61,863 bases of DNA, taken from positions 1 to 61,863 of the forward strand of contig DAHVRZ010000004.1 of assembly GCA_027324805.1 (NCBI GenBank), in the 5' to 3' direction. The position numbers and the translations under genes were made by a program. The notes beneath the pieces are model-generated. The model was not told the origin of the DNA, made no database searches, and saw nothing but the letters and a program-made list of their open reading frames with translations. The stretch comes from Candidatus Parcubacteria bacterium (GTDB taxonomy: Bacteria > Patescibacteriota > Minisyncoccia > UBA6257 > 2-01-FULL-56-20). Positions 1-61,863 of this stretch are shown piece after piece. How positions within the stretch are numbered: position 1 is the first letter of the stretch; each line of letters opens with the position of its first letter.

Positions 1-89
1 AAAACGACCACAGTCGCAATGATGGCGATGATGGCGATTGTAATGAGCAACTCAATGAGGCTGAAGGCTCCCCTGTCCCTTCGTTTCAT
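1..89 (-). CDS. prepilin-type N-terminal domain protein, 5' end only (rest lies left of the window)
   Basis: Minus-strand ATG at 87-89 reads MKRRDRGAFSLIELLITIAIIAIIATVVV, a type IV pilin-like leader plus hydrophobic helix. Confidence 0.6.
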   Translation of the reverse strand, partial: MKRRDRGAFSLIELLITIAIIAIIATVVV

Positions 90-207
90 GATGTAATCAT
101 TCTACCATGGCGGAATATTCACAAACGGGAGAAATAAGAAAATGCCTGTCCGAGAAAAAATCGGACAGGCAATAAAAGACGATGGATATTCATGACAGAT
201 TCCGGAT

Positions 208-990
208 TCAAAGCCGGAGGTCATGTCCCAAAACAACGATCAGAGTCACTGCGTAAATAGCGAACTCCACATCAAAAAGCGGTTGCACCCATCCCGGCCT
301 GTGCTTGCGAAGGAAAGCCGCGAAGGTATGCCAGCCGTCGGTGGGTACGAATGGAACTGCATTCAGCGCTCCCCACATAAGGGAGATGAGCGCCCCCTGT
401 ATGGCTCCCGACAAAAGCGTCGGCGATCCGTGGACGACGTACCGCGCAAGCCCCACGGGACCCACAAGCACAGGCCCTCCGCCGGAATGAACGGATGTTA
501 TGGCAATCCATACAACAGTTCCGATGCCGATGATGGGCAGCGCATTGCAAAAGATGCGCCTCCCGAACCAGATGAGGATCGGAGGGATCGTGACCTCCCA
601 AAAAAGAGGAACATTCAGTATCATCCACGATACCCGGCAATCGATGAGAAGCAGAACATCGAGGATGATCGCCGAAAAGAAAAGGTTCCCCATAATACCG
701 GCACCATTGATCAGTGCCTGTTCATGGTACGGCAACGAAAGAAAACGGCGTTGCCCTTCCTTCGTCTTCCTGATATATCCTCCGAGCGGCAGCATGCCAA
801 AAAGGAATGGAATGCCGCAAATATTTTTTGCCCATCGCTTGCAGCGCGGAGGAGAGAAACCGATGCCTACAGCATCGATCTCTATACCTGCGCGACGCAT
901 GGCGACCCAATGGCCGAATTCATGGATTGCGAACGCGGCAACACTGAGCGTGATGGCCAATGCGGGACCTGCATAACTCGTGATACTCAT
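208..990 (-). CDS. M50 family (site-2 protease-like) membrane metalloprotease
   Basis: HEFGH zinc motif near the N-terminus, a second motif NAVPFVPTDG, and multiple hydrophobic segments. Confidence 0.8.
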   Translation of the reverse strand: MSITSYAGPALAITLSVAAFAIHEFGHWVAMRRAGIEIDAVGIGFSPPRCKRWAKNICGIPFLFGMLPLGGYIRKTKEGQRRFLSLPYHEQALINGAGIMGNLFFSAIILDVLLLIDCRVSWMILNVPLFWEVTIPPILIWFGRRIFCNALPIIGIGTVVWIAITSVHSGGGPVLVGPVGLARYVVHGSPTLLSGAIQGALISLMWGALNAVPFVPTDGWHTFAAFLRKHRPGWVQPLFDVEFAIYAVTLIVVLGHDLRL

Positions 991-1095
991 TTACCCCTCC
1001 AAACCGCAGGATTTCCGATGCAATGTTCGACCGGATAACTGATAATATAATATCAATATATTCGAATAACGTCAAATAATGAAGCGGGTGAAATA

Positions 1096-1123
1096 AAGAC
1101 AGCCCTTTTTAAGGGGCTGTCTT
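1096..1123 (-). terminator. rho-independent terminator-like hairpin downstream of 1156..2430
   Basis: AAGACAGCCC / GGGCTGTCTT 10-bp inverted repeat with a short loop. A T-rich tract follows on the minus strand. Confidence 0.6.
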
Positions 1124-1155
1124 GCGTGCTGCACGCTCGGCTCGACCAACCGCAA

Positions 1156-2430
1156 TTAATGATCGTTGCCGCCGTTGCCGTTACTATTGCCACCATTGCC
1201 ATCACTATTGCCGTTTGCCGCTCCCCCGCCGTGCTGCTCCTGATAGAGGTTCTGAATGTTGCGGAACTGGCTCATGAGCTCTTGAAGGCGTGCATTAAGT
1301 TCGGTGAATGTGGGTGTCGTTCCGGAAGGCGTGCCAAACACTGCATTCGCACCAACGGCTTCGCCGTTGCCCTGACCGTTTTCACCGCCCTGACCGATCC
1401 CGTTATAGAACGGACTCGAGGACTGACCTTCGCGATTGTCCGGGCGAAGCGCCATGATGCTGTAATCGCGCACCACGTTTGCCTGGACCGTCATTGGGTT
1501 CGCCGACGATACAAAGCCTGACACGCCCACTTCATCGCCCACCTTCAGCTGTGTCACCGGATTGGTAGCCACACCGCCCTCGTTCCCGTCGCGGAGATAG
1601 AACTGCGGGAAAAGATTACCGTTCCACACGACGGTATAGGTGATACCCCATACCGATCCCTGGAAGGATCCCGATGCGACGCTCGTCACTGTCATGCCGT
1701 GCGCAAGGAACTGACCGTTTCCGCCAACCGAAAACATCGGCTGATAGAACCGTGGAAGAGGCGGTGTCGGCGTACTCGTCGGCGTCACTATTGGCGGTGC
1801 CACGTACGTTTCCGCGACCGTGCAGGAACCGACCGCTCCTGCCGCGATCGGACCGGTGCAATTGCCGCTCGTGCTCGCCGAATAATTGGCGAGCGTGGAA
1901 ACGCCGACCGAATAGGTCGAGCTCGCATCCACCGTCACTGCCGTACCGGAGGCATTACCGCCAAAAGAAGCCGGCGTTGCACCCGCACCGCTCACCGAGA
2001 CGGCGAAATTCGCGGGAACGGCCGAACCGCCCGCATTGTTATTGACCGAAACATAAACATTGAGCGTACCCGTGGACGTCACCGGATAGGAGGACACCGT
2101 CTCCGAACAGGAGGATGTCGCGACCGACGAGGAAGCATCCGTGGACTGGATCATCGCCGTGTACGTTCCGTTAGCGGCGTACGTGGCGGTGACCGCCGTG
2201 CTTGTCGTGCCGCTTGCAATGCCGCTGCCTGACCAAAGGAACGCGTACGGCGCAACGCCGCCGGTGGAGGTGGCCGTCCATATTATCTGGTCGCCCGAAA
2301 CCGCTCCCGAACAGGAGACCGTCGGCGCCGTCTGGGCATGCGCGAACATCGCGAACGCGACCGTGGCGAATCCTACGAGGGCGACGACTCCCGCGCCCCA
2401 GATACCCGCATATGACCTACGTTTGTTCAT
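1156..2430 (-). CDS. secreted Thr/Ser/Gly-rich hypothetical protein
   Basis: N-terminal signal-like segment ending AHAQ, long low-complexity T/S/A/G-rich body, Gly/Asn-rich C-terminal tail. No recognisable catalytic motif. Confidence 0.65.
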   Translation of the reverse strand: MNKRRSYAGIWGAGVVALVGFATVAFAMFAHAQTAPTVSCSGAVSGDQIIWTATSTGGVAPYAFLWSGSGIASGTTSTAVTATYAANGTYTAMIQSTDASSSVATSSCSETVSSYPVTSTGTLNVYVSVNNNAGGSAVPANFAVSVSGAGATPASFGGNASGTAVTVDASSTYSVGVSTLANYSASTSGNCTGPIAAGAVGSCTVAETYVAPPIVTPTSTPTPPLPRFYQPMFSVGGNGQFLAHGMTVTSVASGSFQGSVWGITYTVVWNGNLFPQFYLRDGNEGGVATNPVTQLKVGDEVGVSGFVSSANPMTVQANVVRDYSIMALRPDNREGQSSSPFYNGIGQGGENGQGNGEAVGANAVFGTPSGTTPTFTELNARLQELMSQFRNIQNLYQEQHGGGAANGNSDGNGGNSNGNGGNDH

Positions 2431-2579
2431 CTTTTTGAATCTAATAATTGGTTTTTTTGTTTTTGATGTGACCGACCTTCAAAAACGATCGACCCGCCCC
2501 GCCGGACCGCAAGGCTCCGTATCATTATTATATGACGTTCTGGGGAAAGAATTGTTACAAAATCAAAAAAGCCTTCTTT

Positions 2580-3062
2580 TCAGGAATTTTTTCGCGCAGA
2601 TGCCGCAGGGTTCAAACGCCAGGTTTCATAATTCAATATTGTTGCAAAAGCCACCCAAAGCATATAAGGAACCATGAGCCAGGCGGCAAGAGTATTGATC
2701 CCAAAAAAAAGAATAATGGCCGCAATAATACAAAGAAGGAGGGCGATAAGTTCAGCGAGTGCCGCGCCAAGGCGCTTTGCTCCAAAAAACAACGGCGTCC
2801 AAACGGCATTGAGTGCGAGCTGGACCACAAAAACATCGAATGCCGTCCCTATTCCATTCGATTGGAACACAAAATATGCCGCTATCCCCTGCAATGCATA
2901 AAGGATCGTCCAAACCGGCCCGAAGATCCAGTTTGGCGGATTGAAGGACGGCTTCTTCAGTTTGGCATACCACCCGGGAATCGCGCGCACCGTAAAAAAA
3001 CTTCCGCTTACTCCAACCGCTTCGCATACAACCACAAAGATAAAAAGCAATATCCAGTCCAT
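2580..3062 (-). CDS. tspO: TspO/MBR family tryptophan-rich sensory protein
   Basis: WYAKLKKPSFNPPNWIFGPVWTILY and LNAVWTPLFF motifs with five hydrophobic helices. Start trimmed to the ATG at 3062 (MDWILL), which clears the upstream MFS gene. Confidence 0.8.
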   Translation of the reverse strand: MDWILLFIFVVVCEAVGVSGSFFTVRAIPGWYAKLKKPSFNPPNWIFGPVWTILYALQGIAAYFVFQSNGIGTAFDVFVVQLALNAVWTPLFFGAKRLGAALAELIALLLCIIAAIILFFGINTLAAWLMVPYMLWVAFATILNYETWRLNPAASARKNS

Positions 3063-3106
3063 GATGTAATCATACCATTCACTAAAACAATAAGGTTTTT
3101 CACTTA

Positions 3107-4321
3107 TTAAGGGACATTTTGAACAAATGCCGGCTTCCGCTTCCACTGAAGCCATCCCCATCCCGCGGCGATAAGCGCCACCACGCCGCCGATGACGATC
3201 GGCACGCGTGCGCCGAATGCATCAGCGAGCCACCCGGAGATCGGACCGCCGATCGGCGTCGTGCCGATAAGAAGCACCAACTGGAGCGCGAGTACGCGTC
3301 CGTGCATCTCATGTTTGGACTCCGTCTGCACGAGCGTCGTTGTAGCCGTCATATAAAGGATGCTCGACATGCCGACAAGGAACATGGCTGCGGCCGCAAA
3401 GACGATATTCGTCGTCGCGGCGAGTACAAGCATGGTGATGCCGAGCGCTGCAGCGCCGAGGATGATATGGTTCATCTTCACCCAATTGCGCCGGGCAACG
3501 ATCAATGTGCATACGACGGCGCCCGCGCTGAAGATCGAGTAGAGAACGGTAAACGCCGTATCGCCGCCGCCGAGCGACATATGAACAAAAAGAGGCAGTG
3601 TGACCGTAAAGTTATACGACATCACGCCGATGAGCGCGAGGATCGTAAAATTTATCAAAAGCAACGGCGTTCCAAGTACGTAGCGCAGGCCCTCGCGTAT
3701 CTCCCCTTTCGTTCGCTCCTTCGGCGCACGCCGATGAAGATCTTCCGTGCGCATCATGGCGAGCGCGATCAAGACGGCAATGTACGTAAACGCATCGATC
3801 GCAAAACACCAGCCATATCCGGTCGTCACGATAAGAAGTCCCGCAAGCGCCGGACCAAGAATCCTCGGAACATTCATGGTCGTGCTGTAGAGCACGACGG
3901 CATTGGCAAGATCGTCGGGCGGTGCCATCTCGCTCACGAACGAACGGCGAAGCGGATTGTCAAAAGAAAGGAAGATGCCGCCAAACCCCGCGAGAATATA
4001 AAGTGCCGCGATCGGCGGATGCGGCATGAATGCCACGATCGCAAGCCCGAACGACTGCGCCATTTCGAAGCTTTGCGTGATGAACAGCATCTTCCGCTTA
4101 TCCACGCGATCCGCAATGGCACCGGCCCAAGCCGAAAGGAAAAGGATGGGGCCGTACTGAAAGGCCGCCAGGAGACCCACATCAACGCCGCTCCCGGTGA
4201 TCTTCAGCACCAGCAGTGTTATGGCGACGTTCGTCAGCCAATTCCCCGTATTGGAGATCAGCTGGCCGAAAAAGAAAAGGCGAAAATTGCGGTTTCGCAG
4301 CGAACGAAAAGTTTCTTTCAT
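3107..4321 (-). CDS. MFS transporter
   Basis: 404 aa with about 12 hydrophobic helices. N-terminus RNRNFRLFFFGQLISNTGNWL and ADRVDKRK loop are typical of MFS exporters. Confidence 0.85.
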   Translation of the reverse strand: MKETFRSLRNRNFRLFFFGQLISNTGNWLTNVAITLLVLKITGSGVDVGLLAAFQYGPILFLSAWAGAIADRVDKRKMLFITQSFEMAQSFGLAIVAFMPHPPIAALYILAGFGGIFLSFDNPLRRSFVSEMAPPDDLANAVVLYSTTMNVPRILGPALAGLLIVTTGYGWCFAIDAFTYIAVLIALAMMRTEDLHRRAPKERTKGEIREGLRYVLGTPLLLINFTILALIGVMSYNFTVTLPLFVHMSLGGGDTAFTVLYSIFSAGAVVCTLIVARRNWVKMNHIILGAAALGITMLVLAATTNIVFAAAAMFLVGMSSILYMTATTTLVQTESKHEMHGRVLALQLVLLIGTTPIGGPISGWLADAFGARVPIVIGGVVALIAAGWGWLQWKRKPAFVQNVP

Positions 4322-4337
4322 TGTTATGTAGATGACT

Positions 4338-4440
4338 ATAACAAAAAAGCAGTTCCATTGCTGAAGCTGTTTCCATATTCTTTCTGCGGTGCTCGCTTAC
4401 CGCTTCGCCCACTGAGGGCGGACTTTTTCGCAAAAAACGC
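4338..4440 (-). repeat. degenerate rpsI 3'-end copy (reads ...KVRPQWAKR-stop) plus flank homologous to 14680-14745
   Basis: ttaccgcttcgcccactg at 4397-4414 matches the true rpsI end at 14848-14865. The neighbouring aaacagcttcagcaatgg block is also shared with the rpsI downstream region. Confidence 0.7.
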
Positions 4441-4564
4441 CATAATTCGCGTTGCTAAGTTCAAATAGAACCGATAACCCTTTTTCACCGTGAATACGAT
4501 TCAACCCATTCTCCTGTGTTGTATATGATAAAATAAAGTAAAGTTCTGCAATTATCCCACTTTC

Positions 4565-5752
4565 ATGCACCACCGTTTCGCTTTCACCCTCATCGAACTG
4601 CTCGTGGTTATTGCCATCATCGCGATCCTTGCGGTGGTCGTTGTATTGGTTTTGAATCCCGCCCAGCTTCTCGCGCAATCGAGGGATGCGAACCGTATTT
4701 CGGATCTCTCAACCCTCAAATCCGCACTTTCCATATATCAGACGGATCAAGGAACGGGTGGTATGGGAACGTCGAGTATTATGTATGTTTCAGTTCCCGA
4801 CGCATCGTCCACCTGCGGCGACCTCGGGCTTCCGTCGGCCGGCCCGGATGTCTGGAGCTGTAGCAGTATCTCCGCATATCGTAGCACAAACGGCACAGGT
4901 TGGATCCCTGTGAATTTCGCCGCCATCAGCTCCGGCGCCCCGTTTGGTTCACTTCCGGTGGATCCGATCAATCAAACGAGCAGCGGACTTTATTACACCT
5001 ATGAGACCAGCGGCTCGACCTATGAACTGACCGCAGCACTGGAATCATCAAAATACGCCTCAACCGCACAGAATGACGGGGGTCAGTATGCCGACCTCTA
5101 CGAACAAGGGACAAGTCTCGCTTTGGTACCGGTGGATTTTCATATGGAATCGCAACCAATCCAACTCCGCGGAAGCGCAATCGGAGCTACCAGTGGTACA
5201 TCGATCACGCTCAATCTTCCCTCGGCATCTCAGGTCGGAGATTTGGCGATTATTTTTGCTCACGCGAACCAAAGCGCTATTTCCATTTCGCCTTCCGGAT
5301 GGACCCAGCTCAATCAAGCTGGAGGGGCATACATTGCCGGATGGACATTTTCAAAAACTCTCACCAGTTCGGACATATCTACCGGTTCTGTCACCATAAC
5401 TTTCAATAGTAATAATGGCCCTGCCGCCGCTTTGGCCGTTTTCGCCGGCAGCACGGGAGGGATAAGAGAAACAGACGTCCTTGAATATGGTGGCACTTTC
5501 AGCTCGCCAATTGTTGGGCCATCCACATCAGCAGCAGTGGCTGGTACAGATGCAGCTCTTTTATTTGGTGGGACCAATGCCACGTCGACTGATACTATTA
5601 ACTACGGAGTCACACAGCAGACTACTAACACAAATTCGGAGGTGCTCACATTCCAAACGGTTTCCGGCGCGGGATCGTTCACTCCAACGTTCAGCTATAG
5701 CAATCCCGGCACTGGATATTATCAATCAATAGTAATCGTAAAACATAACTAA
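4565..5752 (+). CDS. type IV pilin-like protein with a large C-terminal domain
   Basis: N-terminus MHHRFAFTLIELLVVIAIIAILAVVVV is a prepilin cleavage/methylation-type motif. About 350 aa of Ser/Thr/Gly-rich globular region follows. Confidence 0.8.
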   Translation: MHHRFAFTLIELLVVIAIIAILAVVVVLVLNPAQLLAQSRDANRISDLSTLKSALSIYQTDQGTGGMGTSSIMYVSVPDASSTCGDLGLPSAGPDVWSCSSISAYRSTNGTGWIPVNFAAISSGAPFGSLPVDPINQTSSGLYYTYETSGSTYELTAALESSKYASTAQNDGGQYADLYEQGTSLALVPVDFHMESQPIQLRGSAIGATSGTSITLNLPSASQVGDLAIIFAHANQSAISISPSGWTQLNQAGGAYIAGWTFSKTLTSSDISTGSVTITFNSNNGPAAALAVFAGSTGGIRETDVLEYGGTFSSPIVGPSTSAAVAGTDAALLFGGTNATSTDTINYGVTQQTTNTNSEVLTFQTVSGAGSFTPTFSYSNPGTGYYQSIVIVKHN

Positions 5753-5825
5753 CCCGCAGACGGACAACTCTTTAGTAAAGTAGCCCGACGAAAATCTTAT
5801 ACCGCACCCTTCCTGCAAAATCTCC

Positions 5826-6061
5826 GTCTGCGGCGCTAGCCGCTATGGCGCAACAAAACTCCCCATCAGGCAAGTTTCCTGTGGGGAGTTTTTGAGTTTT
5901 TCCCTTGTTTTCCCGGGCCCCTGGGCCACCCCAGAAATTATGGCTCGTTTAGCGCTTCGCCCACTGGCACGCTCTGGGCTGTGGCGAACCTTAGAGGCCG
6001 TTTTGTGCCCGTATTTCCTACTGCGATTTTCATCGCGCAAGAATCGCGCAGAAGATCGCGC
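5826..6061 (-). pseudogene. rpsI 3' fragment plus rpsI 3' flank (repeat copy A)
   Basis: 5826-5966 aligns by eye with 14716-14865 (rpsI stop, 3' UTR, terminator, about 30 nt beyond). 5943-6061 aligns with 13439-13558. One minus frame reads FLRDENRSRKYGHKTA, compared with true S9 FLTRDSRMVERKKYGKRKA, and is frame-broken. Confidence 0.75.
5859..5893. terminator. bidirectional terminator hairpin
   Basis: ctccccatcagg-caagtt-tcctgtggggag followed by TTTTT. The same hairpin occurs at 14761-14793. Confidence 0.7.
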
Positions 6062-6107
6062 CATGATTTCACTTTACTCGTAAAGTACGGGGTGGGCTTT
6101 AGGTTTT

Positions 6108-6632
6108 TTATATACGATCTCCATTCCGTGAGATCGGTATGCCCAACCGTCGTGCCTCCGCGATAAGATACCGCTGGATCACGCGAGCATTCCGAAGGTG
6201 CGCTTTATTGCGGACGACGTTCTTTTTGCGATGAGCGAAAAACTGTCGTCGGTGATCTTTTGCGGATGGCGCAAGCAGAATGACATCCCCGGTCTTTAGA
6301 AATCGGTGAGGGTCAAGAAATGCCGCCTCGAGGACGAACCCCCGACGGTGCTTCTTCAGCCACTTGACGATGGTAGAATGGAGCGCCTTACGCACATTTA
6401 GAAACCCCGCGATGATATTCTTCTCGGTCCGCTTCCCGATAGCCTGGTACGCTTCGGTAGTGGGCAGGAAATAAAACGGTGATTGCGATGTCGTTCTCCC
6501 TTTTTGGGCTATCTTCCTCAACATATCCGCCTCAATATGCGGCACGCCATACTTTTTTGCGAGACGCCGGGCAAGCTTCGTCTTGCCGGAACCCGGTACG
6601 CCGTAGATGATGAATTTTATCGGGCGGTTCAT
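6108..6632 (-). CDS. P-loop NTPase/kinase-like protein
   Basis: Walker A GVPGSGKTKLA at the N-terminus, size about 174 aa. Last gene of the 10-gene operon. Confidence 0.65.
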   Translation of the reverse strand: MNRPIKFIIYGVPGSGKTKLARRLAKKYGVPHIEADMLRKIAQKGRTTSQSPFYFLPTTEAYQAIGKRTEKNIIAGFLNVRKALHSTIVKWLKKHRRGFVLEAAFLDPHRFLKTGDVILLAPSAKDHRRQFFAHRKKNVVRNKAHLRNARVIQRYLIAEARRLGIPISRNGDRI

Positions 6633-7267
6633 TCTGTAAAAGGAATGGTAATTTCTTCAATCAAACGCGCTTTTTCATCGCCGTCCTCTTTTCTGTAAAA
6701 AAACACCGCAACACCTGAAACAGTTATCTCCTTTCCTTCAATAGGTTTGAGATTTCTCTCCGATTCTGCGATATCAGCCTGCGGTTTATCAAAATCAATT
6801 TCGCCAAGCGTGATATGAGGATCGAATTCCTCTTCCGGAAAATTGTATGCTTTCAAGCTTTCACGACTTCCGTCGGTAAGGATACCTTGCTTCTCCAATT
6901 CCTTCTGCTTCTTCTCGCGGATAAAGGGACTGCGATATGGATTCGCCATCTCCGTTATCTTCTCATGTAATTCCTTCAATTTCTCTTTATTGGAAATATC
7001 CATAATATAGAGATTCCGATGACGATCCTCCTCGCGCCTCACTTTGGGCGCAAGCAAGAAGATTGTAAACGGCTTCACATGAAACCTGCGCAATTCATCC
7101 AACAACTTCGGATACCCTTCTGCCGTATAGCTATCAAGATAGAGCGTAATGTGCGGCTCCGATTTATAGCTGCTCCCGTATTCAGAAATGTAGCGTTGTT
7201 TCTCCGTCCGTAGAGCGCGAGTAATCTCCTCGGGAAACGTCACGCGGATACTGATGTCATATTTCAC
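6629..7267 (-). CDS. 2H phosphoesterase superfamily protein (LigT/CPDase-like)
   Basis: Two H-x-T-x motifs, EPHITLY and DPHITLGE, spaced as in 2',3'-cyclic phosphodiesterase/2'-5' RNA ligase folds. 4-nt overlaps with both neighbours. Confidence 0.75.
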   Translation of the reverse strand: MKYDISIRVTFPEEITRALRTEKQRYISEYGSSYKSEPHITLYLDSYTAEGYPKLLDELRRFHVKPFTIFLLAPKVRREEDRHRNLYIMDISNKEKLKELHEKITEMANPYRSPFIREKKQKELEKQGILTDGSRESLKAYNFPEEEFDPHITLGEIDFDKPQADIAESERNLKPIEGKEITVSGVAVFFYRKEDGDEKARLIEEITIPFTE

Positions 7268-7845
7268 AGTTTTAATAAATCTTCTAGTTCAGACAAAACG
7301 ATTGGTGTCTGCACAAAACCATCATCCGTCGTGATATGTCCCGCGCCGTGCAGCACTACGATCTTCGAGCCGAACTCGCTGAACCTCTGCTTATTTTCCT
7401 CGAACGAATCGTAGGGGTCGTTATCAGAAATGATCAGCGTTGATTTCGGCAACACGGTTTTGATTTTGACCGGATTGATAGGCCGCTCGATCCACGGTCT
7501 CGCGATAGCCCGCGTTTCGTCGTCCTCGAGGTTCTTCAGGTTAAACCATCCAGAGACGAACACCGCCCCACCGACCGTCTTCATCGGTTCAAAACGATGT
7601 GCGTCGAGATACCGGAGGATAGCTTGGCAACCGATGCTGTGGCCCACGAAATACGTGTTCTTGTCCGGTACGTCTATGACCGTCGCCAACTTCCCTACCC
7701 ATTTTTCAATGACTGGCGTGTCGCTGTCTGGCATCTCCGGGACGAGAACTTCGTATCCTTCTTTTTCAAGCTGCGCTTTGAGCCATGGCCGCCAATCGTC
7801 ATTCGGGCCGCCCGACCAACGATGGACGATGATGATTCTTTTCAT
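7264..7845 (-). CDS. alpha/beta serine hydrolase (YdeN/RBBP9-like)
   Basis: Nucleophile elbow GHSIGC, C-terminal GAGH, about 190 aa, N-terminus IIIVHRWSG. Confidence 0.7.
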   Translation of the reverse strand: MKRIIIVHRWSGGPNDDWRPWLKAQLEKEGYEVLVPEMPDSDTPVIEKWVGKLATVIDVPDKNTYFVGHSIGCQAILRYLDAHRFEPMKTVGGAVFVSGWFNLKNLEDDETRAIARPWIERPINPVKIKTVLPKSTLIISDNDPYDSFEENKQRFSEFGSKIVVLHGAGHITTDDGFVQTPIVLSELEDLLKL

Positions 7846-8567
7846 TGTTCTTTCTCTAATATGTCAGGAATTTTATTTCTCGGGATTTTTCTTACTTTCA
7901 CTTTATCCATTTTGAGGATATGGGCTTTCATGAGCCGGTGCAAACCATCGAGGATAAGCCAGCGGCCCTTGTTTTCCATGATGTCGATCGGATATTTCAG
8001 ATCGCAATTCATCGTGCGCCCGTATTCTGCCTTGTGGGATTCTGGATGCTCTATGATCTCGCGCGATGTGAGATTGTATCTGCCGCCGTCCCTCCAATGA
8101 AATGGGACGTCGAAATGCCATGCGAGTTCGCTTATCGGCATGTCTTCCGTTGGAACATCGAGCGCCCACACCGCTTCGTTTTTCCAAGGGAACTCAAAGC
8201 CGACCTCCTTGATGATCTTGGGAAAATCGGCATCCCAATCCTTTACCGGAATGAAGTGAATTATCTTGACCGCCGTAGCCGGTCCCACCTCTTTGCCGGG
8301 ATAGTAGCTCCGATAGGCGGCATACATCGCTTCGTCGTCCGGGAAGCGCTCATGGCCCTCCCAGTCGTGGTCGTCCAACTCCTTGATCGGCTTCTCAACG
8401 ACCTCCGTGACGACGGCGCGGCTAAAGACCTTCTTCGTTTCCCAATTCACGAGTTCCGCCACGTCCCCCGCTTGCAAATTCTTATCGTCGAAAAGCCGCC
8501 ACGTTGTAGTTTTTTCGCCATCTGTTATCAGCTGCGCGAGCGCAGGGCGGAACTTGAGAGTTTTCAT
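7842..8567 (-). CDS. ASCH (PUA-like) domain fused to a ParB/Srx-like domain
   Basis: The N-terminal part (FRPALAQLITDGEKTTTWRLFD...GDVAELV) resembles ASCH. The C-terminal part contains WLILDGLHRLMKA, a DGxHR ParB-like nuclease/Srx motif. Start set to the ATG at 8567 (MKTLKF), directly after the upstream stop. Confidence 0.6.
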   Translation of the reverse strand: MKTLKFRPALAQLITDGEKTTTWRLFDDKNLQAGDVAELVNWETKKVFSRAVVTEVVEKPIKELDDHDWEGHERFPDDEAMYAAYRSYYPGKEVGPATAVKIIHFIPVKDWDADFPKIIKEVGFEFPWKNEAVWALDVPTEDMPISELAWHFDVPFHWRDGGRYNLTSREIIEHPESHKAEYGRTMNCDLKYPIDIMENKGRWLILDGLHRLMKAHILKMDKVKVRKIPRNKIPDILEKEQ

Positions 8568-8568
8568 G

Positions 8569-9324
8569 TCATTTAAATTCCAGATACAGCGGTAAATGGT
8601 CGGACACCTCATCCGACAAAACCTTGAAGTCCACCACGTCCACCTCCGGAGAAACCAGCATATAGTCGGAGAATCTCAATGGCTTCTTGTAATGGCTGCT
8701 CCGCGTTGAAGTGATTCCGTATTCCTTGATAAGGTTCCGCGTCGGGAGGCCCTCGATCATGCCGATGCTTTTCGTGTCCGGCTCCAAATTGAAGTCGCCG
8801 CAGATGATCTCTTTGCCAGTTACCTTGCTTGCGAGGCTGAGAATGCGTTTACTCTGCTCAAACCGCGCTTCGCTATCCTTTTTTATGCTTCCTTGCCATA
8901 ATCCGTGGACGTTGACAATCACATGACCGGCGACATTAACGGCAATCGACGCGCCCGCCGCAAAACCTCCATCGTAGTCATTCCATTTTGTTCCCAGATC
9001 GTATAACGTAACGCTCCCGACGAGGGATTGCTTCAAATTCTTCTTCACAAAACAGGCGACGCCGTAATCGAAATCCAATCCCTTCAAGCTCTCGCTGTAA
9101 TAACCGCCTTCGCCGTATCCAGAAAAGTAGCTCGTATGACCCGGGAGCAGACCGACGATCCGCTCATAGCAATCTTTCATTTCCTCACGGGCGGTCTTTC
9201 CGGTGCCGCCTTTGAGGACTTCCTGAAAACAGAATACGTCCGTTTCCAATGCGTGTTCTTTGATAAAGACAACGAGCGGATCGGATATCTTGCCGCCCCA
9301 GATATTGAGCGAGACGAGCTTCAT
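8569..9324 (-). CDS. endonuclease/exonuclease/phosphatase (EEP) family protein
   Basis: MKLVSLNIWGG, FCFQEV and C-terminal SDHLPLYLEF motifs. Confidence 0.8.
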   Translation of the reverse strand: MKLVSLNIWGGKISDPLVVFIKEHALETDVFCFQEVLKGGTGKTAREEMKDCYERIVGLLPGHTSYFSGYGEGGYYSESLKGLDFDYGVACFVKKNLKQSLVGSVTLYDLGTKWNDYDGGFAAGASIAVNVAGHVIVNVHGLWQGSIKKDSEARFEQSKRILSLASKVTGKEIICGDFNLEPDTKSIGMIEGLPTRNLIKEYGITSTRSSHYKKPLRFSDYMLVSPEVDVVDFKVLSDEVSDHLPLYLEFK

Positions 9325-9328
9325 GGTT

Positions 9329-10549
9329 TCATTCGGTGCCTTTGTTATCCCTGACCCCTCTTACCTCCTTCACGAAAAAGTCGACGCCGTCCGACAGGAC
9401 TTTGGCGTAGCCTGCGTTTTGAAACGCCCCTCCCCTCAACTCCCCATATTTCGCCCAGCCTGTGCGCATGAGGAACGTCCGAACGCATCCTCCGTGAGTT
9501 ACTACGAGTACGGTCTTTCCGGGGTACGCGGCCGCGATCTCTCGAAGTTGGACAATAAACCGGCTGACCACTTCTTCATCGCTTTCCATGTCGTCCGCGA
9601 AGCGGAACTTCCACTGTTCATCGTGTGATAGCTTCCCTTTTTCCATGAGGAGACGCTGCGCTGTTTCTTGAAAGGCCGAAGACGGCCCTCCTTCGAAGCG
9701 TCCGTATTTCCGCTCCCGCAGGAGCTTCGAGGTCTGTATGGCCAGCTGCCGGTCGAGCTTTATGATCTCGGCCGTCCTCACTGCCCTCGGCGAATCCGAC
9801 GAAAATGCCGCATCGAACCGAATTCCCTTCAGCTCTTGCGCGGTTGCCTCAACCTGTTTTACCCCTTCCGGCGTGAGCGGTGAATCCATCTGCCCCATGA
9901 CGGTATGATTCTTATTCCATTCCGTCTCGCCATGGCGCACGAGGTAAAGCGTGCAGTAATTTTTCTCCCGTTCTTTCAATGCGATGCCTTCCATCCTGAT
10001 CACGGACAGCATGCCGTCTATGCTCTCCAACTCCGCAAAGCCGCAGTCCTCGATCCTAACATCTCCCAATTTCAAGATTTCTCGGAAGACGAATGAGATC
10101 GGACCGCCATGGGAAAGGATCGCTATCGTTTGATACGGCTGTTTGGTGATGGCGTCGAGCGATTTCCGGATGCGCTCCCCGAAGCGTTCGTAGTTTTCGC
10201 TTTCCGGGACGGCATGCCGATGATTCTTCAGTGCCTCAACATGTTCCGGATGTTTCTCCTTCGCTTCGCTTTTCACCATGCCCGTGAGGATGCCATACAT
10301 GTTTCGTTCGCGGATATCGTGCACAACCTCGACTTTACATCCGATTTCTTTCGAAACGATTGCCGCTGTCTCTTGAGCGCGGATCTTCGGGCTGCAAAAG
10401 ATGATCTCAATACCGGAGTTTTTTAATTTGTCCGCCAGCTCGCGAGCCTGCGCTTCTCCCTCCTCGGTAAGGTGGTCATTGTAATCGCCGCCGAAGCGAT
10501 CTTCTAAATCACCTGTCGTTTGCCCATGCCTGATAAGATATATCTTCAT
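9329..10549 (-). CDS. tandem histidine phosphatase (phosphoglycerate mutase family) protein
   Basis: Two RHG modules, IYLIRHGQT at the N-terminus and LYLVRHGETEWN mid-protein, each followed by an SHGG/THGG-type motif. Confidence 0.85.
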   Translation of the reverse strand: MKIYLIRHGQTTGDLEDRFGGDYNDHLTEEGEAQARELADKLKNSGIEIIFCSPKIRAQETAAIVSKEIGCKVEVVHDIRERNMYGILTGMVKSEAKEKHPEHVEALKNHRHAVPESENYERFGERIRKSLDAITKQPYQTIAILSHGGPISFVFREILKLGDVRIEDCGFAELESIDGMLSVIRMEGIALKEREKNYCTLYLVRHGETEWNKNHTVMGQMDSPLTPEGVKQVEATAQELKGIRFDAAFSSDSPRAVRTAEIIKLDRQLAIQTSKLLRERKYGRFEGGPSSAFQETAQRLLMEKGKLSHDEQWKFRFADDMESDEEVVSRFIVQLREIAAAYPGKTVLVVTHGGCVRTFLMRTGWAKYGELRGGAFQNAGYAKVLSDGVDFFVKEVRGVRDNKGTE

Positions 10550-10995
10550 TTGAGCTTCGCGGTGATTTGTTTTGATATGTCCTGCAATTCCGCCTCCGGC
10601 GTCGTCTCGCGCGATCCGGGACGATAGAGGAACTTGCGCGGCTCATATTCGGTAATCCCTTCATCTCCAGTCTTGCGCGGGACAATATGGAGATGAAAGT
10701 GCGGAATGGACTGGCCCGCAATCTTTTCTTCGTTCCATACATGATGAAATCCTTCCGCGCCGAAGAGATCCTCGAGTGCCGCTTTTACCTCCGTCATGAG
10801 TGCGAATATCGCCGTCTTCTCGTCAGCGGTCAACTCTTCGAATTTCTGCACGTGCCGCACCGGCGCGACAAGCGTGTGGCCCGGCGCGATCGGAATGTTC
10901 GTCAAAAATGCCCACGCGAGACCGTTATTCTTGACCGTGCGGGTCTTGATTTCCGGCAGAGTGCAATAGACGCAGTCCATATTGATGATTGACAC
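10546..10995 (-). CDS. HIT family nucleotide hydrolase/transferase
   Basis: Histidine triad HFHLHIVPR. ATGA overlap with the downstream gene. Confidence 0.85.
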   Translation of the reverse strand: MSIINMDCVYCTLPEIKTRTVKNNGLAWAFLTNIPIAPGHTLVAPVRHVQKFEELTADEKTAIFALMTEVKAALEDLFGAEGFHHVWNEEKIAGQSIPHFHLHIVPRKTGDEGITEYEPRKFLYRPGSRETTPEAELQDISKQITAKLK

Positions 10996-10998
10996 GGG

Positions 10999-11553
10999 TT
11001 ATTTAATGAGCGCTTTCATTTTCTCAAAGAGATCCAACATATCCGGTCGTAGAATTAAATAAATGAATTTCTTCTTATCTTCATCACTCAAATGGCCCAA
11101 TGAGCCAATTGGCCGCGCCTCAAAACCCAACGCCTTTCCTTCTTCTATTTTCAGATCTCTGACATCGCCGTGATAGACATAGGCGTACTGCGCCCGGATC
11201 GTATTGTTGATCGTCTTGGTCGCGGGATCTTCCGACCGCTTATGAAGCGTAAGTATGAGATGAAGGTCGGCTGGATTTGGTATGACCCCGGTCTCCTCCT
11301 CCATCTCCTTGATCGCCGTCTTCTCGTATGAATCGCCCGGCTCCACATGGCCGCCTACGGTCGCGTCCAGAAGATCAGGGAACGTATCCTTGTCCTTCGC
11401 ACGATGCTGGAAAACGATTTCCCCTTTCGGCGTGACGAACCAGATGTGGATCTCGCGGTGGAGCAGGCCTTTCTCGTGGATTTCTCCACGGGTCGCCTGG
11501 CCAATCACACGATCATTTTCGTCGACAATTTCTAAAATGCGGCTGTCGGGCAT
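10999..11553 (-). CDS. NUDIX hydrolase
   Basis: Nudix box GGHVEPGDSYEKTAIKEMEEETGV. Confidence 0.85.
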   Translation of the reverse strand: MPDSRILEIVDENDRVIGQATRGEIHEKGLLHREIHIWFVTPKGEIVFQHRAKDKDTFPDLLDATVGGHVEPGDSYEKTAIKEMEEETGVIPNPADLHLILTLHKRSEDPATKTINNTIRAQYAYVYHGDVRDLKIEEGKALGFEARPIGSLGHLSDEDKKKFIYLILRPDMLDLFEKMKALIK

Positions 11554-11570
11554 GGAACAATAGATGGTGA

Positions 11571-12023
11571 TTAGCGTTTAATGGAAACCTTACTGATGTT
11601 GCCGTTCAAAAATATCGGCTGCAAGCCAAACACCTCCTCCATGAAACCGAGCCGTTCCGAGATGGGGTTCAAGATGAATATCGGTTTCTTCCGGTCAAAA
11701 CCGATCGCCGCCTCGATAAGCGTATTGCCGCCGATGTAGCCGGGGACGCCTTTCTTTTCATAATTGAGGATCAGCACCGCATCGCCGCTTTTCACTTTGT
11801 TAAGATGGTTTTTGATGAGCCACGTCTTGCGGGTATACTTCTTGGGGTCGGCAAACCACGTTTTATACGTCTCCACGCGGTAATCGCCGCTCTTCTTCAT
11901 CTTCATCGCCGTATATGGGAGCTTCACGGCGTAACCCATCTTCTTAAGCTCCTTTTCCACTTCGAGCGCCTGCTTGAAGAAGGCGGCGCTGCAACAAATG
12001 GTGATTGATTTCTTCTTTTTCAT
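11571..12023 (-). CDS. nucleoside 2-deoxyribosyltransferase/DNPH1-like fold protein (paralog B)
   Basis: DAVLILNYEKKGVPGYIGGNTLIEAAIGF parallels DAVLIVNLEKQGVKNYIGGNVLIEMGQAY in the upstream paralog. Start trimmed to MKKKKSITI at 12023. Confidence 0.55.
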   Translation of the reverse strand: MKKKKSITICCSAAFFKQALEVEKELKKMGYAVKLPYTAMKMKKSGDYRVETYKTWFADPKKYTRKTWLIKNHLNKVKSGDAVLILNYEKKGVPGYIGGNTLIEAAIGFDRKKPIFILNPISERLGFMEEVFGLQPIFLNGNISKVSIKR

Positions 12024-12024
12024 A

Positions 12025-12453
12025 TCAGGCAATGGCGGCGAGGTCGCCGTTAAGGCAGATGGGATCCATCGCTTCGATCTCATCCATGTACGAAAGCCCT
12101 TCCGGCATGCCGTTTAGGAAGAAGATCTTCTTGCCATTCACGTAGGCCTGTCCCATCTCTATGAGGACGTTGCCGCCGATATAGTTCTTCACGCCCTGCT
12201 TCTCAAGATTCACAATGAGCACGGCATCGCTCGCGAGGATGTTCCCATAATGTTCATTGAGGTAATTGTTCTCCCGTTTGATCGCGGCACGTTCGCCGTT
12301 GCGCCAGCGCGTTACGATGTCCTGCTTGTCGCCGCGGGCAAACGCTTCGTAATCTGGATGTATCCAGCCGTCATAGCCGAGTTCACGCAGCCGATCTTTA
12401 CAGGCAACCATTTCCTTGTAGAAATGGCTGCTTCCCAGAACGTAAATCTTCAT
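12025..12453 (-). CDS. nucleoside 2-deoxyribosyltransferase/DNPH1-like fold protein (paralog A)
   Basis: MKIYVLGSS start, a conserved acidic residue in the IGGNVLIEMG block, about 140 aa flavodoxin-like pattern. First gene of the operon. Confidence 0.55.
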   Translation of the reverse strand: MKIYVLGSSHFYKEMVACKDRLRELGYDGWIHPDYEAFARGDKQDIVTRWRNGERAAIKRENNYLNEHYGNILASDAVLIVNLEKQGVKNYIGGNVLIEMGQAYVNGKKIFFLNGMPEGLSYMDEIEAMDPICLNGDLAAIA

Positions 12454-12460
12454 GACTCAT

Positions 12461-12466
12461 ATTGTA
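12461..12466 (-). promoter_or_regulatory. -10 element (TACAAT) 7 nt upstream of the operon's first ATG, a leaderless geometry
   Basis: The minus strand reads TACAAT-atgagtc-ATG. No Shine-Dalgarno sequence is present. Confidence 0.45.
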
Positions 12467-12621
12467 GGGCGGCTTCGCCAAAAACGGAAGCGCTCCCCGA
12501 TGTCCGAATTCTGCACCCTTACCGCCGCCACTATCGGGACGCGAGCTACAAAACGTCATCTTTTACAGCATTGAGAATGCTCCCTTTTATTTTCTCCGCG
12601 TTCCCGTGCTTCATCATGCCG

Positions 12622-12652
12622 AAAAAGGGCGATCCTCGCATGAGGACCGCCC
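12622..12652 (-). terminator. rho-independent terminator downstream of 12810..13283
   Basis: gggcggtcctc-atgc-gaggatcgccc hairpin followed by TTTTT on the minus strand. Confidence 0.65.
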
Positions 12653-12809
12653 TTTGGGATGCCGAATAGTTCGGCGAAATTATTGCCATTAGGTCACAGG
12701 AGCTGATGTACTGCGCCCGCTTTGAAGCGGTGTTCTGCTTCTTTCCATATGAGGCCAGTGTAATGGTCCGCGGTGGTGCGCAGGGGCTGTGCATGTAAAG
12801 CACATTAAA

Positions 12810-13283
12810 CTATCGTTGCTCTCCGGCGCGAAGCGGGAAAGGACCTCTTTTCGCCCCCCGAGAAGAGAAACGATAATTTACACCGTTATGCAGAAGTACG
12901 AGATTAAGCCTCGTAAACCAATAACGGTAATATTCCTTTTGGCCACAAACAGAAAGAGGAAGAACGCAGCCCGGTTCCTTCCGTACCGCTTCCATAATCG
13001 CTCGTTGCTCCGAAGTCCATGGAAGTTCCATAATTTTTACCCAATCAGCCGATTCAAGCGGTCGGCTGGAAGGATAAAACGATAACTTCTTCTTCCGTCG
13101 CACGAGCGAAATGTGAGCGTTTACCTTTGGCGAGTCAATATTTATGAAGACTTGCCCTAATTGAAGCCCTTCAGTTGTCGCCCATGCTTGAATGAGCATC
13201 AATAGTTTTTCCTTGGCCTCCATAGCCATCTCCTCGCGAAATATCGCTGAGCATTTTATACCATTTTTTATTAATTTTTGCAA
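12810..13283 (-). CDS. hypothetical protein
   Basis: 157-aa ORF with ordinary composition, bracketed by terminators. The start is uncertain (alternative MAMEAKE). Confidence 0.4.
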   Translation of the reverse strand: MQKLIKNGIKCSAIFREEMAMEAKEKLLMLIQAWATTEGLQLGQVFINIDSPKVNAHISLVRRKKKLSFYPSSRPLESADWVKIMELPWTSEQRAIMEAVRKEPGCVLPLSVCGQKEYYRYWFTRLNLVLLHNGVNYRFSSRGAKRGPFPLRAGEQR

Positions 13284-13334
13284 TCCAATACAAAAATCGC
13301 CCTTTCAAGCGGTCTTTGTTTGCTGACAATCCAT

Positions 13335-13371
13335 AAAAAGTGAAAGGCTGGCAGCGCAAAGCACACCAGCC
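13335..13371 (-). terminator. terminator-like hairpin following rpsI fragment copy B
   Basis: ggctgg...ccagcc stem followed by a T-rich run on the minus strand. Confidence 0.45.
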
Positions 13372-13438
13372 CTGCCCATAGCAGCCCTCTGTGAAGAATG
13401 AGAGCGGAGGATTGAGTATGGGAAATCAGCACCGAAGC

Positions 13439-13558
13439 GCTCGTTTAGCGCTTCGCCCACTGGCACGCTCTGGGCTGTGGCGAACTTTGGGAGGCCGTTT
13501 TGTGCCCGTATTTCCTACTGCGATTTTCATCGCGCAAGAATCGCGCGGAAGATCGCGC
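13439..13558 (-). pseudogene. rpsI 3' fragment (repeat copy B)
   Basis: About 120 nt nearly identical to 5943-6061. It ends with cagtgggcgaagcgctaa (QWAKR-stop), like true rpsI. Confidence 0.75.
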
Positions 13559-13646
13559 AAGGATTTTTGTATGCGGAACCGTCTATGTTCACTTCAATGG
13601 TCAATCCTTCTTCCATTCACGCTCATTCTACCGCTGTATCTGCCAA

Positions 13647-13671
13647 CCAAAAAGCCCCGGTTTGCCGAGGC
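13647..13671 (-). terminator. rho-independent terminator (module also present at 14135-14158)
   Basis: gcctcgg-caaa-ccggggc followed by TTTTTGG on the minus strand. Confidence 0.65.
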
Positions 13672-13695
13672 TTCCTGTTCTAACTTGGTCTGCGC

Positions 13696-13722
13696 AAAAA
13701 AGGCGCACCGCATGGATGCGCC
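13696..13722 (-). terminator. rho-independent terminator immediately after 13744..14037
   Basis: ggcgca-9 nt-tgcgcc followed by TTTTTT on the minus strand. Confidence 0.65.
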
Positions 13723-13743
13723 CCTGAAATCTGTGCCGCCGTA

Positions 13744-14037
13744 TCAAGCGGCTTCATCTAGTTTATAAACTTGCATCGGTTGCGAATCGTCATCAGGCCA
13801 GATGACGCCGTATCCCCGTTCCTTCCACCACGCCCCAGCGAGCGGAGTAATGTATCTACCCCACTGCGCAATGCGCTGGTGCACTTCTGCTCGTTGATGT
13901 GGACGCATCACTTCGTATACGTCGTTTGAGTTGATGCGGTTCTGGGAAAGCCACGCCGTTCGCAGTTTTCTGATGTAGCCTTCGTATTCCTTATTCAGGG
14001 CGTCGACCTCGGACTGCAGGGATGTAGCCTGACTCAT
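13744..14037 (-). CDS. hypothetical protein
   Basis: 97-aa ORF preceded by AGGAGG 6 nt upstream of the ATG and followed by tandem terminators. Confidence 0.6.
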   Translation of the reverse strand: MSQATSLQSEVDALNKEYEGYIRKLRTAWLSQNRINSNDVYEVMRPHQRAEVHQRIAQWGRYITPLAGAWWKERGYGVIWPDDDSQPMQVYKLDEAA

Positions 14038-14134
14038 GTTTGCCTCCTATTCTGGTTTGACCCATTCATATGAAAGCATTTCGTCCGCCTTTCTGCTGGC
14101 CAAAGTCTAGCATGATATTTGAAATTAAAGCAAC

Positions 14135-14158
14135 CAAAAAGCCCCGGTTTACCGAGGC
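14135..14158 (-). terminator. rho-independent terminator following rpsI fragment copy E
   Basis: gcctcgg-taaa-ccggggc followed by TTTTTGG on the minus strand. Near-duplicate of 13647-13671. Confidence 0.6.
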
Positions 14159-14190
14159 CTTTTGTTCTGTAGCTAGTCCGCAGCACTCTC

Positions 14191-14237
14191 CTAGCGCTTC
14201 GCCCACTGCAACCCTTTGGGCAGATATGGGCTTTAGG
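14191..14237 (-). repeat. short rpsI 3'-end copy (repeat copy E)
   Basis: ctagcgcttcgcccactg (QWAKR-stop) plus about 25 nt resembling copies A and B. It lies directly after the stop of 14240..14674. Confidence 0.6.
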
Positions 14238-14239
14238 AC

Positions 14240-14674
14240 TCAGCGTTTCGCCGCCTCTCCCTGGAAGAACCAATGGACGCCGTATCTGTCGGCAAGGTGT
14301 CCATAACTCCCGAACGGCATATCCCGCAGATCATCGAGCAGCGACGGATCCGCGCCGACGGCGAGCTTGTCGAATATCGTCCTCAATTCTTCATACGTTT
14401 CCCCATTAATGTACATCGCGACAGTATTTCCCTTCACGGGCTTGCGCGTGGGATGGAGCCAGTCAGTTGCGGAAAATGAAACCGCGCCGCTCTCAAGGTG
14501 TGCGTGGGCAACTTTTTGATGCTGCTCCGGTGGCATCTGCGCTTTCATGGGAGTATCGCCGACCTTCGTCACGGTCAGCTCGCCGCCGAGGCACGACTGA
14601 TAGAACGCCATCGCATCGGCACAGTCGCCGTCGAACAAAAGGAATGGAGTGAGGTTCAGCATATCTTGCATCAT
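14240..14674 (-). CDS. VOC/glyoxalase superfamily protein (PhnB-like)
   Basis: LTPFLLFDGDCADAMAFYQSCLGGEL N-terminus and FGSYGHLADRYGVHW C-terminus are typical of PhnB-like VOC proteins. Start trimmed to the MMQDM cluster, because the longer ORF runs through a hairpin. Confidence 0.7.
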   Translation of the reverse strand: MMQDMLNLTPFLLFDGDCADAMAFYQSCLGGELTVTKVGDTPMKAQMPPEQHQKVAHAHLESGAVSFSATDWLHPTRKPVKGNTVAMYINGETYEELRTIFDKLAVGADPSLLDDLRDMPFGSYGHLADRYGVHWFFQGEAAKR

Positions 14675-14715
14675 AACAGAAAACAGCCCCATTGCTGAAG
14701 CTGTTTTCTGAGATT

Positions 14716-14847
14716 CCAATCTTATGTCTGCGGCGCTAGCCGCTACACGGCAACAAAACGCCCCATCAGGCAAGTTTCCTGTGGGGAGTTTTTAAGATTC
14801 CCCTTGTTTCACCGAGCTTCCGGGCCACCCCAGAAATTATGGCTCGT
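14716..14847 (-). repeat. rpsI 3' flank homologous to repeat copy A
   Basis: Aligns by eye with 5826-5948, with most positions identical and a few indels. Confidence 0.7.
14761..14793. terminator. rpsI terminator (bidirectional hairpin)
   Basis: ccccatcagg-caagtt-tcctgtgggg with T-runs on both strands. Confidence 0.7.
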
Positions 14848-15306
14848 CTAGCGTTTCGCCCACTGAGGAGATCTGCGCGCTTTCCGCTTGCCGTACTTCT
14901 TGCGTTCCACCATGCGCGAATCGCGGGTGAGGAATCCCATAACACGGAGGCGCGGCTTCCAGTCGGCGCTCTTTGCAACGATTGCACGGGAAAGTCCGAG
15001 GCGGACCGCTTCGGCTTGGGCGTGGATACCGCCGCCGGAAACATTGACGGAAACATCGAGATCGGCGATTTGGAGCTGTTCGAGCGGAGCCTTCGCGGCG
15101 GCAATAAGGCGCGGGAGCGTGAAATAGCTCTTGATGTCCATTCCGTTCACGGTCACCTTGCCCTTGCCGGCAACGATGCGCACGCGCGCGATCGCGGTTT
15201 TGCGGCGGCCGACGGCCTCGGTGTAACGACCCGAAGCGGGCGCGTGATGCGCCGCGATGTGGTGACGCGGTGTGGGTTCCTTTTTGGTTGTCTCGGTGAT
15301 TGCCAT
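14848..15306 (-). CDS. rpsI: 30S ribosomal protein S9
   Basis: GRRKTAIARV ... GGGIHAQAEA ... C-terminus KRKARRSPQWAKR. Start trimmed to MAITETT, just after the rplM stop. Confidence 0.95.
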   Translation of the reverse strand: MAITETTKKEPTPRHHIAAHHAPASGRYTEAVGRRKTAIARVRIVAGKGKVTVNGMDIKSYFTLPRLIAAAKAPLEQLQIADLDVSVNVSGGGIHAQAEAVRLGLSRAIVAKSADWKPRLRVMGFLTRDSRMVERKKYGKRKARRSPQWAKR

Positions 15307-15328
15307 TGGTGTCGTAGGTCGCGAACGG

Positions 15329-15673
15329 TTACTTCTCGACGAAAATGAGGTTTTTGATGCGCCGCTGCGTGAGGAAGTTGCGCGGAAGCATCTTGCGCAC
15401 GGCATGGCGGAGCACCCAGCGGGGATCCTTTGCCATCGCCTCCTCGAGACGCTTCTCTTTAAGATGGCCGACGTAGCCGGTATGGTTGTAATAGATCTTA
15501 TCGGTCATCTTATTGCCGGTCACGACAAGGCCATCAACATTCTTCACATAGACCTTATCGTCGCTCACCGCGTTGCTCTTGTATGCCGCCGATTTCTTGC
15601 CCTGCAAAATGAGGGAGATGTCGGTGGCCAGGCGGCCGAGTACTTTGTTTTTTGCGTCAATATGATAATCCAT
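15329..15673 (-). CDS. rplM: 50S ribosomal protein L13 (short form)
   Basis: VLGRLATDISLILQGK and YYNHTGYVGHLK motifs. Confidence 0.93.
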   Translation of the reverse strand: MDYHIDAKNKVLGRLATDISLILQGKKSAAYKSNAVSDDKVYVKNVDGLVVTGNKMTDKIYYNHTGYVGHLKEKRLEEAMAKDPRWVLRHAVRKMLPRNFLTQRRIKNLIFVEK

Positions 15674-15703
15674 GACTCGCAGAGTATATCCTAATTCGCC
15701 GAT

Positions 15704-16060
15704 TTATACAAATTCGATGCGGACCATGCGCGAAGCATCGCGCTTGCGCGTCTTGCCGAGCTTCGTGATGCGAAGATAGCCGCCCTTCCGCTCCGCATAA
15801 CGCGGGCCATATTCCTCCATGAGCTTCTTCGCAATGCGGGCATTCCCGACGCGGCTCAGGATCTCGCGGCGCGAGGCCACGGTCTGCCGCTTGGCGAACG
15901 TAACAAGGCGTTCCACTTTGGGACGGATCGCTTTGGCTCGTGTTTCGGTCGTTTCAATGCCGCCGGCGCGGATAAGATCATTGCCGAGGTTGCGGATGAA
16001 TGATACCCGTTGGCCCTTCACGCGGCCGAACTTATTCATTTTTTTCTTTCCGTGGAACAT
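15704..16060 (-). CDS. rplQ: 50S ribosomal protein L17
   Basis: IETTETRAKAIRPKVERLVTFAK ... GGYLRITKLGKTRKRD. Confidence 0.93.
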   Translation of the reverse strand: MFHGKKKMNKFGRVKGQRVSFIRNLGNDLIRAGGIETTETRAKAIRPKVERLVTFAKRQTVASRREILSRVGNARIAKKLMEEYGPRYAERKGGYLRITKLGKTRKRDASRMVRIEFV

Positions 16061-16094
16061 GGTGGAATTTGCTGTTTGGGATTTTCCGGGAACC

Positions 16095-16850
16095 TTATTT
16101 CTTCTTCGCCGGAGCCTTCTTCTTCGCCTCGGCCTTCGGTGCTTCGAACTCCTTTACCTCGACGACGCCCACTTTTTCGAAATGGTCCTTTAGGATCACC
16201 GAAGCCTTATGGAGCGCGGAGGAGGGGCTGATGGTGCCGTTGGTACCGATCTCGATGCGAAGCTTGTTGTAGTCGGTGCGATCCCCTACGCGCATATCAT
16301 CAACCGTGTAGTTCACGCGGATGACCGGCGTGAAGATGGCGTCGATCGCGATCGTGCCGATCGGGAGACGACCCTCCGTGCGGCGGCCCTCCGAGGCAAC
16401 ATAGCCGAGCCCGCGCTCGACACGCACCTCAATATCGATCTCCGCGTCCTTGGCGGTGAGATGGCCGAGCACTTCATCGGGATTTATGAGTTCGACATCG
16501 GAATTGATCTCGATATCGCCGCCTGTGATCTCGCCCTCGCCCTTCATCTTGAGCGAAAGGACCTGAGGTTCGTCGGTGTGCATTCGGAAATACAGCTTTT
16601 TGAAATTGAGCGAAAACTCGACGATGTCTTCCTGAAGTCCGGGGAGGGTAGAAAATTCGTGGGGCACACCCTTGATTTTAATCTCCGTCACCGCAGCGCC
16701 CGGCAGGGATGAAAGAAGTGCGCGGCGAAGTGCGGTACCGACCGTAAGGCCGTAGCCCGCGTAAAGGCCTTCGATCTCGAAGATGCCTTCCTTCGCATCC
16801 TCGGAGATGGTTTTTATGGAAACACTCGAACTGAGATGGGAGAACTCCAT
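16095..16850 (-). CDS. rpoA: DNA-directed RNA polymerase alpha subunit, N-terminal domain only
   Basis: GYGLTVGTALRRALLSSLPGAAV and the dimerisation/insert-domain pattern. It ends in a Lys/Ala tail (APKAEAKKKAPAKKK) about 250 aa in, with no HhH C-terminal domain. Start trimmed to MEFSHL. Confidence 0.9.
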   Translation of the reverse strand: MEFSHLSSSVSIKTISEDAKEGIFEIEGLYAGYGLTVGTALRRALLSSLPGAAVTEIKIKGVPHEFSTLPGLQEDIVEFSLNFKKLYFRMHTDEPQVLSLKMKGEGEITGGDIEINSDVELINPDEVLGHLTAKDAEIDIEVRVERGLGYVASEGRRTEGRLPIGTIAIDAIFTPVIRVNYTVDDMRVGDRTDYNKLRIEIGTNGTISPSSALHKASVILKDHFEKVGVVEVKEFEAPKAEAKKKAPAKKK

Positions 16851-16875
16851 GGGATTGATTATATATAATGGGGTT

Positions 16876-17499
16876 TTATTTGCTGAATGAATCGACCAGA
16901 AGGTTGATCTCAAAAGGAGGATTGAGGTCGGTGGGTGCGCTCAAAACCTCGCCCTCGAGCTTGCCCGCATCCATGCGGAGCCAGGACGGCGCTTCGTATT
17001 TTTCGATAAGTTCCTTGCGTGATACAACTGCGGCGATCGCATTCGAAGCGGGATTAATGGTGATAACATCCCCTTTTTCGACCTCGTAACCCGGGGATTT
17101 CACTTTTCGTTTATTCACAAACACATGTCCATGAAGGACGAGCTGACGGGCGGCCGCACGGGACGGCGTCCAACCGAGCTGGAATACGACATTATCGAGA
17201 CGGCATTCCATGATCTCGAGCATCTTGGCGCCGAGCGCACCTTTGGCTGCCTGCGCACGGGTAAAAATCCTCTTAAGATTTTCTTCGTTGAGGCCGTACA
17301 TGATCTTGAACTTGTTCTTTTCGCGAAGCTGGAGGCCGAATTCCGAAAGCGCCTTTGAACGGCCGGTGGGGCCGTGCGCACCGGGCTTATACGGCTTGCG
17401 GACGGCGGCGGACTTCGGCGAAAGAGCACGCTCGCCCTTCAGGCCGAGGCGCACACCGAGCGCGCGTTCTTTTTTCTCTTTGGGACCTCTCAGGCTCAT
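16876..17499 (-). CDS. rpsD: 30S ribosomal protein S4
   Basis: LQLREKNKFKIMYG, ECRLDNVVFQLGW and an S4 RNA-binding domain. Confidence 0.95.
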   Translation of the reverse strand: MSLRGPKEKKERALGVRLGLKGERALSPKSAAVRKPYKPGAHGPTGRSKALSEFGLQLREKNKFKIMYGLNEENLKRIFTRAQAAKGALGAKMLEIMECRLDNVVFQLGWTPSRAAARQLVLHGHVFVNKRKVKSPGYEVEKGDVITINPASNAIAAVVSRKELIEKYEAPSWLRMDAGKLEGEVLSAPTDLNPPFEINLLVDSFSK

Positions 17500-17518
17500 G
17501 GTTGTATATAGATTGAAA

Positions 17519-17971
17519 TTATACCCTCCGCACCTTTACCGGACGGGGACCGTTATGGGGAACAGGCGTCGCATCTTTGATGGAAGTGACGTTGAAGCCG
17601 TGATTGATGAGCGAACGGATGGCGGAATCGCGGCCGGAACCGATCCCCTTCACAATGACCGCTACATCCTGCGGCCCGGTGTTCTGGATCTTCTCGGCGA
17701 TCGCGGCGATCACTTTCGAGGAAGCGAACGGTGTGGCCTTCTTCGGGCCGGAGAATCCGAGCGATCCGGCCGAAGCCCATGCGATCACATTGCCCTTCTC
17801 ATCGGTCACGGTCACAACCGTGTTGTTGTATGTGGCGTTGACAAAAACCTTGCCGGCCTGAACCCGGCGGGATTTTTTCGCACCAGCAGCCTTTGCGACG
17901 GTAGCCTCGACCGCCGCCGCTTCCTTGATGGCGGCATCCCCCGATTGCGTTGTTACCTGTTTCTTTCCCAT
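17519..17971 (-). CDS. rpsK: 30S ribosomal protein S11
   Basis: NNTVVTVTDEKGNVIAWASAG ... PVPHNGPRPVKVRRV. Confidence 0.95.
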   Translation of the reverse strand: MGKKQVTTQSGDAAIKEAAAVEATVAKAAGAKKSRRVQAGKVFVNATYNNTVVTVTDEKGNVIAWASAGSLGFSGPKKATPFASSKVIAAIAEKIQNTGPQDVAVIVKGIGSGRDSAIRSLINHGFNVTSIKDATPVPHNGPRPVKVRRV

Positions 17972-17992
17972 TGCTTGAATAATGATGATCCG

Positions 17993-18376
17993 TTACTTGA
18001 GGTCCACCTTACGCTTGCCGCTGCCGGCGGTCTTGCGGACATTTCCGCGAACCGTGCGCGAATTGGTTCGCGTACGCTGGCCACGGACGGGAAGCTTATG
18101 CGCATGGCGAAGACCGCGGTAAGCCTGGAGTTCCTTCAAACGATTGATATTGCCCCGGACGAGCTGACGAAGTTCACCTTCCACTGGATAGTTCTTCTCG
18201 AGGAAGTTCTGTATGCGGAGGATCTCGTCGGAGGTAAGGTCTTTGGCATTCTTGCCTTCGGTCACCTTCGCGGCAACAAGCGCGCGCTTACTGACCGCAG
18301 GACCGACGCCGTAAAGATACGTGAGCGCGATCTCGATCCTCTTGTTATCCGGAATGTTTACACCAAAAATACGCAT
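17993..18376 (-). CDS. rpsM: 30S ribosomal protein S13
   Basis: MRIFGVNIPDNKRIEIALTYLYGVG ... RGQRTRTNSRT. Confidence 0.95.
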   Translation of the reverse strand: MRIFGVNIPDNKRIEIALTYLYGVGPAVSKRALVAAKVTEGKNAKDLTSDEILRIQNFLEKNYPVEGELRQLVRGNINRLKELQAYRGLRHAHKLPVRGQRTRTNSRTVRGNVRKTAGSGKRKVDLK

Positions 18377-18385
18377 GACGGTTGA

Positions 18386-18499
18386 TTAGCCTTGCCGCTG
18401 TTTGTGTTTCGGATTCTTGCAGCGCACGTAAAGCTTGCCGTTGCGCTTCACGATCTGGCAGCTCGCGCAGATCTTTTTTATGGAACTCCGTACTTTCAT
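18386..18499 (-). CDS. rpmJ: 50S ribosomal protein L36
   Basis: Not in the ORF track. The minus strand reads [37 protein letters not shown]. Confidence 0.9.
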
Positions 18500-18536
18500 T
18501 GCAGTATAGTAGTTGGAACTTGGTTTTTGGCCGTCA

Positions 18537-18746
18537 TTACAGCCGGCGCACGATCCTTCCACGATGGCCGTCAGGGCTCATCTCAACAAGAACCGTATCG
18601 CCCGGCAATACCCTGATGTTATGGATCTTCATCTTGCCGGCGAGATGGGACAGCACTTCCTCATCAAGGCCGTTTACCTTGACCCGGAAGCTCAACCCCG
18701 GCAGGGCTTCGATCACTTTTCCTTCAACCGCTTTCCCTTTTTCCAT
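18537..18746 (-). CDS. infA: translation initiation factor IF-1
   Basis: [16 protein letters not shown] ... [17 protein letters not shown]. Confidence 0.95.
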
Positions 18747-18826
18747 CAGCGATGTGCGGAAGCCGCGCGATTTCTCATGGAACGGGAAGTTCGATGCAGG
18801 AGTATTACCATAAAACCAATGAGAAG

Positions 18827-18855
18827 AGTATAGCCGACAAGTCTGACCTTGTCAA
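18827..18855 (-). promoter_or_regulatory. sigma-70-type promoter of the infA/alpha operon
   Basis: The minus strand reads TTGACA-17 nt-TATACT, about 75 nt upstream of the infA ATG. Confidence 0.6.
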
Positions 18856-18875
18856 ACCCGGGATACGCCGTCCCT

Positions 18876-20630
18876 TCAGTTTATGCTGATATGCACCTTT
18901 GCGGGATCGTTCGGGATGGTGCTGAGCCATGACGGCCATACGGATATCTCGGCGCTTGCGAGCTGGGGCAAGGCCGCGATCACCGTTCGGGCGTCCGCCG
19001 TATCCTTTCCGAGGAGCTGCTGCTCGAAGTCCACCGGCGAAAGCGCCGGCTCAAGATCGCCTTGCGCCGAAAGGGAGAATGAAACCTGCCCTTTGGGGAA
19101 GTTCGCTGAAACACTTCCGTAATTGAGATTCATATCGGCGAATGTTGAGCTCGCCTCCGTTCCCTGCGCCACTGCAAGGAGCGCGGATTTGAGTGCCGTT
19201 TCATCGAAGCCGATAGCGGACAAAGTCGCCGTAGCGAAGACAGTGAAATTCCCCTGGTCGTCGGTCGTGGTATTCACCGTGAGCTTGCCCGTGGTGATCT
19301 GCGTTGCACCATCGAGGATTTTGAAATTGTTCGGATAACTGCCGTTGAATCCGCCCTGCAGGCTTGCCTGAAGGTCGGCGGTGGTGCTCGCCTCGGCAGC
19401 CGCAATATCGGCAACGGTCGGCACCGCACGCATACCGGTAAAGCCGCCGGTCGTTGACGCGGTGATCGTTCCCCAGAAATAGTTGTATTGGGGATCCTTC
19501 TGGAATCCGGGGATGGTAAGCTTGGCCACGGGGCCTATGTTGTAATTGGGACCGGCCTGGTCGGCGACGATCGGTGCGGTGATGGATGAGGCGCGGAGCG
19601 AACCATTGGCGCCTTGCGTTGCGCCCGGCACGCTCACATTGTTCGTAATGCGGAATATCTTGCCGTCGGGAGTAAGGAAGCGCGTGGTCGCCACGAGCTC
19701 CTGGGGTTTCGTGCTGTAGTCGTTGTAAATGGTGATCATACCCGTGGCCTTGAGTGAGACGTTCTGCTGGCCGGAGGCTTTATAGGTATCGGTGATGTTC
19801 TTGTTGGATGTAAAGACCTGTCCCGCAAGAACGCCATTCGCAATATCATCCGTCGATGCCGATTTATCCACAGTGAGGTTGCCCTGCCAGGTCCACGGCG
19901 TCTTTTTGAAGGTGATGGTGATGTTCGCATGACTGAAATAAGCGCTTGCGATATATGCGCCGCCGAGCGCAAGGACAATGATGATGGCAATGACCGTCCA
20001 TACCCGCCCGCCGATGCGACGCCGCGGACCGTTATCTTCATCATCCTCGTCTTCGTCGTCATACCGTTTGACAGTGTGACCGTTGCGACCGCCGTGCGCA
20101 GCGGAAGGGCCGTACCCTTTGGGAGACGACGAAAAAACAGCCTCTTCTTCCTCTTCCTCTATTGAAGTGATGGAGGGCGCTTCCTCCTCCGCATCCTCCG
20201 TGTCTTCATCTTCCTCGATCTCGCCCTCTTCGGATTCAGGTTCCACTCTTTTCTTCTTGGAAGATGCGGTCGTTCCATTGCTCATGCGCGATTTGGGGAT
20301 AATGTCCGACATTCTTTTATTCTCGCCGTCGGTCGCTTCCGCGCCCTGCACGCCGCGCCAAAGCGGATGCGACGCCGGCATCCCGCACTCTTTTGCAAAC
20401 GCAAGCACGGTCTCGTCCACCGATTCGATGGACACCTCCTTGCCGGCGGCGTCGGTCTCGCGCTTCAGCAACCGAAAATTGCTCATCGAGCGCACAAGCG
20501 CCGAGCTGCGCGGTATGACGATCACCACCCGGTCTTCCTGCTCGTTTAAAATCTGGTCAATGACCTCGGCGATGCCATCCGCCTTCTCCACCACGATTTT
20601 TTTCATGTCTTTAAGTATATCACATATCAT
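18876..20630 (-). CDS. hypothetical single-pass membrane protein with an acidic disordered linker
   Basis: N-terminal globular part, E/D-rich low-complexity stretch, TM helix VWTVIAIIIVLALGGAYIASAYF, then an extracytoplasmic domain of about 350 aa. The start is ambiguous (20630 or 20606). The track's longer ORF overlaps the upstream gene. Confidence 0.6.
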   Translation of the reverse strand: MICDILKDMKKIVVEKADGIAEVIDQILNEQEDRVVIVIPRSSALVRSMSNFRLLKRETDAAGKEVSIESVDETVLAFAKECGMPASHPLWRGVQGAEATDGENKRMSDIIPKSRMSNGTTASSKKKRVEPESEEGEIEEDEDTEDAEEEAPSITSIEEEEEEAVFSSSPKGYGPSAAHGGRNGHTVKRYDDEDEDDEDNGPRRRIGGRVWTVIAIIIVLALGGAYIASAYFSHANITITFKKTPWTWQGNLTVDKSASTDDIANGVLAGQVFTSNKNITDTYKASGQQNVSLKATGMITIYNDYSTKPQELVATTRFLTPDGKIFRITNNVSVPGATQGANGSLRASSITAPIVADQAGPNYNIGPVAKLTIPGFQKDPQYNYFWGTITASTTGGFTGMRAVPTVADIAAAEASTTADLQASLQGGFNGSYPNNFKILDGATQITTGKLTVNTTTDDQGNFTVFATATLSAIGFDETALKSALLAVAQGTEASSTFADMNLNYGSVSANFPKGQVSFSLSAQGDLEPALSPVDFEQQLLGKDTADARTVIAALPQLASAEISVWPSWLSTIPNDPAKVHISIN

Positions 20631-20652
20631 TGCGCACGAACCACGCGAATGA

Positions 20653-21873
20653 TCATGCTGCGAGCCAATGAAGCCGTCTGCGCAGTTTCCGGTTAAGCTC
20701 GGTGTCGCTCTTGTCGAAATATGCCTCCACAAAAGGCAGGAGATGACGCGAGAGCGCGTGCGCCGAAAGAGCGACGGCGTCCTCTTTTCCGTCCGTGGCC
20801 ATCCCCTCGGCAAACCCGACAGCCCCGAACACTTCGGCAAGAGGCATGGATTCGAACACCGCATCGCCGTGTCGATGCGGCAGACCGAAAGGCATTCCGT
20901 ATGGGGCGTCGATGTAAAAGGATCCTTTCAATTTTTTTTTGGAGACTTCCGCAAAGAGCTCGTCGAACGCGGGATCGATCGTCCGTTTGAAGACGCGCGC
21001 CGCGGCATCGGAAAAGCCGCCGCCGCAATAAGTCCCGTAAAGCTCGCGCGCGACGGGACCGCTCACGCCGAATGCAGACGTGATGCGTCCGAAGACCTGG
21101 GCAAAGCTCCACGCGAACGTTTCGCGGTACAGTATAGGGTATCCATCCTTTCCGCGGCCCTCCTCAAGCACGAAAAGCGATGATGTCGCAGGAATGGTAC
21201 CGTCCGTCTCGTCAGCGAACACAAGATTGAGCGGCATCTTCCGCACGCGCGAAAGCGACGCAAGCCGCGATTGGGGCGACTCGGCGAAATAGAAATCCTC
21301 GGGTGCGTTGAAAAACTGTTTGAGCTTTTCAAAAAGCTCCCGGCTGGTAAAGGTGAGTTCAAGAAGGAGCGTCACCTTCTTCCCTGTGAATCCGGCGGGA
21401 TCCATCACGGCGTTTCCGTCCACTTTGAAAGCGCGCGCTTTTTCGCCGACAAGCAGCGCATCGAGTTCATGCACGTGGAGCCGCGACGCGGCCTCGGTGC
21501 GGCACCCGTTGAAGATCTTCGCCATCTCCTGGGCGATAAGGTTCTCGAGTTCCGGCACGGTGATCGGAAGCTTCGCTTCCGCAGGTTCGCGCGCGAGCTC
21601 GACCGGGATCGGGATCGTCGTCGCAAGCGACGGGTCTGCCACCGCAATCACCTTGCGATGGTCTTTGAAGAGGTATTTTCCCTCCCACGATTGCTGCGCC
21701 GCACGGCGCCAGGGTTTTTTGAAAAATTTAACGAGATCGATCCCGCGCAGAAAATGCTCGAACACGAGACGGTGTTCGTCGTCCACCGAAAGGAAAAGTC
21801 CGTTCACGCCGGACGGCATGACCTCGAGCGCCAGAAATTTTTCACGCGGCCGGAAGGGAGAGGAAAACTTCAC
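20653..21873 (-). CDS. hypothetical protein, possibly a divergent actin-fold (PilM/FtsA-like) protein
   Basis: GTG start 6 nt after TAAAAT. FLALEVMPSGVNGLFLSVD at the N-terminus and the overall length resemble PilM/FtsA, but the similarity is weak and seen by eye only. Confidence 0.5.
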   Translation of the reverse strand: MKFSSPFRPREKFLALEVMPSGVNGLFLSVDDEHRLVFEHFLRGIDLVKFFKKPWRRAAQQSWEGKYLFKDHRKVIAVADPSLATTIPIPVELAREPAEAKLPITVPELENLIAQEMAKIFNGCRTEAASRLHVHELDALLVGEKARAFKVDGNAVMDPAGFTGKKVTLLLELTFTSRELFEKLKQFFNAPEDFYFAESPQSRLASLSRVRKMPLNLVFADETDGTIPATSSLFVLEEGRGKDGYPILYRETFAWSFAQVFGRITSAFGVSGPVARELYGTYCGGGFSDAAARVFKRTIDPAFDELFAEVSKKKLKGSFYIDAPYGMPFGLPHRHGDAVFESMPLAEVFGAVGFAEGMATDGKEDAVALSAHALSRHLLPFVEAYFDKSDTELNRKLRRRLHWLAA

Positions 21874-21899
21874 TCTTCTATTTTAACACATCGTCACGG

Positions 21900-23816
21900 T
21901 CATTTTTCAATGACACCGCGGACGCGGCGAATGCCGGCACTTACCGCTTCCTCTTTCGCGATCCTGAACGTACCGCCGATCTCCCCCGTATGCGTAACGT
22001 GCGGACCGCCGCAGAACTCGATCGAGAACGCTTCCGCAAATTTCGGGTCAGCGAGGGTCGCGCCCTTCGGCCCGATCGAATACACCGACACGCGCTCCGG
22101 ATATTTCTGCCCGAACTCGTGCTCCGCGCCAAGCTTCTCGGCCTCTTCGCGCGGCATTTCGCTGCGCGTCACGGGAAGGTCCTCTTTTATTGCGTCGTTC
22201 ACAATCGTTTCGACGGCCGCCTTCTGCTCATCCGTCATCCTGCCGCCATCGTACGAAAAATCGAGGCGCAGGCGTTCGGCCGTAATATTGCTCCCCCGCT
22301 GTTTCACCTGCGGACCGAGGACGGTCTGCAGAGCCTTGAGGAGAAGATGGTGCGTTGTGTGAAGGCGTGTCGTCTCGGCGGACGCGTCAGCGAGGCCTCC
22401 TTTGAAGGTGCCCGCGGAGGCGGTGCGCGAAAGGTCGCGATGTTTCGTGAATTCCGATTCGAACTCGCTTTTATCTACGGGGATACCGCGCTCGGTCGCG
22501 ATCTCCTGAGTAAGTTCCCATGGAAATCCGTAGCTCTGATAGAGATCGAATGCATCGGTGCCGGTGACCGCACCGCCCCGCGCGCGCTTCTCGAACTCCT
22601 TGAGTCCATCTTTCACCGTCGCGCCGAACTTCCTGAATTCGTCCGTCACCGCCCTCGTGATCTCGGCACGGCGCACATCAAGATCGGGATACTGCTCTTT
22701 ATAATAGACACACACCGTCCCGACCATCATTTCGAGCCACCCGGCCTCCGGTTTCAGGGCATCGGAAAAGAGCGCCGCGCGGCGGAGCAGTTTGCGCAGC
22801 ATATAGCCCTGACCCTTGTTCGAAGGAAGGATACCGTCGCCGATGAGGAAAATTGCCCCGCGAAGATGGTCGAGGATGATGCGCACCTTGCGGACATCGC
22901 CCCCCGCGGGAAGGGCTTCCGACATCTTCCGGAAAATATCGATTGCGAATATGTCGCTGTCGCCGATCGACGCCGCCGTAATGCGCTCAAGCCCGCCGCC
23001 GAAGTCCACGTTGCGCTGTGCAAGCTTCTCGAACGTTCCGTCATCGCTTTTTTTGTATTCCATGAAAACGCTGTTGCCGATCTCAAGGAAACGGCCGCAG
23101 TCGCAGTTCGGATGGCAGTGGTCGCCGAACCGCACATCGTGCCTCGGATTTCCCGCCGCATCGCGCTCGCCGAAATCATAGAACACCTCAGAATCGGGTC
23201 CGCCCGGTTCGCCTGCCGGCATCTTGGAAGGCACGCCCGCACGGCTCCACCAGTTCTTTTTCACATCATACGAAAAGATGCGGCCGCCCTGCATGCCGGT
23301 TTTCCCGCCGTTCTCTTCCGAACCAAGGCGGACGTATTTCGGATCGCCGCCATCGACGCCTTTTTCGCCGAACAGTTTCTTCCAGATGGCAACCGATTCT
23401 TCGTCTGCGGGAATGCCGGTTGCATCGTCGCCGGCGAAGACGGTCACGTAAAGCCGCGAAGGATCAAGCCCGATGCCTTTCTCTGTGTCGGTCAAAAACT
23501 CGAACACCCATGGGAGTTGCTCCTCTTTGAAATAATCGCCGAGCGACCAGTTGCCGAGCATCTCGAAAAAGGTCGTATGCCGATTATCGCCGACCTCATT
23601 GATATCCTCCGCACGGAACGACTTCTGCGAATCGGCAAGGCGGCGTCCCTCCGGATGCTCCGCGCCCAAAAGATACGGTACGAGAGGCTGCATGCCGCTG
23701 CCGGTGAAAAGCGTCGTCGGATCGTTCTCCGGAACAAGCCGCGCCGAAGGGATGATGGCATGGCCGTGTTCTTTGTAGAAGGCAAAGAAGCGTTCGCGGA
23801 CTTCATTCAAGGTCAT
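21900..23816 (-). CDS. alaS: alanine--tRNA ligase (short form, ends after the editing domain)
   Basis: FFAFYKEHGHAIIPSARLVPENDPTTLFTGSGMQ. Editing-domain motifs HTTHHLL and CGGPHV. Start set to the ATG at 23816 (MTLNEV), 7 nt after TACTAT. The track's 834-aa ORF is an upstream read-through. Confidence 0.9.
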   Translation of the reverse strand: MTLNEVRERFFAFYKEHGHAIIPSARLVPENDPTTLFTGSGMQPLVPYLLGAEHPEGRRLADSQKSFRAEDINEVGDNRHTTFFEMLGNWSLGDYFKEEQLPWVFEFLTDTEKGIGLDPSRLYVTVFAGDDATGIPADEESVAIWKKLFGEKGVDGGDPKYVRLGSEENGGKTGMQGGRIFSYDVKKNWWSRAGVPSKMPAGEPGGPDSEVFYDFGERDAAGNPRHDVRFGDHCHPNCDCGRFLEIGNSVFMEYKKSDDGTFEKLAQRNVDFGGGLERITAASIGDSDIFAIDIFRKMSEALPAGGDVRKVRIILDHLRGAIFLIGDGILPSNKGQGYMLRKLLRRAALFSDALKPEAGWLEMMVGTVCVYYKEQYPDLDVRRAEITRAVTDEFRKFGATVKDGLKEFEKRARGGAVTGTDAFDLYQSYGFPWELTQEIATERGIPVDKSEFESEFTKHRDLSRTASAGTFKGGLADASAETTRLHTTHHLLLKALQTVLGPQVKQRGSNITAERLRLDFSYDGGRMTDEQKAAVETIVNDAIKEDLPVTRSEMPREEAEKLGAEHEFGQKYPERVSVYSIGPKGATLADPKFAEAFSIEFCGGPHVTHTGEIGGTFRIAKEEAVSAGIRRVRGVIEK

Positions 23817-23879
23817 GAACATTATAGTAAATGAGGCAGACGGTTTTTTCCAGGGACTACGTGGTATATACTCTATGAT

Positions 23880-24821
23880 ATGACCGATGGTGAAAAAACC
23901 GCCGCCGGGCGGAAATATGGCGATCCGCGGGACATCTATGCCGCAAACGCAGCGAATGAGCTCACAGAACACTATGTGTACGCCGCACTCGCGCGCCTGG
24001 AAAAGAACGCCGGCAACCGCGCGGCCCTCGAAAAGCTCTCGATGCAGGAAAAAACGCATTACGAATTCTGGAAGACCCTCCTTAAAGAAAAGGATGCGGC
24101 CGCGGCCGAACGGATCGCGCCCCGCAAAGCGACCGTCGCCGGCGCGAAGCTCCTGCGATCCGTTCTCGGCGTGACCTTTCTTACGAAACTCCTCGAGGAG
24201 CACGAAAAAGAGGCTCCGGAAAAATATGAGGCGCTCCGCCCCGTCGTCCCGGCTGAGCTTCAGGATCGGTTCACAAAGATCATAGAGGATGAGCACTCGC
24301 ACGAGCGCACCCTCATTGCCCAGCTCAAAGAGGCCCGCGTGAGCTATATCGGGTTCATCGTGCTCGGCCTCGCCGATGCGATCGTCGAGATTACGGGCGT
24401 CCACTCGGGATTTTTGGGAGTAACGGGCTCAACGCTCATCGCCGGCGTCGCTGGCGTCATCGTCGGCTTCGCGGCGGCCATCTCCATGGGCTCGGCGGCC
24501 TACCTCCAGGCAAAACAGGAACCGGATAAATCGGCGATCGCGTCCGCCTTCGCCACCGGCATATCATATTTCATCTCGGTCATATTCCTCGCACTCCCTT
24601 ACTTCCTCATCCGCACGATGGCAACGGCTTTCACCGTCTCGACCTCGGTCGGCATCGTGCTTATTGCCGCGTTCACCTTCTATGGCGCGGTCGTCTTCGA
24701 ACGGAAATTCTGGCGGGAGTTCGGCGAAGCGGCAGGACTCATGCTCATAACCGCCGTCGCAACCTTCATATGGGGCGCGATCATAGGGGCGATATTCCAC
24801 ATCAGTCCTACGCTCTTTTGA
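23880..24821 (+). CDS. VIT1/CCC1 family iron/manganese transporter with an N-terminal ferritin-like domain
   Basis: EHYVY...E..H and EDEHSHE ferritin-like pairs, followed by 5 TM helices with the GLADAIVEITG motif. Confidence 0.8.
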   Translation: MTDGEKTAAGRKYGDPRDIYAANAANELTEHYVYAALARLEKNAGNRAALEKLSMQEKTHYEFWKTLLKEKDAAAAERIAPRKATVAGAKLLRSVLGVTFLTKLLEEHEKEAPEKYEALRPVVPAELQDRFTKIIEDEHSHERTLIAQLKEARVSYIGFIVLGLADAIVEITGVHSGFLGVTGSTLIAGVAGVIVGFAAAISMGSAAYLQAKQEPDKSAIASAFATGISYFISVIFLALPYFLIRTMATAFTVSTSVGIVLIAAFTFYGAVVFERKFWREFGEAAGLMLITAVATFIWGAIIGAIFHISPTLF

Positions 24822-24824
24822 TGA

Positions 24825-25268
24825 TCAGCGGATCCTCTTCCGCACACTGAAAACCGTAAGCCCTTTTCTCCGGCCATAGCCGCATTTCGCTGCAAATCCG
24901 AAATTCTTCCGTTCCGTTTCGAAATAGACAGTGGTTCCCTTCACTGCGGGATGCCGCGCAAGTCGGTCCATCATCCGGATGCCGATGCCCTGACGCTGAT
25001 ATTCGGGGGCGACGATAAGATCGAGTACCTTCGTATCGATCGCGGAGTCGGTGAGTGCACGAAGAAGTCCCACAAGATCGCCCGCGCCGTTATGCGCCGA
25101 AATTATGACGTCGCAATGCGCAAGCGCGCGACGCAAGCGCGCCGTGGAATATCGGGTAGACGTCCCCCATCCGAGCTCGACATAGAGAGATGCCGCTTCC
25201 CGAGGATCCACGGATCGTGCTCCTTCGGAGAATACGATCCCTTCCGGTGCGGCGCCCGTTTTCTTCAT
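24825..25268 (-). CDS. GNAT family N-acetyltransferase
   Basis: VAPEYQRQGIGIRMMDRL acetyl-CoA binding motif. Confidence 0.8.
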   Translation of the reverse strand: MKKTGAAPEGIVFSEGARSVDPREAASLYVELGWGTSTRYSTARLRRALAHCDVIISAHNGAGDLVGLLRALTDSAIDTKVLDLIVAPEYQRQGIGIRMMDRLARHPAVKGTTVYFETERKNFGFAAKCGYGRRKGLTVFSVRKRIR

Positions 25269-25280
25269 GTGATAATAGTA

Positions 25281-25532
25281 TCAAAGGGATGACGGCTTTC
25301 CCAGACGCCTGAACCGCGCATCGCGGCAAAAGCGGTCCACCTCCTCCTCAAGCCGGTCTATTTTGAGGTCCATGGCCATAATAATATCGGCCATAAGATT
25401 CACTTCGCATCCGAGCTCTTCGAAAAGCACTTCGTGGAAACGCAGCGTTTCCACGAGATCGTCGGACCGCTCATGCCGTCGCGCGATCACTCTTTTTATA
25501 TTGTCCATCTCCATGGGACCATCATACCCCAT
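25281..25532 (-). CDS. small hypothetical coiled-coil protein
   Basis: 83-aa ORF trimmed to avoid the dnaJ overlap. No recognisable motif. Confidence 0.3.
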   Translation of the reverse strand: MGYDGPMEMDNIKRVIARRHERSDDLVETLRFHEVLFEELGCEVNLMADIIMAMDLKIDRLEEEVDRFCRDARFRRLGKPSSL

Positions 25533-25569
25533 GGGCAATAAAGAAAATCCGAAAATTCCCTGAAAAGGA

Positions 25570-26700
25570 TTACAACTCTTTTTCCAGGTCTTCCAGAAGC
25601 TTCTTCGCCTTCGCCCCCGGCTTCTTCGGGGTTTTGATGATGAAATCCACAAGAAGGTCGCCGCGGCTGCCGCCTTCGGGCCCGTTCGCCCCGATCCTCG
25701 CCGAACCGAAGCGGGGCATTCCCTCATGCGGGATACGGAGGAGATCTTTCAGATTGAAATGGGAGGGTATTTCGATGTTTAGGGTAGCGCCGGAAATGGA
25801 CGGCACGGAAAGCGTTTTGCCAAGGAGGGCGTCCGTAAGTGGAAGCTCGAGCCGCACGACGAGATCGTTCCCGCGCCGCTCGAATACGGGATGCGGCTTC
25901 ACGCGCACGCGGACATAAAGGTCGCCCGCGGCCGTGCCGCGCTCGCCCGCCTCGCCCATGCCCTGGAGCTTGATGAGCTGGCCGTCTTCGATGCCCGGCA
26001 GCGTCTCGATCTTCGCCTCGCGATCCGATTCGATCCGTCCCGCCCCTTTGCACGCCGCGCACGGTTTCTTCGGCACCTCGCCCGCACCATGGCATTTGGT
26101 GCACGTCCTCACCTGCGAAAACGTCCCGAAGAACGTCCGACGCTGTTCACGGACCTGGCCTTGTCCATCGCACACGGCACACTTTTCGAAACCGCTGCCC
26201 GGTTCGGCTCCTTTGCCGCTGCATTTTGCGCATTGCGCGAACGTGCGGAACCGCAGCGTCTTCACGACGCCGCGGAACGCCTCTTCGAGCGTCACTTCTT
26301 CCCGAACCTCGAGATCCGATCCCTTCTCGTACGTCTTGCGACGCGGCCTCCCCCCCATCCCTTCGAAAATAGTTTCGAAAATATCGCCGAAATCGCCCGC
26401 ATCGCCGAACTGTGACGGATCGAATCCCATACCTCCCCAATTTACATTGGCGCCGTTCCATTGATTGCCGCCAAAACCGCCGAATCCCGCACCGGGCTCC
26501 GCAGTACCGAAACGGTCGTACTGCGCACGCTTCGTCTTATCGGACAGCACCTGATACGCCTCATTGATCTCCTTGAACTTCGTTTCATCGCCACCGGCCT
26601 TGTCGGGGTGATAGCGATGCGCGAGCGTACGGTATGCCTTTTTGATCTCCTCTTCCGAAGCTCCTTTTGAAACGCCCAATAGTTGATAGTAGTCCTTCAT
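25570..26700 (-). CDS. dnaJ: molecular chaperone DnaJ
   Basis: J domain with HPD (YHPDK), a G/F region, and four CxxCxG zinc-finger repeats. Confidence 0.95.
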
Positions 26701-26764
26701 ATCGTTAATGGATGAAAATATCGGGACCCGGATGCCGGATCACGGATAATAATACAATGAAACG

Positions 26765-27808
26765 TCAAAAACCGATCACTTCACGCACATGCTCCTCTTC
26801 CTGTATCTTCATGAACCCCGTCGCAAGGAGAAGTTCATAGAACACGAGTGCAACGAACTCCTCGATCCAGACGAATACCACGCCGACACTTCGGAGCGCG
26901 ATGAAGATCACCGCGATCCAGCCGACGATGAACCATCCGCCGGCCTCGCTCTGCCATGCACCCGCCATCCCTTGGAGCACGCTGTAGAACGCATCGCTCG
27001 TGGGCGATGACGTCGCGACCGTAACGGAGGACGTCGCCGCGTTCTGCAGAAAACCCTGCTCAAACTGCGTGGTCTGTGCCGCGATGACGGCATTCTGCTG
27101 GTCGGGGTTCAGATTCTGGAAATTGGGGTTGTTCTTCAGCTCCATCCTCGCAACACTTTGGGAGAAGTTTCCGAACGAACCATTGAACGAAAGTTCCGGA
27201 TAGAACCCGTTCGCGACGCCCGAAGCCCAGTCGAAGAATGTCCCGAAACTCTTCTGGGACACCACAAGCGGATTGTTCCCCGCCTTCGGCGCATAGATGA
27301 GGATCATGAAAAGGAGCAGACCGGTCGTAAGCTTGCCGAGACCTTCGGCAGCAGTGCCGAAGAACGGAATCTCGATGCTGTTCGCAAGCCGCCTTCGCGC
27401 CGAGAAGTATCCCCATCCAAGGAACACGAGCACCACGGCCCACGTGACCGCGAGCACCCGCCAGTCCGCACGCCAGAAGAATCCAACGATGGCCGCCGAT
27501 TCAAGAAAGAGCACGAGCCAGGCGCGGAGCGTAGGCTCCGCGAGGAACACCTCGAGGACCGATACGGTCGAAAAGGCGACAAGCGAAGCCAGGAGCGCCC
27601 ACACCGGGAATCCCTTGGTAAGATAACCGTAATACGAAAGCCCGAACCATGCCGCAGTAAGCACCGCGAGCACGTCGAGCGTGAGCAGCTTGATCTTCGC
27701 CGCTCGCCGCGCGCTGATCGCCAGCCCGTTACGTTGCGGATTGATCAGGTGTTCCTCCGGCGTTGTCACCGTCGTTCGGCTGCCCGTGATCACTTCCCTC
27801 AGGTCCAT
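26765..27808 (-). CDS. hypothetical polytopic membrane protein inside the dnaK operon
   Basis: 347-aa ORF with at least 6 hydrophobic helices. The annotated ATG overlaps the dnaK 3' end by 80 nt, so the true start may be downstream. Confidence 0.55.
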
Positions 27809-29672
27809 TCTGAGTATTATACGCCGCCTGACCTATTTTTTGAATCTCCTCCGAAAGCGCGGCGGTTGCGGACTCGATCGCCGTCTTGTCGTCACCGTCC
27901 TTCACTTTCTTGAGATCGTCGATCTTCGCCTGCACGCCGCTCCTTATATCTGCTGCGAGCTTGTCGCCGGCATCGCGCAGGGATTTCTCCGCAAGATAAA
28001 CGAGTGATTCTGCCTGGTTGCGCGTCTCGATGAGTTCTTTTTTCTTTTCATCCTCGGCGGCATGCTCGGCAGCTTCCTTCTTGAGACGCTCCACCTCGTC
28101 CTTCGAAAGGTTTGTGGAAGCCTCGATCTTCACCGACTGCGACTTGCCGCTCGCCTTGTCCTTCGCGGAGACATTAAGAATGCCGTTTGCATCGATGTCG
28201 AACGTCACTTCGATCTGCGGAATACCGCGGGGCGAGGGAGGGATACCGTCCAAAATGAACCGCGCAAGCGTCTTATTGTCGGTCGCCATCGGACGTTCGC
28301 CCTGAAGCACATGGACCTCGACCGAGGTCTGATTGTCGGCCGCCGTCGAGAAGGTCTGCGTTTTCGCCGTCGGTACGGTCGTATTCTTGGGAATCATGGG
28401 TGTCGCAACGCCGCCGTACGTTTCGATGGCGAGCGAAAGAGGGGTGACATCCAAAAGCAAAATATCTTTCACCTCTCCTTCCGTCTTGCGTCCCTCCGCC
28501 TTGGCTGCGAGGATCTCCCCTTGGATGCCGGCGCCGAGCGCCACTACTTCATCAGGATTGATGCCTTTGTGCGGTTCCTTGCCGAAAAGCTTTGCGACGG
28601 CATTCTGCATCGCGGGCATGCGCGTCTGGCCGCCCACGAGGATCACCTCGTCGATCTCCGAGAGCTGATAACCGGCGCCCTTCGGCGCAGGCAGGGTCAC
28701 CGTTTCCTGGGTGAGCTTGACCGAAAGGTCGATGTACTCCTGCACGAGCGACTCGAGCTTCGCACGTGAAAGCTTCATCTGGAAATGCTTCGGTCCGTTG
28801 GCATCGGACGTTATGTACGGAAGATTGATCTCCGTCTCGAGTGCGGTCGAAAGCTCATGCTTCGCGCGTTCCGCCGCCTCCTTCAGACGCTGGAGCGCGA
28901 GCGGATCTTTCGAAATGTCGATGCCGTCCTGTTTTTTGTATTCGTCGACGAGAAATTCCTGTATCTTCTTGTCGAAGTCGTCGCCGCCGAGATGCGTATC
29001 GCCGCCCGTCGCGCGGACCTCGACCGTCTGCTCTTTCGTATCGGGATCGTAGCCCATCTCGAGCACCGAGATATCGAACGTACCGCCGCCGAAATCGTAA
29101 ACGACGATCTTCTGGTTCTTCGCGGTATTCAAGCCGTACGCGAACGCCGCCGCCGTCGGCTCGTTCAGGATGCGATCCACCTTCAAACCGGCGATCTCGC
29201 CGGCATTCTTGGTGGCCTGACGCTGGGAATCATCGAAATATGCGGGTACGGTGATCACCGCTTCATCCACCTTTTCGCCAAGACGAGCCTCCGCATCGGC
29301 CTTCAGCTTCGAAAGGATCATGGCGGAAATCTCCTCCGGTGAATACCATTTGTCACCCATCTTCACCTGCACGCTGCCGTTCGGACCCTCCTGTACATCG
29401 TACGGAAGCCACGCCTTGTCGCGCTGGACCTCCGGGTCGTCCCATTTGCGTCCGATGAGCCGCTTCACGGAGAAAATGGTGTTCTTCGGATTCGTGACCG
29501 ATTGCCGCTTCGCGAGCAGGCCGACGAGCCGTTCGCCGCTCTTCGAAAGCGCGACGATGGACGGCGTCGTGCGGTTGCCTTCGCTGTTCTCGAGGATCTG
29601 CAGCTCGCCGTTCTTCATGACGGCGACCGCACTGTTCGTGGTTCCAAGATCAATGCCGATTATCTTTGCCAT
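27729..29672 (-). CDS. dnaK: molecular chaperone DnaK
   Basis: [18 protein letters not shown] and [11 protein letters not shown] signatures. Confidence 0.97.
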
Positions 29673-29732
29673 GGTTTTTATTTTATGTGTTGGATTTATT
29701 CTCGATTTTTATCTGAAGCATGATGGTTATCT

Positions 29733-30263
29733 TCAGCCGTGATCCTTGCTTACGATCACCCTTGCCGGCCTCAGCACCTTTTCATACAACCGATAGCCGG
29801 GCTCTATCTCCTCGACGATCGTTCCCGGCGGATAGTCGGATTCGATGGCCGAAAGCGCTTCCGCGACCGCAGGGTCGAAATGGTCGCCGGGATTGATCGC
29901 GATCCGCTCGAGCCCCCGCTTCTTCAAGACATCTTCTATCTGAGTGCGGATGATATAAATGCCTTTCTCCACGGGACCTTCCTTCTCGAGCGTGCGCAGT
30001 GCAAGGTCGAAATTGTCCATAATGCCGATAAGCTCCCTCACCATGTCCGCATTACCATACCGCGAAACATCCTCAAGGTGGCGCAACTCTTCCTTCTTAT
30101 AATTGAGAAAGTCCGCCTTCGCGCGCTGCCAGCCCGCGAGATATTCGTCGCGCTGCCTCTCCGCCTCGGCAAGCTTCATCACGAGTTCATCCTGCTCCCG
30201 TGAGGGTGCGGGCGGAACGCCGCCGCCTTGCTCCTCCATGCTACTGTTCATTGATTCATCCAT
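29733..30263 (-). CDS. grpE: nucleotide exchange factor GrpE
   Basis: YLAGWQRAKADFLNYKKE and FDPAVAEALS motifs. Confidence 0.9.
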   Translation of the reverse strand: MDESMNSSMEEQGGGVPPAPSREQDELVMKLAEAERQRDEYLAGWQRAKADFLNYKKEELRHLEDVSRYGNADMVRELIGIMDNFDLALRTLEKEGPVEKGIYIIRTQIEDVLKKRGLERIAINPGDHFDPAVAEALSAIESDYPPGTIVEEIEPGYRLYEKVLRPARVIVSKDHG

Positions 30264-30283
30264 GATCGTTGTATGAAATTCGA

Positions 30284-30979
30284 TTAAAGTTCTCTTAATA
30301 TTCGTATGACCTTTTTATAATCCATCCGTTTTGGTCCGATGGCGAAGACCGAGACGATGACGCCGTCCCCCGCATCGTAATTGCCGCCGACGACGGACAG
30401 TTCGTCGCTCCGCGTGACGGGGCTCTTGCGGCCGATGAAAACATGCGGCCCCGCCCCGATCTTCTGCGCCGCCGCGGAAACGCGTCCATCCACATCTTCA
30501 AAGTCACGTATCACCGAACGGATACCTTCGCGATCCTGCCAATCGAGCCGCGTAACAAGCGCTTCAAGGCCCGATTTATAGATCTCCTCGCGAGCGCAAT
30601 CGGCGACGACGCTCAAAAGACCAAGCTCTCCCTGGAGCCTCGCCAAAAGATCAGGCCATGCCCGCTCTTCGAGGAGGTCGTGAAGCGTCGCTGCACGGGC
30701 GGCATTCTCGCGGGCACGCTCGCGCGCATCACGCGCCGCGTTTCCGAGAAGACGCGCCGCAAAGAACTCGTAGCCCGCATTCGTCGGCACGCGGCCGGCC
30801 GAATGGTGCGGTTGTACGAGATAGCCTGCATCCTCGAGCGCATCGAGCTCGAGCCGGATCATTGCCGGTTTGATCCCGAACTCGTATTTTTCGTACAACA
30901 ACCCGGAACTCACCGGTTCTCCCGCCGAAATGAATTCCTGTACTGCCGCTTCGAGTATCTCCGCCGTCCTGTCGGTCAT
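30284..30979 (-). CDS. hrcA: heat-inducible transcription repressor HrcA (short form)
   Basis: N-terminal winged-helix pattern EPVSSGLL...LDALEDAGYLVQPHHSAGRVPT. First gene of hrcA-grpE-dnaK, with CIRCE upstream. About 230 aa, against about 340 aa in typical HrcA. Confidence 0.8.
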   Translation of the reverse strand: MTDRTAEILEAAVQEFISAGEPVSSGLLYEKYEFGIKPAMIRLELDALEDAGYLVQPHHSAGRVPTNAGYEFFAARLLGNAARDARERARENAARAATLHDLLEERAWPDLLARLQGELGLLSVVADCAREEIYKSGLEALVTRLDWQDREGIRSVIRDFEDVDGRVSAAAQKIGAGPHVFIGRKSPVTRSDELSVVGGNYDAGDGVIVSVFAIGPKRMDYKKVIRILREL

Positions 30980-30999
30980 CGCAATAAATTATATGCCTG

Positions 31000-31026
31000 T
31001 TAGCAGTCGAGTCAAGTGAGTGCCAA
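31000..31026 (-). promoter_or_regulatory. CIRCE operator overlapping the hrcA promoter
   Basis: The minus strand reads TTGGCACTC-N9-GACTGCTAA (consensus TTAGCACTC-N9-GAGTGCTAA). TATAAT at 30988-30993 lies 6 nt downstream. Confidence 0.7.
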
Positions 31027-31121
31027 ACACGCCCGTTATTCGAATAAAAAAGAAAAAGCGGCCAAGTGGGGTTCCTGGCCGCTGCAAAGGGATTGAAGGA
31101 GGATTATGGTGGGAACATCTG

Positions 31122-31565
31122 TCAGACGACGTTGATGCCCATACGAACGACGAAATCGGCACTGAAGGCGCTCGCGGCCCACGAGCTGGTGAGCGCGGCG
31201 ACGGCGAGCGGTGAAACGGCGGTGAGCTTCTCAAAGCGTACTTTGTGCGGCTTCTCCCAGAAGCCGTGAGGCATGGATTTCAATTGATGCAGAAGCAGTC
31301 CCCGCTCGAGCTCTGTGAGGGCCATAACGCGCTCCCATAGCTCCATGCCCGCGATCGCACCTTCGCGATACGCGGCGCACTCGAGCCTTGCGGGATCGGC
31401 GGTTTTGAAGTAGCCGCCATGGACCCCCATGGCGAACTGCGGGTGTTGCATCTTTTGACCCAACAACTTGAAGACAATGGGCATCTCCATATCCTTGTTG
31501 ACGGCAACATGGCTGGCGACGCACTGTTTGGCGCAACGCTTCGTGGCGACACAACCTATTTCCAT
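31122..31565 (-). CDS. hypothetical protein
   Basis: 147-aa ORF with AGGAGG 8 nt upstream of the ATG. It has an N-terminal Cys cluster (CVATKRCAKQC) and no recognised family. Confidence 0.6.
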   Translation of the reverse strand: MEIGCVATKRCAKQCVASHVAVNKDMEMPIVFKLLGQKMQHPQFAMGVHGGYFKTADPARLECAAYREGAIAGMELWERVMALTELERGLLLHQLKSMPHGFWEKPHKVRFEKLTAVSPLAVAALTSSWAASAFSADFVVRMGINVV

Positions 31566-31689
31566 TATTGTTCCCCTCCTGGAAATTGACGATACTTACC
31601 TAAAAAAACTATACCATAACCGCCAAGAAGGTAAAGGGGACCTCTTTTCCCCAGGATCCCGCGCAAGAGCCATATGCTAAAATGGAACC

Positions 31690-32571
31690 ATGGAGATAAA
31701 GAAGGGCAAGAATATCCGCTGGATCGATGCCGAACGCCCGACGGAAAAGGATATCGCCTGGCTCGGCAAAGAGTTCGGCCTTCATCCCATTATCCTCGAC
31801 GAGCTCAAAGGCCCGTCGGCGCGCGGACGCGTGGAAGCGTATAAGGACTATCTTTATTTCATCTATTATTTCCCCCTTTACGACAAAGAGGATGAAGCGT
31901 CGGTGCGCACTGAAATAGACTTCATCGTCACGAAGGACACCGTCGTCACGGTCCACTATGAACCGATCCGCGACGCGATGGACGGATTCGATCTCGCCGG
32001 ATACGATTCGTCGCTTACCCTCATGTACAAATTGATAGAAAATCTCGTCTCGTTCCAGGAACGCCAGCTCCGCCACATCCGCGAGAAAGTGGAGGCTGTC
32101 GGCCGGGAGATATTCAAAGACCGCGAGCGTGAGGTGCTCCAGCAGGTCACCTACCTCAAGCGCGACGTTTCGGAATACCGCATCATCGTGCGTGCGCAGG
32201 AGCCGATCCTCCGATCGCTCCTCATTAAGGGGAAAAAGCTGTGGGGCGCGGGCGCCGAAATCTATCTGAACGATCTCATGGGCGACCAGCTCAAAGTGGT
32301 GAACCAGATCGACGATTACCGCGAGGCGATCAGCGACTTCGAGGATACGAACAACCAGCTGATGAATCTCAAGATCAATACCGCCATGAAGACGTTCACG
32401 TCGCTCTCATTCCTCACATTCCCGTTCATGCTCATTGCCGCGATCTTCAGTATGGACACGCGCGACACGCCGATCGTAGGCCTCCCCTACGGATTCTGGA
32501 TCATCTTCGGCATCATCGTCACGGGCATGGCATTCATGGCGATCTATTTCAAAAAGAAAGGCTGGTTCTGA
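31690..32571 (+). CDS. corA: CorA-like divalent cation transporter with a non-canonical pore motif
   Basis: CorA-type cytoplasmic domain, two C-terminal TM helices and a KKKGWF tail. The GMN position reads SMD (32449-32457). Confidence 0.75.
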   Translation: MEIKKGKNIRWIDAERPTEKDIAWLGKEFGLHPIILDELKGPSARGRVEAYKDYLYFIYYFPLYDKEDEASVRTEIDFIVTKDTVVTVHYEPIRDAMDGFDLAGYDSSLTLMYKLIENLVSFQERQLRHIREKVEAVGREIFKDREREVLQQVTYLKRDVSEYRIIVRAQEPILRSLLIKGKKLWGAGAEIYLNDLMGDQLKVVNQIDDYREAISDFEDTNNQLMNLKINTAMKTFTSLSFLTFPFMLIAAIFSMDTRDTPIVGLPYGFWIIFGIIVTGMAFMAIYFKKKGWF

Positions 32572-32672
32572 AGGATGCGAAGCGGATTGACTCGGAAGCC
32601 CTCCATAGGTATTGTATAGACAGAAACCGCACGGCACGCACGGATAGAATCCCTATAAGAGAGGACTCCATT

Positions 32673-33050
32673 ATGATGGCGCTGTTCGAAACCGCAGACT
32701 CCACGGAAGCTCTGCTGCAACTGTTCTACGTCGCGCAGGGGAAAAACGAAACCGGCCCGAGACCGGACCAGCTCCTCGCGGTGGTCCAGGAATACGCCCA
32801 CGATCATCCGCAGGGACATCCTTTCACCGCCTATTTTGATGGGCGGGAAATGATATGTCCGCTCTGTCGCTGCCTTCCGTCCCCCTTCGTTGGCGACCTC
32901 AGGAAGCTCATCTCCGAGGAGCTCATCGCCATCCGGGACAACGGATGCGTCGAGGTGACCGTGCTGGGCGCCTGCCTCGCATACGTCCGCAAGCTCCCCA
33001 ACTCCCTTATGGAGCTGGAAGAGCGCACGGGACGCCTCGCGTCGAGCTGA
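32673..33050 (+). CDS. hypothetical protein
   Basis: 125-aa ORF (MMALFETAD...) preceded by AGAGAGGA and followed by a terminator. The longer track ORF upstream has Arg/His-rich junk composition. Confidence 0.5.
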   Translation: MMALFETADSTEALLQLFYVAQGKNETGPRPDQLLAVVQEYAHDHPQGHPFTAYFDGREMICPLCRCLPSPFVGDLRKLISEELIAIRDNGCVEVTVLGACLAYVRKLPNSLMELEERTGRLASS

Positions 33051-33086
33051 TCGCCCTTCCGAAGCCCGGCCGGGCAAAAGATCCCT

Positions 33087-33118
33087 AATGCCTCCGCAAT
33101 ATCAGGAGGCATTTTTTA
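33087..33118 (+). terminator. rho-independent terminator
   Basis: aatgcctcc-8 nt-ggaggcatt followed by TTTTT. Confidence 0.7.
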
Positions 33119-33134
33119 TTGGTATAATGGCCTT

Positions 33135-34505
33135 ATGCTTTCCCTCTATAATTCGCTCTCGAGAAGCGAGGAGCCCCTACCGGATCAGAAGAAGATACGG
33201 CTTTTCGTATGCGGCCCGACAGTATACGACTACCTGCACTTGGGCAACGCCCGCACCTATGTCTTCTTCGATTTCTTCGCCAAATTCCTCCGCGCGCGCG
33301 GATACGACGTCGATTACCTCCAAAACATAACCGATGTGGACGACAAGATCATCGCACGGGCGATGACCGACGGCACAAGCACGGACAAAGTCGCACGATT
33401 CTTCACGGATGCATACTTCGAGGACATGGAAGCGCTCGGCGTGGATGCCGTTTCGACCTATGCTCCGGCGACGCAGTTCATCTCCCAGATCGTCGCACAA
33501 GTGGAGCGCCTTATCGATAAGGGCTTCGCGTACAAGATCGAAGGAGATGGCTGGTATTTTGATATTGCAAAGGATCCGGAATACGGCAAGCTCTCCGGCC
33601 GCACCGCCGCACAGGCGGAGGACGGTGTGTCGCGCATCGACGACTCGATCGGCAAGCGCAACAAAGGGGACTTCTGCCTTTGGAAATTCACGCAGACTTC
33701 TCTCTCGGACTTCGAACCCCGTTGGCCGTCGTCGCTCGGCCCCGGACGGCCGGGCTGGCACATTGAGGATACCGCGATCAGCGAATTCCATTTTGGTCCT
33801 CAGTACGAGATCCATGGCGGCGGCGTGGACCTCAAATTTCCCCATCACGAGGCGGAGATCGCCCAGCAGGAATCGGCATCGGGACTCGAACCTTTCGTGC
33901 GGATATGGATGCACACGGGTGCGCTCACCGTGGAGGGGAAGAAGATGTCGAAGAGCGCGGGCAACTTCGTGACCATTCGCGACTTTCTGGAAAAGGAGGG
34001 TCGGCACGCCACTGCGCTTCTCCGATGGATGGCATTCTCCCACCACTACCGTTCCCCCTTTGATTTCTCGGAACGCGCGCTTGCCCAGGCGAAAAAGGAA
34101 CTTGAAACGCTCTATACCCGACACATGGAGCTTCATGGTTGCACGCCGGAAGATGTTCCCGCGGAATGGATGGCACGCTTTAACGACGCGCTTAACGATG
34201 ACCTCAATACCCCGAAGGCCCTTTCGGTACTTATGGAGGCGACGAAAGGCGGCACGATGGCGCCCGGCGCAAAGCTTATGCTGTTTTCCTTGTTTGACAC
34301 GACATTCGGCTTCGATATCGGGAAAACCGCATCTCTTACCGATGCGATATCCGAGGAAATAACGGGAAAATTCGAGGAATATAAGACATCCCGAAGCAAT
34401 AAACAGTTTGTCCAGTCCGATGCCTTGAGAAAAGAACTGGAAGGGTTAGGATATGAAGTAAGAGATACGGAAGACGGTTCGATGATCGTAAAGAAGTTTT
34501 TTTAG
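33135..34505 (+). CDS. cysS: cysteine--tRNA ligase
   Basis: HLGNARTY (HIGH-type) and KMSKS motifs. TGgTATAAT ends 6 nt before the ATG. Confidence 0.95.
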   Translation: MLSLYNSLSRSEEPLPDQKKIRLFVCGPTVYDYLHLGNARTYVFFDFFAKFLRARGYDVDYLQNITDVDDKIIARAMTDGTSTDKVARFFTDAYFEDMEALGVDAVSTYAPATQFISQIVAQVERLIDKGFAYKIEGDGWYFDIAKDPEYGKLSGRTAAQAEDGVSRIDDSIGKRNKGDFCLWKFTQTSLSDFEPRWPSSLGPGRPGWHIEDTAISEFHFGPQYEIHGGGVDLKFPHHEAEIAQQESASGLEPFVRIWMHTGALTVEGKKMSKSAGNFVTIRDFLEKEGRHATALLRWMAFSHHYRSPFDFSERALAQAKKELETLYTRHMELHGCTPEDVPAEWMARFNDALNDDLNTPKALSVLMEATKGGTMAPGAKLMLFSLFDTTFGFDIGKTASLTDAISEEITGKFEEYKTSRSNKQFVQSDALRKELEGLGYEVRDTEDGSMIVKKFF

Positions 34506-34548
34506 GCTTTAAGGATATCTCCTGCAGAATCCCCATCAAAACAAACCA

Positions 34549-35922
34549 ATGTCCCCATCGATATCGAAACAGTCTTCCGCAAAAATCCCGCCGCAGAACA
34601 TAGAGGCCGAGCAGACGGTCCTCGGCGCGGTACTCATCGACAAGAACGCCATCTTCAGCGTGGCCGACATTCTCCTGCCCGAAGATTTCTATTCGCCTCA
34701 GCACGAGAAGATCTACCGGGGCGCCCTTTCGCTATACGAAAAACGCCAGCCGATCGACGTGCTCTCCCTTACCACATTCCTCAAAGAGCGCGATGCGCTG
34801 ACCGACGTCGGCGGTTCCACCTATCTCGCGGAACTCACGAATAGGGTTTCTTCCGCCTCGCACGTCCAGCATTATGCGCAGATCGTGAAACAAAAGAAGA
34901 TCATGCGCGACCTCGTGAAGGCCTCCGCGGAGATCGCCGAAGAGGTGTTCCGCACGAAAGGCGGCGACGTCGAGGACCTGCTCGACGAGGTGGAGCAGAA
35001 GATACTTTCCATTTCCCAAAAATCCCTCCCGCAGAACTTTGTGGCGCTCAAGGACGACCTCTCAACCGCGATCGAGCGCATCGCGAAACTCCACGATGGC
35101 GGCGGCAAACTCCGCGGCGTGCCGACCGGATTCCCCGAGCTCGACCAGACGCTTTCAGGTCTCCAGCAATCGGAGCTTGTCATCCTTGGCGCGCGCCCGT
35201 CGGTCGGCAAGACGTCGCTCGCACTCGACATCGCGCGCAATGCCGCAAAGGCGGGCAACACGGTCGGCGTCTTCTCGCTTGAAATGTCGCGCGAACAGCT
35301 CCAGGACCGCATCATCGCCGCCGAGTCGCAGGTGCCTCTCTGGAACATCCTTACCGGCCGCATCTCGAACGATCAGGAGTTCGGCATGATTCAGGGAGCC
35401 CTCGACCGGCTCTCCGACTCCACTATCTATATAGACGATTCGCCGTCGCTCACGGTATTGCAGATGCGCTCCATGGCGCGGCGTCTCCAGGTGGAACACG
35501 GGCTCGACCTCCTTGTGGTCGATTACCTCCAGCTCATCAAACCGCGCATCTCGAGCGATAATATGGTGAATATGATCACCGAAATCTCCCGCGGTCTGAA
35601 GGCGCTTGCGCGCGAACTTAAAGTCCCGGTACTCGCACTTTCCCAGCTCTCGCGCGGTCTCGAACAGCGCGACCACAAAGTTCCCCGCCTTTCCGATCTG
35701 CGTGACTCCGGTTCTATCGAACAGGACGCCGACGTCGTCATGTTCATCTACCGCGACGAACGCAACCCGAACGACACCTCCGGCCCGCAGGACAATATTG
35801 TGCATCTCCGCATCGCAAAACACCGCAATGGTCCGCTGAAGGATATGGATTTCTTCTTTGACGGTGAACGCGCCACGTTCCGCGCACTCGAAAAGCGATA
35901 CGAGGAGCTTCCGGCGCTATGA
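34549..35922 (+). CDS. dnaB: replicative DNA helicase DnaB
   Basis: PPQNIEAEQTVLGAVL N-terminus, Walker A GARPSVGKT, DYLQL and QLSR motifs. Confidence 0.95.
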   Translation: MSPSISKQSSAKIPPQNIEAEQTVLGAVLIDKNAIFSVADILLPEDFYSPQHEKIYRGALSLYEKRQPIDVLSLTTFLKERDALTDVGGSTYLAELTNRVSSASHVQHYAQIVKQKKIMRDLVKASAEIAEEVFRTKGGDVEDLLDEVEQKILSISQKSLPQNFVALKDDLSTAIERIAKLHDGGGKLRGVPTGFPELDQTLSGLQQSELVILGARPSVGKTSLALDIARNAAKAGNTVGVFSLEMSREQLQDRIIAAESQVPLWNILTGRISNDQEFGMIQGALDRLSDSTIYIDDSPSLTVLQMRSMARRLQVEHGLDLLVVDYLQLIKPRISSDNMVNMITEISRGLKALARELKVPVLALSQLSRGLEQRDHKVPRLSDLRDSGSIEQDADVVMFIYRDERNPNDTSGPQDNIVHLRIAKHRNGPLKDMDFFFDGERATFRALEKRYEELPAL

Positions 35923-36524
35923 TGAAGCTTCCCGATCCGGTGCAGAAAGTGGTGGATAATCTCGCCGAACTCCCCTCGATAGGTCCGCGACAGGCGGTAC
36001 GTCTTGCGTTCTATCTCATCAACGAAGGGCCGGAGGACCTAAAGGCGCTCTCGGAAAGCGTCGCTGGTCTTGCGAAGATAAAGGTTTGCACGCGCTGCTA
36101 TTTCATCCATCAGAACGAAGGCGGCCTCTGCGATATCTGCGCAAACCCGGCGCGCAACACAAGAATCATTATGGTGGTGGAAAAGGAGACCGACCTCTTG
36201 TCGTTGGAAAACACCAAAAAATATACCGGCCGCTATTTCATAATCGGGCAGGTGCCGAAGACGGGGTTCCTCGAGCCATGGCAGAAAATACGCATCGCAT
36301 CACTCGCAAAATCCGTAAAAGAGGAACTTGGCGGCCAGGCGGACGAGATCATCCTCGCTTTTAATCCTACAACCCTCGGCGATTTCCAGTCATCGCTCCT
36401 CATGAAGGAACTCGCCTCCCTCGCGAAGCGCGTGAGCCGTCTCGGACGCGGCCTTCCGACCGGCGGCGAGATAGAGTTCTCCGACGACGAAACTCTCGGC
36501 GCCTCATTGGAACGCCGTTCATAA
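35919..36524 (+). CDS. recR: recombination protein RecR
   Basis: LPSIGPRQAVRLAF HhH motif, C4 zinc finger (CTRC...CDIC) and Toprim domain. ATGA overlap with dnaB. Confidence 0.95.
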   Translation: MMKLPDPVQKVVDNLAELPSIGPRQAVRLAFYLINEGPEDLKALSESVAGLAKIKVCTRCYFIHQNEGGLCDICANPARNTRIIMVVEKETDLLSLENTKKYTGRYFIIGQVPKTGFLEPWQKIRIASLAKSVKEELGGQADEIILAFNPTTLGDFQSSLLMKELASLAKRVSRLGRGLPTGGEIEFSDDETLGASLERRS

Positions 36525-36929
36525 CATTCCCCCGCTTATAGCAAACCCCCCACTCGGGTCGAATACGAGAGGGGGTTTACTATGAGTATGAGATTATGTC
36601 GATTGTCGGATTGCGTGGAGGAGGAATGGTCTTCGCGTGCCCCCGCAGCGGCCGGTGTCTTTCGTTTTGCAAAGGATTCCCCTTTTTCCTTTGGCATCGT
36701 ATCGTGACGGTCCGTAGCGGCCCAATGGGCATCTCGCGACCGTGGCATCGTCATCCCGATATCACTCCGGTTTTCCCCTAACCCCGGAATGCAGTGACGG
36801 CCTCGGCCACTCCCCCGAATTGGATCATAGCGTTATGTGCATTTAGCGTTGGTTTTGCGACCTTTCGAATGTGCGAGCCGGCTCCATGGCGCCGGATACC
36901 ATTTACTACATCACCCCGAAAACTTTCTT

Positions 36930-37679
36930 TCACGGCAGAACGGGCGATGCCGGCGCGGAAGAGGTGGGAGTGGAGGTTGCGATCCCGATCCGCTGGATAC
37001 CGAACGCACTGATGGTACCGCTTGCATTGCGCGTGCCGAAGACGAGCACCACATCACCCACGTGAAAGTCCTGAATGAAAACGACGCCCGTCGCGGCGAC
37101 GACGCTGGAGGTAATGCCGACGTCGTCGGTAATGGTAAACCCTCCGTCCGTAAATGATGTGATCACGCCACGGTGCACGCTCGCTGGAAATGCTGTTTCA
37201 TACTCGTAAAAATTTCCCAAGAACGGGACGTTCGCCGCGGAATATTGGGAAAGGTCGGGATGGAGCGCGGTCGCGGCCAGAAAGAAACCGCCGAGCGTGA
37301 TGATGACGATGAACGCAAAGAGAAGATAGAACAACGGTTGATGAGATACGAACGTATAATGTCTCAGAAGGTTGGCGAGGAGGAGGAGGAGTATGAAGGC
37401 AAAAATGAGAAGTCCCCATGGGATCGCGCCAAGAAGGAGCGACCATCCGGAAATGCCGTAATCGGCCGCAAACCACGCACCATCCTCATGAAGCGCATAG
37501 ATGATAAAGCTCACCATATAAAGCAGGATGAGGAATAGGAGGAAGGCCGCAACGGCAATGAGGGCTGCGCGAAGCATGAAATATCTGCGCGGTCGCATAT
37601 GAACATCGCGCTCCTTGATGGCATTGATGATGCGACGGCTCTCCTTGCTGCTGTCCGTTTGTGCGATGGGATCGTTCAT
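36930..37679 (-). CDS. membrane protein, putative anti-sigma factor
   Basis: Translationally coupled (4-nt overlap) to the upstream ECF sigma gene. It has a short cytoplasmic N-terminus followed by several TM helices. Confidence 0.5.
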   Translation of the reverse strand: MNDPIAQTDSSKESRRIINAIKERDVHMRPRRYFMLRAALIAVAAFLLFLILLYMVSFIIYALHEDGAWFAADYGISGWSLLLGAIPWGLLIFAFILLLLLANLLRHYTFVSHQPLFYLLFAFIVIITLGGFFLAATALHPDLSQYSAANVPFLGNFYEYETAFPASVHRGVITSFTDGGFTITDDVGITSSVVAATGVVFIQDFHVGDVVLVFGTRNASGTISAFGIQRIGIATSTPTSSAPASPVLP

Positions 37680-38251
37680 TTTGTTTGTTCCGGTACGAGT
37701 TTTCTTAGCATGATCTTACCCCGCTGGAGACGTACGCCGACAGTGGAGACCGGGATCCTGAGAACGTCCGCGATCTCCTTATAATCCATCTCGTCAAAAT
37801 AATACAACACGAGGGGCTCACGGTATTTTTGCGGAATACGGTCGAGCGAACCCTCCAGCATCTTTTTCAACTCTTGCTGGTTGAACCCGCCATCCGCGGT
37901 CTCCTTGGCGGTAAGCTTGAGCGAAGGAAGAAGTACATCGAGATCGAAGAGGGAGATGTTCGCCCTCTCTTTCTTTTTTTTCTTGAGCGCATTCACAAAC
38001 TCGTTATGCGCGATGCGATAGAGCCACGGTGAGAATCGGCGGTCCGTATCAAAACCCTGGATGTTCACATACGCCTTAATGAACACCTCCTGAACCAGGT
38101 CTTTTGCCTCATCGCCATCGAAAAGGAACCGTCGGGCGTAACGGCCCATTTTCTGTTCGTAACGTTCGACCAACAGCTGAAAGGTTTCAATATCACCCTT
38201 TTGCACCTGTGCCGCGATCTCCTCGTCCCTGCGTTCATCGCGTGTTTCCAT
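37676..38251 (-). CDS. ECF (sigma-70 family) RNA polymerase sigma factor
   Basis: Region 2 (FSPWLYRIAHNEFVN) and region 4 (YREPLVLYYFDEMDYKEIADVLRIPVSTVGVRLQRG). Start trimmed to METRDE. Confidence 0.85.
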   Translation of the reverse strand: METRDERRDEEIAAQVQKGDIETFQLLVERYEQKMGRYARRFLFDGDEAKDLVQEVFIKAYVNIQGFDTDRRFSPWLYRIAHNEFVNALKKKKKERANISLFDLDVLLPSLKLTAKETADGGFNQQELKKMLEGSLDRIPQKYREPLVLYYFDEMDYKEIADVLRIPVSTVGVRLQRGKIMLRKLVPEQTK

Positions 38252-38364
38252 AGATAGGTAAAATACCCGCGCCTGACCGCATAACCGTAATACAAACAAA
38301 TGGTCCGGCTTCTTTCGGGACGTCCTTTCTCAATGATACGACGGAACGCGAAAGATTGTTTCGC

Positions 38365-39144
38365 TCACTGCCGCCGTTTTCCAATAGAAAGGCGGAAAAG
38401 CCACATAAGAGATGGCATCACAAGGATAAACCCCGCGGCAAAAGCGGCAAAAAGGACCCGCGCCGCAGCGGGATTCGCAAACGAACCGGTCAGCGCGGCC
38501 GAGGGATAGACGATATACGGCAATTGCGCGAATGCCATACCGAAGAACGGGATTGCGAAAACCAGAACGGCGCGCACAAACCGCCATCCTGCCGCCTTGG
38601 TTTCGATGCTGCCGCGACGGCGCGTTTCCAAGTACGAAAAGAACGAGGAAGAAATGAGAAGTGTCGCGGCAAGCGTGAAAGCGGCAAGCACGGCGGCAAG
38701 AAGCCACGCCGCGGACCCGTACGGCATCTCGCCCGTAAGGAAGAAAGGGACAATCGCTCCGGCGAACACGGCGGGCGCTGCGAGCGCAAAAACGGCGAGA
38801 AGCACGCGTATCGCGCGGCTCGCGGCGCGATGATAGAACACATAGAGCATAAAGACGACGCGGACGCCGGTCACTGCAAGGAACAGGAGAAACGGCACCG
38901 CGAGCGCACTCCCCCATATCGGCACGGCGCCCGGAAAAAACGCAATGAACGAAACGAGCGCAAAGATAAGAAACACGTTCGTCGTCTCCCAAACGGGACC
39001 TATGTACGCATACACCCCATCATCCCTCCCGTCGGAAAGCCGCGGCGACGCGATAAGGACGGTGGCGCCGCATTCGATCATGAAAAGCAACGCATACAAA
39101 AAAAGCGAAATAACAACAAGTCCGATGGCAAAATACGCAAGCAT
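38365..39144 (-). CDS. cydB: cytochrome bd-type oxidase subunit II-like protein
   Basis: 259-aa polytopic protein directly downstream of cydA (14-nt gap), with a hydrophobic helix pattern compatible with short CydB. Assigned mainly from context. Confidence 0.65.
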   Translation of the reverse strand: MLAYFAIGLVVISLFLYALLFMIECGATVLIASPRLSDGRDDGVYAYIGPVWETTNVFLIFALVSFIAFFPGAVPIWGSALAVPFLLFLAVTGVRVVFMLYVFYHRAASRAIRVLLAVFALAAPAVFAGAIVPFFLTGEMPYGSAAWLLAAVLAAFTLAATLLISSSFFSYLETRRRGSIETKAAGWRFVRAVLVFAIPFFGMAFAQLPYIVYPSAALTGSFANPAAARVLFAAFAAGFILVMPSLMWLFRLSIGKRRQ

Positions 39145-39158
39145 GGAAAGAATAGTGG

Positions 39159-40514
39159 TTACGAAGGGTCGCTGTCGGCGCGGACGTTGCGCGGACGGTA
39201 ATGCCGGACGAGCACCAAGAGCGTCACCGCGGCAAGCACGGCATAAAATAATGGGAAAACAACCGCATAGGCAAGCACGGCGGGCGAGCGCGTGAATGCA
39301 TCTTTGGTCAGAAGGATCCCCTGAATAGTGTACGGCTGGCGGCCGATTTCGGTGAGCATCCATCCCGCCTCAACGCCGATCACGGAAAGTATGCCGGCCG
39401 CGACGGTGAGCCATCCCATCGCGCGCCCATAGGCCCATCCGCGCCGCCTCCCGCCCATCTCCGCCGTCGGCCGCATGCCGCGCAGGGCAAAGAACAGCAA
39501 AGGCACGAATACCATGAAAATGCCGATCGCAACCATGGCATCGAAGAAATAATGGATGAAAAGAGGCGGCCACGTGGACGGGTCGAAAGCGGAAAGGCCC
39601 GTAATGACCGTGGCGCGCGTGCCGCCGACGAGAATGGAAAGCGCACCCGGAACGGTGACCGTATCGCGGAGCCGTCCCGCGCCGTCAAAGATCCCCCCAA
39701 TCGTGAGCGGCGCATCCGCGCGGGTGCTTGTCACGTCCTCCATCGCCGCGAATTTCTCAGGCTCGTGCTGGGCCGCATACCGCGCCGAGGTATCGCCCGT
39801 GACGCCGACCGCGAGCGAGAATAGGAATGCGACCGCGAGCGAGAATGCGAGCATCTTCTCGTGATAGCGCCGCGATGACGGCGAAGGCTTCCTGCGGATG
39901 AACTGCCATGCGGCGACCGCGGCAATGACGAATGCCGTCGTCGCGTAGTATGCGACGATCGAGTGTCCCGTACGCGTCGGCACGGCTGAATTCCACATTG
40001 CCTGCCATTGATTGATATCCGTGATCGAGCCGTCCGCTTTCATCGTGAAACCGGTCGGCGCCGCCATCCACGCATTCACTGTCGTAATAAGAAATGCGGA
40101 CGCGCAGGAAGCAATGACGATCGGAAGCGAAGTAAGCCAGTGAGTCCATTTTCCCTTGAATGAATCCCACGTATATGCGTAAATGCCGAGGAATATCGCT
40201 TCAATGAAAAACGCGAACGTCTCGATGAAGAAAGGCAGGATCACCACCTTGCTCACGATGGCCATGAACGGCGGCAAAAGCACGGCGAACACGACGGCGA
40301 TGACCGTGCCCGAAAGCGCACCCGCAACGAAAAGTACCGCCATAGCGAACGTCCACTGCCGCGCCATCCGCGTAAAATCACCGTCGCGCCTCGCGATACC
40401 GATAAGCTCGGCAAGCGAGATCATGAACGGGATGCCCACACCGAACAGCGCGAACGCAATATGGAAAGCCATGGTCGTCCCGAGGAACGCCCGGCCGAAC
40501 GCGACGGTATCCAT
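39159..40514 (-). CDS. cydA: cytochrome bd-type oxidase subunit I
   Basis: FLGTTMAFHIAF (haem-ligand His), PFFIETFAFFIEAIFLGIY and NAWMAAPTGF match CydA signatures. Start trimmed to MDTVAF, 7 nt after TATACT. Confidence 0.85.
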   Translation of the reverse strand: MDTVAFGRAFLGTTMAFHIAFALFGVGIPFMISLAELIGIARRDGDFTRMARQWTFAMAVLFVAGALSGTVIAVVFAVLLPPFMAIVSKVVILPFFIETFAFFIEAIFLGIYAYTWDSFKGKWTHWLTSLPIVIASCASAFLITTVNAWMAAPTGFTMKADGSITDINQWQAMWNSAVPTRTGHSIVAYYATTAFVIAAVAAWQFIRRKPSPSSRRYHEKMLAFSLAVAFLFSLAVGVTGDTSARYAAQHEPEKFAAMEDVTSTRADAPLTIGGIFDGAGRLRDTVTVPGALSILVGGTRATVITGLSAFDPSTWPPLFIHYFFDAMVAIGIFMVFVPLLFFALRGMRPTAEMGGRRRGWAYGRAMGWLTVAAGILSVIGVEAGWMLTEIGRQPYTIQGILLTKDAFTRSPAVLAYAVVFPLFYAVLAAVTLLVLVRHYRPRNVRADSDPS

Positions 40515-40521
40515 ATTGTTC

Positions 40522-40544
40522 AGTATACCGTATGCGGGTACACT
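40522..40544. promoter_or_regulatory. back-to-back divergent -10 elements for cydA (minus) and the thioredoxin-like gene (plus)
   Basis: Minus strand: TATACT-7 nt-ATG (cydA). Plus strand: TACACT-6 nt-ATG (40551). The whole intergenic gap is 36 bp. Confidence 0.5.
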
Positions 40545-40550
40545 GATTCC

Positions 40551-41006
40551 ATGACCGACCCCACAACGGACGCACCGCGCCAAGAACGGACCGAAGAGGA
40601 AAAGGCGAAACTCCGCCGCGATATAAGAAGGAACTACATCATCATCGGGATTCTTTTCGCAATTTCGGCAGCGCTCGGCCTTGTCATCTACCTCGCCCAG
40701 CTCCCGCCGCCGCCGCACGAATATGACGCGCTGGCAAAGTGCATCGCCAAAAGCGGCGCGACGTTCTACGGCGCTTTTTGGTGCCCCGACTGCATGCAGC
40801 AGAAAACGAAATTCGGCACCGGCGCTCAATATCTCCCCTATCACGAATGCGCAAATCCTGACCGCTCCGAGAACCGATCATGCACGGAGATCAACGTTGC
40901 CCACTATCCCACATGGGTCTTTGCCGACGGATCTCGCCTCGTGGGCGTGCAAAATCCGTCGACTCTCGCCCAAAAGACCGGATGCGCGATGCCGACCTCG
41001 ACATGA
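40551..41006 (+). CDS. membrane-anchored thioredoxin-like protein (VKOR-partner type)
   Basis: One TM helix, then FYGAFWCPDCMQQK ... YHEC ... YPTWVF ... GCA. This pattern matches the Trx-like domain fused to bacterial VKOR homologs. Confidence 0.7.
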   Translation: MTDPTTDAPRQERTEEEKAKLRRDIRRNYIIIGILFAISAALGLVIYLAQLPPPPHEYDALAKCIAKSGATFYGAFWCPDCMQQKTKFGTGAQYLPYHECANPDRSENRSCTEINVAHYPTWVFADGSRLVGVQNPSTLAQKTGCAMPTST

Positions 41007-41028
41007 TGAAAATGGTATAATCGAACCA

Positions 41029-41598
41029 ATGGAAATACTCATTCAGTTCGCCATTAATTTTTCGTCGGTACTCACCGTCGCCGCGGATATCTTCGCCGTC
41101 CTGCTGTTCGCCATCCTGCTCACGCCGCTCCAGGAGCGGGGCTGGGGCAAAAAAATCGCGGAGGCGATAGGCCGCCGTTCGATCCACTGGTCGCTCGGCA
41201 TTGCCGTACTATGCGTAGCCGGCAGTCTCTTTTTCTCGAATATAGCCGGGTTCGCACCATGCGAGCTCTGCTGGATCCAGCGCGGCCTTCTCTACACGCT
41301 CGCCGTCATCCTCGCCGTGGGACTCATCGCGCGCAAATCCGAACGGCGGCGTTCGTTCGACAACTTCATGCGGAAAGCAGGGCTCATTATTTCCGCGATC
41401 GGTTTCCCCATCGCCGCGTACAACGTCTATCTCCAACTGGGGGGCGGGGCACTCATTCCCTGCTCGGCCACCGGCCCCGCTTGCTCGCTCGTCTATTTCA
41501 TCCGTTTCGGCTACGTGACGATCCCCACGATGTCGCTCACGGCATTCGCGCTCATCATCGCATTCATGCTGCTCGGAGAAAGCTATCGGGAAGAATAA
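41029..41598 (+). CDS. dsbB: DsbB/BdbC-like disulfide bond formation protein
   Basis: Four TM helices, first-loop CELCWIQR and second-loop Cys pair CSATGPAC. TGgTATAAT ends 7 nt before the ATG. Confidence 0.75.
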   Translation: MEILIQFAINFSSVLTVAADIFAVLLFAILLTPLQERGWGKKIAEAIGRRSIHWSLGIAVLCVAGSLFFSNIAGFAPCELCWIQRGLLYTLAVILAVGLIARKSERRRSFDNFMRKAGLIISAIGFPIAAYNVYLQLGGGALIPCSATGPACSLVYFIRFGYVTIPTMSLTAFALIIAFMLLGESYREE

Positions 41599-41615
41599 TA
41601 AAGGAGGGTTCCAGG

Positions 41616-41644
41616 TTGGCAATTCGCCCGACGTGGGTTACAAT
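41616..41644 (+). promoter_or_regulatory. sigma-70-type promoter of tig, leaderless geometry
   Basis: TTGGCA-17 nt-TACAAT, with the ATG 8 nt downstream. Confidence 0.6.
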
Positions 41645-41652
41645 CAACACCC

Positions 41653-42723
41653 ATGGCGACCATATATTCCAATCTTAAAAAACTTTCGGACAAGCACGGT
41701 GAAATAGAATTCCGGGCGGAGATCTCGGCGGAAACGCTCGAGCAGTACATCCTTGAGGAGCTCGCGCATTACGCCGCCCAAATGGCGCTTCCCGGCTTCC
41801 GCAAGGGAAAGGTTCCGCATCACCTGGTCCGCGAACAGGTCGGGGAAATGGACCTTCTCGAAGGAGCGGCCGACGAGGCGCTCCGCGACGCGATGCAGGA
41901 GATAGTGGACGGGGAAAAGCTCGACGTCCTCGGGAGGCCGGAACTCACGGTGCTCAAGATCGCGCCGAAGAATCCGCTCGAATTCAAGATCCGGTACGCC
42001 CTCGCGCCGGAGGTATCGCTCCCCGATTATAAAAAAATCGCGCGCGAGGTTGTGGAAAAGAAAAATGACTTTGCAGTGAAGGATGAGGAGGTTGACGAAG
42101 CGATCACGCGCATCCGCGAAATGACGGGAATGGTTCCGCCCAAAAAAGAAGGCGAAGACGGCAAAGAGGAAAAACCCGCACCGCTTACGGACGAGGACGT
42201 GAAAAAGTTCGGGCCGTTCGCGGACGTCGCCGCATTCCGCGCGGAACTCGCGAAGAGCCTTGCCAGGGAAAAGGAGATGAACGCCAAGGACGAGAAGCGC
42301 AACGAGATGGTCAAACAGATCATCGCGCATGCCAAGGTGAAAGTGCCCGAGATGCTCGTAGAGCAGGAGCTCCGTGAATTCACCGGAGACCGCGACCGGC
42401 AGATCGCCGAAGCAGGTCTTTCGATGGAGGAATATCTGAAAAGGACAAACAAGACCGCTGAGCAGCTCGAAAAGGAAGAACGAGCGCTCATAGAAGAGGA
42501 TGTGAAGACAAGCCTTGTGATTCGCGCCATAAAAGAGAAGGAATCGCTCGATCCTTCCGAACGCGAGATCCAGATCGGCATCGCGAGGCTCAAGATCCGC
42601 TACCCTGACCGCGACGAGGCATCGCTCCGCCGCACGGCCGAAGCCCAGGCGATTCAGGACAAGCTCTTTATCGTGCTCGAGGGATCCGACAAAAAGGAAA
42701 TTTCGGAGGGCGAAGGTGTGTAG
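41653..42723 (+). CDS. tig: trigger factor lacking the PPIase domain
   Basis: Ribosome-binding signature PGFRKGKVP. N- and C-terminal TF modules are joined by a short Lys/Glu/Pro linker where the FKBP domain normally sits. Confidence 0.8.
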   Translation: MATIYSNLKKLSDKHGEIEFRAEISAETLEQYILEELAHYAAQMALPGFRKGKVPHHLVREQVGEMDLLEGAADEALRDAMQEIVDGEKLDVLGRPELTVLKIAPKNPLEFKIRYALAPEVSLPDYKKIAREVVEKKNDFAVKDEEVDEAITRIREMTGMVPPKKEGEDGKEEKPAPLTDEDVKKFGPFADVAAFRAELAKSLAREKEMNAKDEKRNEMVKQIIAHAKVKVPEMLVEQELREFTGDRDRQIAEAGLSMEEYLKRTNKTAEQLEKEERALIEEDVKTSLVIRAIKEKESLDPSEREIQIGIARLKIRYPDRDEASLRRTAEAQAIQDKLFIVLEGSDKKEISEGEGV

Positions 42724-42735
42724 TATACTGTACCT

Positions 42736-43449
42736 ATGAACATCAAAGATAAGGTGGCGATCGTCACCGGAGCATCCGAGGGTATCGGGAAAGCGATCGC
42801 GGAGGCTCTCGCGGCAAAGGGGGCAAAGCTCGTGCTTGCGGCGCGAAATGAGGAAAAACTCGCCGAGTTGGCGCACAAACTCGGTAATGGCGCCATCGCC
42901 GTCCGGACCGATATGTCCGATGAGAACCAGATACAGAACCTCATCGACCGCACGATAGAGATTTATGGCCGCATTGATCTCCTTGTAAACAACGCCGGCC
43001 AGGGCCTCTATGGGCCAGTGGAATCAGTCAATATGGACCAGTACCGCCACGTCATGAACCTCAACGTTTTCGGTCCCCTTTTCGCAATGGAACTCGCGAT
43101 CCCTAAAATGAGGGCTGAGGGCGGAGGCATGATCGTAAATATCAGTTCGCTTGTTTCGAAGAACTATTTCCCCATGCTCGGCGCCTACGCGTCCACGAAA
43201 TATGCTCTGAACGCCCTTTCTCTCACTGCGCGCGCGGAGCTTGAAAAGGACGGCATCATCGTCTCCGTAATGCATCCGAAAATGACCGCGACGAATTTCG
43301 GGAAAAATGCGCTCGGCGCGCACCTCAATGCCGATCAAAATGAAAACCGGCCGGCACGACCCGCAGGCATGGAAGTGGACACTCCCGAACAGGTTGCGGA
43401 AAGAACGATGGAACTGATCGAATCGGAAAAGGCGGAAGCGAAAATGTAG
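42736..43449 (+). CDS. SDR family oxidoreductase
   Basis: TGASEGIGKA cofactor motif and YASTK catalytic motif. Confidence 0.9.
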   Translation: MNIKDKVAIVTGASEGIGKAIAEALAAKGAKLVLAARNEEKLAELAHKLGNGAIAVRTDMSDENQIQNLIDRTIEIYGRIDLLVNNAGQGLYGPVESVNMDQYRHVMNLNVFGPLFAMELAIPKMRAEGGGMIVNISSLVSKNYFPMLGAYASTKYALNALSLTARAELEKDGIIVSVMHPKMTATNFGKNALGAHLNADQNENRPARPAGMEVDTPEQVAERTMELIESEKAEAKM

Positions 43450-43487
43450 TTCGGGAATAATTTCAAATCTCATGGTAGGATAAGCCC

Positions 43488-44456
43488 ATGCTTATCGACG
43501 ACGTCACAATCCGCATTTCCGCCGGCCGTGGCAACAAAGGCGCGGTCGCTTTCAATAAGAACCTCATGAGCCTCGGACCCGCAGGCGGAAGCGGCGGCAA
43601 GGGAGGCAGCGTTTGGGTCGAAGGCGTCTCGGACCTTTCCGCGCTCGGACAATTCAGGTATAAAAAGGAATTCGCCGCCGAGGACGGGCAGGAAGGCCGC
43701 AGCCAGTTCCGCGACGGCCACGACGGCAAGGATCTCATCCTGAAACTGCCGGTCGGTACGGTAGCGCACAATCTGACGACCGGAGCCGATATTGAGATCG
43801 AGCGCACGGGTGCCGATGCGCGCATCCTCCTTGCGAAGGGCGGAAACGGCGGCAAGGGCAATTTCCTTTTTCGTTCCTCGAGAAATACCTCGCCCAAACA
43901 GTTCCAGCCGGGGCTTCCCGGAGAATCGTTCGAATTCCGTCTTGAACTCAAATTCATCGCTGACGTCGGCTTTGTCGGCCTGCCGAACGTGGGAAAATCA
44001 AGCCTTCTGAACGAGCTCACGAACGCGCAGAGCAAGGTGGCGAACTATCCCTTCACCACGCTCGAACCGCATCTCGGCGTCTATTACGATCTCATCCTCG
44101 CGGATATTCCCGGACTCATCGAAGGCTCGTCGCAAGGCAAGGGGCTCGGCACGAAATTCCTCAGGCACATCGAACGCACGCGCACTCTTTTTCATTTCAT
44201 CTCCGTCGAATCGGAATCTCCCGTCGCCGACTATAAAACGATCCGTAAAGAGCTTGGAACATATAACAAAGCTCTTCTCAAAAAACCCGAACGTCTTTTT
44301 CTCACGAAATCCGACACTGTGGCACCGGCCGAGCTCAAGAAAAAACTTGCATCCCTCAGAAGGATCGACAAGAAAGCGATCGCGGTATCCATCCTCGACG
44401 ACGAAAGCGTAGCCAGGGTAAAGAAGATCCTGAACGACATCGAAAGGGAAAAATAG
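43488..44456 (+). CDS. obg: GTPase Obg/CgtA
   Basis: Gly-rich Obg fold (GGSGGKGGSV, GGNGGKGN), then G1 GLPNVGKSS and G3 DIPGLIEG. Confidence 0.95.
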   Translation: MLIDDVTIRISAGRGNKGAVAFNKNLMSLGPAGGSGGKGGSVWVEGVSDLSALGQFRYKKEFAAEDGQEGRSQFRDGHDGKDLILKLPVGTVAHNLTTGADIEIERTGADARILLAKGGNGGKGNFLFRSSRNTSPKQFQPGLPGESFEFRLELKFIADVGFVGLPNVGKSSLLNELTNAQSKVANYPFTTLEPHLGVYYDLILADIPGLIEGSSQGKGLGTKFLRHIERTRTLFHFISVESESPVADYKTIRKELGTYNKALLKKPERLFLTKSDTVAPAELKKKLASLRRIDKKAIAVSILDDESVARVKKILNDIEREK

Positions 44457-44522
44457 ATGAATAGTGATCGGCGGTTGCCTTCTGTCGGAAGAATACGTAC
44501 TATTGGAGGCTGGAGGTGAAGT

Positions 44523-44813
44523 GTGAAAAAGAAACACAGACATCAGTGGGAGCCATGGCCGATCATCATTCCGTTCGGGGTGTTAGGATTCATATTCCCC
44601 GGAGCCCGATGTGCTTGCGGCACCGAAGAGGCCTGCGATAAAGATAAGAATACCGCGGAACGGAGCTTCTATAAGCTGTTCGGAACGCCATTCAGTGCAT
44701 TTCTCGGCGATCCGGACTCAAAAAAGATCATCGCCGACGCCTCCCGGGAAAACGACCTTCGGGCCCTGCGGACGGCAAGGGAAGAGGATTACTACCTCCT
44801 TAATAAGCAATAG
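44523..44813 (+). CDS. hypothetical small protein
   Basis: 96-aa ORF followed by a clean terminator. No recognisable motif. Confidence 0.4.
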   Translation: MKKKHRHQWEPWPIIIPFGVLGFIFPGARCACGTEEACDKDKNTAERSFYKLFGTPFSAFLGDPDSKKIIADASRENDLRALRTAREEDYYLLNKQ

Positions 44814-44821
44814 TAGCGATC

Positions 44822-44849
44822 GCCGCGACGCATATCGCGGCTTTTCTTT
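44822..44849 (+). terminator. rho-independent terminator
   Basis: gccgcga-6 nt-tcgcggc followed by a T-rich tract (ttttcttt). Confidence 0.65.
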
Positions 44850-44920
44850 ACTCAGCGGCGAAAAAGTTTTATACTGTGCCATACGACACAAGGAACGACG
44901 CGCCTTTGCGCGTTCTTATT

Positions 44921-46384
44921 ATGCCCATGGCAAACGAAGTCATTCTCAGGTTTAACGAAGTCACCTTCGAATACGGCAAAAAGAAGATCCTCGACGAGGC
45001 GGTGTTTTCGCTGCGGCGAGGGATGAAGATGACCCTCATGGGACAGAATGGCGCGGGTAAGACGACCATATTCCGGCTCATTACAGGAGAATTACACCCC
45101 GAGGAGGGCGGCATCGTGCTCGAGAACGGCATGACAATGGCGATCGCAAAGCAGGTCATTCCCCGCGACCTCCTCGACCGCACGGTTCTGGCATTTTTCG
45201 AAAGCGCGTTTCCCGGCAAAAAAGTATACGACATCGAACCGCGCATCAAGAAAGTGCTCGATATCGTGAACCTTTCGGCCCCGCTCGACCGCACGCTCCG
45301 CACGTTCTCCGGAGGCCAGCAGGCCCGTCTCCTCCTCGCACAGGCGCTCATCCAGGACCCCGACCTCCTGCTCCTCGACGAGCCGACGAACAACCTCGAT
45401 AAAGCCGGTATCGAACACCTCACGAAGTTCCTACAGGAATCGAAGAAAACCGTGATCGTGATCTCTCACGATGCCGACTTCCTGAACGCCTTTACGCAGG
45501 GCGTGCTATATCTCGATGTTTTCACGAAAAAAATCGAACAGTACGTCGGCAACTATTTCGACGTCGTACGCGAGATATCCGCCCGCCTCGAACGCGAACG
45601 CATGAAGAAGGTGCGGCTTGAAAAGGATATACAGCACCGCAAGGATCAGGCGAACTTTTTTGCGCAGAAAGGCGGCCATATGCGCGACGTCGCGCGCAAA
45701 ATGTGGGAAAGGATCGACGAACTCGAGGAGGATATCCCCGAAGAACGCCACGAGGACCGCACGATCCGCAATTTCGCCATCCCGATGCAGGGAGAAGTTT
45801 CCGGCAAGATCATTGAGATCGATGCCGTCTCCGTCGTAAAGAACCATAAGCCGGCGCAGAAAAAACTCGCACACCCCATCACGCTCAAAAAAGGCGAACG
45901 TCTCCGCCTTGAAGGACCGAATGGTATCGGAAAAACCACGCTCCTTGAAGCGCTTGCCACGGGCAAAGCGAAGGGCGTGACGATCGAACCCGGTACGAAG
46001 ATCGGCTATTACCGCCAGGATTTCTCGACGCTCGATTTCGATGACACCGTCTGGCATGCGCTCGCCGACGCCATGAAGGAAGGCAACGAAGAGAAGCTCC
46101 GATCCCACGCGGCAGGCTTTCTCCTTGATGCCGAAACATTGCGTTCGAAGATAGGATCGCTCTCCGAAGGCCAAAAAGGTCTTGTGGCCTTCGCGAAACT
46201 TTCACTCGAGGCCCCGGGACTCCTCATCCTCGACGAACCGACGAACCACATTAACTTTCGCCATCTCCCCATTATCGCCGCCGCACTCGACCGCTACGAA
46301 GGCGCAATGATCCTCGTAAGCCACATGGAGGAATTCGTAAAACAGATCAGGATCGACTACACGCTGGACCTCGGTTCACTCTGA
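44921..46384 (+). CDS. ABC-F family ATPase
   Basis: Two ABC cassettes (GQNGAGKTT and GPNGIGKTT, LSGGQ-type signatures FSGGQQ and LSEGQK), no TM domain. Start set to the ATG at 44921. Confidence 0.9.
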   Translation: MPMANEVILRFNEVTFEYGKKKILDEAVFSLRRGMKMTLMGQNGAGKTTIFRLITGELHPEEGGIVLENGMTMAIAKQVIPRDLLDRTVLAFFESAFPGKKVYDIEPRIKKVLDIVNLSAPLDRTLRTFSGGQQARLLLAQALIQDPDLLLLDEPTNNLDKAGIEHLTKFLQESKKTVIVISHDADFLNAFTQGVLYLDVFTKKIEQYVGNYFDVVREISARLERERMKKVRLEKDIQHRKDQANFFAQKGGHMRDVARKMWERIDELEEDIPEERHEDRTIRNFAIPMQGEVSGKIIEIDAVSVVKNHKPAQKKLAHPITLKKGERLRLEGPNGIGKTTLLEALATGKAKGVTIEPGTKIGYYRQDFSTLDFDDTVWHALADAMKEGNEEKLRSHAAGFLLDAETLRSKIGSLSEGQKGLVAFAKLSLEAPGLLILDEPTNHINFRHLPIIAAALDRYEGAMILVSHMEEFVKQIRIDYTLDLGSL

Positions 46385-46761
46385 TTCCTTTCGAGATCGA
46401 GACAAATCGAATTGATGCAGTAGCGCTTCCCGCCCTTATCGGCGGGACCGTCGTCGAAGACGTGGCCGAGATGCGAGCCGCAGTGTCTGCAGACCACTTC
46501 CGTTCGATGCATGCCGTACGCGTCGTCGTCGCGCAGTTCCACGTTCGCGAGATTCGCTGGCTCGGTGAAGCTCGGCCATCCCGTGCCGGAATCGAACTTC
46601 GCGTCGGATGAAAAAAGCTCGGTGCCGCAGATCGCGCACTTGTACATCCCCTTCGCATGTTCGTCCACATAGTTCCCGGCGAATGGCGCCTCGGTCGCGC
46701 CTTCGCGCGCCACCTTGTAGAGTTCGGGGTCCTTCGCCTTCAATTCGTCGTCGTTTTTCAT
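46357..46761 (-). CDS. msrB: peptide-methionine (R)-S-oxide reductase MsrB
   Basis: CAICGTELF ... GWPSF ... CRHCGSHLGHVF. The start overlaps the msrA stop (TAATG). Confidence 0.9.
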   Translation of the reverse strand: MKNDDELKAKDPELYKVAREGATEAPFAGNYVDEHAKGMYKCAICGTELFSSDAKFDSGTGWPSFTEPANLANVELRDDDAYGMHRTEVVCRHCGSHLGHVFDDGPADKGGKRYCINSICLDLERNQSEPRSSV

Positions 46762-47306
46762 TATTTTGATTTTTCTTTCAATAAATCGGCAAATCGCTTC
46801 TGCAGTTTCTCCACCTTCGGTTCGATGATCATTTGGCAATAGCCGGCATTCGGATTCCTCTTATAATACTCGCGGTGGTACTCCTCAGCATCATAAAATG
46901 CACCGTCCCATTTAATGATCTCCGTGACGACCGGCTTGCCGCCGGGATCGGATGCCTCAAGGCCTTTTATGAACTGTTTCGCCTCATCGCGCTGGGCGTC
47001 GGTCGTATAAAATATGGCCGAACGATACTGCGTGCCGATATCGGCCCCCTGCCGGTTGAGTGTCGTAGGATCGTGCGTCGCAAAGAACACCGTAAGGAGA
47101 TCGCGGAACGAGACCTCCGCCGGATCGAACTCGGTGCGGATCGCTTCCGCATGGCCCGTCTCGCCGGTGCACACCTGTTCATAGGTGGGATTCGGTACCG
47201 TGCCTCCCGTATAACCGGGCATTACGGACGCCACGCCGCGCAGGTTCTCGAAGACCGCTTCCGTACACCAAAAACATCCGCCCGCAAATATCGCCGTTTC
47301 CGTCAT
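46761..47306 (-). CDS. msrA: peptide-methionine (S)-S-oxide reductase MsrA
   Basis: AIFAGGCFWCTEAVF active-site motif. Start trimmed to MTETAIF. Confidence 0.9.
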   Translation of the reverse strand: MTETAIFAGGCFWCTEAVFENLRGVASVMPGYTGGTVPNPTYEQVCTGETGHAEAIRTEFDPAEVSFRDLLTVFFATHDPTTLNRQGADIGTQYRSAIFYTTDAQRDEAKQFIKGLEASDPGGKPVVTEIIKWDGAFYDAEEYHREYYKRNPNAGYCQMIIEPKVEKLQKRFADLLKEKSK

Positions 47307-47408
47307 ATCCTCATTCTCCCATGGAAGCCAATGGGCTCGCAAATCGTTGACGTGGCATAGCCGGGCATATATGCTATCCGAAGAAACCGAAAGAAGGAGG
47401 TAACGGAA

Positions 47409-47807
47409 ATGCATACTTCGGAAACCCTTTGGTTGTTCCTTAAGGAGAAAGAGAAGCACTATGCCGAAGCTGCGCAAAGGGAAGCCGAAAAGTTAGGGCT
47501 CCTTGCGCCGCGACAGCGGATCCGCTGCCAGCTTGCCGCATACGCAACGCTCCTCGAGGATCCCAAGTTCACGAATATGCCTCCCATGAAGTTCTTCACG
47601 CCGGAACTGTTCCGCGAGGCGGGAAGCGAGGCGCGATCGAACCTCATCAAAATAGATTATCTCTGTCGTAATCGCGGGATCGCGACGATGGGGGCGTTCA
47701 TGCGCCTGACCCGGACGGAGATTTTAAAATCGAAAAATATGGGGAAAGGATCCCTCGGATCGATCGACCGATGCCTTGCCCATGTCGGACTCGCTCTCAA
47801 CCCGTAA
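47409..47807 (+). CDS. stand-alone RNA polymerase alpha C-terminal-domain-like (HhH) protein
   Basis: The C-terminal 55 aa, IATMGAFMRLTRTEILKSKNMGKGSLGSIDRCLAHVGLAL, align position-for-position with E. coli alpha-CTD [40 protein letters not shown]. GGAGG lies 8 nt upstream of the ATG. Confidence 0.65.
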   Translation: MHTSETLWLFLKEKEKHYAEAAQREAEKLGLLAPRQRIRCQLAAYATLLEDPKFTNMPPMKFFTPELFREAGSEARSNLIKIDYLCRNRGIATMGAFMRLTRTEILKSKNMGKGSLGSIDRCLAHVGLALNP

Positions 47808-47838
47808 CACGCCTGCGCCGTTGCGGGCTTTTTTATCC

Positions 47839-49671
47839 CTATTCCGCGGAAGCCGCCGTTCGGCCGGCCTTCTTGCGTTCGCTCTCGTTGAGATATTTCT
47901 TGCGGATGCGGATGCTCTGCGGCGTGATCTCGACGAGTTCTTCGTCGTCGATGTAATCAAGTGCGTCCTCGAGCGACATTGTGACCGGAACCTCAAGCTG
48001 ATCAGCAAGGCCTTCGTTCTTGGCACGGAAGTTCGTAAGCTGCTTTTCGCGGGCCACGTGGACGAGAATATCCCCTTCCTTCGCGTTCTCGCCGACAACC
48101 ATGCCTTCGTATACCGCAACGCCGGCGCTGATGAAAAGCTTGCCGCGGCCCTGCGCCGTCACAAGTCCGTAGTTGTTCGAAACTCCTTGCTGGGTCGCCA
48201 CGATCGATCCGTGCGGGATTGCCGTGATATCCCCCTTATACGGCTGGTAACCGAGGAAAATACTATTCATGATGCCGGTGCCTTTGGTCGCGGTGAGGAA
48301 ACGATTGCGGAGGCCGATGAGGCCGCGCGTGGGCGTTTCGAATTCCATAAAGGCATTGCCTTTATCATCCACGCGCATATTGCGCATGACGCCGAGGCGC
48401 TTCCCAAGCATCTCGATCACCGTGCCGGAATACGCTTCGGGGACCTCGACAGACACCAGCTCGATCGGTTCCGTCTTTTTGCCGTTCTCTTCCTTGTAGA
48501 TGACCTGCGGCTTGGAAACTTCCATCTCGAAACCTTCGCGGCGCATCTTTTCGATGAGGATCGCAAGGTGCAATTCTCCGCGGCCCGCGACCGTCCACCG
48601 GTCAGTGGTATCCATGGTTGTTACGGCAAGCGCGACGTCGGTCTCGAGCTCCTTTTTGAGGCGGTCGCTGATCTGGCGCGACGTGGTGAACTTTCCTTCC
48701 TTGCCGCGGAACGGCGACGTATTCACGCTGAACGTCATCTTGATCGTCGGTTCATCGATATGGATGGTCGGCAACGCCACAGGATTCTCCAGGTCCGCAA
48801 TCGTCTCACCGATCGAAATATCGGGAATACCCGCGATCGCGACGATCTCACCCGCCCCGACGGAGTCAACATCAACACGGCCAAGGCCGTCGAACACCAT
48901 CACCGAGGTGATCGATGCCTTTTTGATCTCGCCCGAGCGCGTGATATGCGCGACGGACATCGCCTTCTTGAGCGTACCGGAATAGATGCGGCCGATCGCG
49001 ATCTTACCTTTATAATTATCGTTCGCAAGGTTCACCGTGAGCATCTGCAGCACATTTTCCATATCGGCGGCGGGCTTCTGCGGCGGCGGAAGATGGTTGA
49101 TGATCGCCTCGAAAACCGGCTCGATGTCCTTCATGGACGAAAGGTCGTTCTTGAGGCCGGCTTTGCCTTGCACGCCGGATGCATAAATGATCGGGAACTC
49201 GATCTGCTCTTCCGTGGCATCGAGTTCGAAGAAAAGATCGTAGGTTGCGTTGAGCGCCCATTCGGGACGGGCATCCGGCTTATCGATCTTGTTCACGACA
49301 ACGACCACCTTATGGCCGGCTTGGATCGCTTTGCGGAGAACGAACTTCGTCTGCGGCATCGGACCTTCCTTGGCGTCGATAAGCAGCAGCACGCCGTCCA
49401 CCATGCGCATGATGCGCTCCACCTCGCCGCCGAAATCAGCGTGGCCCGGAGTGTCCACGATATTGATCTTCGTGTCCTTGTACACTACCGATGCATTCTT
49501 GGAAAAGATGGTGATGCCACGCTCGCGCTCAAGCTCGTTGGAGTCCATGATGAGATCGGTCGTCGCGCCGCTCTTCTGGTGAAAGCTCAGGGACTGCTTC
49601 AATAAGGCATCGACGAGAGTCGTCTTGCCGTGGTCAACGTGGGCGATAATGGCGATGTTGCGGATATCCAT
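47839..49671 (-). CDS. typA: translational GTPase TypA/BipA
   Basis: NIAIIAHVDHGKTTLVD, DTPGHADF and EF-G-like domains. Confidence 0.95.
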   Translation of the reverse strand: MDIRNIAIIAHVDHGKTTLVDALLKQSLSFHQKSGATTDLIMDSNELERERGITIFSKNASVVYKDTKINIVDTPGHADFGGEVERIMRMVDGVLLLIDAKEGPMPQTKFVLRKAIQAGHKVVVVVNKIDKPDARPEWALNATYDLFFELDATEEQIEFPIIYASGVQGKAGLKNDLSSMKDIEPVFEAIINHLPPPQKPAADMENVLQMLTVNLANDNYKGKIAIGRIYSGTLKKAMSVAHITRSGEIKKASITSVMVFDGLGRVDVDSVGAGEIVAIAGIPDISIGETIADLENPVALPTIHIDEPTIKMTFSVNTSPFRGKEGKFTTSRQISDRLKKELETDVALAVTTMDTTDRWTVAGRGELHLAILIEKMRREGFEMEVSKPQVIYKEENGKKTEPIELVSVEVPEAYSGTVIEMLGKRLGVMRNMRVDDKGNAFMEFETPTRGLIGLRNRFLTATKGTGIMNSIFLGYQPYKGDITAIPHGSIVATQQGVSNNYGLVTAQGRGKLFISAGVAVYEGMVVGENAKEGDILVHVAREKQLTNFRAKNEGLADQLEVPVTMSLEDALDYIDDEELVEITPQSIRIRKKYLNESERKKAGRTAASAE

Positions 49672-49930
49672 GGAAGCAATAATAAATCCCGTCCGAGGCG
49701 GGATCGGTTTCGGCCTAATGGGGATATTGTAGCAAAAATGGGAGAAAAACGCAATCCTCTTGCGCTACCACCCCACTTCTGAATTATAATACCCGCAGAA
49801 CCGTAACCCCCGCTATGGAGGGTTTATATTTTTCAGAGCGGACAAAAAAAGACGCTTCCCGTTCTTTTACAACAAAATACGGAACGAAACGACATAAAGG
49901 TCGTCAGTATTGCAAAACCTATTTCACACA

Positions 49931-50800
49931 ATGAAAAAGACACTTTTCTTTGCGGTATTGGCGTTCGCATTCGCAGGCTTCGGCTTGCAGGCAGGCATCG
50001 TACATGCGCAGACCACGGACAATACGGCATCGCTCCAACAGCAGCTCGACGTCGCAAAGGCGACGCTTGTGAATTTGGAAATGAAGGCCGGTATGGTCCC
50101 GCAGGGCGATAACCAGCTTGCCGAAGGCGTGACGGGAACGGCTCAACCTGCCGTTTCCGCGGTTCCCGCAACAACGGGACTCACGGCGAGTGAGATCGGC
50201 TATTTCGATGGTGTGCTCAACCAGCTTTCGAACATGCTTTCGGAACTCTCGGCGGCAGTCGCGGCGAATCCCAACATGAGCCAGGCGCAGGTCGCGGCGA
50301 TCGCGTCGACGCTCGGTTCCATGACAAAAACCGTTTCGGCGGTCGCGAACCAGATCGCGCTCGATGAGCAGGGCAACGGAGCACCGATTGCGATGACCTC
50401 GCCTTCGACCCCGACCCATGCGGCGGCCCCGGCGGCGGGCAATGGCGGGACCAAGACCGCGGCGCCCACGGCCCAGGCGGCGCCTGCAACCTCAACCTCA
50501 ACGGTTGCGGCAGCGATGAACACTGCTCCGGCAGCGACCGCGCAGGCATCGTCCTTCTGGTCGTTCACCAAGTCCAACTGGCCGGTGCTCGCGATTATCG
50601 TGTTGGTGATCGCGATTCTCGCGATCCTCTTCTGGCCGGAAAAGGAGGCGAAAGCGCCGACGATAAAATCGTCGGGCTCCGTCCCCCCGTCCAAACCCGC
50701 CGTAACGGCGGCCCAGAATCAGCAGGGGTCGGCAACGAATACCACCGCATCAAAGACGCCCCAAGCGTCTCCGATGGATCAGGCAAAGACGGCCGCATAG
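49931..50800 (+). CDS. secreted/anchored Ala-rich hypothetical protein
   Basis: Signal peptide MKKTLFFAVLAFAFAGFGLQAGIVHAQ, an Ala/Thr-rich body, and a C-terminal TM helix WPVLAIIVLVIAILAILFW. Confidence 0.6.
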   Translation: MKKTLFFAVLAFAFAGFGLQAGIVHAQTTDNTASLQQQLDVAKATLVNLEMKAGMVPQGDNQLAEGVTGTAQPAVSAVPATTGLTASEIGYFDGVLNQLSNMLSELSAAVAANPNMSQAQVAAIASTLGSMTKTVSAVANQIALDEQGNGAPIAMTSPSTPTHAAAPAAGNGGTKTAAPTAQAAPATSTSTVAAAMNTAPAATAQASSFWSFTKSNWPVLAIIVLVIAILAILFWPEKEAKAPTIKSSGSVPPSKPAVTAAQNQQGSATNTTASKTPQASPMDQAKTAA

Positions 50801-50856
50801 ACGACTCAACAAAAAGAACCACTGCAGTGGTTCTTTTTGTTGAGTCCCTTCCCGCA

Positions 50857-51072
50857 CTAAGGCGCGTTTATTTTCTGCGGCACCGCCGGACCGTTGGCCG
50901 TGGCAATGGAAGAAGACGCAACCTCGGAACATGCTTCGATGATGATGGGTGCATAACCGACATCGTGCACGGAAAGATATCCGGCAGCGAAACTGAAGGT
51001 TGAAACAAGGAATATGATACCGGCGAAAACAGGCTTCTTCCGAAGTTCCATATCGGAAGCATATCCCGACAC
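50857..51072 (-). CDS. possible small membrane protein
   Basis: 71-aa ORF with one hydrophobic helix. No other support. Confidence 0.3.
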   Translation of the reverse strand: MSGYASDMELRKKPVFAGIIFLVSTFSFAAGYLSVHDVGYAPIIIEACSEVASSSIATANGPAVPQKINAP

Positions 51073-51113
51073 CCATCAAATTTCCCTCAAGAAAAAATGA
51101 CCGGGCGGAGCCG

Positions 51114-51833
51114 TCAGAACTGGAGATATTCCTCCCACCTCAGATAAAGCTCCCGCGTCGCGCGGATATCGCCGACGTTGTATTTCGCAATATCGAGGAA
51201 TCGTCCCTTTTTGAAAAGCGGCCCCACATCGTCGCCCGTAACGCCCCCGGATTTGGGGCTCGGGATGCCGAATGCGCGGCTCCAAAGATGCAGACTTCCC
51301 TTTCGCCGCACAGCGCCGTAAAACGAAAGCTGTTCGGCAAGGTCGATATGGAGCGCCTCGGGGCTGTTTTGATAAAGATACCGCCCGCGCATGAGGTCTT
51401 TTGCCGGACGGATGCCGTTCACCGCGGAGCGGATCATAAGGAACGGCACGTCGAAAGCGCGGCCGTTGAACGTGACAAAGACCTGGTAGCGCGACGCAAG
51501 CTCCCAGAACTTCCGTATCATATCGGCCTCCGTCATCTGCTTGAACGTGATCCCATCATCCTTGAATTCGGCGTTCTTCTGACCGGGTGCCTGATAATAG
51601 ACAGCACCTTCGTTCTTATGGCAATCAAGCGCTCCGATCGCGACGATTTGCCCGGTGAGCGGCGAAAATCCGAGTCCGTTCTTAAGGTCCTCGAAGGCCA
51701 GTTTGTATTCTTCTTCCGTCTCCGAGTCGCGTCTGATCCAGCGGGTAAGGTTCTCCTTGGTCGCTTTATCGAGAGCGTCGAAGTCCTCGCCCACCGTCTC
51801 AATATCGAAAATAAGCTTGTTGACGGTTGACAT
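51114..51833 (-). CDS. RNase H-like 3'-5' exonuclease domain protein
   Basis: ExoI-like LIFDIETVG at the N-terminus and later acidic motifs. Start trimmed to MSTVNK, 7 nt after TGcTATAGT. Confidence 0.65.
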   Translation of the reverse strand: MSTVNKLIFDIETVGEDFDALDKATKENLTRWIRRDSETEEEYKLAFEDLKNGLGFSPLTGQIVAIGALDCHKNEGAVYYQAPGQKNAEFKDDGITFKQMTEADMIRKFWELASRYQVFVTFNGRAFDVPFLMIRSAVNGIRPAKDLMRGRYLYQNSPEALHIDLAEQLSFYGAVRRKGSLHLWSRAFGIPSPKSGGVTGDDVGPLFKKGRFLDIAKYNVGDIRATRELYLRWEEYLQF

Positions 51834-51855
51834 TAACGGCACTATAGCATAAAAT
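51827..51855 (+). promoter_or_regulatory. sigma-70-type promoter of rpmA, leaderless geometry
   Basis: TTGACA-17 nt-TAAAAT, with the ATG 7 nt downstream. The -35 element overlaps the divergent exonuclease start codon. Confidence 0.65.
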
Positions 51856-51862
51856 TCTTCCC

Positions 51863-52138
51863 ATGGCACATACCAAAGCTATAGGCTCCACAAAGCTCGG
51901 GCGCGATTCTATTTCGAAGCGCCTCGGCGTCAAATTGCAGGACGGCCAGAAGGTCATGGTCGGTCAGATCATCCTTCGCCAGCGGGGAACGAAATACGTT
52001 CCGGGTACGAACGTGATCCGGGCAGACGATGACACTCTTTTCGCCGCCAAAAACGGCGTGGTAAAGTTCACCCGTAAAATGAAAACGAAGTTCGATGGCT
52101 CCCGTAAACAGGCGACGGTCGTGGCGGTGGTAGCCTAA
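51863..52138 (+). CDS. rpmA: 50S ribosomal protein L27
   Basis: [16 protein letters not shown] ... [15 protein letters not shown]. Confidence 0.95.
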
Positions 52139-52228
52139 GAAGATCCCCGACAAGATTGTCGGAATCACGGGCGTCAAAATTGACAGAACGCATAAAATGC
52201 TCTATTTGTATTTTCAGGAGGTAGGCGC

Positions 52229-52549
52229 GTGAAAACCGTAATTTGTTTTGACCATGAATGCGAGGAAGGTATTAATGAATTCTGCAAACTGATAGATATC
52301 CCCTTCGCACCATTCGTCGGCATGGGCATTGATGTTGTCCTGTCGGGTTCTGACTACACACTCGGGCCGTACCCAAGAGAGCAGGTCATGACGGTCGTTA
52401 AAGAAGTACGCTGGGACGAATTAAAGGCCATCCTGCTCGTGGTTGTACATCTGGACCCGAATTGGGTAAATCGCGTAGAATTCAACAGCTTCGATCCCTC
52501 TGTTTGGAAAAACACGGAATGGCCCGAATTCTTGGCAAAGCATACATAA
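52229..52549 (+). CDS. hypothetical protein
   Basis: 106-aa ORF with a GTG start 7 nt after AGGAGG. Confidence 0.5.
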   Translation: MKTVICFDHECEEGINEFCKLIDIPFAPFVGMGIDVVLSGSDYTLGPYPREQVMTVVKEVRWDELKAILLVVVHLDPNWVNRVEFNSFDPSVWKNTEWPEFLAKHT

Positions 52550-52618
52550 TCAGCCGAAAACAAAACAGGAAAATGCCGACGAGGCCCGAACTGGATTAAA
52601 AATCCGGACGGGCCTATT

Positions 52619-53068
52619 TTATTCTTCTTTCACCACCCGTATCTTGAGATTTGCCTTCACGCCTTTCTTGAGATCAATCGGCACGAGATGATCGCCGAAT
52701 TCCTTTATGGGGTACTTGAGTTCAATGGATAGCCGTTCGGTCGTCACAAACTTGTGGTCGCGGAGCGCCTTGAGGATGGTATCCTTGTTCACGGACGCGA
52801 AAGGCGCGCCGGATTTGTCCGCCTTCAGGGGAAATTCGAGAATGACGGACTCCATCTCCCGCTTGGCCCCCTCAAGTTCCTTCATGAGCGCCGCATCCGC
52901 CGCATCATGGACAGCCTTCATTTCCTCGATCTTCTTGAGTGCCGCTGCCGTTGCCGGTTCGGCAAGCCTGTTCGGAAGGAGAAAATTGCGCGCGTAGCCG
53001 TCGCTCACATCCTTCGTCTCGTGGCGGCGTCCGACGCCGCGTACATCCTGGAGAAAAATGACCTTCAT
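52619..53068 (-). CDS. rplI: 50S ribosomal protein L9
   Basis: [32 protein letters not shown]. Confidence 0.92.
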
Positions 53069-53111
53069 GGCGGTGATATTATATTGATTTACTGCTTGCC
53101 TGTCGGGTATT

Positions 53112-54395
53112 TTATTGCACGGTCGAACTTGCGGCTGCGGACGCAGACGGAAGCGGGGTGCCGTCTATCTCGGCCTTCACGACTTCAAGGGCCTTCGCCA
53201 TTTGAGGATCCTGGCCGGCCGCCACCTCGGCATCCGTGATCGGCACGACATAATCCGGGATGAGGCCGTCATGGTCGAGGATATGGCCGTTCGGCAAAAC
53301 CCAATGGGCTACGGTGATCTTAAGTGACGAACCGTCGGAAAGGTTGAAAAGCTGCTGGACGGTCCCCTTGCCGAAGCTCCGTTCGCCGATAAGCGGGACG
53401 CCGCGGTCATCGTGGAGCGCGCCGGACAAAATCTCTGCCGCGGACGCCGTACCGCCGTCAATAAGGATCGCCATCGGTATGGCATCAAGCGCGCCATTTC
53501 CTTGCGCCGTATAGTTCTGGGTCGGCACCGCGCGGCCCACCTCTTTCACCACCTGCGACCCGGGCTTCAGGAAATATCCGGCGAGGTCCACTGCCACTTC
53601 GAGATAGCCGCCCGGATCGCCGCGGAGGTCAAGCACGATGCCCTGTGCATTGTTCGCCACCGCCTTCTGGAGGGCCTGGTAGAACAGCGTATCGGAATCC
53701 TGCGTGAACTCGTTGAGCGTGATGACTGCAACATCGCCTTTCATGACGAATTGGACGGTCGGCACGTTGATATTCGCGCGGACGATCTTGAAATCCTTCG
53801 GTGCGCTCCAGCCGGTGCGCAGAATGGAAAGCGTCACCGTCGAGCCGATCGGCCCGCGCACAATATTCACGACGTCGTCCACGGTCATAGTTTGGGTGGA
53901 ACTGCCGTCCACTCCCACGATCGCATCCTCGGGTTTAAGCCCCGCCTGCGCGGCCGGCGTTCCCGAAAGCGGCGAAATCACAACGATGGTGCCCGAAGCA
54001 TTCGTGCCGAGTTCCGCACCGATGCCGCCAAAATTACCCGTAATATTCTGCTGGAACTGCGCGCTATCCTGGGGATCGAAAAACTCGGTATACGGATCAC
54101 CCGTGGAACCCATAAGCCCGGTGATCGCTCCGTAGAGTTTCGCCTGGTTTGTAGTGCTTGGATTATTGAGATAATACTGATTGATATCCTGCCACGCCTG
54201 CCAGAACACGCTGAAATCGGCGGCCGACGGCGTCCCGCTCATGTTCGTAGGATTGATGTTCGTAGCCCCCGTAACGGTTATATTCTCCGGATATTTCCTT
54301 CCCGTGCTCCAGCCCATCCAGAACCCGCTCCCCACGAGGACAAGCCCCAGGACGACGACGGTCGTCACCTGCAAAATCTTCCTTGTTTTGGTCAT
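53112..54395 (-). CDS. S41 family carboxy-terminal processing peptidase
   Basis: N-terminal anchor, a PDZ segment ([13 protein letters not shown]), DLRGDPGG, and a GTASAAEI-type Ser and later Lys region. Confidence 0.85.
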
Positions 54396-54433
54396 ATAAG
54401 TAGGTTTATTCTACCATCCGAAATTGCAAATGG

Positions 54434-55517
54434 CTATTTGGCGCCGGGGGTTTCCTTTTCAAGCATGGCCTCTATGAATCTATCAATATCCCCCGCAAGC
54501 ACGTCGTCAACGCGCGAGGTCTCCGTTTCGGTCCTGTGATCTTTCACCATCTGGTAGGGATTGAGCACATAAGAACGGATCTGGTTCCCCCACTCCGGTT
54601 TCACTTTGGTGCGAAGCGCGCCGACCTCCTCCACCTTCTCCTTCTCCATGAGCTGGAACAGCTTGGCCTTGAGGAGCTTCATGGCATATTCGCGGTTCTG
54701 CGCCTGCGAGCGCTCCGTGCGCGCCGAGACGGTGATGCCGGTCGGCAGATGCACCACGCGCACCGCCGTTTCCACCTTGTTGACGTTTTGGCCGCCGGGT
54801 CCGCCTGCGCGGGAGAACTCGAATTTAAGATCGGCCTCCGGAATGACGAGCTTCGATTCCTCGAGCGGCGGAAGGTCGGGTACCACTTCGACGAGCGCGA
54901 ACGATGTCTCCCGCGAATGTTTTGCATTGAAGGGTGAGATGCGCACCAGCCGGTGCACGCCCGATTCGTTCTTCAGATAACCGTATGCATGGTCGCCGCG
55001 GACCTCAATCGTGCGCGAGCGGATATTGTCGTCGATCACGCGGACCTTCCATCCGCGCCGCGCCGCGTATCCCTCATACATCTCGCCGAGCATCCGCGCC
55101 CAATCCTCCGCATCCGCGCCGCCCGCACCGGGAAAGACCGAAAGCACCGCCGCTTGCGCGTCATACCTGCCGACGAACAGCTGTTCGAGTTCGAACGCGC
55201 GGAACTTCCGCTTTATTTCATGGAATGCATCTTCGTCGATTGAACCGCCGCCCCCATCCCCGCCTCCGGCGATTGGCACAGCCATCGTTAATGCAAGGAT
55301 CCCGTTCTCTATTTCTTCGTAGCGTTGGACGACGCCCTGCAGGACGCCGAGCTCCCGGATGCTTTCATCAGCTCGGGCGCGGTTGTCCCAAAAACCGGGT
55401 GCCGCCATGGCATCCGTAAGCTCCTTCACTCGTATCTGCTTCGCAGCGAGGTCAAAGACGCCCGCCAAGCCGGCGGGCTTCGGAATCCAACTCTTTCAGT
55501 TCTTCGCGATAATCCAT
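54434..55517 (-). CDS. prfB: peptide chain release factor 2, requires a +1 frameshift
   Basis: SPF tripeptide (RISPFNA) and GGQ (GPGGQNVNK). Frame 0 runs from the ATG at 55517 for 21 codons to CTT TGA C. The rest of the protein continues in the +1 frame. Confidence 0.9.
55451..55466 (-). promoter_or_regulatory. prfB programmed +1 frameshift site
   Basis: The minus strand reads GGCGGG CGT CTT TGA C: an SD-like G-rich element, then the slippery CUU and an in-frame UGA followed by C. Confidence 0.85.
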
Positions 55518-55538
55518 AACAGTGAATATGACTAAAAA

Positions 55539-55973
55539 TTATTTTCCCTTCCTTTTGGATTTTGGCTTTGCCGCTTCGGCTTCGGCCCGCCGTTCGACCC
55601 GCTTACGGTCCATTATCCGCATCCGTGCAAGCTCGTCAACGTAATCGGGACGGAACGAAGGATTGGCGGCCTGGATTTTTCCCCTCAGATCGAGGAATTC
55701 GCCCGTTGCCTTGAGCTTGAATATCTCGGCCCGCCCGTTTTCCGCTCTCTCGAAAGCGTCTCCCGTTTCGTCATTATAGAACAGTCCGTCGCCGCCGTCG
55801 CGGAGATCGTAATTCTCATAATGCGTTTCCCCTTCATCGCCGGGGAACACGCAGAGCGCACGCCGGATGACCTTCGGGGCGTCGTACGCCGGCTCGCCGG
55901 CCCCTTCAAAATCGAACGACTGCTGATCGTCCGAAGGACCCTCCTTCCATTCCGGAAACGATTCGCCTCCCAT
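55539..55973 (-). CDS. hypothetical acidic protein with a Lys/Arg-rich tail
   Basis: 144-aa ORF of ordinary composition. No recognisable motif. Confidence 0.45.
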   Translation of the reverse strand: MGGESFPEWKEGPSDDQQSFDFEGAGEPAYDAPKVIRRALCVFPGDEGETHYENYDLRDGGDGLFYNDETGDAFERAENGRAEIFKLKATGEFLDLRGKIQAANPSFRPDYVDELARMRIMDRKRVERRAEAEAAKPKSKRKGK

Positions 55974-56003
55974 GTTGATATTGTATCACGCCATCACGCT
56001 GAT

Positions 56004-56079
56004 TGGAGCCACCTCCCGGATTCGAACCGGGGACCTTTGCTTTACGAAAGCACTGCTCTACCAGCTGAGCTAAGGTGGC
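56004..56079 (-). tRNA. tRNA-Thr (anticodon CGT), CCA encoded
   Basis: Hand-folded cloverleaf: acceptor gccacct/aggtggc, T arm cccgg-ttcgaat-ccggg, anticodon loop ttCGTaa. Confidence 0.88.
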
Positions 56080-56162
56080 AAACCGACCTCGCACTATCCA
56101 AGAAAATATAACCAAAATGGGGCGGTTATGCAATACGGGCACAGGGTGATACCATTGGGAAT

Positions 56163-56759
56163 ATGCCAAGGGAAATAGTTCCGTTCGAAAAGTTGCAGCA
56201 GCTCGTCCTGGACCTCGCGAAAGTCCGACGGAACCACCGCATGCCGGGAGACGAACGCCGCGAAAACGTGGTCGAGCACAGCTTTGCGATTGCAATGCTT
56301 TCCTGGAAAATGTTTGAAATGACAAAGCCGCCGCTTTCTCTGGAAAAGGTCCTGAAATATGCCCTGATCCATGATTCCCTCGAACGCGGCATGGAATACG
56401 ATGTGAACACGTATGCCGGCGATGCGGAACGCAAAGCGAAAAAGGAAAGGGAGTCGAAGGAGCTCGAATCGCTCAATGGAGAATTCCTCGATTTTGCGGG
56501 GTTCACATCGTCACTGAACGGCTACGAAGAGCGGAAAGACGAAGAGGCATTGTTCGTCTGGAGCGTGGATAAGCTCCAGGCAAAGATATTGGGAGGAATG
56601 GACGCCTGGCGGCCCTATCGCCTTTATGGAGTGGGCTATGGCGATTTCTGCAGGAAGGGCGAAGAGCAGTTGGAGAAATGCTCGCCATACCTCAAAGAGA
56701 TATTCCGAGGCGTCTTCGAAGAAAGCAAAAAAACCTATTACGACCGGCCGAAAAACTGA
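56163..56759 (+). CDS. HD domain phosphohydrolase (YfbR-like 5'-nucleotidase type)
   Basis: ENVVEHSFAIAML and ALIHDSLE supply the H...HD...D pattern. Confidence 0.75.
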   Translation: MPREIVPFEKLQQLVLDLAKVRRNHRMPGDERRENVVEHSFAIAMLSWKMFEMTKPPLSLEKVLKYALIHDSLERGMEYDVNTYAGDAERKAKKERESKELESLNGEFLDFAGFTSSLNGYEERKDEEALFVWSVDKLQAKILGGMDAWRPYRLYGVGYGDFCRKGEEQLEKCSPYLKEIFRGVFEESKKTYYDRPKN

Positions 56760-56763
56760 GGTG

Positions 56764-56848
56764 CGGAGGGGGTGAGATTCGAACTCACGATACCTTTCGG
56801 TATGACGGTTTTCAAGACCGTTGCCTTAAACCGCTCGGCCACCCCTCC
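56764..56848 (-). tRNA. tRNA-Ser (anticodon TGA)
   Basis: Long variable arm (atacc-gaaa-ggtat), anticodon loop ctTGAaa, T arm gtgag-ttcgaat-ctcac. Confidence 0.85.
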
Positions 56849-56865
56849 AGCATTGTCCGTATCTG

Positions 56866-56936
56866 TGGACCCACGGGGAATCGAACCCCGACCTCCTCCA
56901 TGCCATGGAGGCGTAATACCATTTTACTATGAGCCC
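56866..56936 (-). tRNA. tRNA-Ala (anticodon GGC)
   Basis: G3:U70 identity pair in the acceptor stem, anticodon loop atGGCat, T arm cgggg-ttcgatt-ccccg. Confidence 0.8.
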
Positions 56937-57068
56937 GAAGTGAGAAGAAAATGAACGAATTCCTATTTGTTCACTTTCTTCGAACGAGGGCGCACAATGG
57001 CGAAGCCATTGCTGAGCCCGAAGCACAATTGCCATAGCGTTTTACGCCGTCTATAGTATAGAGGCAAA

Positions 57069-57140
57069 GCCCTCGTAGTTCAATGGATAGAACTGCTCAC
57101 TCCTAACGAGCCGATCGAGGTTCGATTCCTCGCGAGGGCA
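57069..57140 (+). tRNA. tRNA-Arg (anticodon CCT)
   Basis: Acceptor gccctcg/cgagggc, anticodon loop ctCCTaa, T arm cgagg-ttcgatt-cctcg. Confidence 0.85.
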
Positions 57141-57207
57141 CCGAGGATAAAAATGCACGATTTTCCGTGTATTTTTATTTGAGGCGCCGAACGAGGAATA
57201 TGAATAT

Positions 57208-57226
57208 ATTCCTCGCGAGGGCACCG
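57208..57226 (+). repeat. direct repeat of the tRNA-Arg 3' end
   Basis: attcctcgcgagggcaccg is identical to 57125-57143 (T-stem 3' half, acceptor 3' strand and 3 nt beyond). Confidence 0.75.
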
Positions 57227-57324
57227 GGAACAAACCGGTGACACTTTCCTTTTTAAGGAAAATGTGATACGATATCCCTTAGTCGCCTCGCCGCCCGCAC
57301 GGGCCAAAAGGCCATTTCCATAAG

Positions 57325-57738
57325 ATGGGGTCCAAAATGAGCAATATGATGAATGTGCATCACGCAATAAGCGAAGATGGGTTGTATATCCCCTTCGAAC
57401 CCCTAACAAGGACCGCCGCAAAGAATGATACGCCGCCGCCCCGCACCGCCGCCCGGTGTTGTGCCGACAAGAACCTCGAACGCAATGTTCAGCAATTGCT
57501 GGGAGGAATCCTGGCATATCATCAGCTCCGCTGGAATATCGCAACCGACCGGATGCAATCCTCGAACGACCCGGAAGAAGCGCACTTTCCGAGCAATTTG
57601 GAAGTGCAAAACGAATACGCGCGCGTACTTCTGCACGCAAGGACCTGCGTGACCTGCCTTATTAAACATGGAGGTGATATCTCGACGAACCATCTGAAGC
57701 TCTTGGGCATCCTGCAGCTGCCGACGGCAATCCACTGA
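57325..57738 (+). CDS. hypothetical protein
   Basis: 137-aa ORF between tRNA genes, followed by a terminator-like hairpin at 57768-57798. Confidence 0.4.
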   Translation: MGSKMSNMMNVHHAISEDGLYIPFEPLTRTAAKNDTPPPRTAARCCADKNLERNVQQLLGGILAYHQLRWNIATDRMQSSNDPEEAHFPSNLEVQNEYARVLLHARTCVTCLIKHGGDISTNHLKLLGILQLPTAIH

Positions 57739-57767
57739 TCGCATAGCCCGCCGGCAAAACCATAATC

Positions 57768-57798
57768 GGCGCGCCTCTCCCCCGGAGACGCGCCTTTT
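57768..57798 (+). terminator. rho-independent terminator-like hairpin
   Basis: ggcgcg..ctcc-ccc-ggag.cgcgcc followed by TTTT. Confidence 0.55.
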
Positions 57799-57870
57799 CC
57801 TTGCATATCCTTGAATTTCGATGCGGCTTCGTTTAATCTCATAAAGGCCCGTTTCTTTTGTTTGCAGAGC

Positions 57871-57957
57871 GGAGAGGTGGCTGAGTGGTCGAAGGCACCG
57901 CACTCGAAATGCGGCAGGCTCGCAAGGGCCTCGAGAGTTCGAATCTCTCCCTCTCCG
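57871..57957 (+). tRNA. tRNA-Ser (anticodon CGA)
   Basis: Long variable arm, anticodon loop ctCGAaa, T arm gagag-ttcgaat-ctctc. Confidence 0.85.
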
Positions 57958-58048
57958 CTTTGCACTATGAGTTGATGGACTTTTCATTCCATGGCACGTT
58001 TTCGAAAGATTTGCGAGGAGAACGGTTTTGACACAGAATAAGGACACC

Positions 58049-58957
58049 ATGAGACGACGCGAACGGCACGGATCGCATCACCATTCGAAGAAACGCTCCT
58101 CGTACCAGCAGGGGCGGCGGGGTTCGCGCACCCGCAACACGAACGTCGGCGGACGGGCCATGCGCAATGCGCCGGTCGCCATGCCGCGCACGAGCGGCAG
58201 CGGCGAGAAGGTCTATATCTACGGCAGGCATGCCCTCGCCGAGGCGCTCGAACATGCGCCGCAGGCGGTGCGTCGAGTGTTTCTTGCACCCGAAATGGAT
58301 GATGCGGAACTTCGCGCTCTCATAAAAAAGAGCGGCATTGAGGCAGGAGCGCTCCGCTCCGGCGATGCCGGACAGATGGTGGGTCGCGAGACGGCGCACC
58401 AGGGCGTCGTTGCAATTCTGAATACCGGTTCGCTCATGGTCCCTTTCGACCAGTTTATGCATTCGCTCACCGACGGCGGCCGGCGCGCGGCGAAGGCGGA
58501 CACCATGCTTGTGCTCCTCGATGAGCTCACCGATCCGCACAACGTTGGCGCCGTGATCCGCTCCGCAGCGGCGTTCGGCGCGGCGGGCGTGCTCATCCCT
58601 TCCCACAACCAGGCACCGGTCACCGGCGTCGTCGTAAAGACCTCTGCCGGTATGGCTTTCCGCGTGCCGCTCGTCGCGATCGGCAATGTGAATCAGGCCG
58701 TGGATGCGCTCAAGAAGGAAGGCTTCAAAGCCTACGGCCTCGTGATGGATGGCGATATGAATATTATGAATGAGCCGTTTGACGCGCCGACGCTCGTCGT
58801 CGTGGGCAACGAAGGCGAAGGTATCCGCGAAAAGACGCTCGAGCGCTGTGACGTCCGCCTCCGCATTCCGATGGACTCCCGCGCCGAATCACTGAACGCA
58901 TCGGTAAGTGCCGCGGTCGTGCTCTATCAATGGAGCGTGAAGCATCCGCTGATATAA
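58049..58957 (+). CDS. rlmB: SpoU/TrmH family RNA 2'-O-methyltransferase (RlmB-like)
   Basis: Basic N-terminal tail, substrate-binding domain (IYGRHALAEAL), and SPOUT motifs LDELTDPHNVGAVIRSA, VVGNEGEGI and SLNASVSAAV. Confidence 0.85.
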   Translation: MRRRERHGSHHHSKKRSSYQQGRRGSRTRNTNVGGRAMRNAPVAMPRTSGSGEKVYIYGRHALAEALEHAPQAVRRVFLAPEMDDAELRALIKKSGIEAGALRSGDAGQMVGRETAHQGVVAILNTGSLMVPFDQFMHSLTDGGRRAAKADTMLVLLDELTDPHNVGAVIRSAAAFGAAGVLIPSHNQAPVTGVVVKTSAGMAFRVPLVAIGNVNQAVDALKKEGFKAYGLVMDGDMNIMNEPFDAPTLVVVGNEGEGIREKTLERCDVRLRIPMDSRAESLNASVSAAVVLYQWSVKHPLI

Positions 58958-58961
58958 TTCC

Positions 58962-59882
58962 ATGGAACGCCTCGATCTCGTTGTTTCGGGCTGGCCCGAT
59001 TACGAACTGCTCGACTCCGGCGACAACCGGAAGCTCGAACGATACGGAAAGCATATCCTTATACGGCCCGAAACGCAGGCGCTTTGGCGGCCGTCGCGGC
59101 CGGAGCTTTGGAAAAAAGCCGATGCGGAATTCCGCTTCGGCCAAGAGAAGGGCGAAAAAGGCGGTGCATGGCGCAAAAGGACCGGCATGCCCGATGCATG
59201 GGACATGTCCTGGAATAGCCTGCGCTTCACGGCACGCCTCACGTCGTTCAAGCACACCGGCGTTTTCCCCGAACAGGCGGCAAATTGGGAATGGATCGCG
59301 GGGCGCATAGGTTCATTGAGGGGACAGCTTAAAGGACCGCCGCGCGTGCTAAACCTCTTCGGCTACACCGGCATTGCAAGCATGGCTGCGGCACGGCACG
59401 GCGCCGAAGTCACGCATTGCGACGCATCCAAACAGAGCAACAATTGGGCGCATGACAATGCGCGTCTTTCCGGCATCGAGCGGGACGAAGACCACGGCGG
59501 AAGCATACGTTACATTACGGACGACGCGCTGAAGTTCGCCGAGCGTGAGGCGCGACGCGGCGCCGTCTATGACGGCATCATCCTCGATCCGCCCGCATTC
59601 GGTCGCGGCGCAAAAGGCGAGGTCTTCCGCATCGAGGAACACCTCCCGAAACTGCTCGACGCATGCGCGAAGCTCCTCGCCCGCACGCGGCCCGGAGCGT
59701 TCCTCCTCTTGAACGGCTACGCGGCGGGATATGCACCGCTTTCGCTCCTTCAGGCGGCTGAAAGTTCTTTCGCAGACATCGCGCACGGAGCAAAAGGAGA
59801 GTTCGGAGAGTTGCACATCAAGGAAAAGGATACGAAACGCGCGGTGCCTTCGGGAATCTATTCAAGGTTCATGGTAAAATAA
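58962..59882 (+). CDS. class I SAM-dependent RNA methyltransferase (RlmI/RlmK-like)
   Basis: LNLFGYTGIASMAAA SAM-binding motif and IILDPPAFGRG catalytic motif. Confidence 0.8.
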   Translation: MERLDLVVSGWPDYELLDSGDNRKLERYGKHILIRPETQALWRPSRPELWKKADAEFRFGQEKGEKGGAWRKRTGMPDAWDMSWNSLRFTARLTSFKHTGVFPEQAANWEWIAGRIGSLRGQLKGPPRVLNLFGYTGIASMAAARHGAEVTHCDASKQSNNWAHDNARLSGIERDEDHGGSIRYITDDALKFAEREARRGAVYDGIILDPPAFGRGAKGEVFRIEEHLPKLLDACAKLLARTRPGAFLLLNGYAAGYAPLSLLQAAESSFADIAHGAKGEFGELHIKEKDTKRAVPSGIYSRFMVK

Positions 59883-59886
59883 CCGT

Positions 59887-60954
59887 ATGGACGACAAGCG
59901 CGTCATACGGATCGTGCGGAAGGTAATGCCCGCCGTGGTTTCGATCGCCATCGCAAAACGCCTGAAGGACCTCGAGAAGGAGATCCCGAAGGAATTATAT
60001 GCCGGCATCCCGACAGCGAGCGGCGCACCCCGACCGCAAAAAATCGCCATCCCCGACGAGATGGTGGATGCGCACGGCATGGTGCAGGTGGGCGGCGGTT
60101 CGGGATTCATCGTTGACCCGAATGGCCTCGTCATGACGAACAAGCACGTCGTGAACGAGCCGGACGCGGAATATACCGTGATCCTTTCGGATGGCCGCAC
60201 GTTCCCCGCCGAAATCCTTTCGCGCGATCCCATCAACGACGTGGCTATTCTGAAAATCGCCGCAGGCCGGCTCCCCTGCCTCAAGCTGGGCGACGCATCG
60301 CGGCTGCAGCTCGGCCAGTCGCTTATCGCGATCGGCAACGCGCTCGGCGTTTTCCGCAACACCGTTTCCGTGGGGATCGTGAGCGGCCTTTCGCGCGCGA
60401 TCACCGCGCAGGCCGATCCCGATGCCGCGCCGCAGGAGATGCGCGGCCTCATTCAGACCGACGCCGCGATCAACCCCGGCAATTCGGGCGGCCCCATCGT
60501 GGACCGCAACGGCCGCGTGGTCGGCGTGAACGCCGCGATCGTATCCGGCGCCCAGGCGATCGGCTTCGCGATCCCCGTGAACGCCGCGCGGCGCGATCTC
60601 GACGACCTGCACCGCTGGGGACGCATCCGCCGTCCGCTCCTCGGTCTGCGCTACATCATGGTAGACAGCGACCTCAAAGCGAAGATGAAAATTTCCGTGG
60701 ACTACGGCGCGCTCGTGCTCCGCGAAGGTCCGCACGCGGAACATGATGCGGCGGTCGTGCCCGGAAGTCCAGCGGACAAGGCCGGTATCAAGGAAAAGGA
60801 TATCGTACTCGAAATGAACGGATCTCGGCTCGACCGCGACCATCCCATCCAGGACTATCTCGAGGAAATGAACGTCGGTGACGAAGTGCATCTCCTTGTC
60901 CTTCGCGGCGAAAAACAGTTCCCGGTCAAGCTCACGCTCACCGAGCGGAAGTAA
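59887..60954 (+). CDS. htrA: HtrA/DegP family serine protease with a PDZ domain
   Basis: Catalytic triad context: TNKHVV, DVAILKI, GNSGGPIV. C-terminal PDZ (GSPADKAGIKEKDIVLEMNG). TGgTAAAAT ends 6 nt before the ATG. Confidence 0.9.
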   Translation: MDDKRVIRIVRKVMPAVVSIAIAKRLKDLEKEIPKELYAGIPTASGAPRPQKIAIPDEMVDAHGMVQVGGGSGFIVDPNGLVMTNKHVVNEPDAEYTVILSDGRTFPAEILSRDPINDVAILKIAAGRLPCLKLGDASRLQLGQSLIAIGNALGVFRNTVSVGIVSGLSRAITAQADPDAAPQEMRGLIQTDAAINPGNSGGPIVDRNGRVVGVNAAIVSGAQAIGFAIPVNAARRDLDDLHRWGRIRRPLLGLRYIMVDSDLKAKMKISVDYGALVLREGPHAEHDAAVVPGSPADKAGIKEKDIVLEMNGSRLDRDHPIQDYLEEMNVGDEVHLLVLRGEKQFPVKLTLTERK

Positions 60955-60957
60955 CCG

Positions 60958-61863
60958 TTAATACGAATATTGATCGACAAGAAGTCCGTTCTTGTCGAGA
61001 AGGTCAACGATGTCGTGATACTGGTTCACCACGTTGCCCCCGGTCCAGACCCATACCTGATTGCTGAGGAAGTTTGGGTCGGCATCGTGCGCTTCGAAGC
61101 ACGACTTGTAATTGAAGTTGTTTTGGAGGAAGTTCTGACAGGCATAATCCGTCTGCGGCACGAGAGAGTTCGGAAAAACGGGTTGTTGGCAGCCCGCAAT
61201 GGACTGGATATATTCCTGACACGCACCGGTGAAGTTCCCGATCTGCGATTCATCCACCTGCGGGCATTGGGACGGGAGCGCAGGCTGGAAGTTCGCGACA
61301 TTCGCAATGTAGCCGATGCACTCGTTGAGGCGGAGATTGAACGGTGCAGACGAGGAGTAAAGATAGACGGTGTCGCCGTTTCCCACGCGGATATCGGACG
61401 GCGCACTGAGGCCGGACGGATCATAGACGGCGATCGCCTTCGGGATATATTCCCCGCTCTCGCGCGTCTTGATCTGCCACCCGGTGATATCGATGGTGCC
61501 CGTCGCCTGGCTGTTCGCAAGATAGGCATACAGCGATAGTGTGCCGTAATAATAGGATGTTCCCGCAGAAACGGTGCCGAAACGGACCTCATGGAAATAG
61601 GGGGACAATTGCGATGCCTTCCATCCGGAAGGAATTTCGGACGCCGGGATTGTGCTCGTATTCACGGTGACGCCCACAGGCGCCCCGGAAGAACCCGACG
61701 TTGGGCCTATATAAGTCCCTCCGCTCGAAAAGGTTGATGTTCCCTGGGGAATGACGGGCAGTGTCATTCCTGCGTGCTGGGATGGAATGAGGCTGAACGA
61801 GGAACTGGGGAAAGAGAATGAGGGGAATTTGATCCCGCCGGTCGTCGTAAGATGGAAAACAAA
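60958..61863 (-). CDS. hypothetical secreted protein, possibly with a lamin-tail-like beta-sandwich, 5' end probably outside the window
   Basis: The frame stays open from 61767 to the window edge. FHEVRFG...IDITGWQIK...GDTVYLYSS resembles the LTD pattern. The C-terminal part is Cys-rich. Confidence 0.5.
   Translation of the reverse strand, partial: FVFHLTTTGGIKFPSFSFPSSSFSLIPSQHAGMTLPVIPQGTSTFSSGGTYIGPTSGSSGAPVGVTVNTSTIPASEIPSGWKASQLSPYFHEVRFGTVSAGTSYYYGTLSLYAYLANSQATGTIDITGWQIKTRESGEYIPKAIAVYDPSGLSAPSDIRVGNGDTVYLYSSSAPFNLRLNECIGYIANVANFQPALPSQCPQVDESQIGNFTGACQEYIQSIAGCQQPVFPNSLVPQTDYACQNFLQNNFNYKSCFEAHDADPNFLSNQVWVWTGGNVVNQYHDIVDLLDKNGLLVDQYSY

Follow-up and report, generated by a model that had tools for sequence, protein, structure and literature searches.

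A probable tandem array of mobile, integrase-less cassettes at the 3' end of rpsI in a Parcubacteria bacterium

The rpsI locus and the five copies of its end

The window, that is, the whole stretch of DNA analysed here, comprises 61,863 nt of Candidatus Parcubacteria bacterium (GCA_027324805.1, contig DAHVRZ010000004.1, positions 1 to 61,863, forward strand). Its rpsI gene (14848..15306, minus strand; ribosomal protein S9, 152 aa, PF00380 on the called gene) is the last of the rpoA-rplQ-rplM-rpsI cluster and ends in ...SPQWAKR*, these last codons being the target site. An 18-mer of the stop-codon region occurs five times with at most 3 mismatches, always on the plus strand (at 4397, 5949, 13445, 14191 and 14848), while 0.06 copies are expected by chance from dinucleotide shuffles; the five same-orientation rpsI ends reported in an earlier note on this DNA are thus real. 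They split the 10.4-kb stretch between rpsI and an MFS gene into four blocks, and the block contents given in that note agree with the ORFs and Pfam matches. The repeated unit is a core of about 23 nt, CAGTGGGCGAARCGNTAR plus about 5 nt, which covers the last five rpsI codons and the stop codon and has a weak, lineage-dependent inverted-repeat architecture.

All five copies are read on the minus strand. Copy A (14843..14865; CAGTGGGCGAAACGCTAG plus acgag) is the functional rpsI end. Copy B (14186..14238) joins a core (14186-14208) to a pseudo-rpsI extension (14209-14238; nhmmer E = 6e-17 to the extension model), copy C (13440..13566) has a longer extension (13463-13566; nhmmer E = 3e-18), and copy D (5944..6069) has a frame-broken one (5967-6069). 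Copies C and D are 95% identical (5943-6069 against 13439-13566 in self-BLAST). Over 21 nt, copy E (4392..4414; CCTCAGTGGGCGAAGCGGTAA) shows no difference from the end of rpsI in locus L181, the closest relative (S9 identity 94%), and is therefore the displaced native end. The functional end A differs from that of L181 at three positions, all within the last seven bases (AAA CGC TAG against AAG CGG TAA), and copy E retains the relative's form.

Self-BLAST also matches 5826-5979 to 14726-14878 at 85%, in line with the proposal that the 5826-5966 copy shares the rpsI 3' UTR, the terminator and about 30 nt beyond with 14716-14865, and 13432-13492 to 14178-14238 at 72%. Two further pairs, both at 89%, had been overlooked: 13644-13681 with 14131-14168, the terminators on either side of a 97-aa gene, and 4338-4372 with 14673-14706, the hairpin H2. 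Folding energies agree with a hairpin after each copy, weak only after the 4397 copy: -18.7 kcal/mol (z -3.8) at 14750-14800, -20.9 (z -4.7) at 14125-14172, -19.3 (z -1.7) at 13325-13380, -23.2 (z -5.7) at 5850-5900, and -7.3 (z -0.8) at 4335-4380.

The S9-like tails ascribed to copies C and D stand in part. Copy D is frame-broken as claimed, but copy C reads ...RFLRDENRSRKYGHKTASQSSPQPRACQWAKR* in a single frame. In both, the likeness to S9 is clear over the last 45 nt or so and weak further upstream, where z reaches 3-6 for roughly half the rpsI genes of the relatives and tblastn gives no significant match. What B and E have in common with rpsI is a core stretch of about 23-30 nt, B having in addition its pseudo-rpsI extension of about 30 nt. 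The arrangement CCTAAAG-22 nt-core is common to B, C, D and the relatives' copies L004_2, L011_2, L084_2 and L198_3, while the same spacer is 18 nt in real genes; moreover, GLK is not encoded by the hosts' own rpsI genes of the window, L004 and L084, which have GKRK/GKKK in its place. The module of B, C and D matches displaced copies in other genomes and not the host's own rpsI. None of B, C and D is a fragment of the host's own gene; they represent a pseudo-rpsI module carried by the cassettes.

Cassettes and their end modules

The features below lie on the minus strand unless stated otherwise, and are given from rpsI outward. Cassette 1 opens with a leader (14716..14842) made of an rpsI-type 3' UTR, the terminator T1 (14761-14793) and about 30 nt beyond, which shares 85-88% identity with 5826-5943 and 91.9% with the flank adjoining rpsI in L193. 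A second terminator, H2' (14673..14706; 89% to 4338-4372; dG -21.6, z -5.8), stands ahead of the cargo gene, and hairpins of its type are also found 3' of rpsI in L181 and L188 and 3' of core 2 in L204. The cargo is a VOC/PhnB-like protein of 150 aa (14240..14692; PF06983, PF00903). Cassette 2 is opened by a terminator of the D8 type (14131..14168; dG -20.9), with homologous hairpins after the functional rpsI core in L204 and after the distal core in L004 and L182. It carries a 97-aa protein with no Pfam family (13744..14037), followed by a second D8-type terminator (13644..13681; 89% to the first; dG -23.2).

Cassette 3 starts with a hairpin (13335-13371) and a TTATGGATTGYCAGCA module (together 13291..13371). 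A 46-nt stretch is 91% identical to the flank next to rpsI in L004, and the module is also present after core 2 of L182. Its cargo (6108..13283) consists of an uncalled 157-aa ORF (12810-13283) and a 10-gene operon, in which Pfam identifies Nudix, HIT, double histidine phosphatase, EEP nuclease/phosphatase, ASCH, serine hydrolase, 2H/LigT phosphoesterase and P-loop kinase genes, and no recombinase domain. Two paralogues in the operon, labelled nucleoside-deoxyribosyltransferase-like in the earlier note, have no Pfam match. Cassette 4 has a leader like that of cassette 1 (5826..5943: UTR, T1 at 5859-5893 and about 30 nt beyond), 91.2% identical to that of L193, and its cargo, a type IV pilin-like protein of 395 aa (4565..5752; PF07963 N_methyl), lies on the plus strand. 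Beyond copy E, the weak hairpin H2 (4338..4372), a homologue of the terminators that follow rpsI in L181 and L188, precedes the genes of an MFS transporter (3107-4321) and TspO (2580-3161). These two genes (2580..4321) may also be accessory. In L188, whose ribosomal proteins are 93-96% identical, different genes follow rpsI and synteny returns only at the homologues of window positions 1156-2430 and 208-990.

The G+C content of the island is 51.2%, against 56.6% outside it, and every equal-sized window outside lies above it (55.0-57.8%). The island is thus more AT-rich as had been noticed by eye, but the flank is well below the suggested value of about 63%, so that the contrast was overstated. 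In two further assemblies, contigs run collinear with the window across the copies that they span (A-D in one, all five in the other) with 2-5 SNPs; three independent assemblies agree, and the repeats are no chimera.

The same site in related genomes

Overall, 35 non-redundant loci were surveyed. No core copy was found in 212 kb upstream of rpsI and none on the other (minus) strand, so the core is no generic intergenic repeat. Extra copies occur only downstream of rpsI, on the same strand, in at least 11 related Parcubacteria loci with entirely different cargo; they match the consensus in L004, L011, L084, L088 and L182, and are variants of the locus's own lineage in L005, L198, L204, L031, L065 and L096. 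Between rpsI and common right-hand anchor genes the relatives carry differing cassette sets, and one site appears empty: in L090 rpsI lies about 490 nt from an OmdA/YdeI-like gene. L004 and L084 hold one block each (1.8 and 1.3 kb) and then a displaced core near the OmdA/YdeI-like gene, with a methyltransferase gene in between in L084, and L182 and L005 hold two cassettes each.

Near-identical strains part 0-7 nt after the rpsI stop. L192 and L193 are 99.6% identical over 10,447 nt and unrelated from 7 nt past the stop; between L004 and L182, homology ends 6 nt past the stop and resumes exactly where the distal core begins. L007 and L008 differ by a replacement that begins at the stop codon, with no second core. 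A homologue of the 97-aa protein, 86% identical, lies directly 3' of rpsI in two other contigs; in L204 it follows the same opening terminator, and the DNA identity is 84% for the cassette and 73% for rpsI. Likewise, the cassette leaders are 91-92% identical to that of L193, the ribosomal operon DNA only 80-81%.

We found no recombinase in the island (ORFs and Pfam), in the 62-kb window (a search tested in part with HMMs) or in the relatives' cassettes, about 17 cassettes having been examined in all. This agrees with the earlier remark that no integrase or transposase is recognisable in the region. Nor do the roughly 17 cassettes, from 9 genomes, contain whole or broken genes of an integrase, a relaxase or a phage, and a search for a circular, plasmid or phage form of any cassette found none.

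Origin of the array

In many related genomes the rpsI end is a hotspot for insertions, breakpoints sit at the core, and cassettes and end modules are common to different lineages at a higher identity than the neighbouring ribosomal genes. We therefore consider it probable that the 10.4 kb are a tandem array of four mobile, integrase-less cassettes, built by successive recombination at the core of about 23 nt. Each cassette would come with a mimic of the rpsI 3' region: a 3' UTR and intrinsic terminator at the rpsI-proximal end and, often, a pseudo-rpsI coding tail that leads into the core at the distal end. Insertion at the core would restore a complete rpsI with a terminator, and would move the previous rpsI end and all older cassettes further downstream; copy E with hairpin H2 would thus be the end that the gene had originally, and the VOC cassette would have arrived last. 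Repeated insertion with newer ends displacing older ones, as proposed from the window, is supported in the relatives by polymorphism, breakpoints, copy E and cassette order. The 97-aa cassette, second here and directly after rpsI elsewhere, would fit sequential insertion. We infer a conservative site-specific reaction, of the tyrosine-recombinase type with an identity segment. Because none of the roughly 17 cassettes encodes a recombinase, the enzyme most likely comes from another part of the genome or from a helper element. Against the site-specific reading stand the missing recombinase and circular form, the weak inverted repeats, and the L007/L008 replacement with no second core. The end modules would be expected from any mechanism that copies a donor's rpsI flank, and are no proof of a site-specific enzyme.

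Such a mechanism is conceivable with no dedicated recombinase, although we think it rather unlikely. DNA from related cells would be integrated by RecA, with the ribosomal operon as a long left anchor and, on the right, a short core, or core plus terminator, pairing ectopically with a displaced core of the donor array; arrays would lengthen or shorten, in the same tentative scheme, by misaligned homologous recombination between cores. The failure to find an integrase anywhere searched speaks for it, as does the apparent donor-native rpsI 3' UTR and terminator with which every cassette opens, just as predicted. The junctions of L198 each repeat about 75 nt (core, UTR and terminator), which suffices for RecA, SNP mosaics among L192, L193 and L194 reveal ongoing homologous exchange in the operon, and L007 against L008 is a clean replacement from the stop codon with no duplicated core. 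However, with 17-23 nt the cores at most reach the length that RecA usually needs to pair efficiently, the breakpoints lie 0-7 nt from the stop in three independent pairs, and the model leaves the origin of the first duplicated core unexplained. In addition, the pseudo-rpsI extension family, with a shared 4-nt insertion in five genomes, spread as a non-coding module and was not re-derived from the donors' functional genes.

It is improbable that the blocks are decayed integrase-carrying elements (IME, ICE or prophage) that targeted rpsI and lost their recombination and transfer modules, leaving immobile cargo and att scars. Many decayed elements are indeed among the streptococcal rpsI accretions (PMC5357655), copy D is frame-broken, core 3 of L182 is degenerate, and terminators and cores diverge by 10-15% between copies. 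Yet not one of the roughly 17 cassettes keeps an integrase, relaxase or phage remnant; they are small (0.65-7.5 kb) and often single-gene, the same small cassette is found intact in another lineage, and strain-level variation at the site is recent. An ancestral long array, inherited vertically with differential cassette loss, is very improbable and already contradicted, and so are an assembly artefact and a generic intergenic repeat. The D8 terminator and TTATGGATTG module common to the window, L004 and L182 could have been inherited, but no cargo is common to arrays among the loci sampled from the rpsI side, and for the sole shared cassette (97-aa, L204) the identity exceeds that of the adjoining rpsI, which speaks for transfer and against inheritance. 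Inheritance also fits poorly with an island G+C content below that of any equal-sized window outside and with leaders more conserved than coding DNA. An artefact is at odds with the agreement of the assemblies, and a generic repeat with a core never found away from the rpsI downstream region.

Comparison with known systems

The reading as mobile, integrase-less cassettes can be compared with several systems. Site-specific accretion is known at the 3' end of fda in Streptococcus thermophilus (ICESt1/ICESt3), where CIMEs (cis-mobilizable elements) are att-bounded cargo with no recombination or transfer genes and use the integrase of a related element. The arrays here are alike in such cargo between att-like bounds, whereas no helper element or integrase is known for them. 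Integron arrays and CALINs (attC clusters with no integrase) likewise have small, cargo-only, mostly co-oriented cassettes with a conserved recombination module at the 3' end and no integrase inside, the newest adjoining a fixed platform site. Here, however, there is no intI beside the platform, the sites repeat a gene end directly and are not structured imperfect palindromes (single-stranded folds have z from +0.5 to -1.7, with no attC-like folding), each cassette supplies a terminator and does not rely on a platform promoter, and one cassette has 10-11 genes and one is inverted. The integron-like and tRNA-island-like labels of the earlier note hold as analogies only, given sites that do not fold like attC and no adjacent integrase.

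In the tycheposon arrays of Prochlorococcus, the 3' end of the target is restored, a displaced fragment lies at the far end, and multiple partial copies and cargo-only segments occur. The same is true of tRNA/tmRNA-targeting islands (Islander, PMC4383910), in which the displaced fragment of the split target marks the far end and arrays have several partial target copies and cargo-only segments. Unlike in both, the target here is the last codons of a protein gene, with no integrase at any array examined. IMEX elements at dif, and pdif modules, which are Xer-dependent and moved by a host-encoded recombinase, resemble our case in having integrase-less modules between repeated short sites and tandem arrays at one chromosomal site; the site here, however, is not at a replication terminus (in 7 of 8 loci the GC skew does not change sign across it), the core has no 11-6-11 dif-like architecture, and the copies are all direct while pdif sites alternate in orientation.

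The closest case is that of streptococci, where ICEs, IMEs and decayed elements are known to have accumulated in tandem at the 3' end of rpsI (PMC5357655). These accretions, driven by tyrosine integrases (PMC5357655, PMC4701971), use the same target gene and the same end, with rpsI-3'-end direct repeats flanking each element, several elements at one site, and decayed, integrase-less members. A streptococcal stack has one or more elements that encode a tyrosine (or serine) integrase, and relaxase or coupling-protein genes, and none of the roughly 17 cassettes here has either; the host is a member of the Parcubacteria (CPR), and its cassettes mostly have 1-10 genes with a conserved pseudo-rpsI tail and a terminator leader. 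Tandem accretion at rpsI itself is hence already known, and the array is best read as a variant of it with integrase-less cassettes.

Organization of the repeat copies and the island

On the plus strand the 18-mer over the rpsI stop, CTAGCGTTTCGCCCACTG, recurs with 1-3 changes at 14191, 13445, 5949 and 4397, and with the functional end at 14848 this makes five matches, all on the same strand, while 0.06 are expected from shuffled sequences. No inverted copies of the core, the ~23 nt over the last five codons and the stop of rpsI, are present in the window. The first core (A) is the functional rpsI end and the remaining four (B, C, D and E in the order just listed) mark the block boundaries, all being co-oriented direct repeats of the rpsI end. 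The self-BLAST of the region pairs 5826-5979 with 14726-14878 (85%), 5943-6069 with 13439-13566 (95%) and 13432-13492 with 14178-14238 (72%), and it adds two pairs absent from the list of the earlier note: 13644-13681 with 14131-14168 (89%), near-identical terminators on either side of a 97-aa gene, and 4338-4372 with 14673-14706 (89%), a second hairpin type referred to here as H2. The folding energies of the hairpins 3' of the copies are -18.7, -23.2, -20.9 and -19.3 kcal/mol; the one after the copy at 4397 is weak (-7.3 kcal/mol). Cassettes 1 (a VOC gene) and 2 (the 97-aa gene) are co-oriented and have a single ORF apiece, cassette 3 holds 10-11 genes and cassette 4, with a pilin-like gene, is inverted; a terminator opens each of them. 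The number, orientation and positions of the copies, the hairpin behind each and the gene contents of the blocks, checked by ORFs and Pfam, are thus as the earlier note had described them.

Three of its descriptions hold in part. The island is indeed lower in G+C (51.2% versus 56.6%, every equal-sized window elsewhere being higher, at 55.0-57.8%), while the flank does not reach the supposed ~63%. The reading frame is broken in copy D as described, but copy C is a single open frame. The tail, that is the pseudo-rpsI extension preceding the core, had been taken as S9-like over about 100 nt in C and D; it is convincingly rpsI-like over the last ~45 nt only, with weak similarity farther upstream, and without the core its S9 likeness at the protein level is not significant in tblastn. 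The repeats are not an assembly chimera, since contigs of two other assemblies, one spanning A-D and the other all five copies, carry the same arrangement with 2-5 SNPs. We also observe that the VOC gene ends in ...GEAAKR* with GGCGGCGAAACGCTGA (14240-14257), which agrees with 13 of the 18 core bases and immediately precedes the tail of copy B; this end may be a sixth, degenerate copy supplying the stop codon, or it may be due to chance, 13/18 being within chance for a 10-kb region.

Gene surroundings and cargo

The organism belongs to Parcubacteria/Paceibacteria (CPR), the nearest matches being MAGs labelled Candidatus Parcubacteria or Paceibacterota. In the window rpsI closes the cluster infA...rpsM-rpsK-rpsD-rpoA-rplQ-rplM-rpsI. 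The Rfam search finds no tRNA or credible known RNA family inside the island, and the only five tRNAs are far away. By exact-protein search, S9 and the MFS protein match the same strain only, RecR gives no match and L9 only short contigs.

The largest block carries at 6108-12453 (minus strand) an operon of ten genes for enzymes that process nucleotides or RNA ends, which includes two deoxyribosyltransferase-like paralogues (31% identical, without Pfam match), a Nudix and a HIT protein, a fused double histidine phosphatase, EEP, ASCH, a serine hydrolase, a 2H/LigT phosphoesterase and a P-loop kinase. Beside it, 12454-13743 is a stretch of 1.3 kb without a called gene, containing copy C, its hairpin and a 157-aa ORF with TTG start (12810-13283), which is skipped by public gene calls and has no Pfam match. 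Elsewhere, at 38365-40844 (minus strand), the genes for subunits I (PF01654, 5e-103) and II (PF02322) of a cytochrome bd oxidase adjoin a DsbB-like gene, a respiratory oxidase being unusual in a Parcubacteria genome.

The rpsI flank in related genomes

The comparison of rpsI flanks among relatives, which the earlier note had proposed, reveals different cassette sets and a polymorphic gene order; in the closest genomes, no gene downstream of rpsI is common with the window. Extra same-strand copies of a genome's own rpsI end lie downstream of the gene in loci L004, L005, L011, L031, L065, L084, L088, L096, L182, L198 and L204. Over 35 non-redundant loci holding the core, there is none upstream of rpsI in 212 kb and none on the opposite strand, and the nhmmer model built from the displaced copies matches rpsI ends and positions downstream only. 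Since all its copies share one strand and lie either at the rpsI end or downstream of it, the core-containing unit is tied to rpsI, and a generic repeat of REP or MITE type is ruled out.

Different inserts can be compared at loci sharing an OmdA/YdeI-like gene. This gene lies ~490 nt after rpsI in L090, while in L004 and L084 one block (1.8 and 1.3 kb, respectively) stands ahead of a displaced core near it, with a methyltransferase gene between the displaced core and the OmdA-like gene in L084, and in L182 and L005 two cassettes precede it. The first block of L005 (12251-13780), from rpsI core to displaced core, contains guaA (GMP synthase), and this locus is in a complete 827-kb chromosome.

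Pairwise comparison places the breakpoints at the stop codon. Between L004 and L182, homology ends 6 nt past the stop, directly after GCGTTAAACGAG, and resumes, at 95%, where the distal core begins. L192 and L193, whose S9 proteins do not differ and whose DNA agrees at 99.6% over 10,447 nt, become unrelated from 7 nt after the stop, their last difference before the break being the third base of the stop codon. L007 and L008 split exactly at the stop and reunite after 1.2 kb in the former or 58 nt in the latter, which is a replacement, the second core being absent. In addition, four contigs (L194, L197, L201 and L202) end ~60-520 nt past rpsI, which fits a strain-variable site that breaks assemblies.

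Several further observations concern these loci. L004 and L182 are 86.5% identical on the ribosomal operon side and 95.4% beyond the distal core, which hints that the right flank may have been exchanged more recently than the left. The 1.2-kb block of L007 opens (10440-10640) with a T-loop-like GGTTCGAACCC motif and a hairpin; this stretch may be a small RNA or a fragment resembling a tRNA. Short duplications of 125-220 nt that contain no gene lie between rpsI-end repeats at L065 2166-2307, L096 10367-10558 and L031 9942-10178, the 17-nt core being identical in L065. The same locus has a perfect 12-bp inverted repeat (CACCGCAATGGG...CCCATTGCGGTG) across the stop codon; inverted repeats of this kind occur in ~10 of 26 lineages, so a conserved RNA hairpin over the stop is not a general cause of core conservation. 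The last rpsI codons have less synonymous variation than the codons upstream (CAG 22/24, GCG 20/24, AAG 22/24), which is suggestive only.

Shared cassettes and end modules

The 97-aa protein has an 86%-identical homologue directly after rpsI on two contigs of a different lineage. In one of them, L204, the rpsI core is followed by a terminator and the 97-aa gene; next come a second core, whose terminator is of H2 type, then a 53-aa gene and finally a third core with tail. The hairpin of the first terminator has the same sequence as that after copy B of the window. The cassette DNA is 84% identical to that of the window and rpsI only 73%; with this order and these identities, the window looks like an L204-type array in which the VOC cassette would have been inserted later, at the rpsI core.

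The end modules are shared as well. The leader opening a cassette, ~125 nt of UTR and terminator (T1), is present in two copies in the window, one behind A and one behind D, which are 86% identical mutually; both match the leader adjoining rpsI in L193 at 91-92%, while the ribosomal operon DNA of L193 and the window reaches only 80-81%. The tail pattern of CCTAAAG, 22 nt and CAGTGGGCG is common to B, C, D and the displaced copies of L004, L011, L084 and L198. Functional rpsI genes have 18 nt, not 22, in the position of the spacer between CCTAAAG and the core, and those of the window, L004 and L084 encode ...YGKRK/YGKKK..., while CCTAAAG corresponds to ...YGLK...; because of these differences, the tail is a non-coding pseudo-rpsI module that travels with the cassettes, not the host's own rpsI.

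The far boundary tells what was displaced. The 21 nt of copy E, CCTCAGTGGGCGAAGCGGTAA, recur unchanged at the end of rpsI in L181, which is the closest relative (94% S9 identity), and the H2-type hairpin after copy E is homologous to the rpsI terminators of L181 and L188, while the functional end A reads ...GAAACGCTAG and is followed by a cassette-type flank. As in target-restoring islands, a new 3' end is thus found at A and a displaced native fragment at the far boundary. E is the displaced native rpsI end and A bears an imported tip, the pattern expected if the crossover takes place inside the core. The suggestion that DNA was repeatedly inserted at the rpsI 3' end is essentially right in view of the arrays of relatives, the breakpoints at the stop and E, and its corollary, that inserts supply a replacement end and displace the older one, agrees with the identity of E to the L181 end and with the different terminal codons and cassette-type flank of A.

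Search for a recombinase or a carrier

As the earlier note had remarked from inspection, no integrase or transposase is recognizable: there is no Phage_integrase, Resolvase or Recombinase match in the called genes or the uncalled ORFs of the island (including the gene-poor 12454-13743). In the rest of the window, ORFs that had no other assignment are free of recombinase and transposase domains, and the tyrosine-recombinase box II signature (regex) has no match across the whole window. The Pfam lists of all island genes contain metabolic, pilin or unassigned proteins only, and no relaxase, oriT or coupling-protein gene. In relatives, the cassettes yield no integrase; the sole integrase-type gene in the neighbourhood of their arrays is a housekeeping-type Xer in L092, 5.6 kb from rpsI. 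The searches of viral, plasmid and phage collections find no helper element for the cassettes, PLSDB and INPHARED have no match to the site, and the leader and tail-plus-core patterns give 0 matches. A phage or plasmid carrier of the site was rejected, the 15 IMG/VR matches of the core having no S9 context and all being chance-like.

Other mobile DNA is seen at some loci. IS-type transposases lie 0.4-2.4 kb downstream of rpsI at L092 7080-7805 (by translation alone) and L195 12868-13931 (by an rve domain); mobile DNA of other kinds lands in the rpsI flank too. In L205, in a different context without core, a homologue 69% identical to the 97-aa protein lies between ~90-nt direct repeats of a different type (9800-9890 and 10345-10435), and a large serine recombinase, with an AlwI-type restriction-modification system and ParE/Phd pairs alongside, is ~7 kb away.

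Mechanism and alternatives

On the whole, the ~23-nt core over the rpsI stop codon is a recombination hotspot, at which cassettes stack sequentially and in an oriented manner; cassettes and end modules are exchanged horizontally, and each cassette restores a terminator behind rpsI. We infer that the underlying process would be conservative site-specific recombination at the core by an enzyme encoded elsewhere, on the grounds of the precise breakpoints, the identity segments of 17-23 nt, the conserved tail-core-leader module without coding role and the precedent of streptococcal rpsI (PMC5357655; PMC4701971). That such a trans-acting enzyme builds the array is the account we lean towards, with some reserve.

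Import of DNA from relatives by RecA, anchored on the left by the ribosomal operon and on the right by ectopic pairing of cores, would need no integrase and so accounts for the absence of any. It also accounts for the UTR and terminator of donor type with which each cassette opens, and the ~75-nt repeats of L198 and the SNP mosaics among L192-L194 are in keeping with it. It leaves the origin and propagation of the pseudo-rpsI tail family unexplained, however, and 17-23 nt are short for RecA, and we regard it as rather unlikely. That the blocks are inert remnants of formerly integrase-bearing elements seems quite improbable. Going further with the trans-acting enzyme, one may picture a dedicated cassette-capture platform of Parcubacteria, which would be the functional counterpart of an integron. 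In it the last rpsI codons would serve as a fixed docking site, cargo-only cassettes would carry the conserved pseudo-rpsI tail, core and terminator as their recombination module, and their insertion, excision and exchange across species would be the work of one chromosomal recombinase encoded at a distance from the array; this is a tentative reading, on which we are doubtful.

The CPR/Patescibacteria have very small genomes and few recognizable mobile elements, and to our knowledge their gain of accessory genes is poorly understood. Here, in one large clade, a single, readily recognized locus just after rpsI gathers and exchanges cargo although no integrase is seen there; among this cargo are transporters, nucleotide-processing operons and surface and pilin-like proteins. 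The repeated core offers a signature for accessory genes and strain variation in Parcubacteria MAGs, the variability of the flank would explain the frequent assembly breaks directly after rpsI, and tail, core and leader together make a defined substrate for seeking the responsible recombinase. Should cargo-only cassettes be moved by an enzyme in trans, the system would be integron-like and of independent origin, built around a ribosomal protein gene, and if the platform reading is true, these reduced genomes would have their chief site of gene flux in the rpsI flank.

Comparison with known systems

Integrons resemble the array in having cargo-only cassettes stacked in a row. They differ in that no intI adjoins the site, which has rplM-rplQ-rpoA upstream, and that no recombinase is found in the window. 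The attC sites are imperfect palindromes that fold as single strands and have the ends RYYYAAC/GTTRRRY, while ssDNA folds of seven junctions are no better than shuffles and have no common stem. Integron arrays are made up mostly of promoterless, co-oriented cassettes with one ORF; here cassettes 1 and 2 have this orientation and ORF number, cassette 3 is larger and cassette 4 is inverted, and all begin with a terminator. Integrase-less modules at one site are also known from dif and IMEX elements. The dif site resolves chromosome dimers at the terminus, where GC skew switches, and has the XerC/D architecture 11-6-11. A dif/Xer site was rejected here: GC skew keeps its sign across the site in 7 of 8 loci, and the core has only a weak inverted repeat of 8-9 nt with a 14-nt spacer, in some lineages only.

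In streptococci the rpsI 3' end is targeted by several families of tyrosine integrases, and the tandem accretions there include decayed elements (PMC5357655; PMC4701971). The window shares with such ICEs and IMEs the target and the direct repeats of the gene end, but integrase and mobilization genes were sought in it and not found, so it is not a member of them. Its cassettes are bounded by att-like sites and are without recombination or transfer modules, as CIMEs are, whose excision and integration depend on the integrase of a related element. Functionally nearest are therefore the accretions of rpsI-targeted ICEs and IMEs and the CIME-type elements; the target logic is the same as in the streptococcal elements, while here the host is a CPR bacterium, the arrays consist of integrase-less cassettes only, a pseudo-gene-end module is conserved, and the pattern recurs across many species.

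Follow-up and report, generated by a model that had tools for sequence, protein, structure and literature searches.

The stretch of DNA analysed here (the window; 61,863 nucleotides of contig DAHVRZ010000004.1 from a Candidatus Parcubacteria bacterium) carries between positions 6108 and 12453 ten small enzyme genes, which lie tightly packed on the minus strand in the window's list of open reading frames. The question raised by this locus is whether such a string encodes one pathway, and on what kind of substrate its enzymes act. The original prediction had read it as an operon made only of enzymes acting on nucleotides or nucleic-acid ends. The ten genes are the following:

12025–12453, minus strand: P1 (gene 1, 142 aa), NDT/DNPH1-like protein by AF2 model and Foldseek (marginal match), from a very conserved family of Patescibacteria without Pfam annotation
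11571–12023, minus strand: P2 (gene 2, 150 aa; longest ORF to 12083), paralog of P1 with about 31% identity to it
10999–11553, minus strand: P3 (gene 3, 184 aa), Nudix hydrolase of the YfcD/DR0079/IDI-like branch (PF00293, E 3e-13)
10546–10980, minus strand: P4 (gene 4, 144 aa; GTG alternative start at 10995), HIT-family hydrolase/transferase (PF01230, E 2e-21)
9329–10549, minus strand: P5 (gene 5, 406 aa), tandem double histidine phosphatase (PF00300, His_Phos_1, E 2e-83, two stretches)
8569–9324, minus strand: P6 (gene 6, 251 aa), EEP (endonuclease/exonuclease/phosphatase) family (PF03372, Exo_endo_phos, E 9e-10)
7842–8567, minus strand: P7 (gene 7; longest ORF to 8612), fusion of an ASCH domain (residues 1–105; PF04266) and a ParB/Srx-fold domain (residues ~112–238; Foldseek)
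7264–7845, minus strand: P8 (gene 8, 193 aa), YdeN/RBBP9-type serine hydrolase (PF06821, E 4e-26)
6629–7267, minus strand: P9 (gene 9, 212 aa; GTG start), 2H phosphoesterase (PF13563, 2_5_RNA_ligase2; PF02834, LigT; PF06299)
6108–6632, minus strand: P10 (gene 10, 174 aa), P-loop kinase of small-molecule type (AAA_17 and AAA_33 above gathering score)

Gene calls in public records of this DNA gave the identical ten genes, with shorter starts chosen for genes 2, 4, and 7. The four predicted 4-nt overlaps were found exactly (6629–6632, 7264–7267, 7842–7845, and 10546–10549), linking P7, P8, P9, and P10 in a chain and also joining P4 to P5. The remaining gaps measured 1, 17, 18 (3 with the GTG start of gene 4), 4, and 1 nt, so the spacing is as tight as had been claimed, but with a range of 1–18 and not 1–17 nt. 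This packing, together with the overlaps, suggests co-transcription of the ten genes, for which a promoter-like element had been proposed at 12461–12466. A TACAAT hexamer is indeed present there on the minus strand, 7 nt upstream of the ATG of P1, but a sigma-70 scan found no full promoter upstream of this gene. The hexamer lies within the following region:

12454–13438, no strand assigned: spacer of about 1 kb upstream of the string, holding the hexamer and a terminator-like hairpin (12499–12485)

No recognisable gene or RNA was found in this spacer: public annotations place no gene in it, its ORF at 12810–13283 has neither a Pfam match nor a homolog, and Rfam returned nothing relevant.

Tight packing by itself says little about shared function, because genomes of Patescibacteria carry long co-directional runs of genes anyway. 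Functional unity could end at genes 1–3, the string being a by-product of this compact genome layout and of successive insertions downstream of rpsI, and the other seven genes being unrelated, abundant small housekeeping enzymes. We hold this to be rather unlikely. The compositional outlier P9 (GC 0.44 and GC3 0.48, versus a GC3 of 0.60–0.72 in its neighbours) suggests a separate acquisition and speaks for it; however, nine of the ten genes agree with host genes in GC3, and the four overlaps argue for long co-expression.

The family calls were all confirmed or supported, and catalytic motifs are intact in all ten proteins. Pfam calls above the gathering score were accepted for Nudix, HIT, both His_Phos_1 stretches, Exo_endo_phos, ASCH, PF06821, 2H, and the P-loop kinase, and no Pfam or NCBIfam match was obtained for P1 and P2. 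The AF2 model of P1 (pLDDT 95.6) had as top Foldseek matches the nucleoside 2'-deoxyribosyltransferase (NDT) 9emx, DNPH1, YtoQ, and BcmB (E ~1e-3, TM ~0.5). The list also includes ThsB domains and, lower down, TIR domains. With this marginal E-value of 1e-3 and TIR domains further down, P1 can be called NDT/DNPH1-like by fold in a qualified sense. Its motifs are IYVLGS (residue 3), SDA (75), and IGGNVLIEMG with the invariant E99; P2 keeps the Asp and the Glu and lacks the N-terminal Tyr. The Nudix box of P3 is GHVEPGDSYEKTAIKEMEEETGV; this protein scored 2e-18 against the NCBIfam YfcD model, under the model's cut-off, and its closest solved relatives in the PDB are YfcD (2fkb, 1.5e-11) and DR0079 (1q27, 1.8e-8).

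Among the other seven proteins, P4 shows the histidine triad HFHLHIV from residue 94, P5 two RHG motifs (residues 7 and 205) and two S/T-HG motifs (146 and 351), P6 the motifs LNIWG, FQE, GDFN, and SDH, P8 GHSIG from residue 68, P9 HITL at residues 39 and 151, and P10 the Walker A sequence GVPGSGKT. P7 carries GEKTTTWR and DGLHR, and its AF2 model (pLDDT 86) matched the ac4C amidohydrolase YqfB (4e-6), the closest solved relative of the ASCH domain, followed by sulfiredoxin, Noc, PadC, and SbnI; its C-terminal half has the ParB/Srx fold by structure and a weak SbnI match by sequence. The family of P9 is rare, with 140 cluster representatives at E ≤ 1e-3 and 9 at ≤ 1e-30 among 1.84 billion. Families and motifs of the proposed enzyme set hold, but the reading of the set as nucleotide enzymes only is an interpretation, notably for P5, P6, and P8, and family membership does not fix the chemistry of His phosphatases, EEP proteins, serine hydrolases, or P-loop kinases.

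Four of these activities recall an RNA/DNA end-healing set, in which the 2H protein would open 2',3'-cyclic phosphate ends, the phosphatases strip 3'/2' phosphates, the kinase phosphorylate 5'-OH ends, and the HIT protein de-adenylate aborted ligation products, a ligase encoded elsewhere sealing the break. The four chemistries do stand in one string with their motifs intact, and the chain of overlaps from P7 to P10 would suit such a set. However, no ligase, Hen1, RtcA/B, or nucleic-acid-binding domain was found in or beside the string, and the quartet of 2H, kinase, phosphatase, and HIT was not together at any other locus examined. In addition, P10 matched weakly, over its full length, 2-phosphoglycerate kinase and mevalonate-3-phosphate 5-kinase models, whereas adenylate kinases in the PDB matched at the P-loop alone, and no polynucleotide-kinase model or structure appeared in its NCBIfam-model and PDB searches. 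The nearest models of P4, with only 144 aa, are the plain HIT domain PF01230 and Hint / ATP adenylyltransferase, whereas aprataxin has an additional zinc-finger domain beside its HIT domain. P9 also matches DUF1045/TIGR03223 of the phosphonate-operon type, whose substrate is a small cyclic phosphate. The end-healing proposal is thus weakly founded, and we consider it very unlikely. Because of the kinase models matched by P10, the DUF1045/TIGR03223 match of P9, the YfcD/DR0079 affinity of P3, and the likeness of the ASCH domain to YqfB, we lean towards small molecules: most likely, small-molecule nucleotides rather than nucleic-acid ends are the substrates, and the enzymes work side by side instead of forming one linear pathway.

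The distribution of the genes bears on their unity. The complete set of ten was found only in three assemblies, 99.98% identical and belonging to one population; it is a species-specific mix, not a conserved system, and the proposal of a single dedicated ten-gene pathway was not borne out. P1–P3 are the only part of the string that forms a conserved neighbourhood recurring in other genomes, with members 60–90% identical across Patescibacteria. A search with P1 returned 627 homologs, with identities of 69–91% among the best 120 of these, and homologs at 70–90% identity extend across Paceibacterota and other Patescibacteria. In 46 species-representative genomes, a P2-like gene adjoins P1 in about 13, and P3 orthologs (phmmer E 4e-39 to 5e-71) adjoin it in 9, with weaker Nudix matches in 3 more; gene order differs among these genomes. 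Locus L013 has P1-P2-Nudix (the P2 ortholog, at 84%, adjoining that of P1), and L015 and L016 have P1-Nudix. A census of the 148 ORFs within two genes of P1 gave 17 NUDIX, 7 PF05014 (P2-like neighbours of P1), 5 UDG, 2 MazG, 2 His_Phos_1, 1 Ham1, and 1 HD_3. Among 148 control genes located six or more positions from P1, NUDIX had fewer than two members (17/148 versus ≤1/148; Fisher p ≤ 9e-5). Clustering by theme is shown to be non-random for genes 1–3 only, out of the full ten.

The other seven genes recur elsewhere solely as changing pairs or fusions, within other long strings of small Nudix, HD, MazG, 2H, and kinase genes. In L028, P8 and a P3-type Nudix are fused in one ORF beside P2-like and P1 genes. 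Both domains of P7 occur alone and in other fusions: the ASCH domain (71–81% identity) is joined to Nudix, methyltransferase, or cupin, and the ParB-like domain (55–67%) to Nudix, GrpB, cytidine/dCMP deaminase, SET, or, in reverse order, ASCH, while a stand-alone ParB-like gene adjoins two Nudix genes. Relatives of P6 numbered 341 in the metagenome scan. A relative with 54% identity, in L048, adjoins a His phosphatase gene within a run of about 20 genes, P1–P3, MazG, and an NDT-like gene among them; another (80%), in L008, shares a string with ASCH::ParB and VOC, NDT, and MBL genes; and EEP homologs adjoin P8 homologs in L073, L094, and L100. In L147, a 2H homolog shares its string with three Nudix genes, an HD gene, and a kinase of the AAA_33 type, and in L026, L047, L048, and L056 single-domain relatives of P5 occur close to homologs of P1 or P6. 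The neighbours of one ASCH::ParB relative are MazG, SLFN-helicase/GIY-YIG, and NYN genes.

Several families are therefore paired or fused in other Patescibacteria, and this fits a theme of nucleotide scavenging and sanitising. The recurrence of P8::Nudix, ASCH::Nudix, ParB-like::Nudix, EEP with His phosphatase, and EEP with P8 in unrelated genomes speaks against seven unrelated genes. On the other hand, relatives of genes 6, 7, and 9 keep different neighbours elsewhere, which together with the confinement of the full set to one population favours that explanation. Single-sequence phmmer found no other string family at 73 of 80 EEP loci (median contig only 3.7 kb), and seven contexts of ASCH::ParB relatives had almost nothing in common with the ten-gene string. 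Associations outside the trio are sparse, and we counted this against our favoured reading.

The string had also been placed on an rpsI-linked island, and this was borne out. It belongs to a four-segment array whose boundaries are five directly repeated copies of the final rpsI codons, the core pattern matching at 4398, 5950, 13446, 14192, and 14849 (0.1 expected by chance). The main elements are:

14848–14865, minus strand: genuine 3' end of rpsI (QWAKR-stop), serving as reference for the core repeat (PF00380 on 14848–15405)
13439–13566, minus strand: upstream 127-nt repeat copy, consisting of a degraded 3' end of rpsI with a frame shift and the core CAGTGGGCGAAGCGCTAA
5943–6069, minus strand: downstream 127-nt repeat copy (repeat families D1, D2, D4, D5; alignment to the rpsI 3' end)

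The two 127-nt copies are 96–98% identical to each other, and the stretch that follows the downstream one (5826–5942) repeats the sequence and terminator found downstream of the real rpsI. No recombinase gene is present with the array, which looks like tandem site-specific insertion at the rpsI 3' end; the end of this ribosomal protein S9 gene would be an insertion hot spot. Such an insertion array agrees with a string lacking functional unity beyond genes 1–3. A variable, repeat-bounded island might also host a conflict module (anti-phage, or nucleotide-signal/NAD-ADPr), with NDT/TIR-like proteins making or destroying a signal that Nudix, HIT, 2H, and phosphatases process, and the TIR and ThsB domains in the fold list of P1, the likeness of P4 to the Thoeris-associated ThsC model, and the MazG/SLFN/NYN context mentioned above point that way. 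However, PADLOC gave just this generic HIT-family match and short-stretch matches to several P-loop models, leaving the other eight proteins unmatched and recognising no system; sensor, effector, toxin, and recombinase genes are all absent, and IMG/VR held no relatives of P1 or P7. Moreover, P1, P3, and the ParB-like domain are 55–90% identical across many Patescibacteria in contexts without a repeat-bounded array, a conservation regarded as atypical for defence genes. The conflict reading found no support, and we judge it very unlikely.

Our favoured reading, to which we give a probability of roughly one half, is that enzymes for small-molecule nucleotides accreted in this lineage around an old three-gene core, giving a string of ten co-transcribed genes. 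P1 and P2 would be the two NDT/DNPH1-like subunits of a probably hetero-oligomeric N-glycosidase or base-exchange enzyme, with P3 as the YfcD/DR0079-type Nudix pyrophosphohydrolase that supplies or removes its nucleotide substrate. To this core, seven more housecleaning and salvage enzymes would have been added in a variable array made by repeated site-specific insertion at the rpsI 3' end: P4 would hydrolyse nucleoside phosphoramidates or AppN-type compounds, P5 and P6 dephosphorylate, P7 de-acylate or recognise modified cytidine-type nucleosides through a domain coupled to an NTP-binding one, P8 act on some ester, P9 open 2',3'- or 1,2-cyclic phosphates, and P10 re-phosphorylate. Jointly, they may convert nucleotides that are scavenged, damaged, or modified to nucleosides, bases, or NMPs that the cell, as a member of a salvage-dependent group, can use.

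ORF calling on the window gave ten minus-strand ORFs at 6108-12453, and the public gene calls for the same DNA agree on all ten, giving P2 (150 aa), P4 (144 aa), and P7 (241 aa) shorter starts. The Pfam assignments of P3 to P9 listed below, which for P7 concern the N-terminal half, all score above gathering.

12025-12453, minus strand: P1, NDT/DNPH1-like protein
minus strand: P2, paralog of P1
minus strand: P3, Nudix; Nudix box with D and K variants
minus strand: P4, HIT; motif HxHxH
minus strand: P5, two His_Phos_1 domains; two RHG motifs plus His
minus strand: P6, EEP; motifs GDFN/SDH
minus strand: P7, N-terminal ASCH domain fused to a ParB/Srx-like domain
minus strand: P8, Ser_hydrolase PF06821; motif GHSIG
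6629-7267, minus strand: P9, 2H; two HxT motifs
6108-6632, minus strand: P10, P-loop kinase, AAA_17/AAA_33

The 4-nt stop/start overlaps of the original prediction were found exactly at 6629-6632, 7264-7267, 7842-7845, and 10546-10549, and the junctions without overlap measure 1, 17, 18 (or 3), 4, and 1 nt. As for the promoter-like element predicted at 12461-12466, a TACAAT hexamer is present there, 7 nt before the ATG, but a sigma-70 consensus scan did not report a full promoter; the same scan placed a terminator-like hairpin at 12499-12485, just upstream of the hexamer. A spacer of approximately 1 kb without any called gene (12454-13438) lies between the operon and the nearest upstream copy of a core repeat derived from rpsI. 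An Rfam search for riboswitches and other RNAs upstream of the operon returned nothing relevant, and comparison of the upstream 1.3 kb with plasmids gave no match. The ORF at 12810-13283 was set aside as a candidate hidden mobility or regulatory gene, since it had neither a Pfam hit nor a homolog among 5.8 billion proteins, and it was therefore treated as non-coding or orphan.

The family list proposed for the ten genes stands, according to Pfam, structure models, and motifs, and inspection found the signature catalytic motifs kept in 10/10 proteins. As for the broader statement that all ten act on nucleotides or nucleic-acid ends, in the case of P5, P6, P8, and P10 such an activity can only be inferred. 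The nearest solved relatives of the Nudix protein P3 are YfcD and DR0079. For P10, the best full-length matches were models of 2-phosphoglycerate kinase and mevalonate-3-phosphate kinase, with scores far below their cut-offs, and adenylate kinases of the PDB matched at the P-loop only.

P1 and P2 gave no hit in Pfam (E<=0.01) or NCBIfam and did not reach the curated threshold of PF05014; their only sequence matches in the PDB, designed Kelch repeat proteins, were discarded as spurious. An AF2 model of P1, built with an alignment of homologs, reached a pLDDT of 95.6, and its leading Foldseek matches were mostly NDT, DNPH1, YtoQ, and BcmB (a CMP N-glycosidase), with marginal E values of ~1e-3 and TM of ~0.5; TIR domains appeared lower in the list. 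The fold predicted by this model is the flavodoxin-like one of NDT enzymes. NDT and DNPH1 share a three-residue signature: a Tyr near the N terminus, an Asp, and, downstream of the Asp, a catalytic Glu within G-x-x-x-E-x-G. In P1, Y4 (in IYVLGS), D76 (in SDA), and E99 (in IGGNVLIEMG, invariant in 29-31 aligned sequences) occupy what we take to be the catalytic-residue positions of NDT and DNPH1, and an insertion of ~45 residues (30-72) is also present. P2, 31 % identical to P1, keeps the Asp and the Glu and has Thr in place of the Tyr. In other genomes, seven P2-like neighbours matched PF05014 at E<=1e-3, the best of them at 1e-8.

Relatives of the operon were examined from four anchors, P1, P7, P6, and P9. 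The complete set of ten proteins was found on three contigs that are mutually 99.98 % identical, namely the window, one from NCBI GCA_021793615.1, and one from an ENA assembly, so the ten genes do not form one conserved system. In contrast to the full set, co-localisation of smaller parts of it was seen elsewhere in the form of P1-P3 (hereafter the trio), recurrent pairs, and gene fusions.

The P1 family is large and very conserved; the search yielded 627 homologs, the best 120 of which are 69-91 % identical to P1, and those with names belong to Paceibacterota, Parcubacteria, or Patescibacteria. Among 46 loci from species-representative genomes, a P2-like paralog was adjacent to P1 in ~13 and a Nudix ortholog of P3 (E 4e-39 to 5e-71) in 9, with a weaker Nudix in 3 more, while the gene order around P1 varied. 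Metagenomic contigs also showed P1-P2-Nudix (L013) and P1-Nudix (L015, L016) arrangements. A Pfam census of the 148 ORFs within two genes of P1 found 17 NUDIX, 7 PF05014, 5 UDG, 2 MazG, 2 His_Phos_1, 1 Ham1, and 1 HD_3 members, against fewer than 2 NUDIX members in 148 control ORFs of the same loci at >=6 genes from P1 (Fisher p at most 9e-5 for NUDIX). Because of this recurrent adjacency and the enrichment of NUDIX near P1, we conclude that P1-P2-P3 is a real, old module.

The other anchors gave looser associations. Seven contexts of full-length or C-domain relatives of P7 had almost no genes in common with the operon, with the exception of L008, the locus of the closest P7 relative, where an ASCH::ParB protein (74 % identical) and an EEP protein (80 %) lie in the same string, with VOC, PF05014-type NDT, and metallo-beta-lactamase genes between them. 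Around the EEP protein P6, 80 metagenome loci, many of them on short contigs, showed no conserved neighbourhood beyond an occasional P8 (adjacent in L073, L094, and L100, and 5 kb away in L121) and one P1 (L133), the only two members to recur. L048 has an EEP gene directly beside one for a single-domain His phosphatase, within a string of ~20 co-directional genes (1458-11480) that also includes three further Nudix, SET, methyltransferase, NDT-like, MazG, P1, and P3 genes. The P9 family is rare, with 140 representatives at E<=1e-3 among 1.84 billion, and one homolog (51 %) lies inside another long string, L147 (645-10002), in the order 2H, DUF5674, Nudix, peptidase S51, two PNPOx, Nudix, HD, Nudix, and AAA_33 kinase, after which come peptidase C39, further genes, VOC, and RidA. 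The L048 and L147 strings, which belong to other Patescibacteria and each consist of ~20 small co-directional genes, have several families in common; Nudix, HD, MazG, NDT-like, EEP, His phosphatase, kinase, VOC, and peptidase S51/C39 genes abound in them. In addition, a single ORF of L028 (8470-9585) fuses a P8-type serine hydrolase (48 %) to a P3-type Nudix (61 %) and adjoins a P2-like gene and P1. Such gene fusions and recurrent pairs make it unlikely that the ten-gene string is purely random.

The model of P7 had a pLDDT of 86. Its N-terminal half matched the E. coli ac4C amidohydrolase YqfB (9kyf, E 4e-6, TMt 0.79) and other ASCH structures in Foldseek, scored 32.5 bits against ASCH PF04266 (cut-off 21.2), and contains GEKTTTWR from residue 17, which fits the motif G-x-K-x-x-T-x-R; this domain thus has both the ASCH fold and its motif. 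For the C-terminal half, the best Foldseek match was sulfiredoxin 6ky4 (4e-3), followed by Noc, PadC, ParB, and SbnI. A weak sequence match between P7 and SbnI spans the DGxHR region, and DGLHR is near-invariant. Together these matches point to a ParB/Srx fold with a phosphate-binding motif of the Gly-x-x-Arg type. This domain of ~130 aa lacks an HTH and is encoded as follows.

7842-8230, minus strand: minimal ParB/Srx-like domain, P7 residues ~112-238, sequence YPIDIMENKGRWLILDGLHRLMKA

Its relatives (proteins P0012-P0120) are 55-70 % identical to it, and those with names are mostly from Patescibacteria, one being labelled as a Pacearchaeota archaeon. Whereas relatives of the ASCH domain (71-81 % identity) were fused to Nudix, methyltransferase, or cupin, those of the ParB-like domain (55-67 %) were found alone, or fused to Nudix, GrpB, cytidine/dCMP deaminase, or SET, or joined to ASCH in the opposite order. 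As a stand-alone gene, it adjoins two Nudix genes in L006 and L007. To judge from these sequences, each domain of P7 moves on its own. Fusions of the ParB-CTPase fold are covered by a 2025 survey, which lists fusions to ASCH, enriched in archaea, and to DUF3850, enriched in phages (PMC12704722). P7 resembles these in joining ASCH and a ParB/Srx-fold, putatively nucleotide-binding domain in one polypeptide, but differs in that the domain is a minimal one of ~130 aa with relatives in Patescibacteria and one labelled Pacearchaeota, and in that it is also fused to Nudix, GrpB, deaminase, and SET.

One possible reading of the operon is the healing of RNA ends, whose activities the original prediction had recognised among these families. 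In Pnkp-Hen1 and RtcA/RtcB repair operons and in Trl1-type domains, a kinase, a 2H/cyclic phosphodiesterase, and a phosphatase are combined in one unit, and these three chemistries also occur together in the ten-gene operon. Unlike Pnkp-Hen1 and RtcA-RtcB operons, however, it has no ligase, methyltransferase, or RtcB, and no ligase domain was detected in any of the ten proteins or of the genes beside them. Moreover, the models matched by P10 are those of small-molecule kinases, with none for a polynucleotide kinase among the matches listed. The combination of kinase, 2H, and phosphatase was found in 0/146 fetched loci outside the source population. The end-healing reading finds little support, since ligase, clear polynucleotide kinase, and conserved linkage are all missing.

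A second reading, a conflict or defence module, fared no better. In PADLOC-DB v2, the HIT-family model ThsC was matched at 1.6e-10 and P-loop models at a best E of 2.3e-6 over short stretches; the other eight proteins had no match, and no described defence system was recovered. Only generic families were matched in PHROGs, scans of IMG/VR found no relatives of P1 or P7, and sensor, effector, or toxin genes are not present. In addition, we consider the conservation of the core proteins atypical for defence genes. With neither sensor, effector, and toxin genes nor viral relatives to set beside the ThsC and short P-loop matches, this reading lacks support as well.

As to genomic location, the operon lies immediately downstream of the rpsM-rpsK-rpsD-rpoA-rplQ-rplM-rpsI block, and five copies of a core repeat, corresponding to the last codons of rpsI (CAG TGG GCG AAA CGC TAG, QWAKR-stop) in direct orientation, cut the 4.4-14.9 kb region into four segments, compared with 0.1 copies expected by chance.

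4398-4414, 5950-5966, 13446-13462, 14192-14208, and 14849-14865: core copies, direct repeats
14240-14692: segment A, next to rpsI, with a single VOC/PhnB-like gene (PF06983)
second segment: a 97-aa orphan
operon segment, 7.5 kb: 1-kb empty spacer and the ten genes
4565-5752, plus strand: gene of the remaining segment, encoding a 395-aa type IV pilin-like protein that carries a methylation motif at its N terminus

Apart from the pilin-like gene, no gene of the repeat-bounded array lies on the plus strand. VOC genes, present in segment A, are also part of the strings in L008 and L147. Repeated hairpins of two families, each with a T run behind it and terminator-like by eye, accompany the core repeats at 5858-5892, 14758-14792, 13644-13681, and 14131-14168; the consensus scan reported only the hairpin copy at 14135-14164. 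Within the neighbouring ribosomal block, the Pfam matches of RpoA (16095-16913; 251-272 aa) were limited to its N-terminal and insert domains, with no hit to the alpha C-terminal domain listed. Elsewhere in the window, a five-tRNA cluster (Thr-CGT, Ser-TGA, Ala-GGC, Arg-CCT, Ser-CGA) is found at 56004-57958.

The operon segment is flanked by a 127-nt repeat, whose copies are 96-98 % identical and correspond to a decayed, frame-shifted rpsI 3' end of a sequence type other than that of the resident gene. GC content is slightly lower across the array (0.49-0.52 vs 0.54-0.57), and the GC3 of 9/10 operon genes fits that of host genes. The exception is the P9 gene (GC 0.44, GC3 0.48 vs ~0.6-0.7 GC3 of its neighbours), and its outlying composition, together with the rarity of its family, suggests a separate and later acquisition.

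The rpsI-linked island of the original prediction is thus supported, each segment being bounded by direct repeats made of the target gene's 3' end, and the array looks like the product of tandem site-specific insertion at that end of rpsI. Neither Pfam on neighbouring ORFs nor a phmmer comparison of three recombinase queries with the six-frame translated window detected a tyrosine or serine recombinase; since none was found, we only infer the mechanism of insertion. Interpretation of the array as an integron was rejected, as the repeats are the rpsI 3' end and not attC-like imperfect palindromes, and IntI is absent. In streptococci, tandem accretion of IMEs/ICEs and decayed islands have been described at the rpsI 3' end (PMC5357655; PMC5090054, PMC4701971). 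The array shares with them the target gene, direct repeats holding the 3' end of this gene, both long (127 nt) and short (~18-24 nt) repeats, and several tandem segments. In contrast to the streptococcal islands, neither the array nor the rest of the window was found to contain a gene for an integrase, a relaxase, or another mobility function; segment size is very small, with a single gene in 3/4 of the segments, and the phylum is a different one. In another Patescibacterium (L076, 68-2328), rpsI, also ending in PQWAKR, is followed by a HicB/HicA-like pair, so labelled from the sequences of two small ORFs alone, with an EEP homolog after it; this locus showed no core repeats. As rpsI is followed by accessory genes in this case too, the end of this ribosomal operon may be a general accessory-gene site.

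The picture that emerges is that of a loose network with Nudix as its hub, in which small nucleotide-directed hydrolases and transferases are repeatedly strung in changing combinations in Patescibacteria, and of which the window represents one species-specific combination built upon the conserved P1-P3. The ten-gene combination does not qualify as a "system", if that word denotes a unit that is conserved and inherited together. Its most economical function would be parallel housecleaning and salvage of small-molecule nucleotides, with pyrophosphohydrolysis, phosphoramidate/AppN hydrolysis, cyclic-phosphate opening, dephosphorylation, re-phosphorylation, base removal or exchange, and de-acylation of modified cytidine as putative activities of the set. 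House-cleaning sets include Nudix, MazG, Ham1/ITPase, HIT, HD, and dUTPase enzymes, and nucleoside salvage relies on nucleoside 2'-deoxyribosyltransferases, DNPH1, and CMP N-glycosidases of the BcmB/MilB type. The operon draws on the same superfamilies, P1 having the predicted NDT/DNPH1 fold with its Tyr/Asp/Glu positions, and the neighbours of P1 homologs are likewise Nudix, MazG, Ham1, HD, and UDG. However, house-cleaning enzymes are usually scattered in genomes, whereas here they are strung together, and P1 and P2 differ from known salvage enzymes in scoring below the PF05014 threshold, in the P1 insertion, and in forming a paralogous pair.

A more ambitious proposal, which we regard as improbable, is that the trio and the ASCH::ParB/Srx protein with its fusion partners (Nudix, cytidine/dCMP deaminase, GrpB, SET) mark an as yet undescribed salvage route, specific to Patescibacteria and DPANN archaea. 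Host RNA or DNA would provide its substrates, nucleotides of the cytidine type or with modified pyrimidines; the NDT-like pair would act as a hetero-oligomeric N-glycosidase or base exchanger, controlled by the minimal ParB-fold domain as an NTP-dependent switch or kinase. In that case the ten-gene string would represent a mobile "salvage cassette" that a recombinase supplied in trans had captured at rpsI.

Our literature search found no described system with this ten-gene combination. Within the literature searched, the P1-P2-Nudix module as a conserved unit, the minimal ParB-like domain with its very high conservation and its range of fusions, and the stringing together of such enzymes in Patescibacteria appear to be undescribed, whereas ParB-fold::ASCH fusions (PMC12704722), housecleaning enzymes, and rpsI-targeted accretion are of already known kinds.

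In conclusion, the end of a ribosomal-protein gene may be a multi-copy insertion site in this phylum, which is relevant to the acquisition of accessory genes by such tiny genomes. Patescibacteria (CPR) are generally reported to be without de novo nucleotide synthesis. It would be wrong to regard the ten-gene operon as a new "system" in itself; for nucleotide supply and clean-up in CPR, the analysis offers two concrete, testable candidates without functional annotation, a very conserved module of two NDT/DNPH1-like paralogs and a YfcD-type Nudix, and a minimal ParB/Srx-fold domain repeatedly fused to nucleotide-modifying enzymes.

What the first reader, a model, noticed from the sequence alone, without database searches (positions are those of the whole stretch)
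47409..47807. Orphan alpha-CTD-like protein: a candidate for the missing C-terminal domain of RNA polymerase alpha
- **Sequence:** the last ~55 residues, IATMGAFMRLTRTEILKSKNMGKGSLGSIDRCLAHVGLAL, match the helix-hairpin-helix core of bacterial alpha-CTD. E. coli reads [40 protein letters not shown]. The match is nearly position for position (IG, T..E.LK..N.GK.SL..I...LA..GL.L).
- **Context:** the rpoA gene in this same window (16095-16850) ends right after the N-terminal domain. The orphan protein has a ~75-aa N-terminal extension of unknown function and its own strong SD.
- **Inference:** alpha may be split into two polypeptides here. Alternatively this is an alpha-CTD mimic that docks UP-element DNA or activators, in trans or competitively. 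Either would change how promoters and activators contact RNAP in this lineage.
Basis: partly seen in the sequence, partly recalled or inferred. Interest (0 to 1): 0.72.

Follow-up and report, generated by a model that had tools for sequence, protein, structure and literature searches.

The report
Fast-evolving orphan alpha-CTD-fold protein
A small basic protein in this Parcubacteria genome really does carry the fold of the RNA polymerase alpha C-terminal domain that the lineage's own alpha subunit lacks, but it is a patchy, fast-evolving accessory gene and not the missing half of alpha.

Summary
ORF 47409-47807 (+) is a real, selected gene (dN/dS 0.16-0.24). Its C-terminal ~75 residues have the RNAP alpha-CTD fold. 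The family profile hits only alpha subunits in the PDB (E 4e-7). The AF2 model has pLDDT 92.5, and the top 50 listed Foldseek hits are all RNAP alpha. The window's rpoA (16095-16850, -) has only the N-terminal domain and ends in a Lys-rich tail.

The "split alpha" inference fails its own co-variation test:
- CTD-less rpoA is clade-wide in Parcubacteria. All 120 best homologues and more than 20 GTDB species have it, and one paper mentions the loss.
- The orphan family has only about a dozen known sequences.
- Between the window and a syntenic relative (rpoA 90%, typA 93% identical) the orphan is only 38-40% identical. Its dN is 0.67, against 0.066 for rpoA.
- Another relative with typA 93.6% identical has other genes in the same slot.

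Best reading: a lineage-restricted, basic (pI 9.6) accessory DNA-binding protein. It combines an alpha-CTD-type helix-hairpin-helix domain with a family-specific N-terminal module. A basic residue at the E. coli R265 position and G296 are conserved. A trans-acting alpha-CTD in a subclade is not excluded (about 0.12). Function is inferred, not shown.

The parts
47409..47807 (+). Orphan gene: 132-aa basic protein (pI 9.6), with a family-specific N-terminal module followed by an alpha-CTD-fold domain
   Evidence: ORF. Three close homologues. dN/dS 0.16-0.24. pI.
47409..47573 (+). N-terminal module, about residues 1-55: long helix 3-28, then an extended segment 29-47. No known homologue.
   Evidence: AF2 secondary structure, with block-mean pLDDT 96-98 for residues 11-40. 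No Pfam or PDB match. Conserved across the family.
47574..47804 (+). Alpha-CTD-type helix-hairpin-helix domain, about residues 56-132. It includes the family hallmark M-P-x-x-F-F-T...A-G (57-72). K81 aligns with E. coli R265, G112 with G296, K113 with K297 and S115 with S299.
47394..47400 (+). Shine-Dalgarno sequence AAGGAGG, 8 nt upstream of the ATG
   Evidence: Read directly from the sequence.
47347..47375 (+). Sigma-70-like promoter match TTGACG-17-TATGCT, in the 108-bp spacer shared with the divergent msrA
   Evidence: This is a consensus match only (1 found against 0.5 expected).
47811..47838 (+). Terminator-like hairpin GCCTGCG-CCGT-TGCGGGC followed by a T-run, lying between the orphan and the convergent typA
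16095..16850 (-). rpoA encoding only the alpha N-terminal domain (251 aa). It sits in the rpsM-rpsK-rpsD-rpoA-rplQ operon.
16098..16154 (-). Lys-rich C-terminal tail of alpha (...EAPKAEAKKKAPAKKK), in the place where the linker and CTD would be
   Evidence: The same kind of tail is found in the more than 20 intact relatives.
46761..47300 (-). msrA, transcribed divergently from the orphan. It forms one side of the conserved slot.
47839..49671 (-). typA/bipA, convergent with the orphan. It forms the other side of the slot, and family members lie next to or near typA in the window, L001, L006, L002, L036-L039, L040 and L121-L123.

Best explanation
The gene encodes a lineage-restricted accessory protein of a Parcubacteria (Paceibacteria) subclade. 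A complete alpha-CTD-type helix-hairpin-helix domain (about residues 56-132) is preceded by a family-specific module of about 55 residues, made of a long helix and an extended segment.

I infer that it binds DNA the way alpha-CTD does. A conserved basic side chain (K81, at the E. coli R265 position) would enter a narrow A/T-rich minor groove. The second hairpin (G112-K113-x-S115, matching G296-K297-K298-S299) would contact the backbone. The N-terminal module would supply oligomerisation or partner contacts.

I think it acts as a stand-alone small regulator or nucleoid-type protein, transcribed from its own promoter. I do not think it is a stoichiometric piece of RNA polymerase.

Shown here: the gene is real and under selection, it has the alpha-CTD fold and homology, the family is basic, its distribution is patchy, it evolves fast, and alpha lacks a CTD across the clade.

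Inferred: DNA binding, the role of the N-terminal module, and independence from RNAP.
For: **Fold and homology**
- PF03118 is the only Pfam family hit. It matches 7 of 10 family members, best E 8.3e-8.
- The family profile against the PDB gives E 4e-7, with alpha subunits only among significant hits.
- The AF2 model has pLDDT 92.5 and pTM 0.65. All top 50 listed Foldseek PDB hits are RNAP alpha.

**DNA-binding features**
- K or R sits at the R265 position in 13 of 14 family sequences. The G296 equivalent is invariant. The K298 and S299 equivalents are partly kept.
- pI is 9-11 in 12 of 14 members, and the alpha-CTD-like half of the window protein has pI 10.0.

**A real gene**
- dN/dS is 0.16-0.24 over both halves.
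- It has its own SD, promoter-like site and terminator-like hairpin.

**Accessory, not core**
- Only about 8 clusters of full-length relatives turned up among 1.84 billion representatives.
- A syntenic relative, GCA_027355945.1, carries a CTD-less rpoA on the same contig. Its orphan is 38-40% identical, against rpoA 90%, typA 93% and abcF 88%. dN is 0.67 for the orphan and 0.066 for rpoA.
- L126 (typA 93.6% identical) has DUF5670 and an FMN reductase in the slot instead.
- Six further relatives with typA 78-84% identical have no member within 4 kb.

**The domain is used outside RpoA**
- L022 carries an M50 protease fused to a PF03118 domain, in a Parcubacterium.
- Proteins with up to 11 PF03118 repeats exist.
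- Phage proteins of about 100-140 aa are annotated as alpha-CTD.
Against: - No DNA-binding or expression data exist.
- The N268 equivalent is not kept in the window protein (Y84), and K298 is Gly (G114).
- The window protein alone scores below the Pfam gathering threshold.
- I could not see model coordinates or PAE, so I do not know whether the N-terminal module packs on the domain.
- Absence from a slot does not prove absence from a genome.
- Fast divergence means the searches may have missed family members. The pattern scan of GTDB genomes missed the 38%-identical member that GCA_027355945.1 does carry.
Confidence: 0.55

Rival explanations
1. Trans-acting alpha-CTD (functional split of alpha). 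The N-terminal module docks on alpha-NTD, beta or beta-prime, or on sigma region 4, of the CTD-less polymerase. This supplies an UP-element-reading and activator-docking head, at least in the subclade that keeps the gene.
For: - The alpha-CTD fold sits in a lineage whose alpha has no CTD.
- The R265-position basic residue and G296 are kept.
- An extra N-terminal module of unknown role is conserved across the family.
- The orphan and the CTD-less rpoA co-occur on one contig in two genomes, the window and GCA_027355945.1.
Against: - There is no co-variation. CTD-less rpoA is found in all 120 best homologues and in more than 20 GTDB species, against about a dozen orphan sequences.
- The orphan is absent from the slot in L126 and in L041-L046.
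- Its dN is 10 times that of rpoA, which is unlike a partner of slowly evolving core subunits.
- It is 31 kb from rpoA on the other strand.
- The Lys-rich alpha tail common to the clade may already provide an upstream DNA contact (inference).
Confidence: 0.13
2. Conflict or host-interaction protein. An alpha-CTD mimic is used against another organism's or a phage's transcription machinery, for example to titrate alpha-CTD-binding factors. Its rapid turnover would then reflect an arms race.
For: - Divergence between near relatives is extreme, and the gene shows presence/absence polymorphism at one slot.
- Stand-alone alpha-CTD proteins of similar size are annotated in phages.
- Patescibacteria are described as episymbionts or parasites of other microbes (abstracts listed).
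Against: - dN/dS stays well below 1: 0.16-0.35.
- There is no PHROG match.
- The neighbours are housekeeping genes, not mobile or defence genes.
- No signal peptide is evident in the N-terminus (sequence).
- Foldseek matches to phage proteins are weak: E 0.05-0.5.
Confidence: 0.1
3. A protein-protein adaptor that uses the alpha-CTD fold as a docking surface, with no DNA binding. In other bacteria alpha-CTD also serves as a target for activators.
For: - The most conserved family motif (M-P-x-x-F-F-T...A-G, residues 57-72) lies outside the canonical DNA-contact residues.
- The N268 and K298 equivalents are variable.
Against: - The family is strongly basic, with the charge concentrated on the alpha-CTD-like half.
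- The basic residue at the R265 position and the hairpin Gly are conserved.
Confidence: 0.12
4. A spurious ORF or a chance HhH-like match.
For: - The single-sequence Pfam score is below the gathering threshold.
- No source annotates a domain for it.
Against: - It is under purifying selection.
- It keeps a conserved syntenic position.
- Family-profile E-values and the fold match both support homology.
- The AF2 model has high confidence.
Confidence: 0.02

Closest known systems
C-terminal domain of bacterial RNA polymerase alpha subunit (RpoA alpha-CTD, Pfam PF03118; e.g. E. coli residues 249-329, PDB 1LB2, 3K4G, 3N4M)
   Same: - It has the same four-helix, double helix-hairpin-helix fold. TM is 0.6-0.78 on isolated CTD chains.
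- Sequence homology is detectable: E 4e-7 with the family profile.
- A basic residue sits at the R265 position and the Gly at G296 is kept.
   Different: - It is not tethered to an alpha N-terminal domain.
- It carries an unrelated N-terminal module of about 55 aa.
- It has an insertion of about 17 residues (FFTPELFREAGSEARSN) before a lengthened helix 1.
- N268 and K298 are not kept in the window protein.
- It is basic, whereas the E. coli CTD is acidic.
- It evolves fast and is patchily distributed.
Stand-alone or repeated PF03118-domain proteins outside RpoA: NCBIfam PRK07758 (95-aa hypothetical protein), phage proteins annotated 'RNA polymerase, alpha subunit, C-terminal', and multi-repeat proteins such as P0125
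   Same: - In these proteins the alpha-CTD-type domain is used away from RpoA.
- Some phage proteins are of similar size, 98-139 aa.
- The function of these proteins is likewise uncharacterised.
   Different: - The window protein does not match PRK07758 (15.9 bits against a cut-off of 115).
- It matches no PHROG.
- Single-domain scores to the repeat proteins are at most 27 bits, no better than to true RpoA CTDs.
- Its N-terminal module and hallmark motif are specific to the family.
CTD-less alpha subunits: Parcubacteria, the endosymbionts Hodgkinia and Tremblaya, and Euglena chloroplast rpoA (PMC8321222)
   Same: The window's rpoA belongs to this known phenomenon: only the N-terminal domain is present.
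   Different: - That literature describes loss of the CTD, not a separately encoded CTD.
- The sentence on Parcubacteria cites Nelson and Stegen 2015. I found no mention of the polymerase in that paper's main text.
Francisella, with two non-identical alpha subunits (PMC3294249)
   Same: It is another lineage-specific departure from the standard alpha2 arrangement.
   Different: Both Francisella proteins are rpoA genes encoding alpha subunits, and the RNAP contains a heterodimer of the two (title and abstract as listed). Here there is a single CTD-less alpha plus an unlinked protein with the CTD fold.

Membership tests
RpoA (bacterial RNAP alpha subunit, TIGR02027 / PRK05182) | An N-terminal dimerisation and assembly domain (PF01193 + PF01000) in the same polypeptide | tested here: not met
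   The orphan matches only the C-terminal 40-50 positions of the rpoA models, at 12-23 bits against cut-offs of 228-523. It has no PF01193 or PF01000 hit.
Pfam PF03118 RNA_pol_A_CTD (domain family) | Sequence score at or above the gathering threshold (23.8 bits) | tested here: inconclusive
   The window protein scores 20.6 bits, E 3.8e-4. Seven of 10 family members match at E<0.1, best 8.3e-8. The family profile against PDB alpha-CTDs gives E 4e-7.
Pfam PF03118 RNA_pol_A_CTD (domain family) | The alpha-CTD fold: four helices forming two helix-hairpin-helix motifs | tested here: met
Pfam PF03118 RNA_pol_A_CTD (domain family) | The UP-element DNA-contact residues of E. coli alpha-CTD: R265, N268, G296, K298, S299 (residue list from established knowledge) | tested here: inconclusive
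   In the window protein the equivalents are K81, Y84, G112, G114 and S115. Across 14 family sequences the 265 position is basic in 13 and G296 is invariant, while 268, 298 and 299 vary.
Split (fissioned) alpha subunit | Co-occurrence of the separate CTD gene with truncated rpoA across the lineage | tested here: not met
   Truncated rpoA is found in all 120 best homologues and in more than 20 GTDB species. The orphan family has about a dozen sequences. It is absent from the slot in L126 and in L041-L046.
Split (fissioned) alpha subunit | Evolutionary constraint comparable with that of core RNAP parts | tested here: not met
   For the window against GCA_027355945.1, dN is 0.67 for the orphan, 0.066 for rpoA and 0.043 for typA. 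Amino-acid identity is 40% against 90% and 93%.
Split (fissioned) alpha subunit | Physical association with RNA polymerase | not testable with these tools
   No multimer prediction or biochemistry was available.
NCBIfam NF005841 / PRK07758 (stand-alone alpha-CTD-like hypothetical protein) | Score at or above the model cut-off (115 bits) | tested here: not met
   15.9 bits, E 0.012.
Phage stand-alone alpha-CTD proteins | Sequence or whole-fold similarity that includes the N-terminal part | tested here: not met
   Five family members have no PHROG match. BFVD Foldseek hits have E 0.05-0.5 and TM at most 0.47.

The most novel reading that the evidence does not exclude
In a subclade of Parcubacteria whose RNA polymerase alpha subunit has lost its C-terminal domain, this protein is a detachable alpha-CTD. 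Its N-terminal module docks on the CTD-less polymerase or on sigma. Its alpha-CTD-fold domain reads A/T-rich upstream DNA or receives activators. Upstream promoter contact would then be an optional, rapidly evolving, trans-supplied function.
Probability: 0.12. Interest if true: 0.8.

Novelty: new variant of a known kind. Interest (0 to 1): 0.4.

Why it matters
Alpha-CTD is the main docking point for UP elements and class I activators in model bacteria. A large bacterial radiation does without it, yet how its promoters and regulators work is essentially unstudied.

This family shows that the alpha-CTD fold persists in that radiation as a free, basic, fast-evolving small protein. In another genome it persists as a fusion to a membrane protease. 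That gives concrete candidates for testing how CTD-less polymerases are regulated.

If the protein proves to be only an independent DNA-binding factor, it is a modest addition: a new small family built on a known domain. If it does dock on RNAP, it would be the first trans-supplied alpha-CTD.

Tried and rejected
- **Split alpha.** Rejected on distribution, rate and slot polymorphism.
- **Another HhH family.** Rejected. Only PF03118 and RNAP alpha come up for the orphan family.
- **Specific kinship with multi-repeat PF03118 proteins.** These ranked high. Rejected, because their rank comes from summed repeats. The best single-domain scores are at most 27 bits.
- **Phage origin.** No PHROG match, only weak BFVD matches, and housekeeping neighbours.
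- **N-terminal module.** No Pfam or PDB relative.
- **GTDB genome scans.**
  - With the 3-sequence alignment it found nothing. That scan sees only close relatives. It missed the 38%-identical member in GCA_027355945.1, so it is not evidence of absence.
- **Word-indexed protein searches.** They returned only 3 and 6 family members.
- **Nelson and Stegen 2015.** It is cited elsewhere for alpha-CTD loss in Parcubacteria, but its main text does not mention the polymerase.
- **abcF row.** It was out of register and is discarded. redoes it properly.

Full report
**What is in the sequence**

ORF 47409-47807 (+) encodes 132 aa.
- AAGGAGG lies at 47394-47400, 8 nt before the ATG.
- A TTGACG-17-TATGCT match lies at 47347-47375, in the 108-bp spacer shared with the divergent msrA.
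- A GC-rich hairpin followed by a T-run lies at 47811-47828, before the convergent typA.

It looks like a monocistronic unit. The flanking genes are ABC-F (44876-46384 +), msrB and msrA (-), and typA/bipA (47839-49671 -).

**Is the alpha-CTD resemblance real?**

Yes.
- PF03118 is the only Pfam hit: E 3.8e-4, 20.6 bits, under the 23.8 gathering score.
- NCBIfam hits are the rpoA equivalogs, plus one weak match to the PRK07758 stand-alone model. All fall at the rpoA models' C-termini.
- phmmer against the PDB returns alpha subunits almost exclusively.
- An exhaustive profile search of 1.84 billion representative proteins found full-length relatives at 27-38% identity: P0124, P0135, P0136, P0163, P0176, P0150 and P0141.
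- With the 10-sequence family alignment, PF03118 matches 7 of 10 members, best E 8.3e-8.
- The family profile hits E. coli alpha-CTD at E 4e-7, and every significant PDB hit is an alpha subunit.
- AlphaFold2 on that alignment gives pLDDT 92.5 and pTM 0.65.
- Foldseek's top 50 PDB hits are all RNAP alpha. TM is 0.6-0.78 when normalised to isolated alpha-CTD chains, with alignments of 79-91 columns to CTD chains of 73-84 residues.
- The alpha-CTD-like fold therefore spans about residues 56-132, not only the last 55.

**Anatomy**

The N-terminal part is a long helix (residues 3-28) and a confident extended segment (29-47). It has no Pfam or PDB relative.

The family hallmark M-P-x-x-F-F-T...A-G (residues 57-72) lies in and next to an insertion of about 17 residues relative to canonical alpha-CTDs. 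It precedes a lengthened helix 1.

Mapping onto E. coli gives these equivalents:

| E. coli residue | Window protein | Across the family |
|---|---|---|
| R265 | K81 | K or R in 13 of 14 |
| N268 | Y84 | variable |
| G296 | G112 | invariant |
| K297 | K113 | variable |
| K298 | G114 | variable |
| S299 | S115 | variable |

The family is basic: pI is 9-11 in 12 of 14 sequences. In the window protein the charge sits on the alpha-CTD-like half, which has pI 10.0.

**rpoA**

The window's rpoA (16095-16850, -) is 251 aa with PF01000 and PF01193 only. It ends in ...EAPKAEAKKKAPAKKK, and rplQ starts 34 nt after its stop. So the truncation is not a frameshift artefact. No other alpha-CTD-like ORF exists in the window.

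The truncation is clade-wide:
- All 120 best homologues (76-100% identity) are 225-264 aa without PF03118. Where sources give an organism name, it is Pacebacteria or Paceibacterota.
- In GTDB genomes, the more than 20 Parcubacteria-type species with an intact reading frame (59-92% identity, including Colwellbacteria) all end in a Lys-rich tail after the N-terminal domain.
- Collierbacteria (43-46% identity) keep a canonical CTD.
- One paper states in a sentence that alpha-CTD loss occurs in Parcubacteria (PMC8321222). I could not find the polymerase mentioned in the main text of the source it cites.

**The co-variation test**

The orphan family is tiny: about a dozen sequences in about 8 clusters at 50% identity.

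Its genomic position is informative.
- Close homologues (75-81% identity) sit in the same slot, msrA | orphan | typA.
- A "type-2" form (P0124/P0185, 38% identity) occupies the same slot in several contigs. One of them is DAIEHA010000001.1 of GCA_027355945.1, which also carries a CTD-less rpoA.

For that genome pair (window against GCA_027355945.1) the divergence is as follows:

| Gene | Amino-acid identity | dN |
|---|---|---|
| rpoA | 90% | 0.066 |
| typA | 93% | 0.043 |
| abcF | 88% | 0.067 |
| msrB | 73% | 0.19 |
| orphan | 40% | 0.67 |

- A third relative (L126, typA 93.6% identical) has a DUF5670 gene and an FMN reductase in the slot and no orphan.
- Six more relatives (typA 78-84% identical) have none within 4 kb of typA.
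- More distant members also lie beside or near typA (L002, L040). Others do not: L005 has different neighbours, and L003's are unidentified.
- Within the close trio dN/dS is 0.16-0.24 in both halves, so the gene is functional.

A stoichiometric part of RNAP would not be expected to be this rare, this variable and dispensable among near relatives.

**The alpha-CTD fold as a reusable module**

- A Parcubacteria genome (L022) encodes the C-terminus of an M50 site-2 protease fused to a canonical PF03118 domain (44.5 bits). It lies 2.4 kb from a CTD-less rpoA.
- Proteins with up to 11 PF03118 repeats exist.
- Phage proteins of about 100-140 aa are annotated as alpha-CTD.
- The orphan's single-domain similarity to these (at most 27 bits) is no greater than to true RpoA CTDs. 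Its origin therefore cannot be resolved: an ancient fission remnant or a later acquisition are both possible.

**Most likely mechanism (inferred)**

I read it as a small, basic, accessory DNA-binding protein that uses alpha-CTD-style minor-groove and backbone contacts. The N-terminal module would serve oligomerisation or partner binding. It would act as a local or global regulator or a nucleoid-type factor, not as part of the core enzyme (confidence about 0.55).

Rivals:
- a trans-acting alpha-CTD for the CTD-less polymerase in this subclade (about 0.13);
- a conflict or host-directed alpha-CTD mimic (about 0.1);
- a non-DNA-binding adaptor (about 0.12);
- an artefact (about 0.02).

The Lys-rich tail shared by all CTD-less alphas may itself give non-specific upstream DNA contact. 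That would lessen the need for a trans CTD. This is an inference and was not tested.

**Limits**

- Only a 61.9-kb window was available, so a second rpoA elsewhere cannot be excluded.
- No multimer prediction, model coordinates or PAE were available.
- The family's fast divergence means the searches may under-count it.
- The GTDB pattern scan demonstrably missed a 38%-identical member.

**Verdict**

- Observation: confirmed.
- Interpretation: partly supported. The domain identity and the CTD-less alpha are right. "Split alpha" is not supported.
- Novelty: new variant of a known kind, namely a PF03118-type domain outside RpoA with a new N-terminal module and an insertion.
- Interest: 0.4.

Noticed in passing
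window 16098-16154 (-); L007-L024 and L035 rpoA 3' ends: Every intact CTD-less Parcubacteria alpha subunit examined ends in a Lys-rich tail (for example ...EAPKAEAKKKAPAKKK) directly after the N-terminal domain. The tail might give non-specific upstream DNA contact in place of alpha-CTD.
   Followed up: partly
L022 6123-6590 (-): The C-terminus of a Peptidase_M50 (site-2 protease) is fused to a canonical PF03118 alpha-CTD domain (44.5 bits). It lies 2.4 kb downstream of a CTD-less rpoA in another Parcubacteria-type MAG. This is an unusual architecture that places an alpha-CTD fold on a membrane protease.
   Followed up: partly
window 47301-47838; L036 9873-10475; L121 2566-3238; L126 2652-3631: The slot next to typA varies among near relatives (typA 93-94% identical). 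It holds a type-1 orphan, a type-2 orphan (38-40% identity), or DUF5670 plus an FMN reductase with no orphan. msrA and msrB are also rearranged.
   Followed up: yes
L025, L033, L034 (rpoA match regions from position 3001): The rpoA reading frames break after 24-140 codons in three MFD-named MAGs, although tblastn matches across the full length. These are probably indel errors in the assemblies and not pseudogenes.
   Followed up: no
L008, L009, L021, L022, L035 (titled Saccharibacteria); L026, L028, L032 (titled Gammaproteobacteria or Pseudomonadales): The record titles disagree with the gene content. The rpoA of the first group is Parcubacteria-type (CTD-less, 65-87% identical to the window). 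In the second group, L028 and L032 end in a CTD essentially identical to that of the named Collierbacteria records, and L026 is a CTD-bearing rpoA 48% identical to the window. The bins are probably mislabelled.
   Followed up: no
L005 64-507 (+), upstream of family member P0163: The neighbour looks like the C-terminal part of a RelA/SpoT-type protein. Together with the typA adjacency seen elsewhere, this means family members often sit beside stress or ribosome-associated GTPase genes. The significance is unknown.
   Followed up: no
window 56004-57958: A cluster of five tRNA genes on both strands: Thr-CGT, Ser-TGA, Ala-GGC, Arg-CCT and Ser-CGA.
   Followed up: no
L036 88-654 (-); L121 10001-10567 (+): A small sigma-70 family protein (188 aa, regions 2 and 4 only, ECF-like) lies about 7-9 kb from the orphan in the type-2 genomes. 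It could be relevant to how a CTD-less polymerase is regulated.
   Followed up: no
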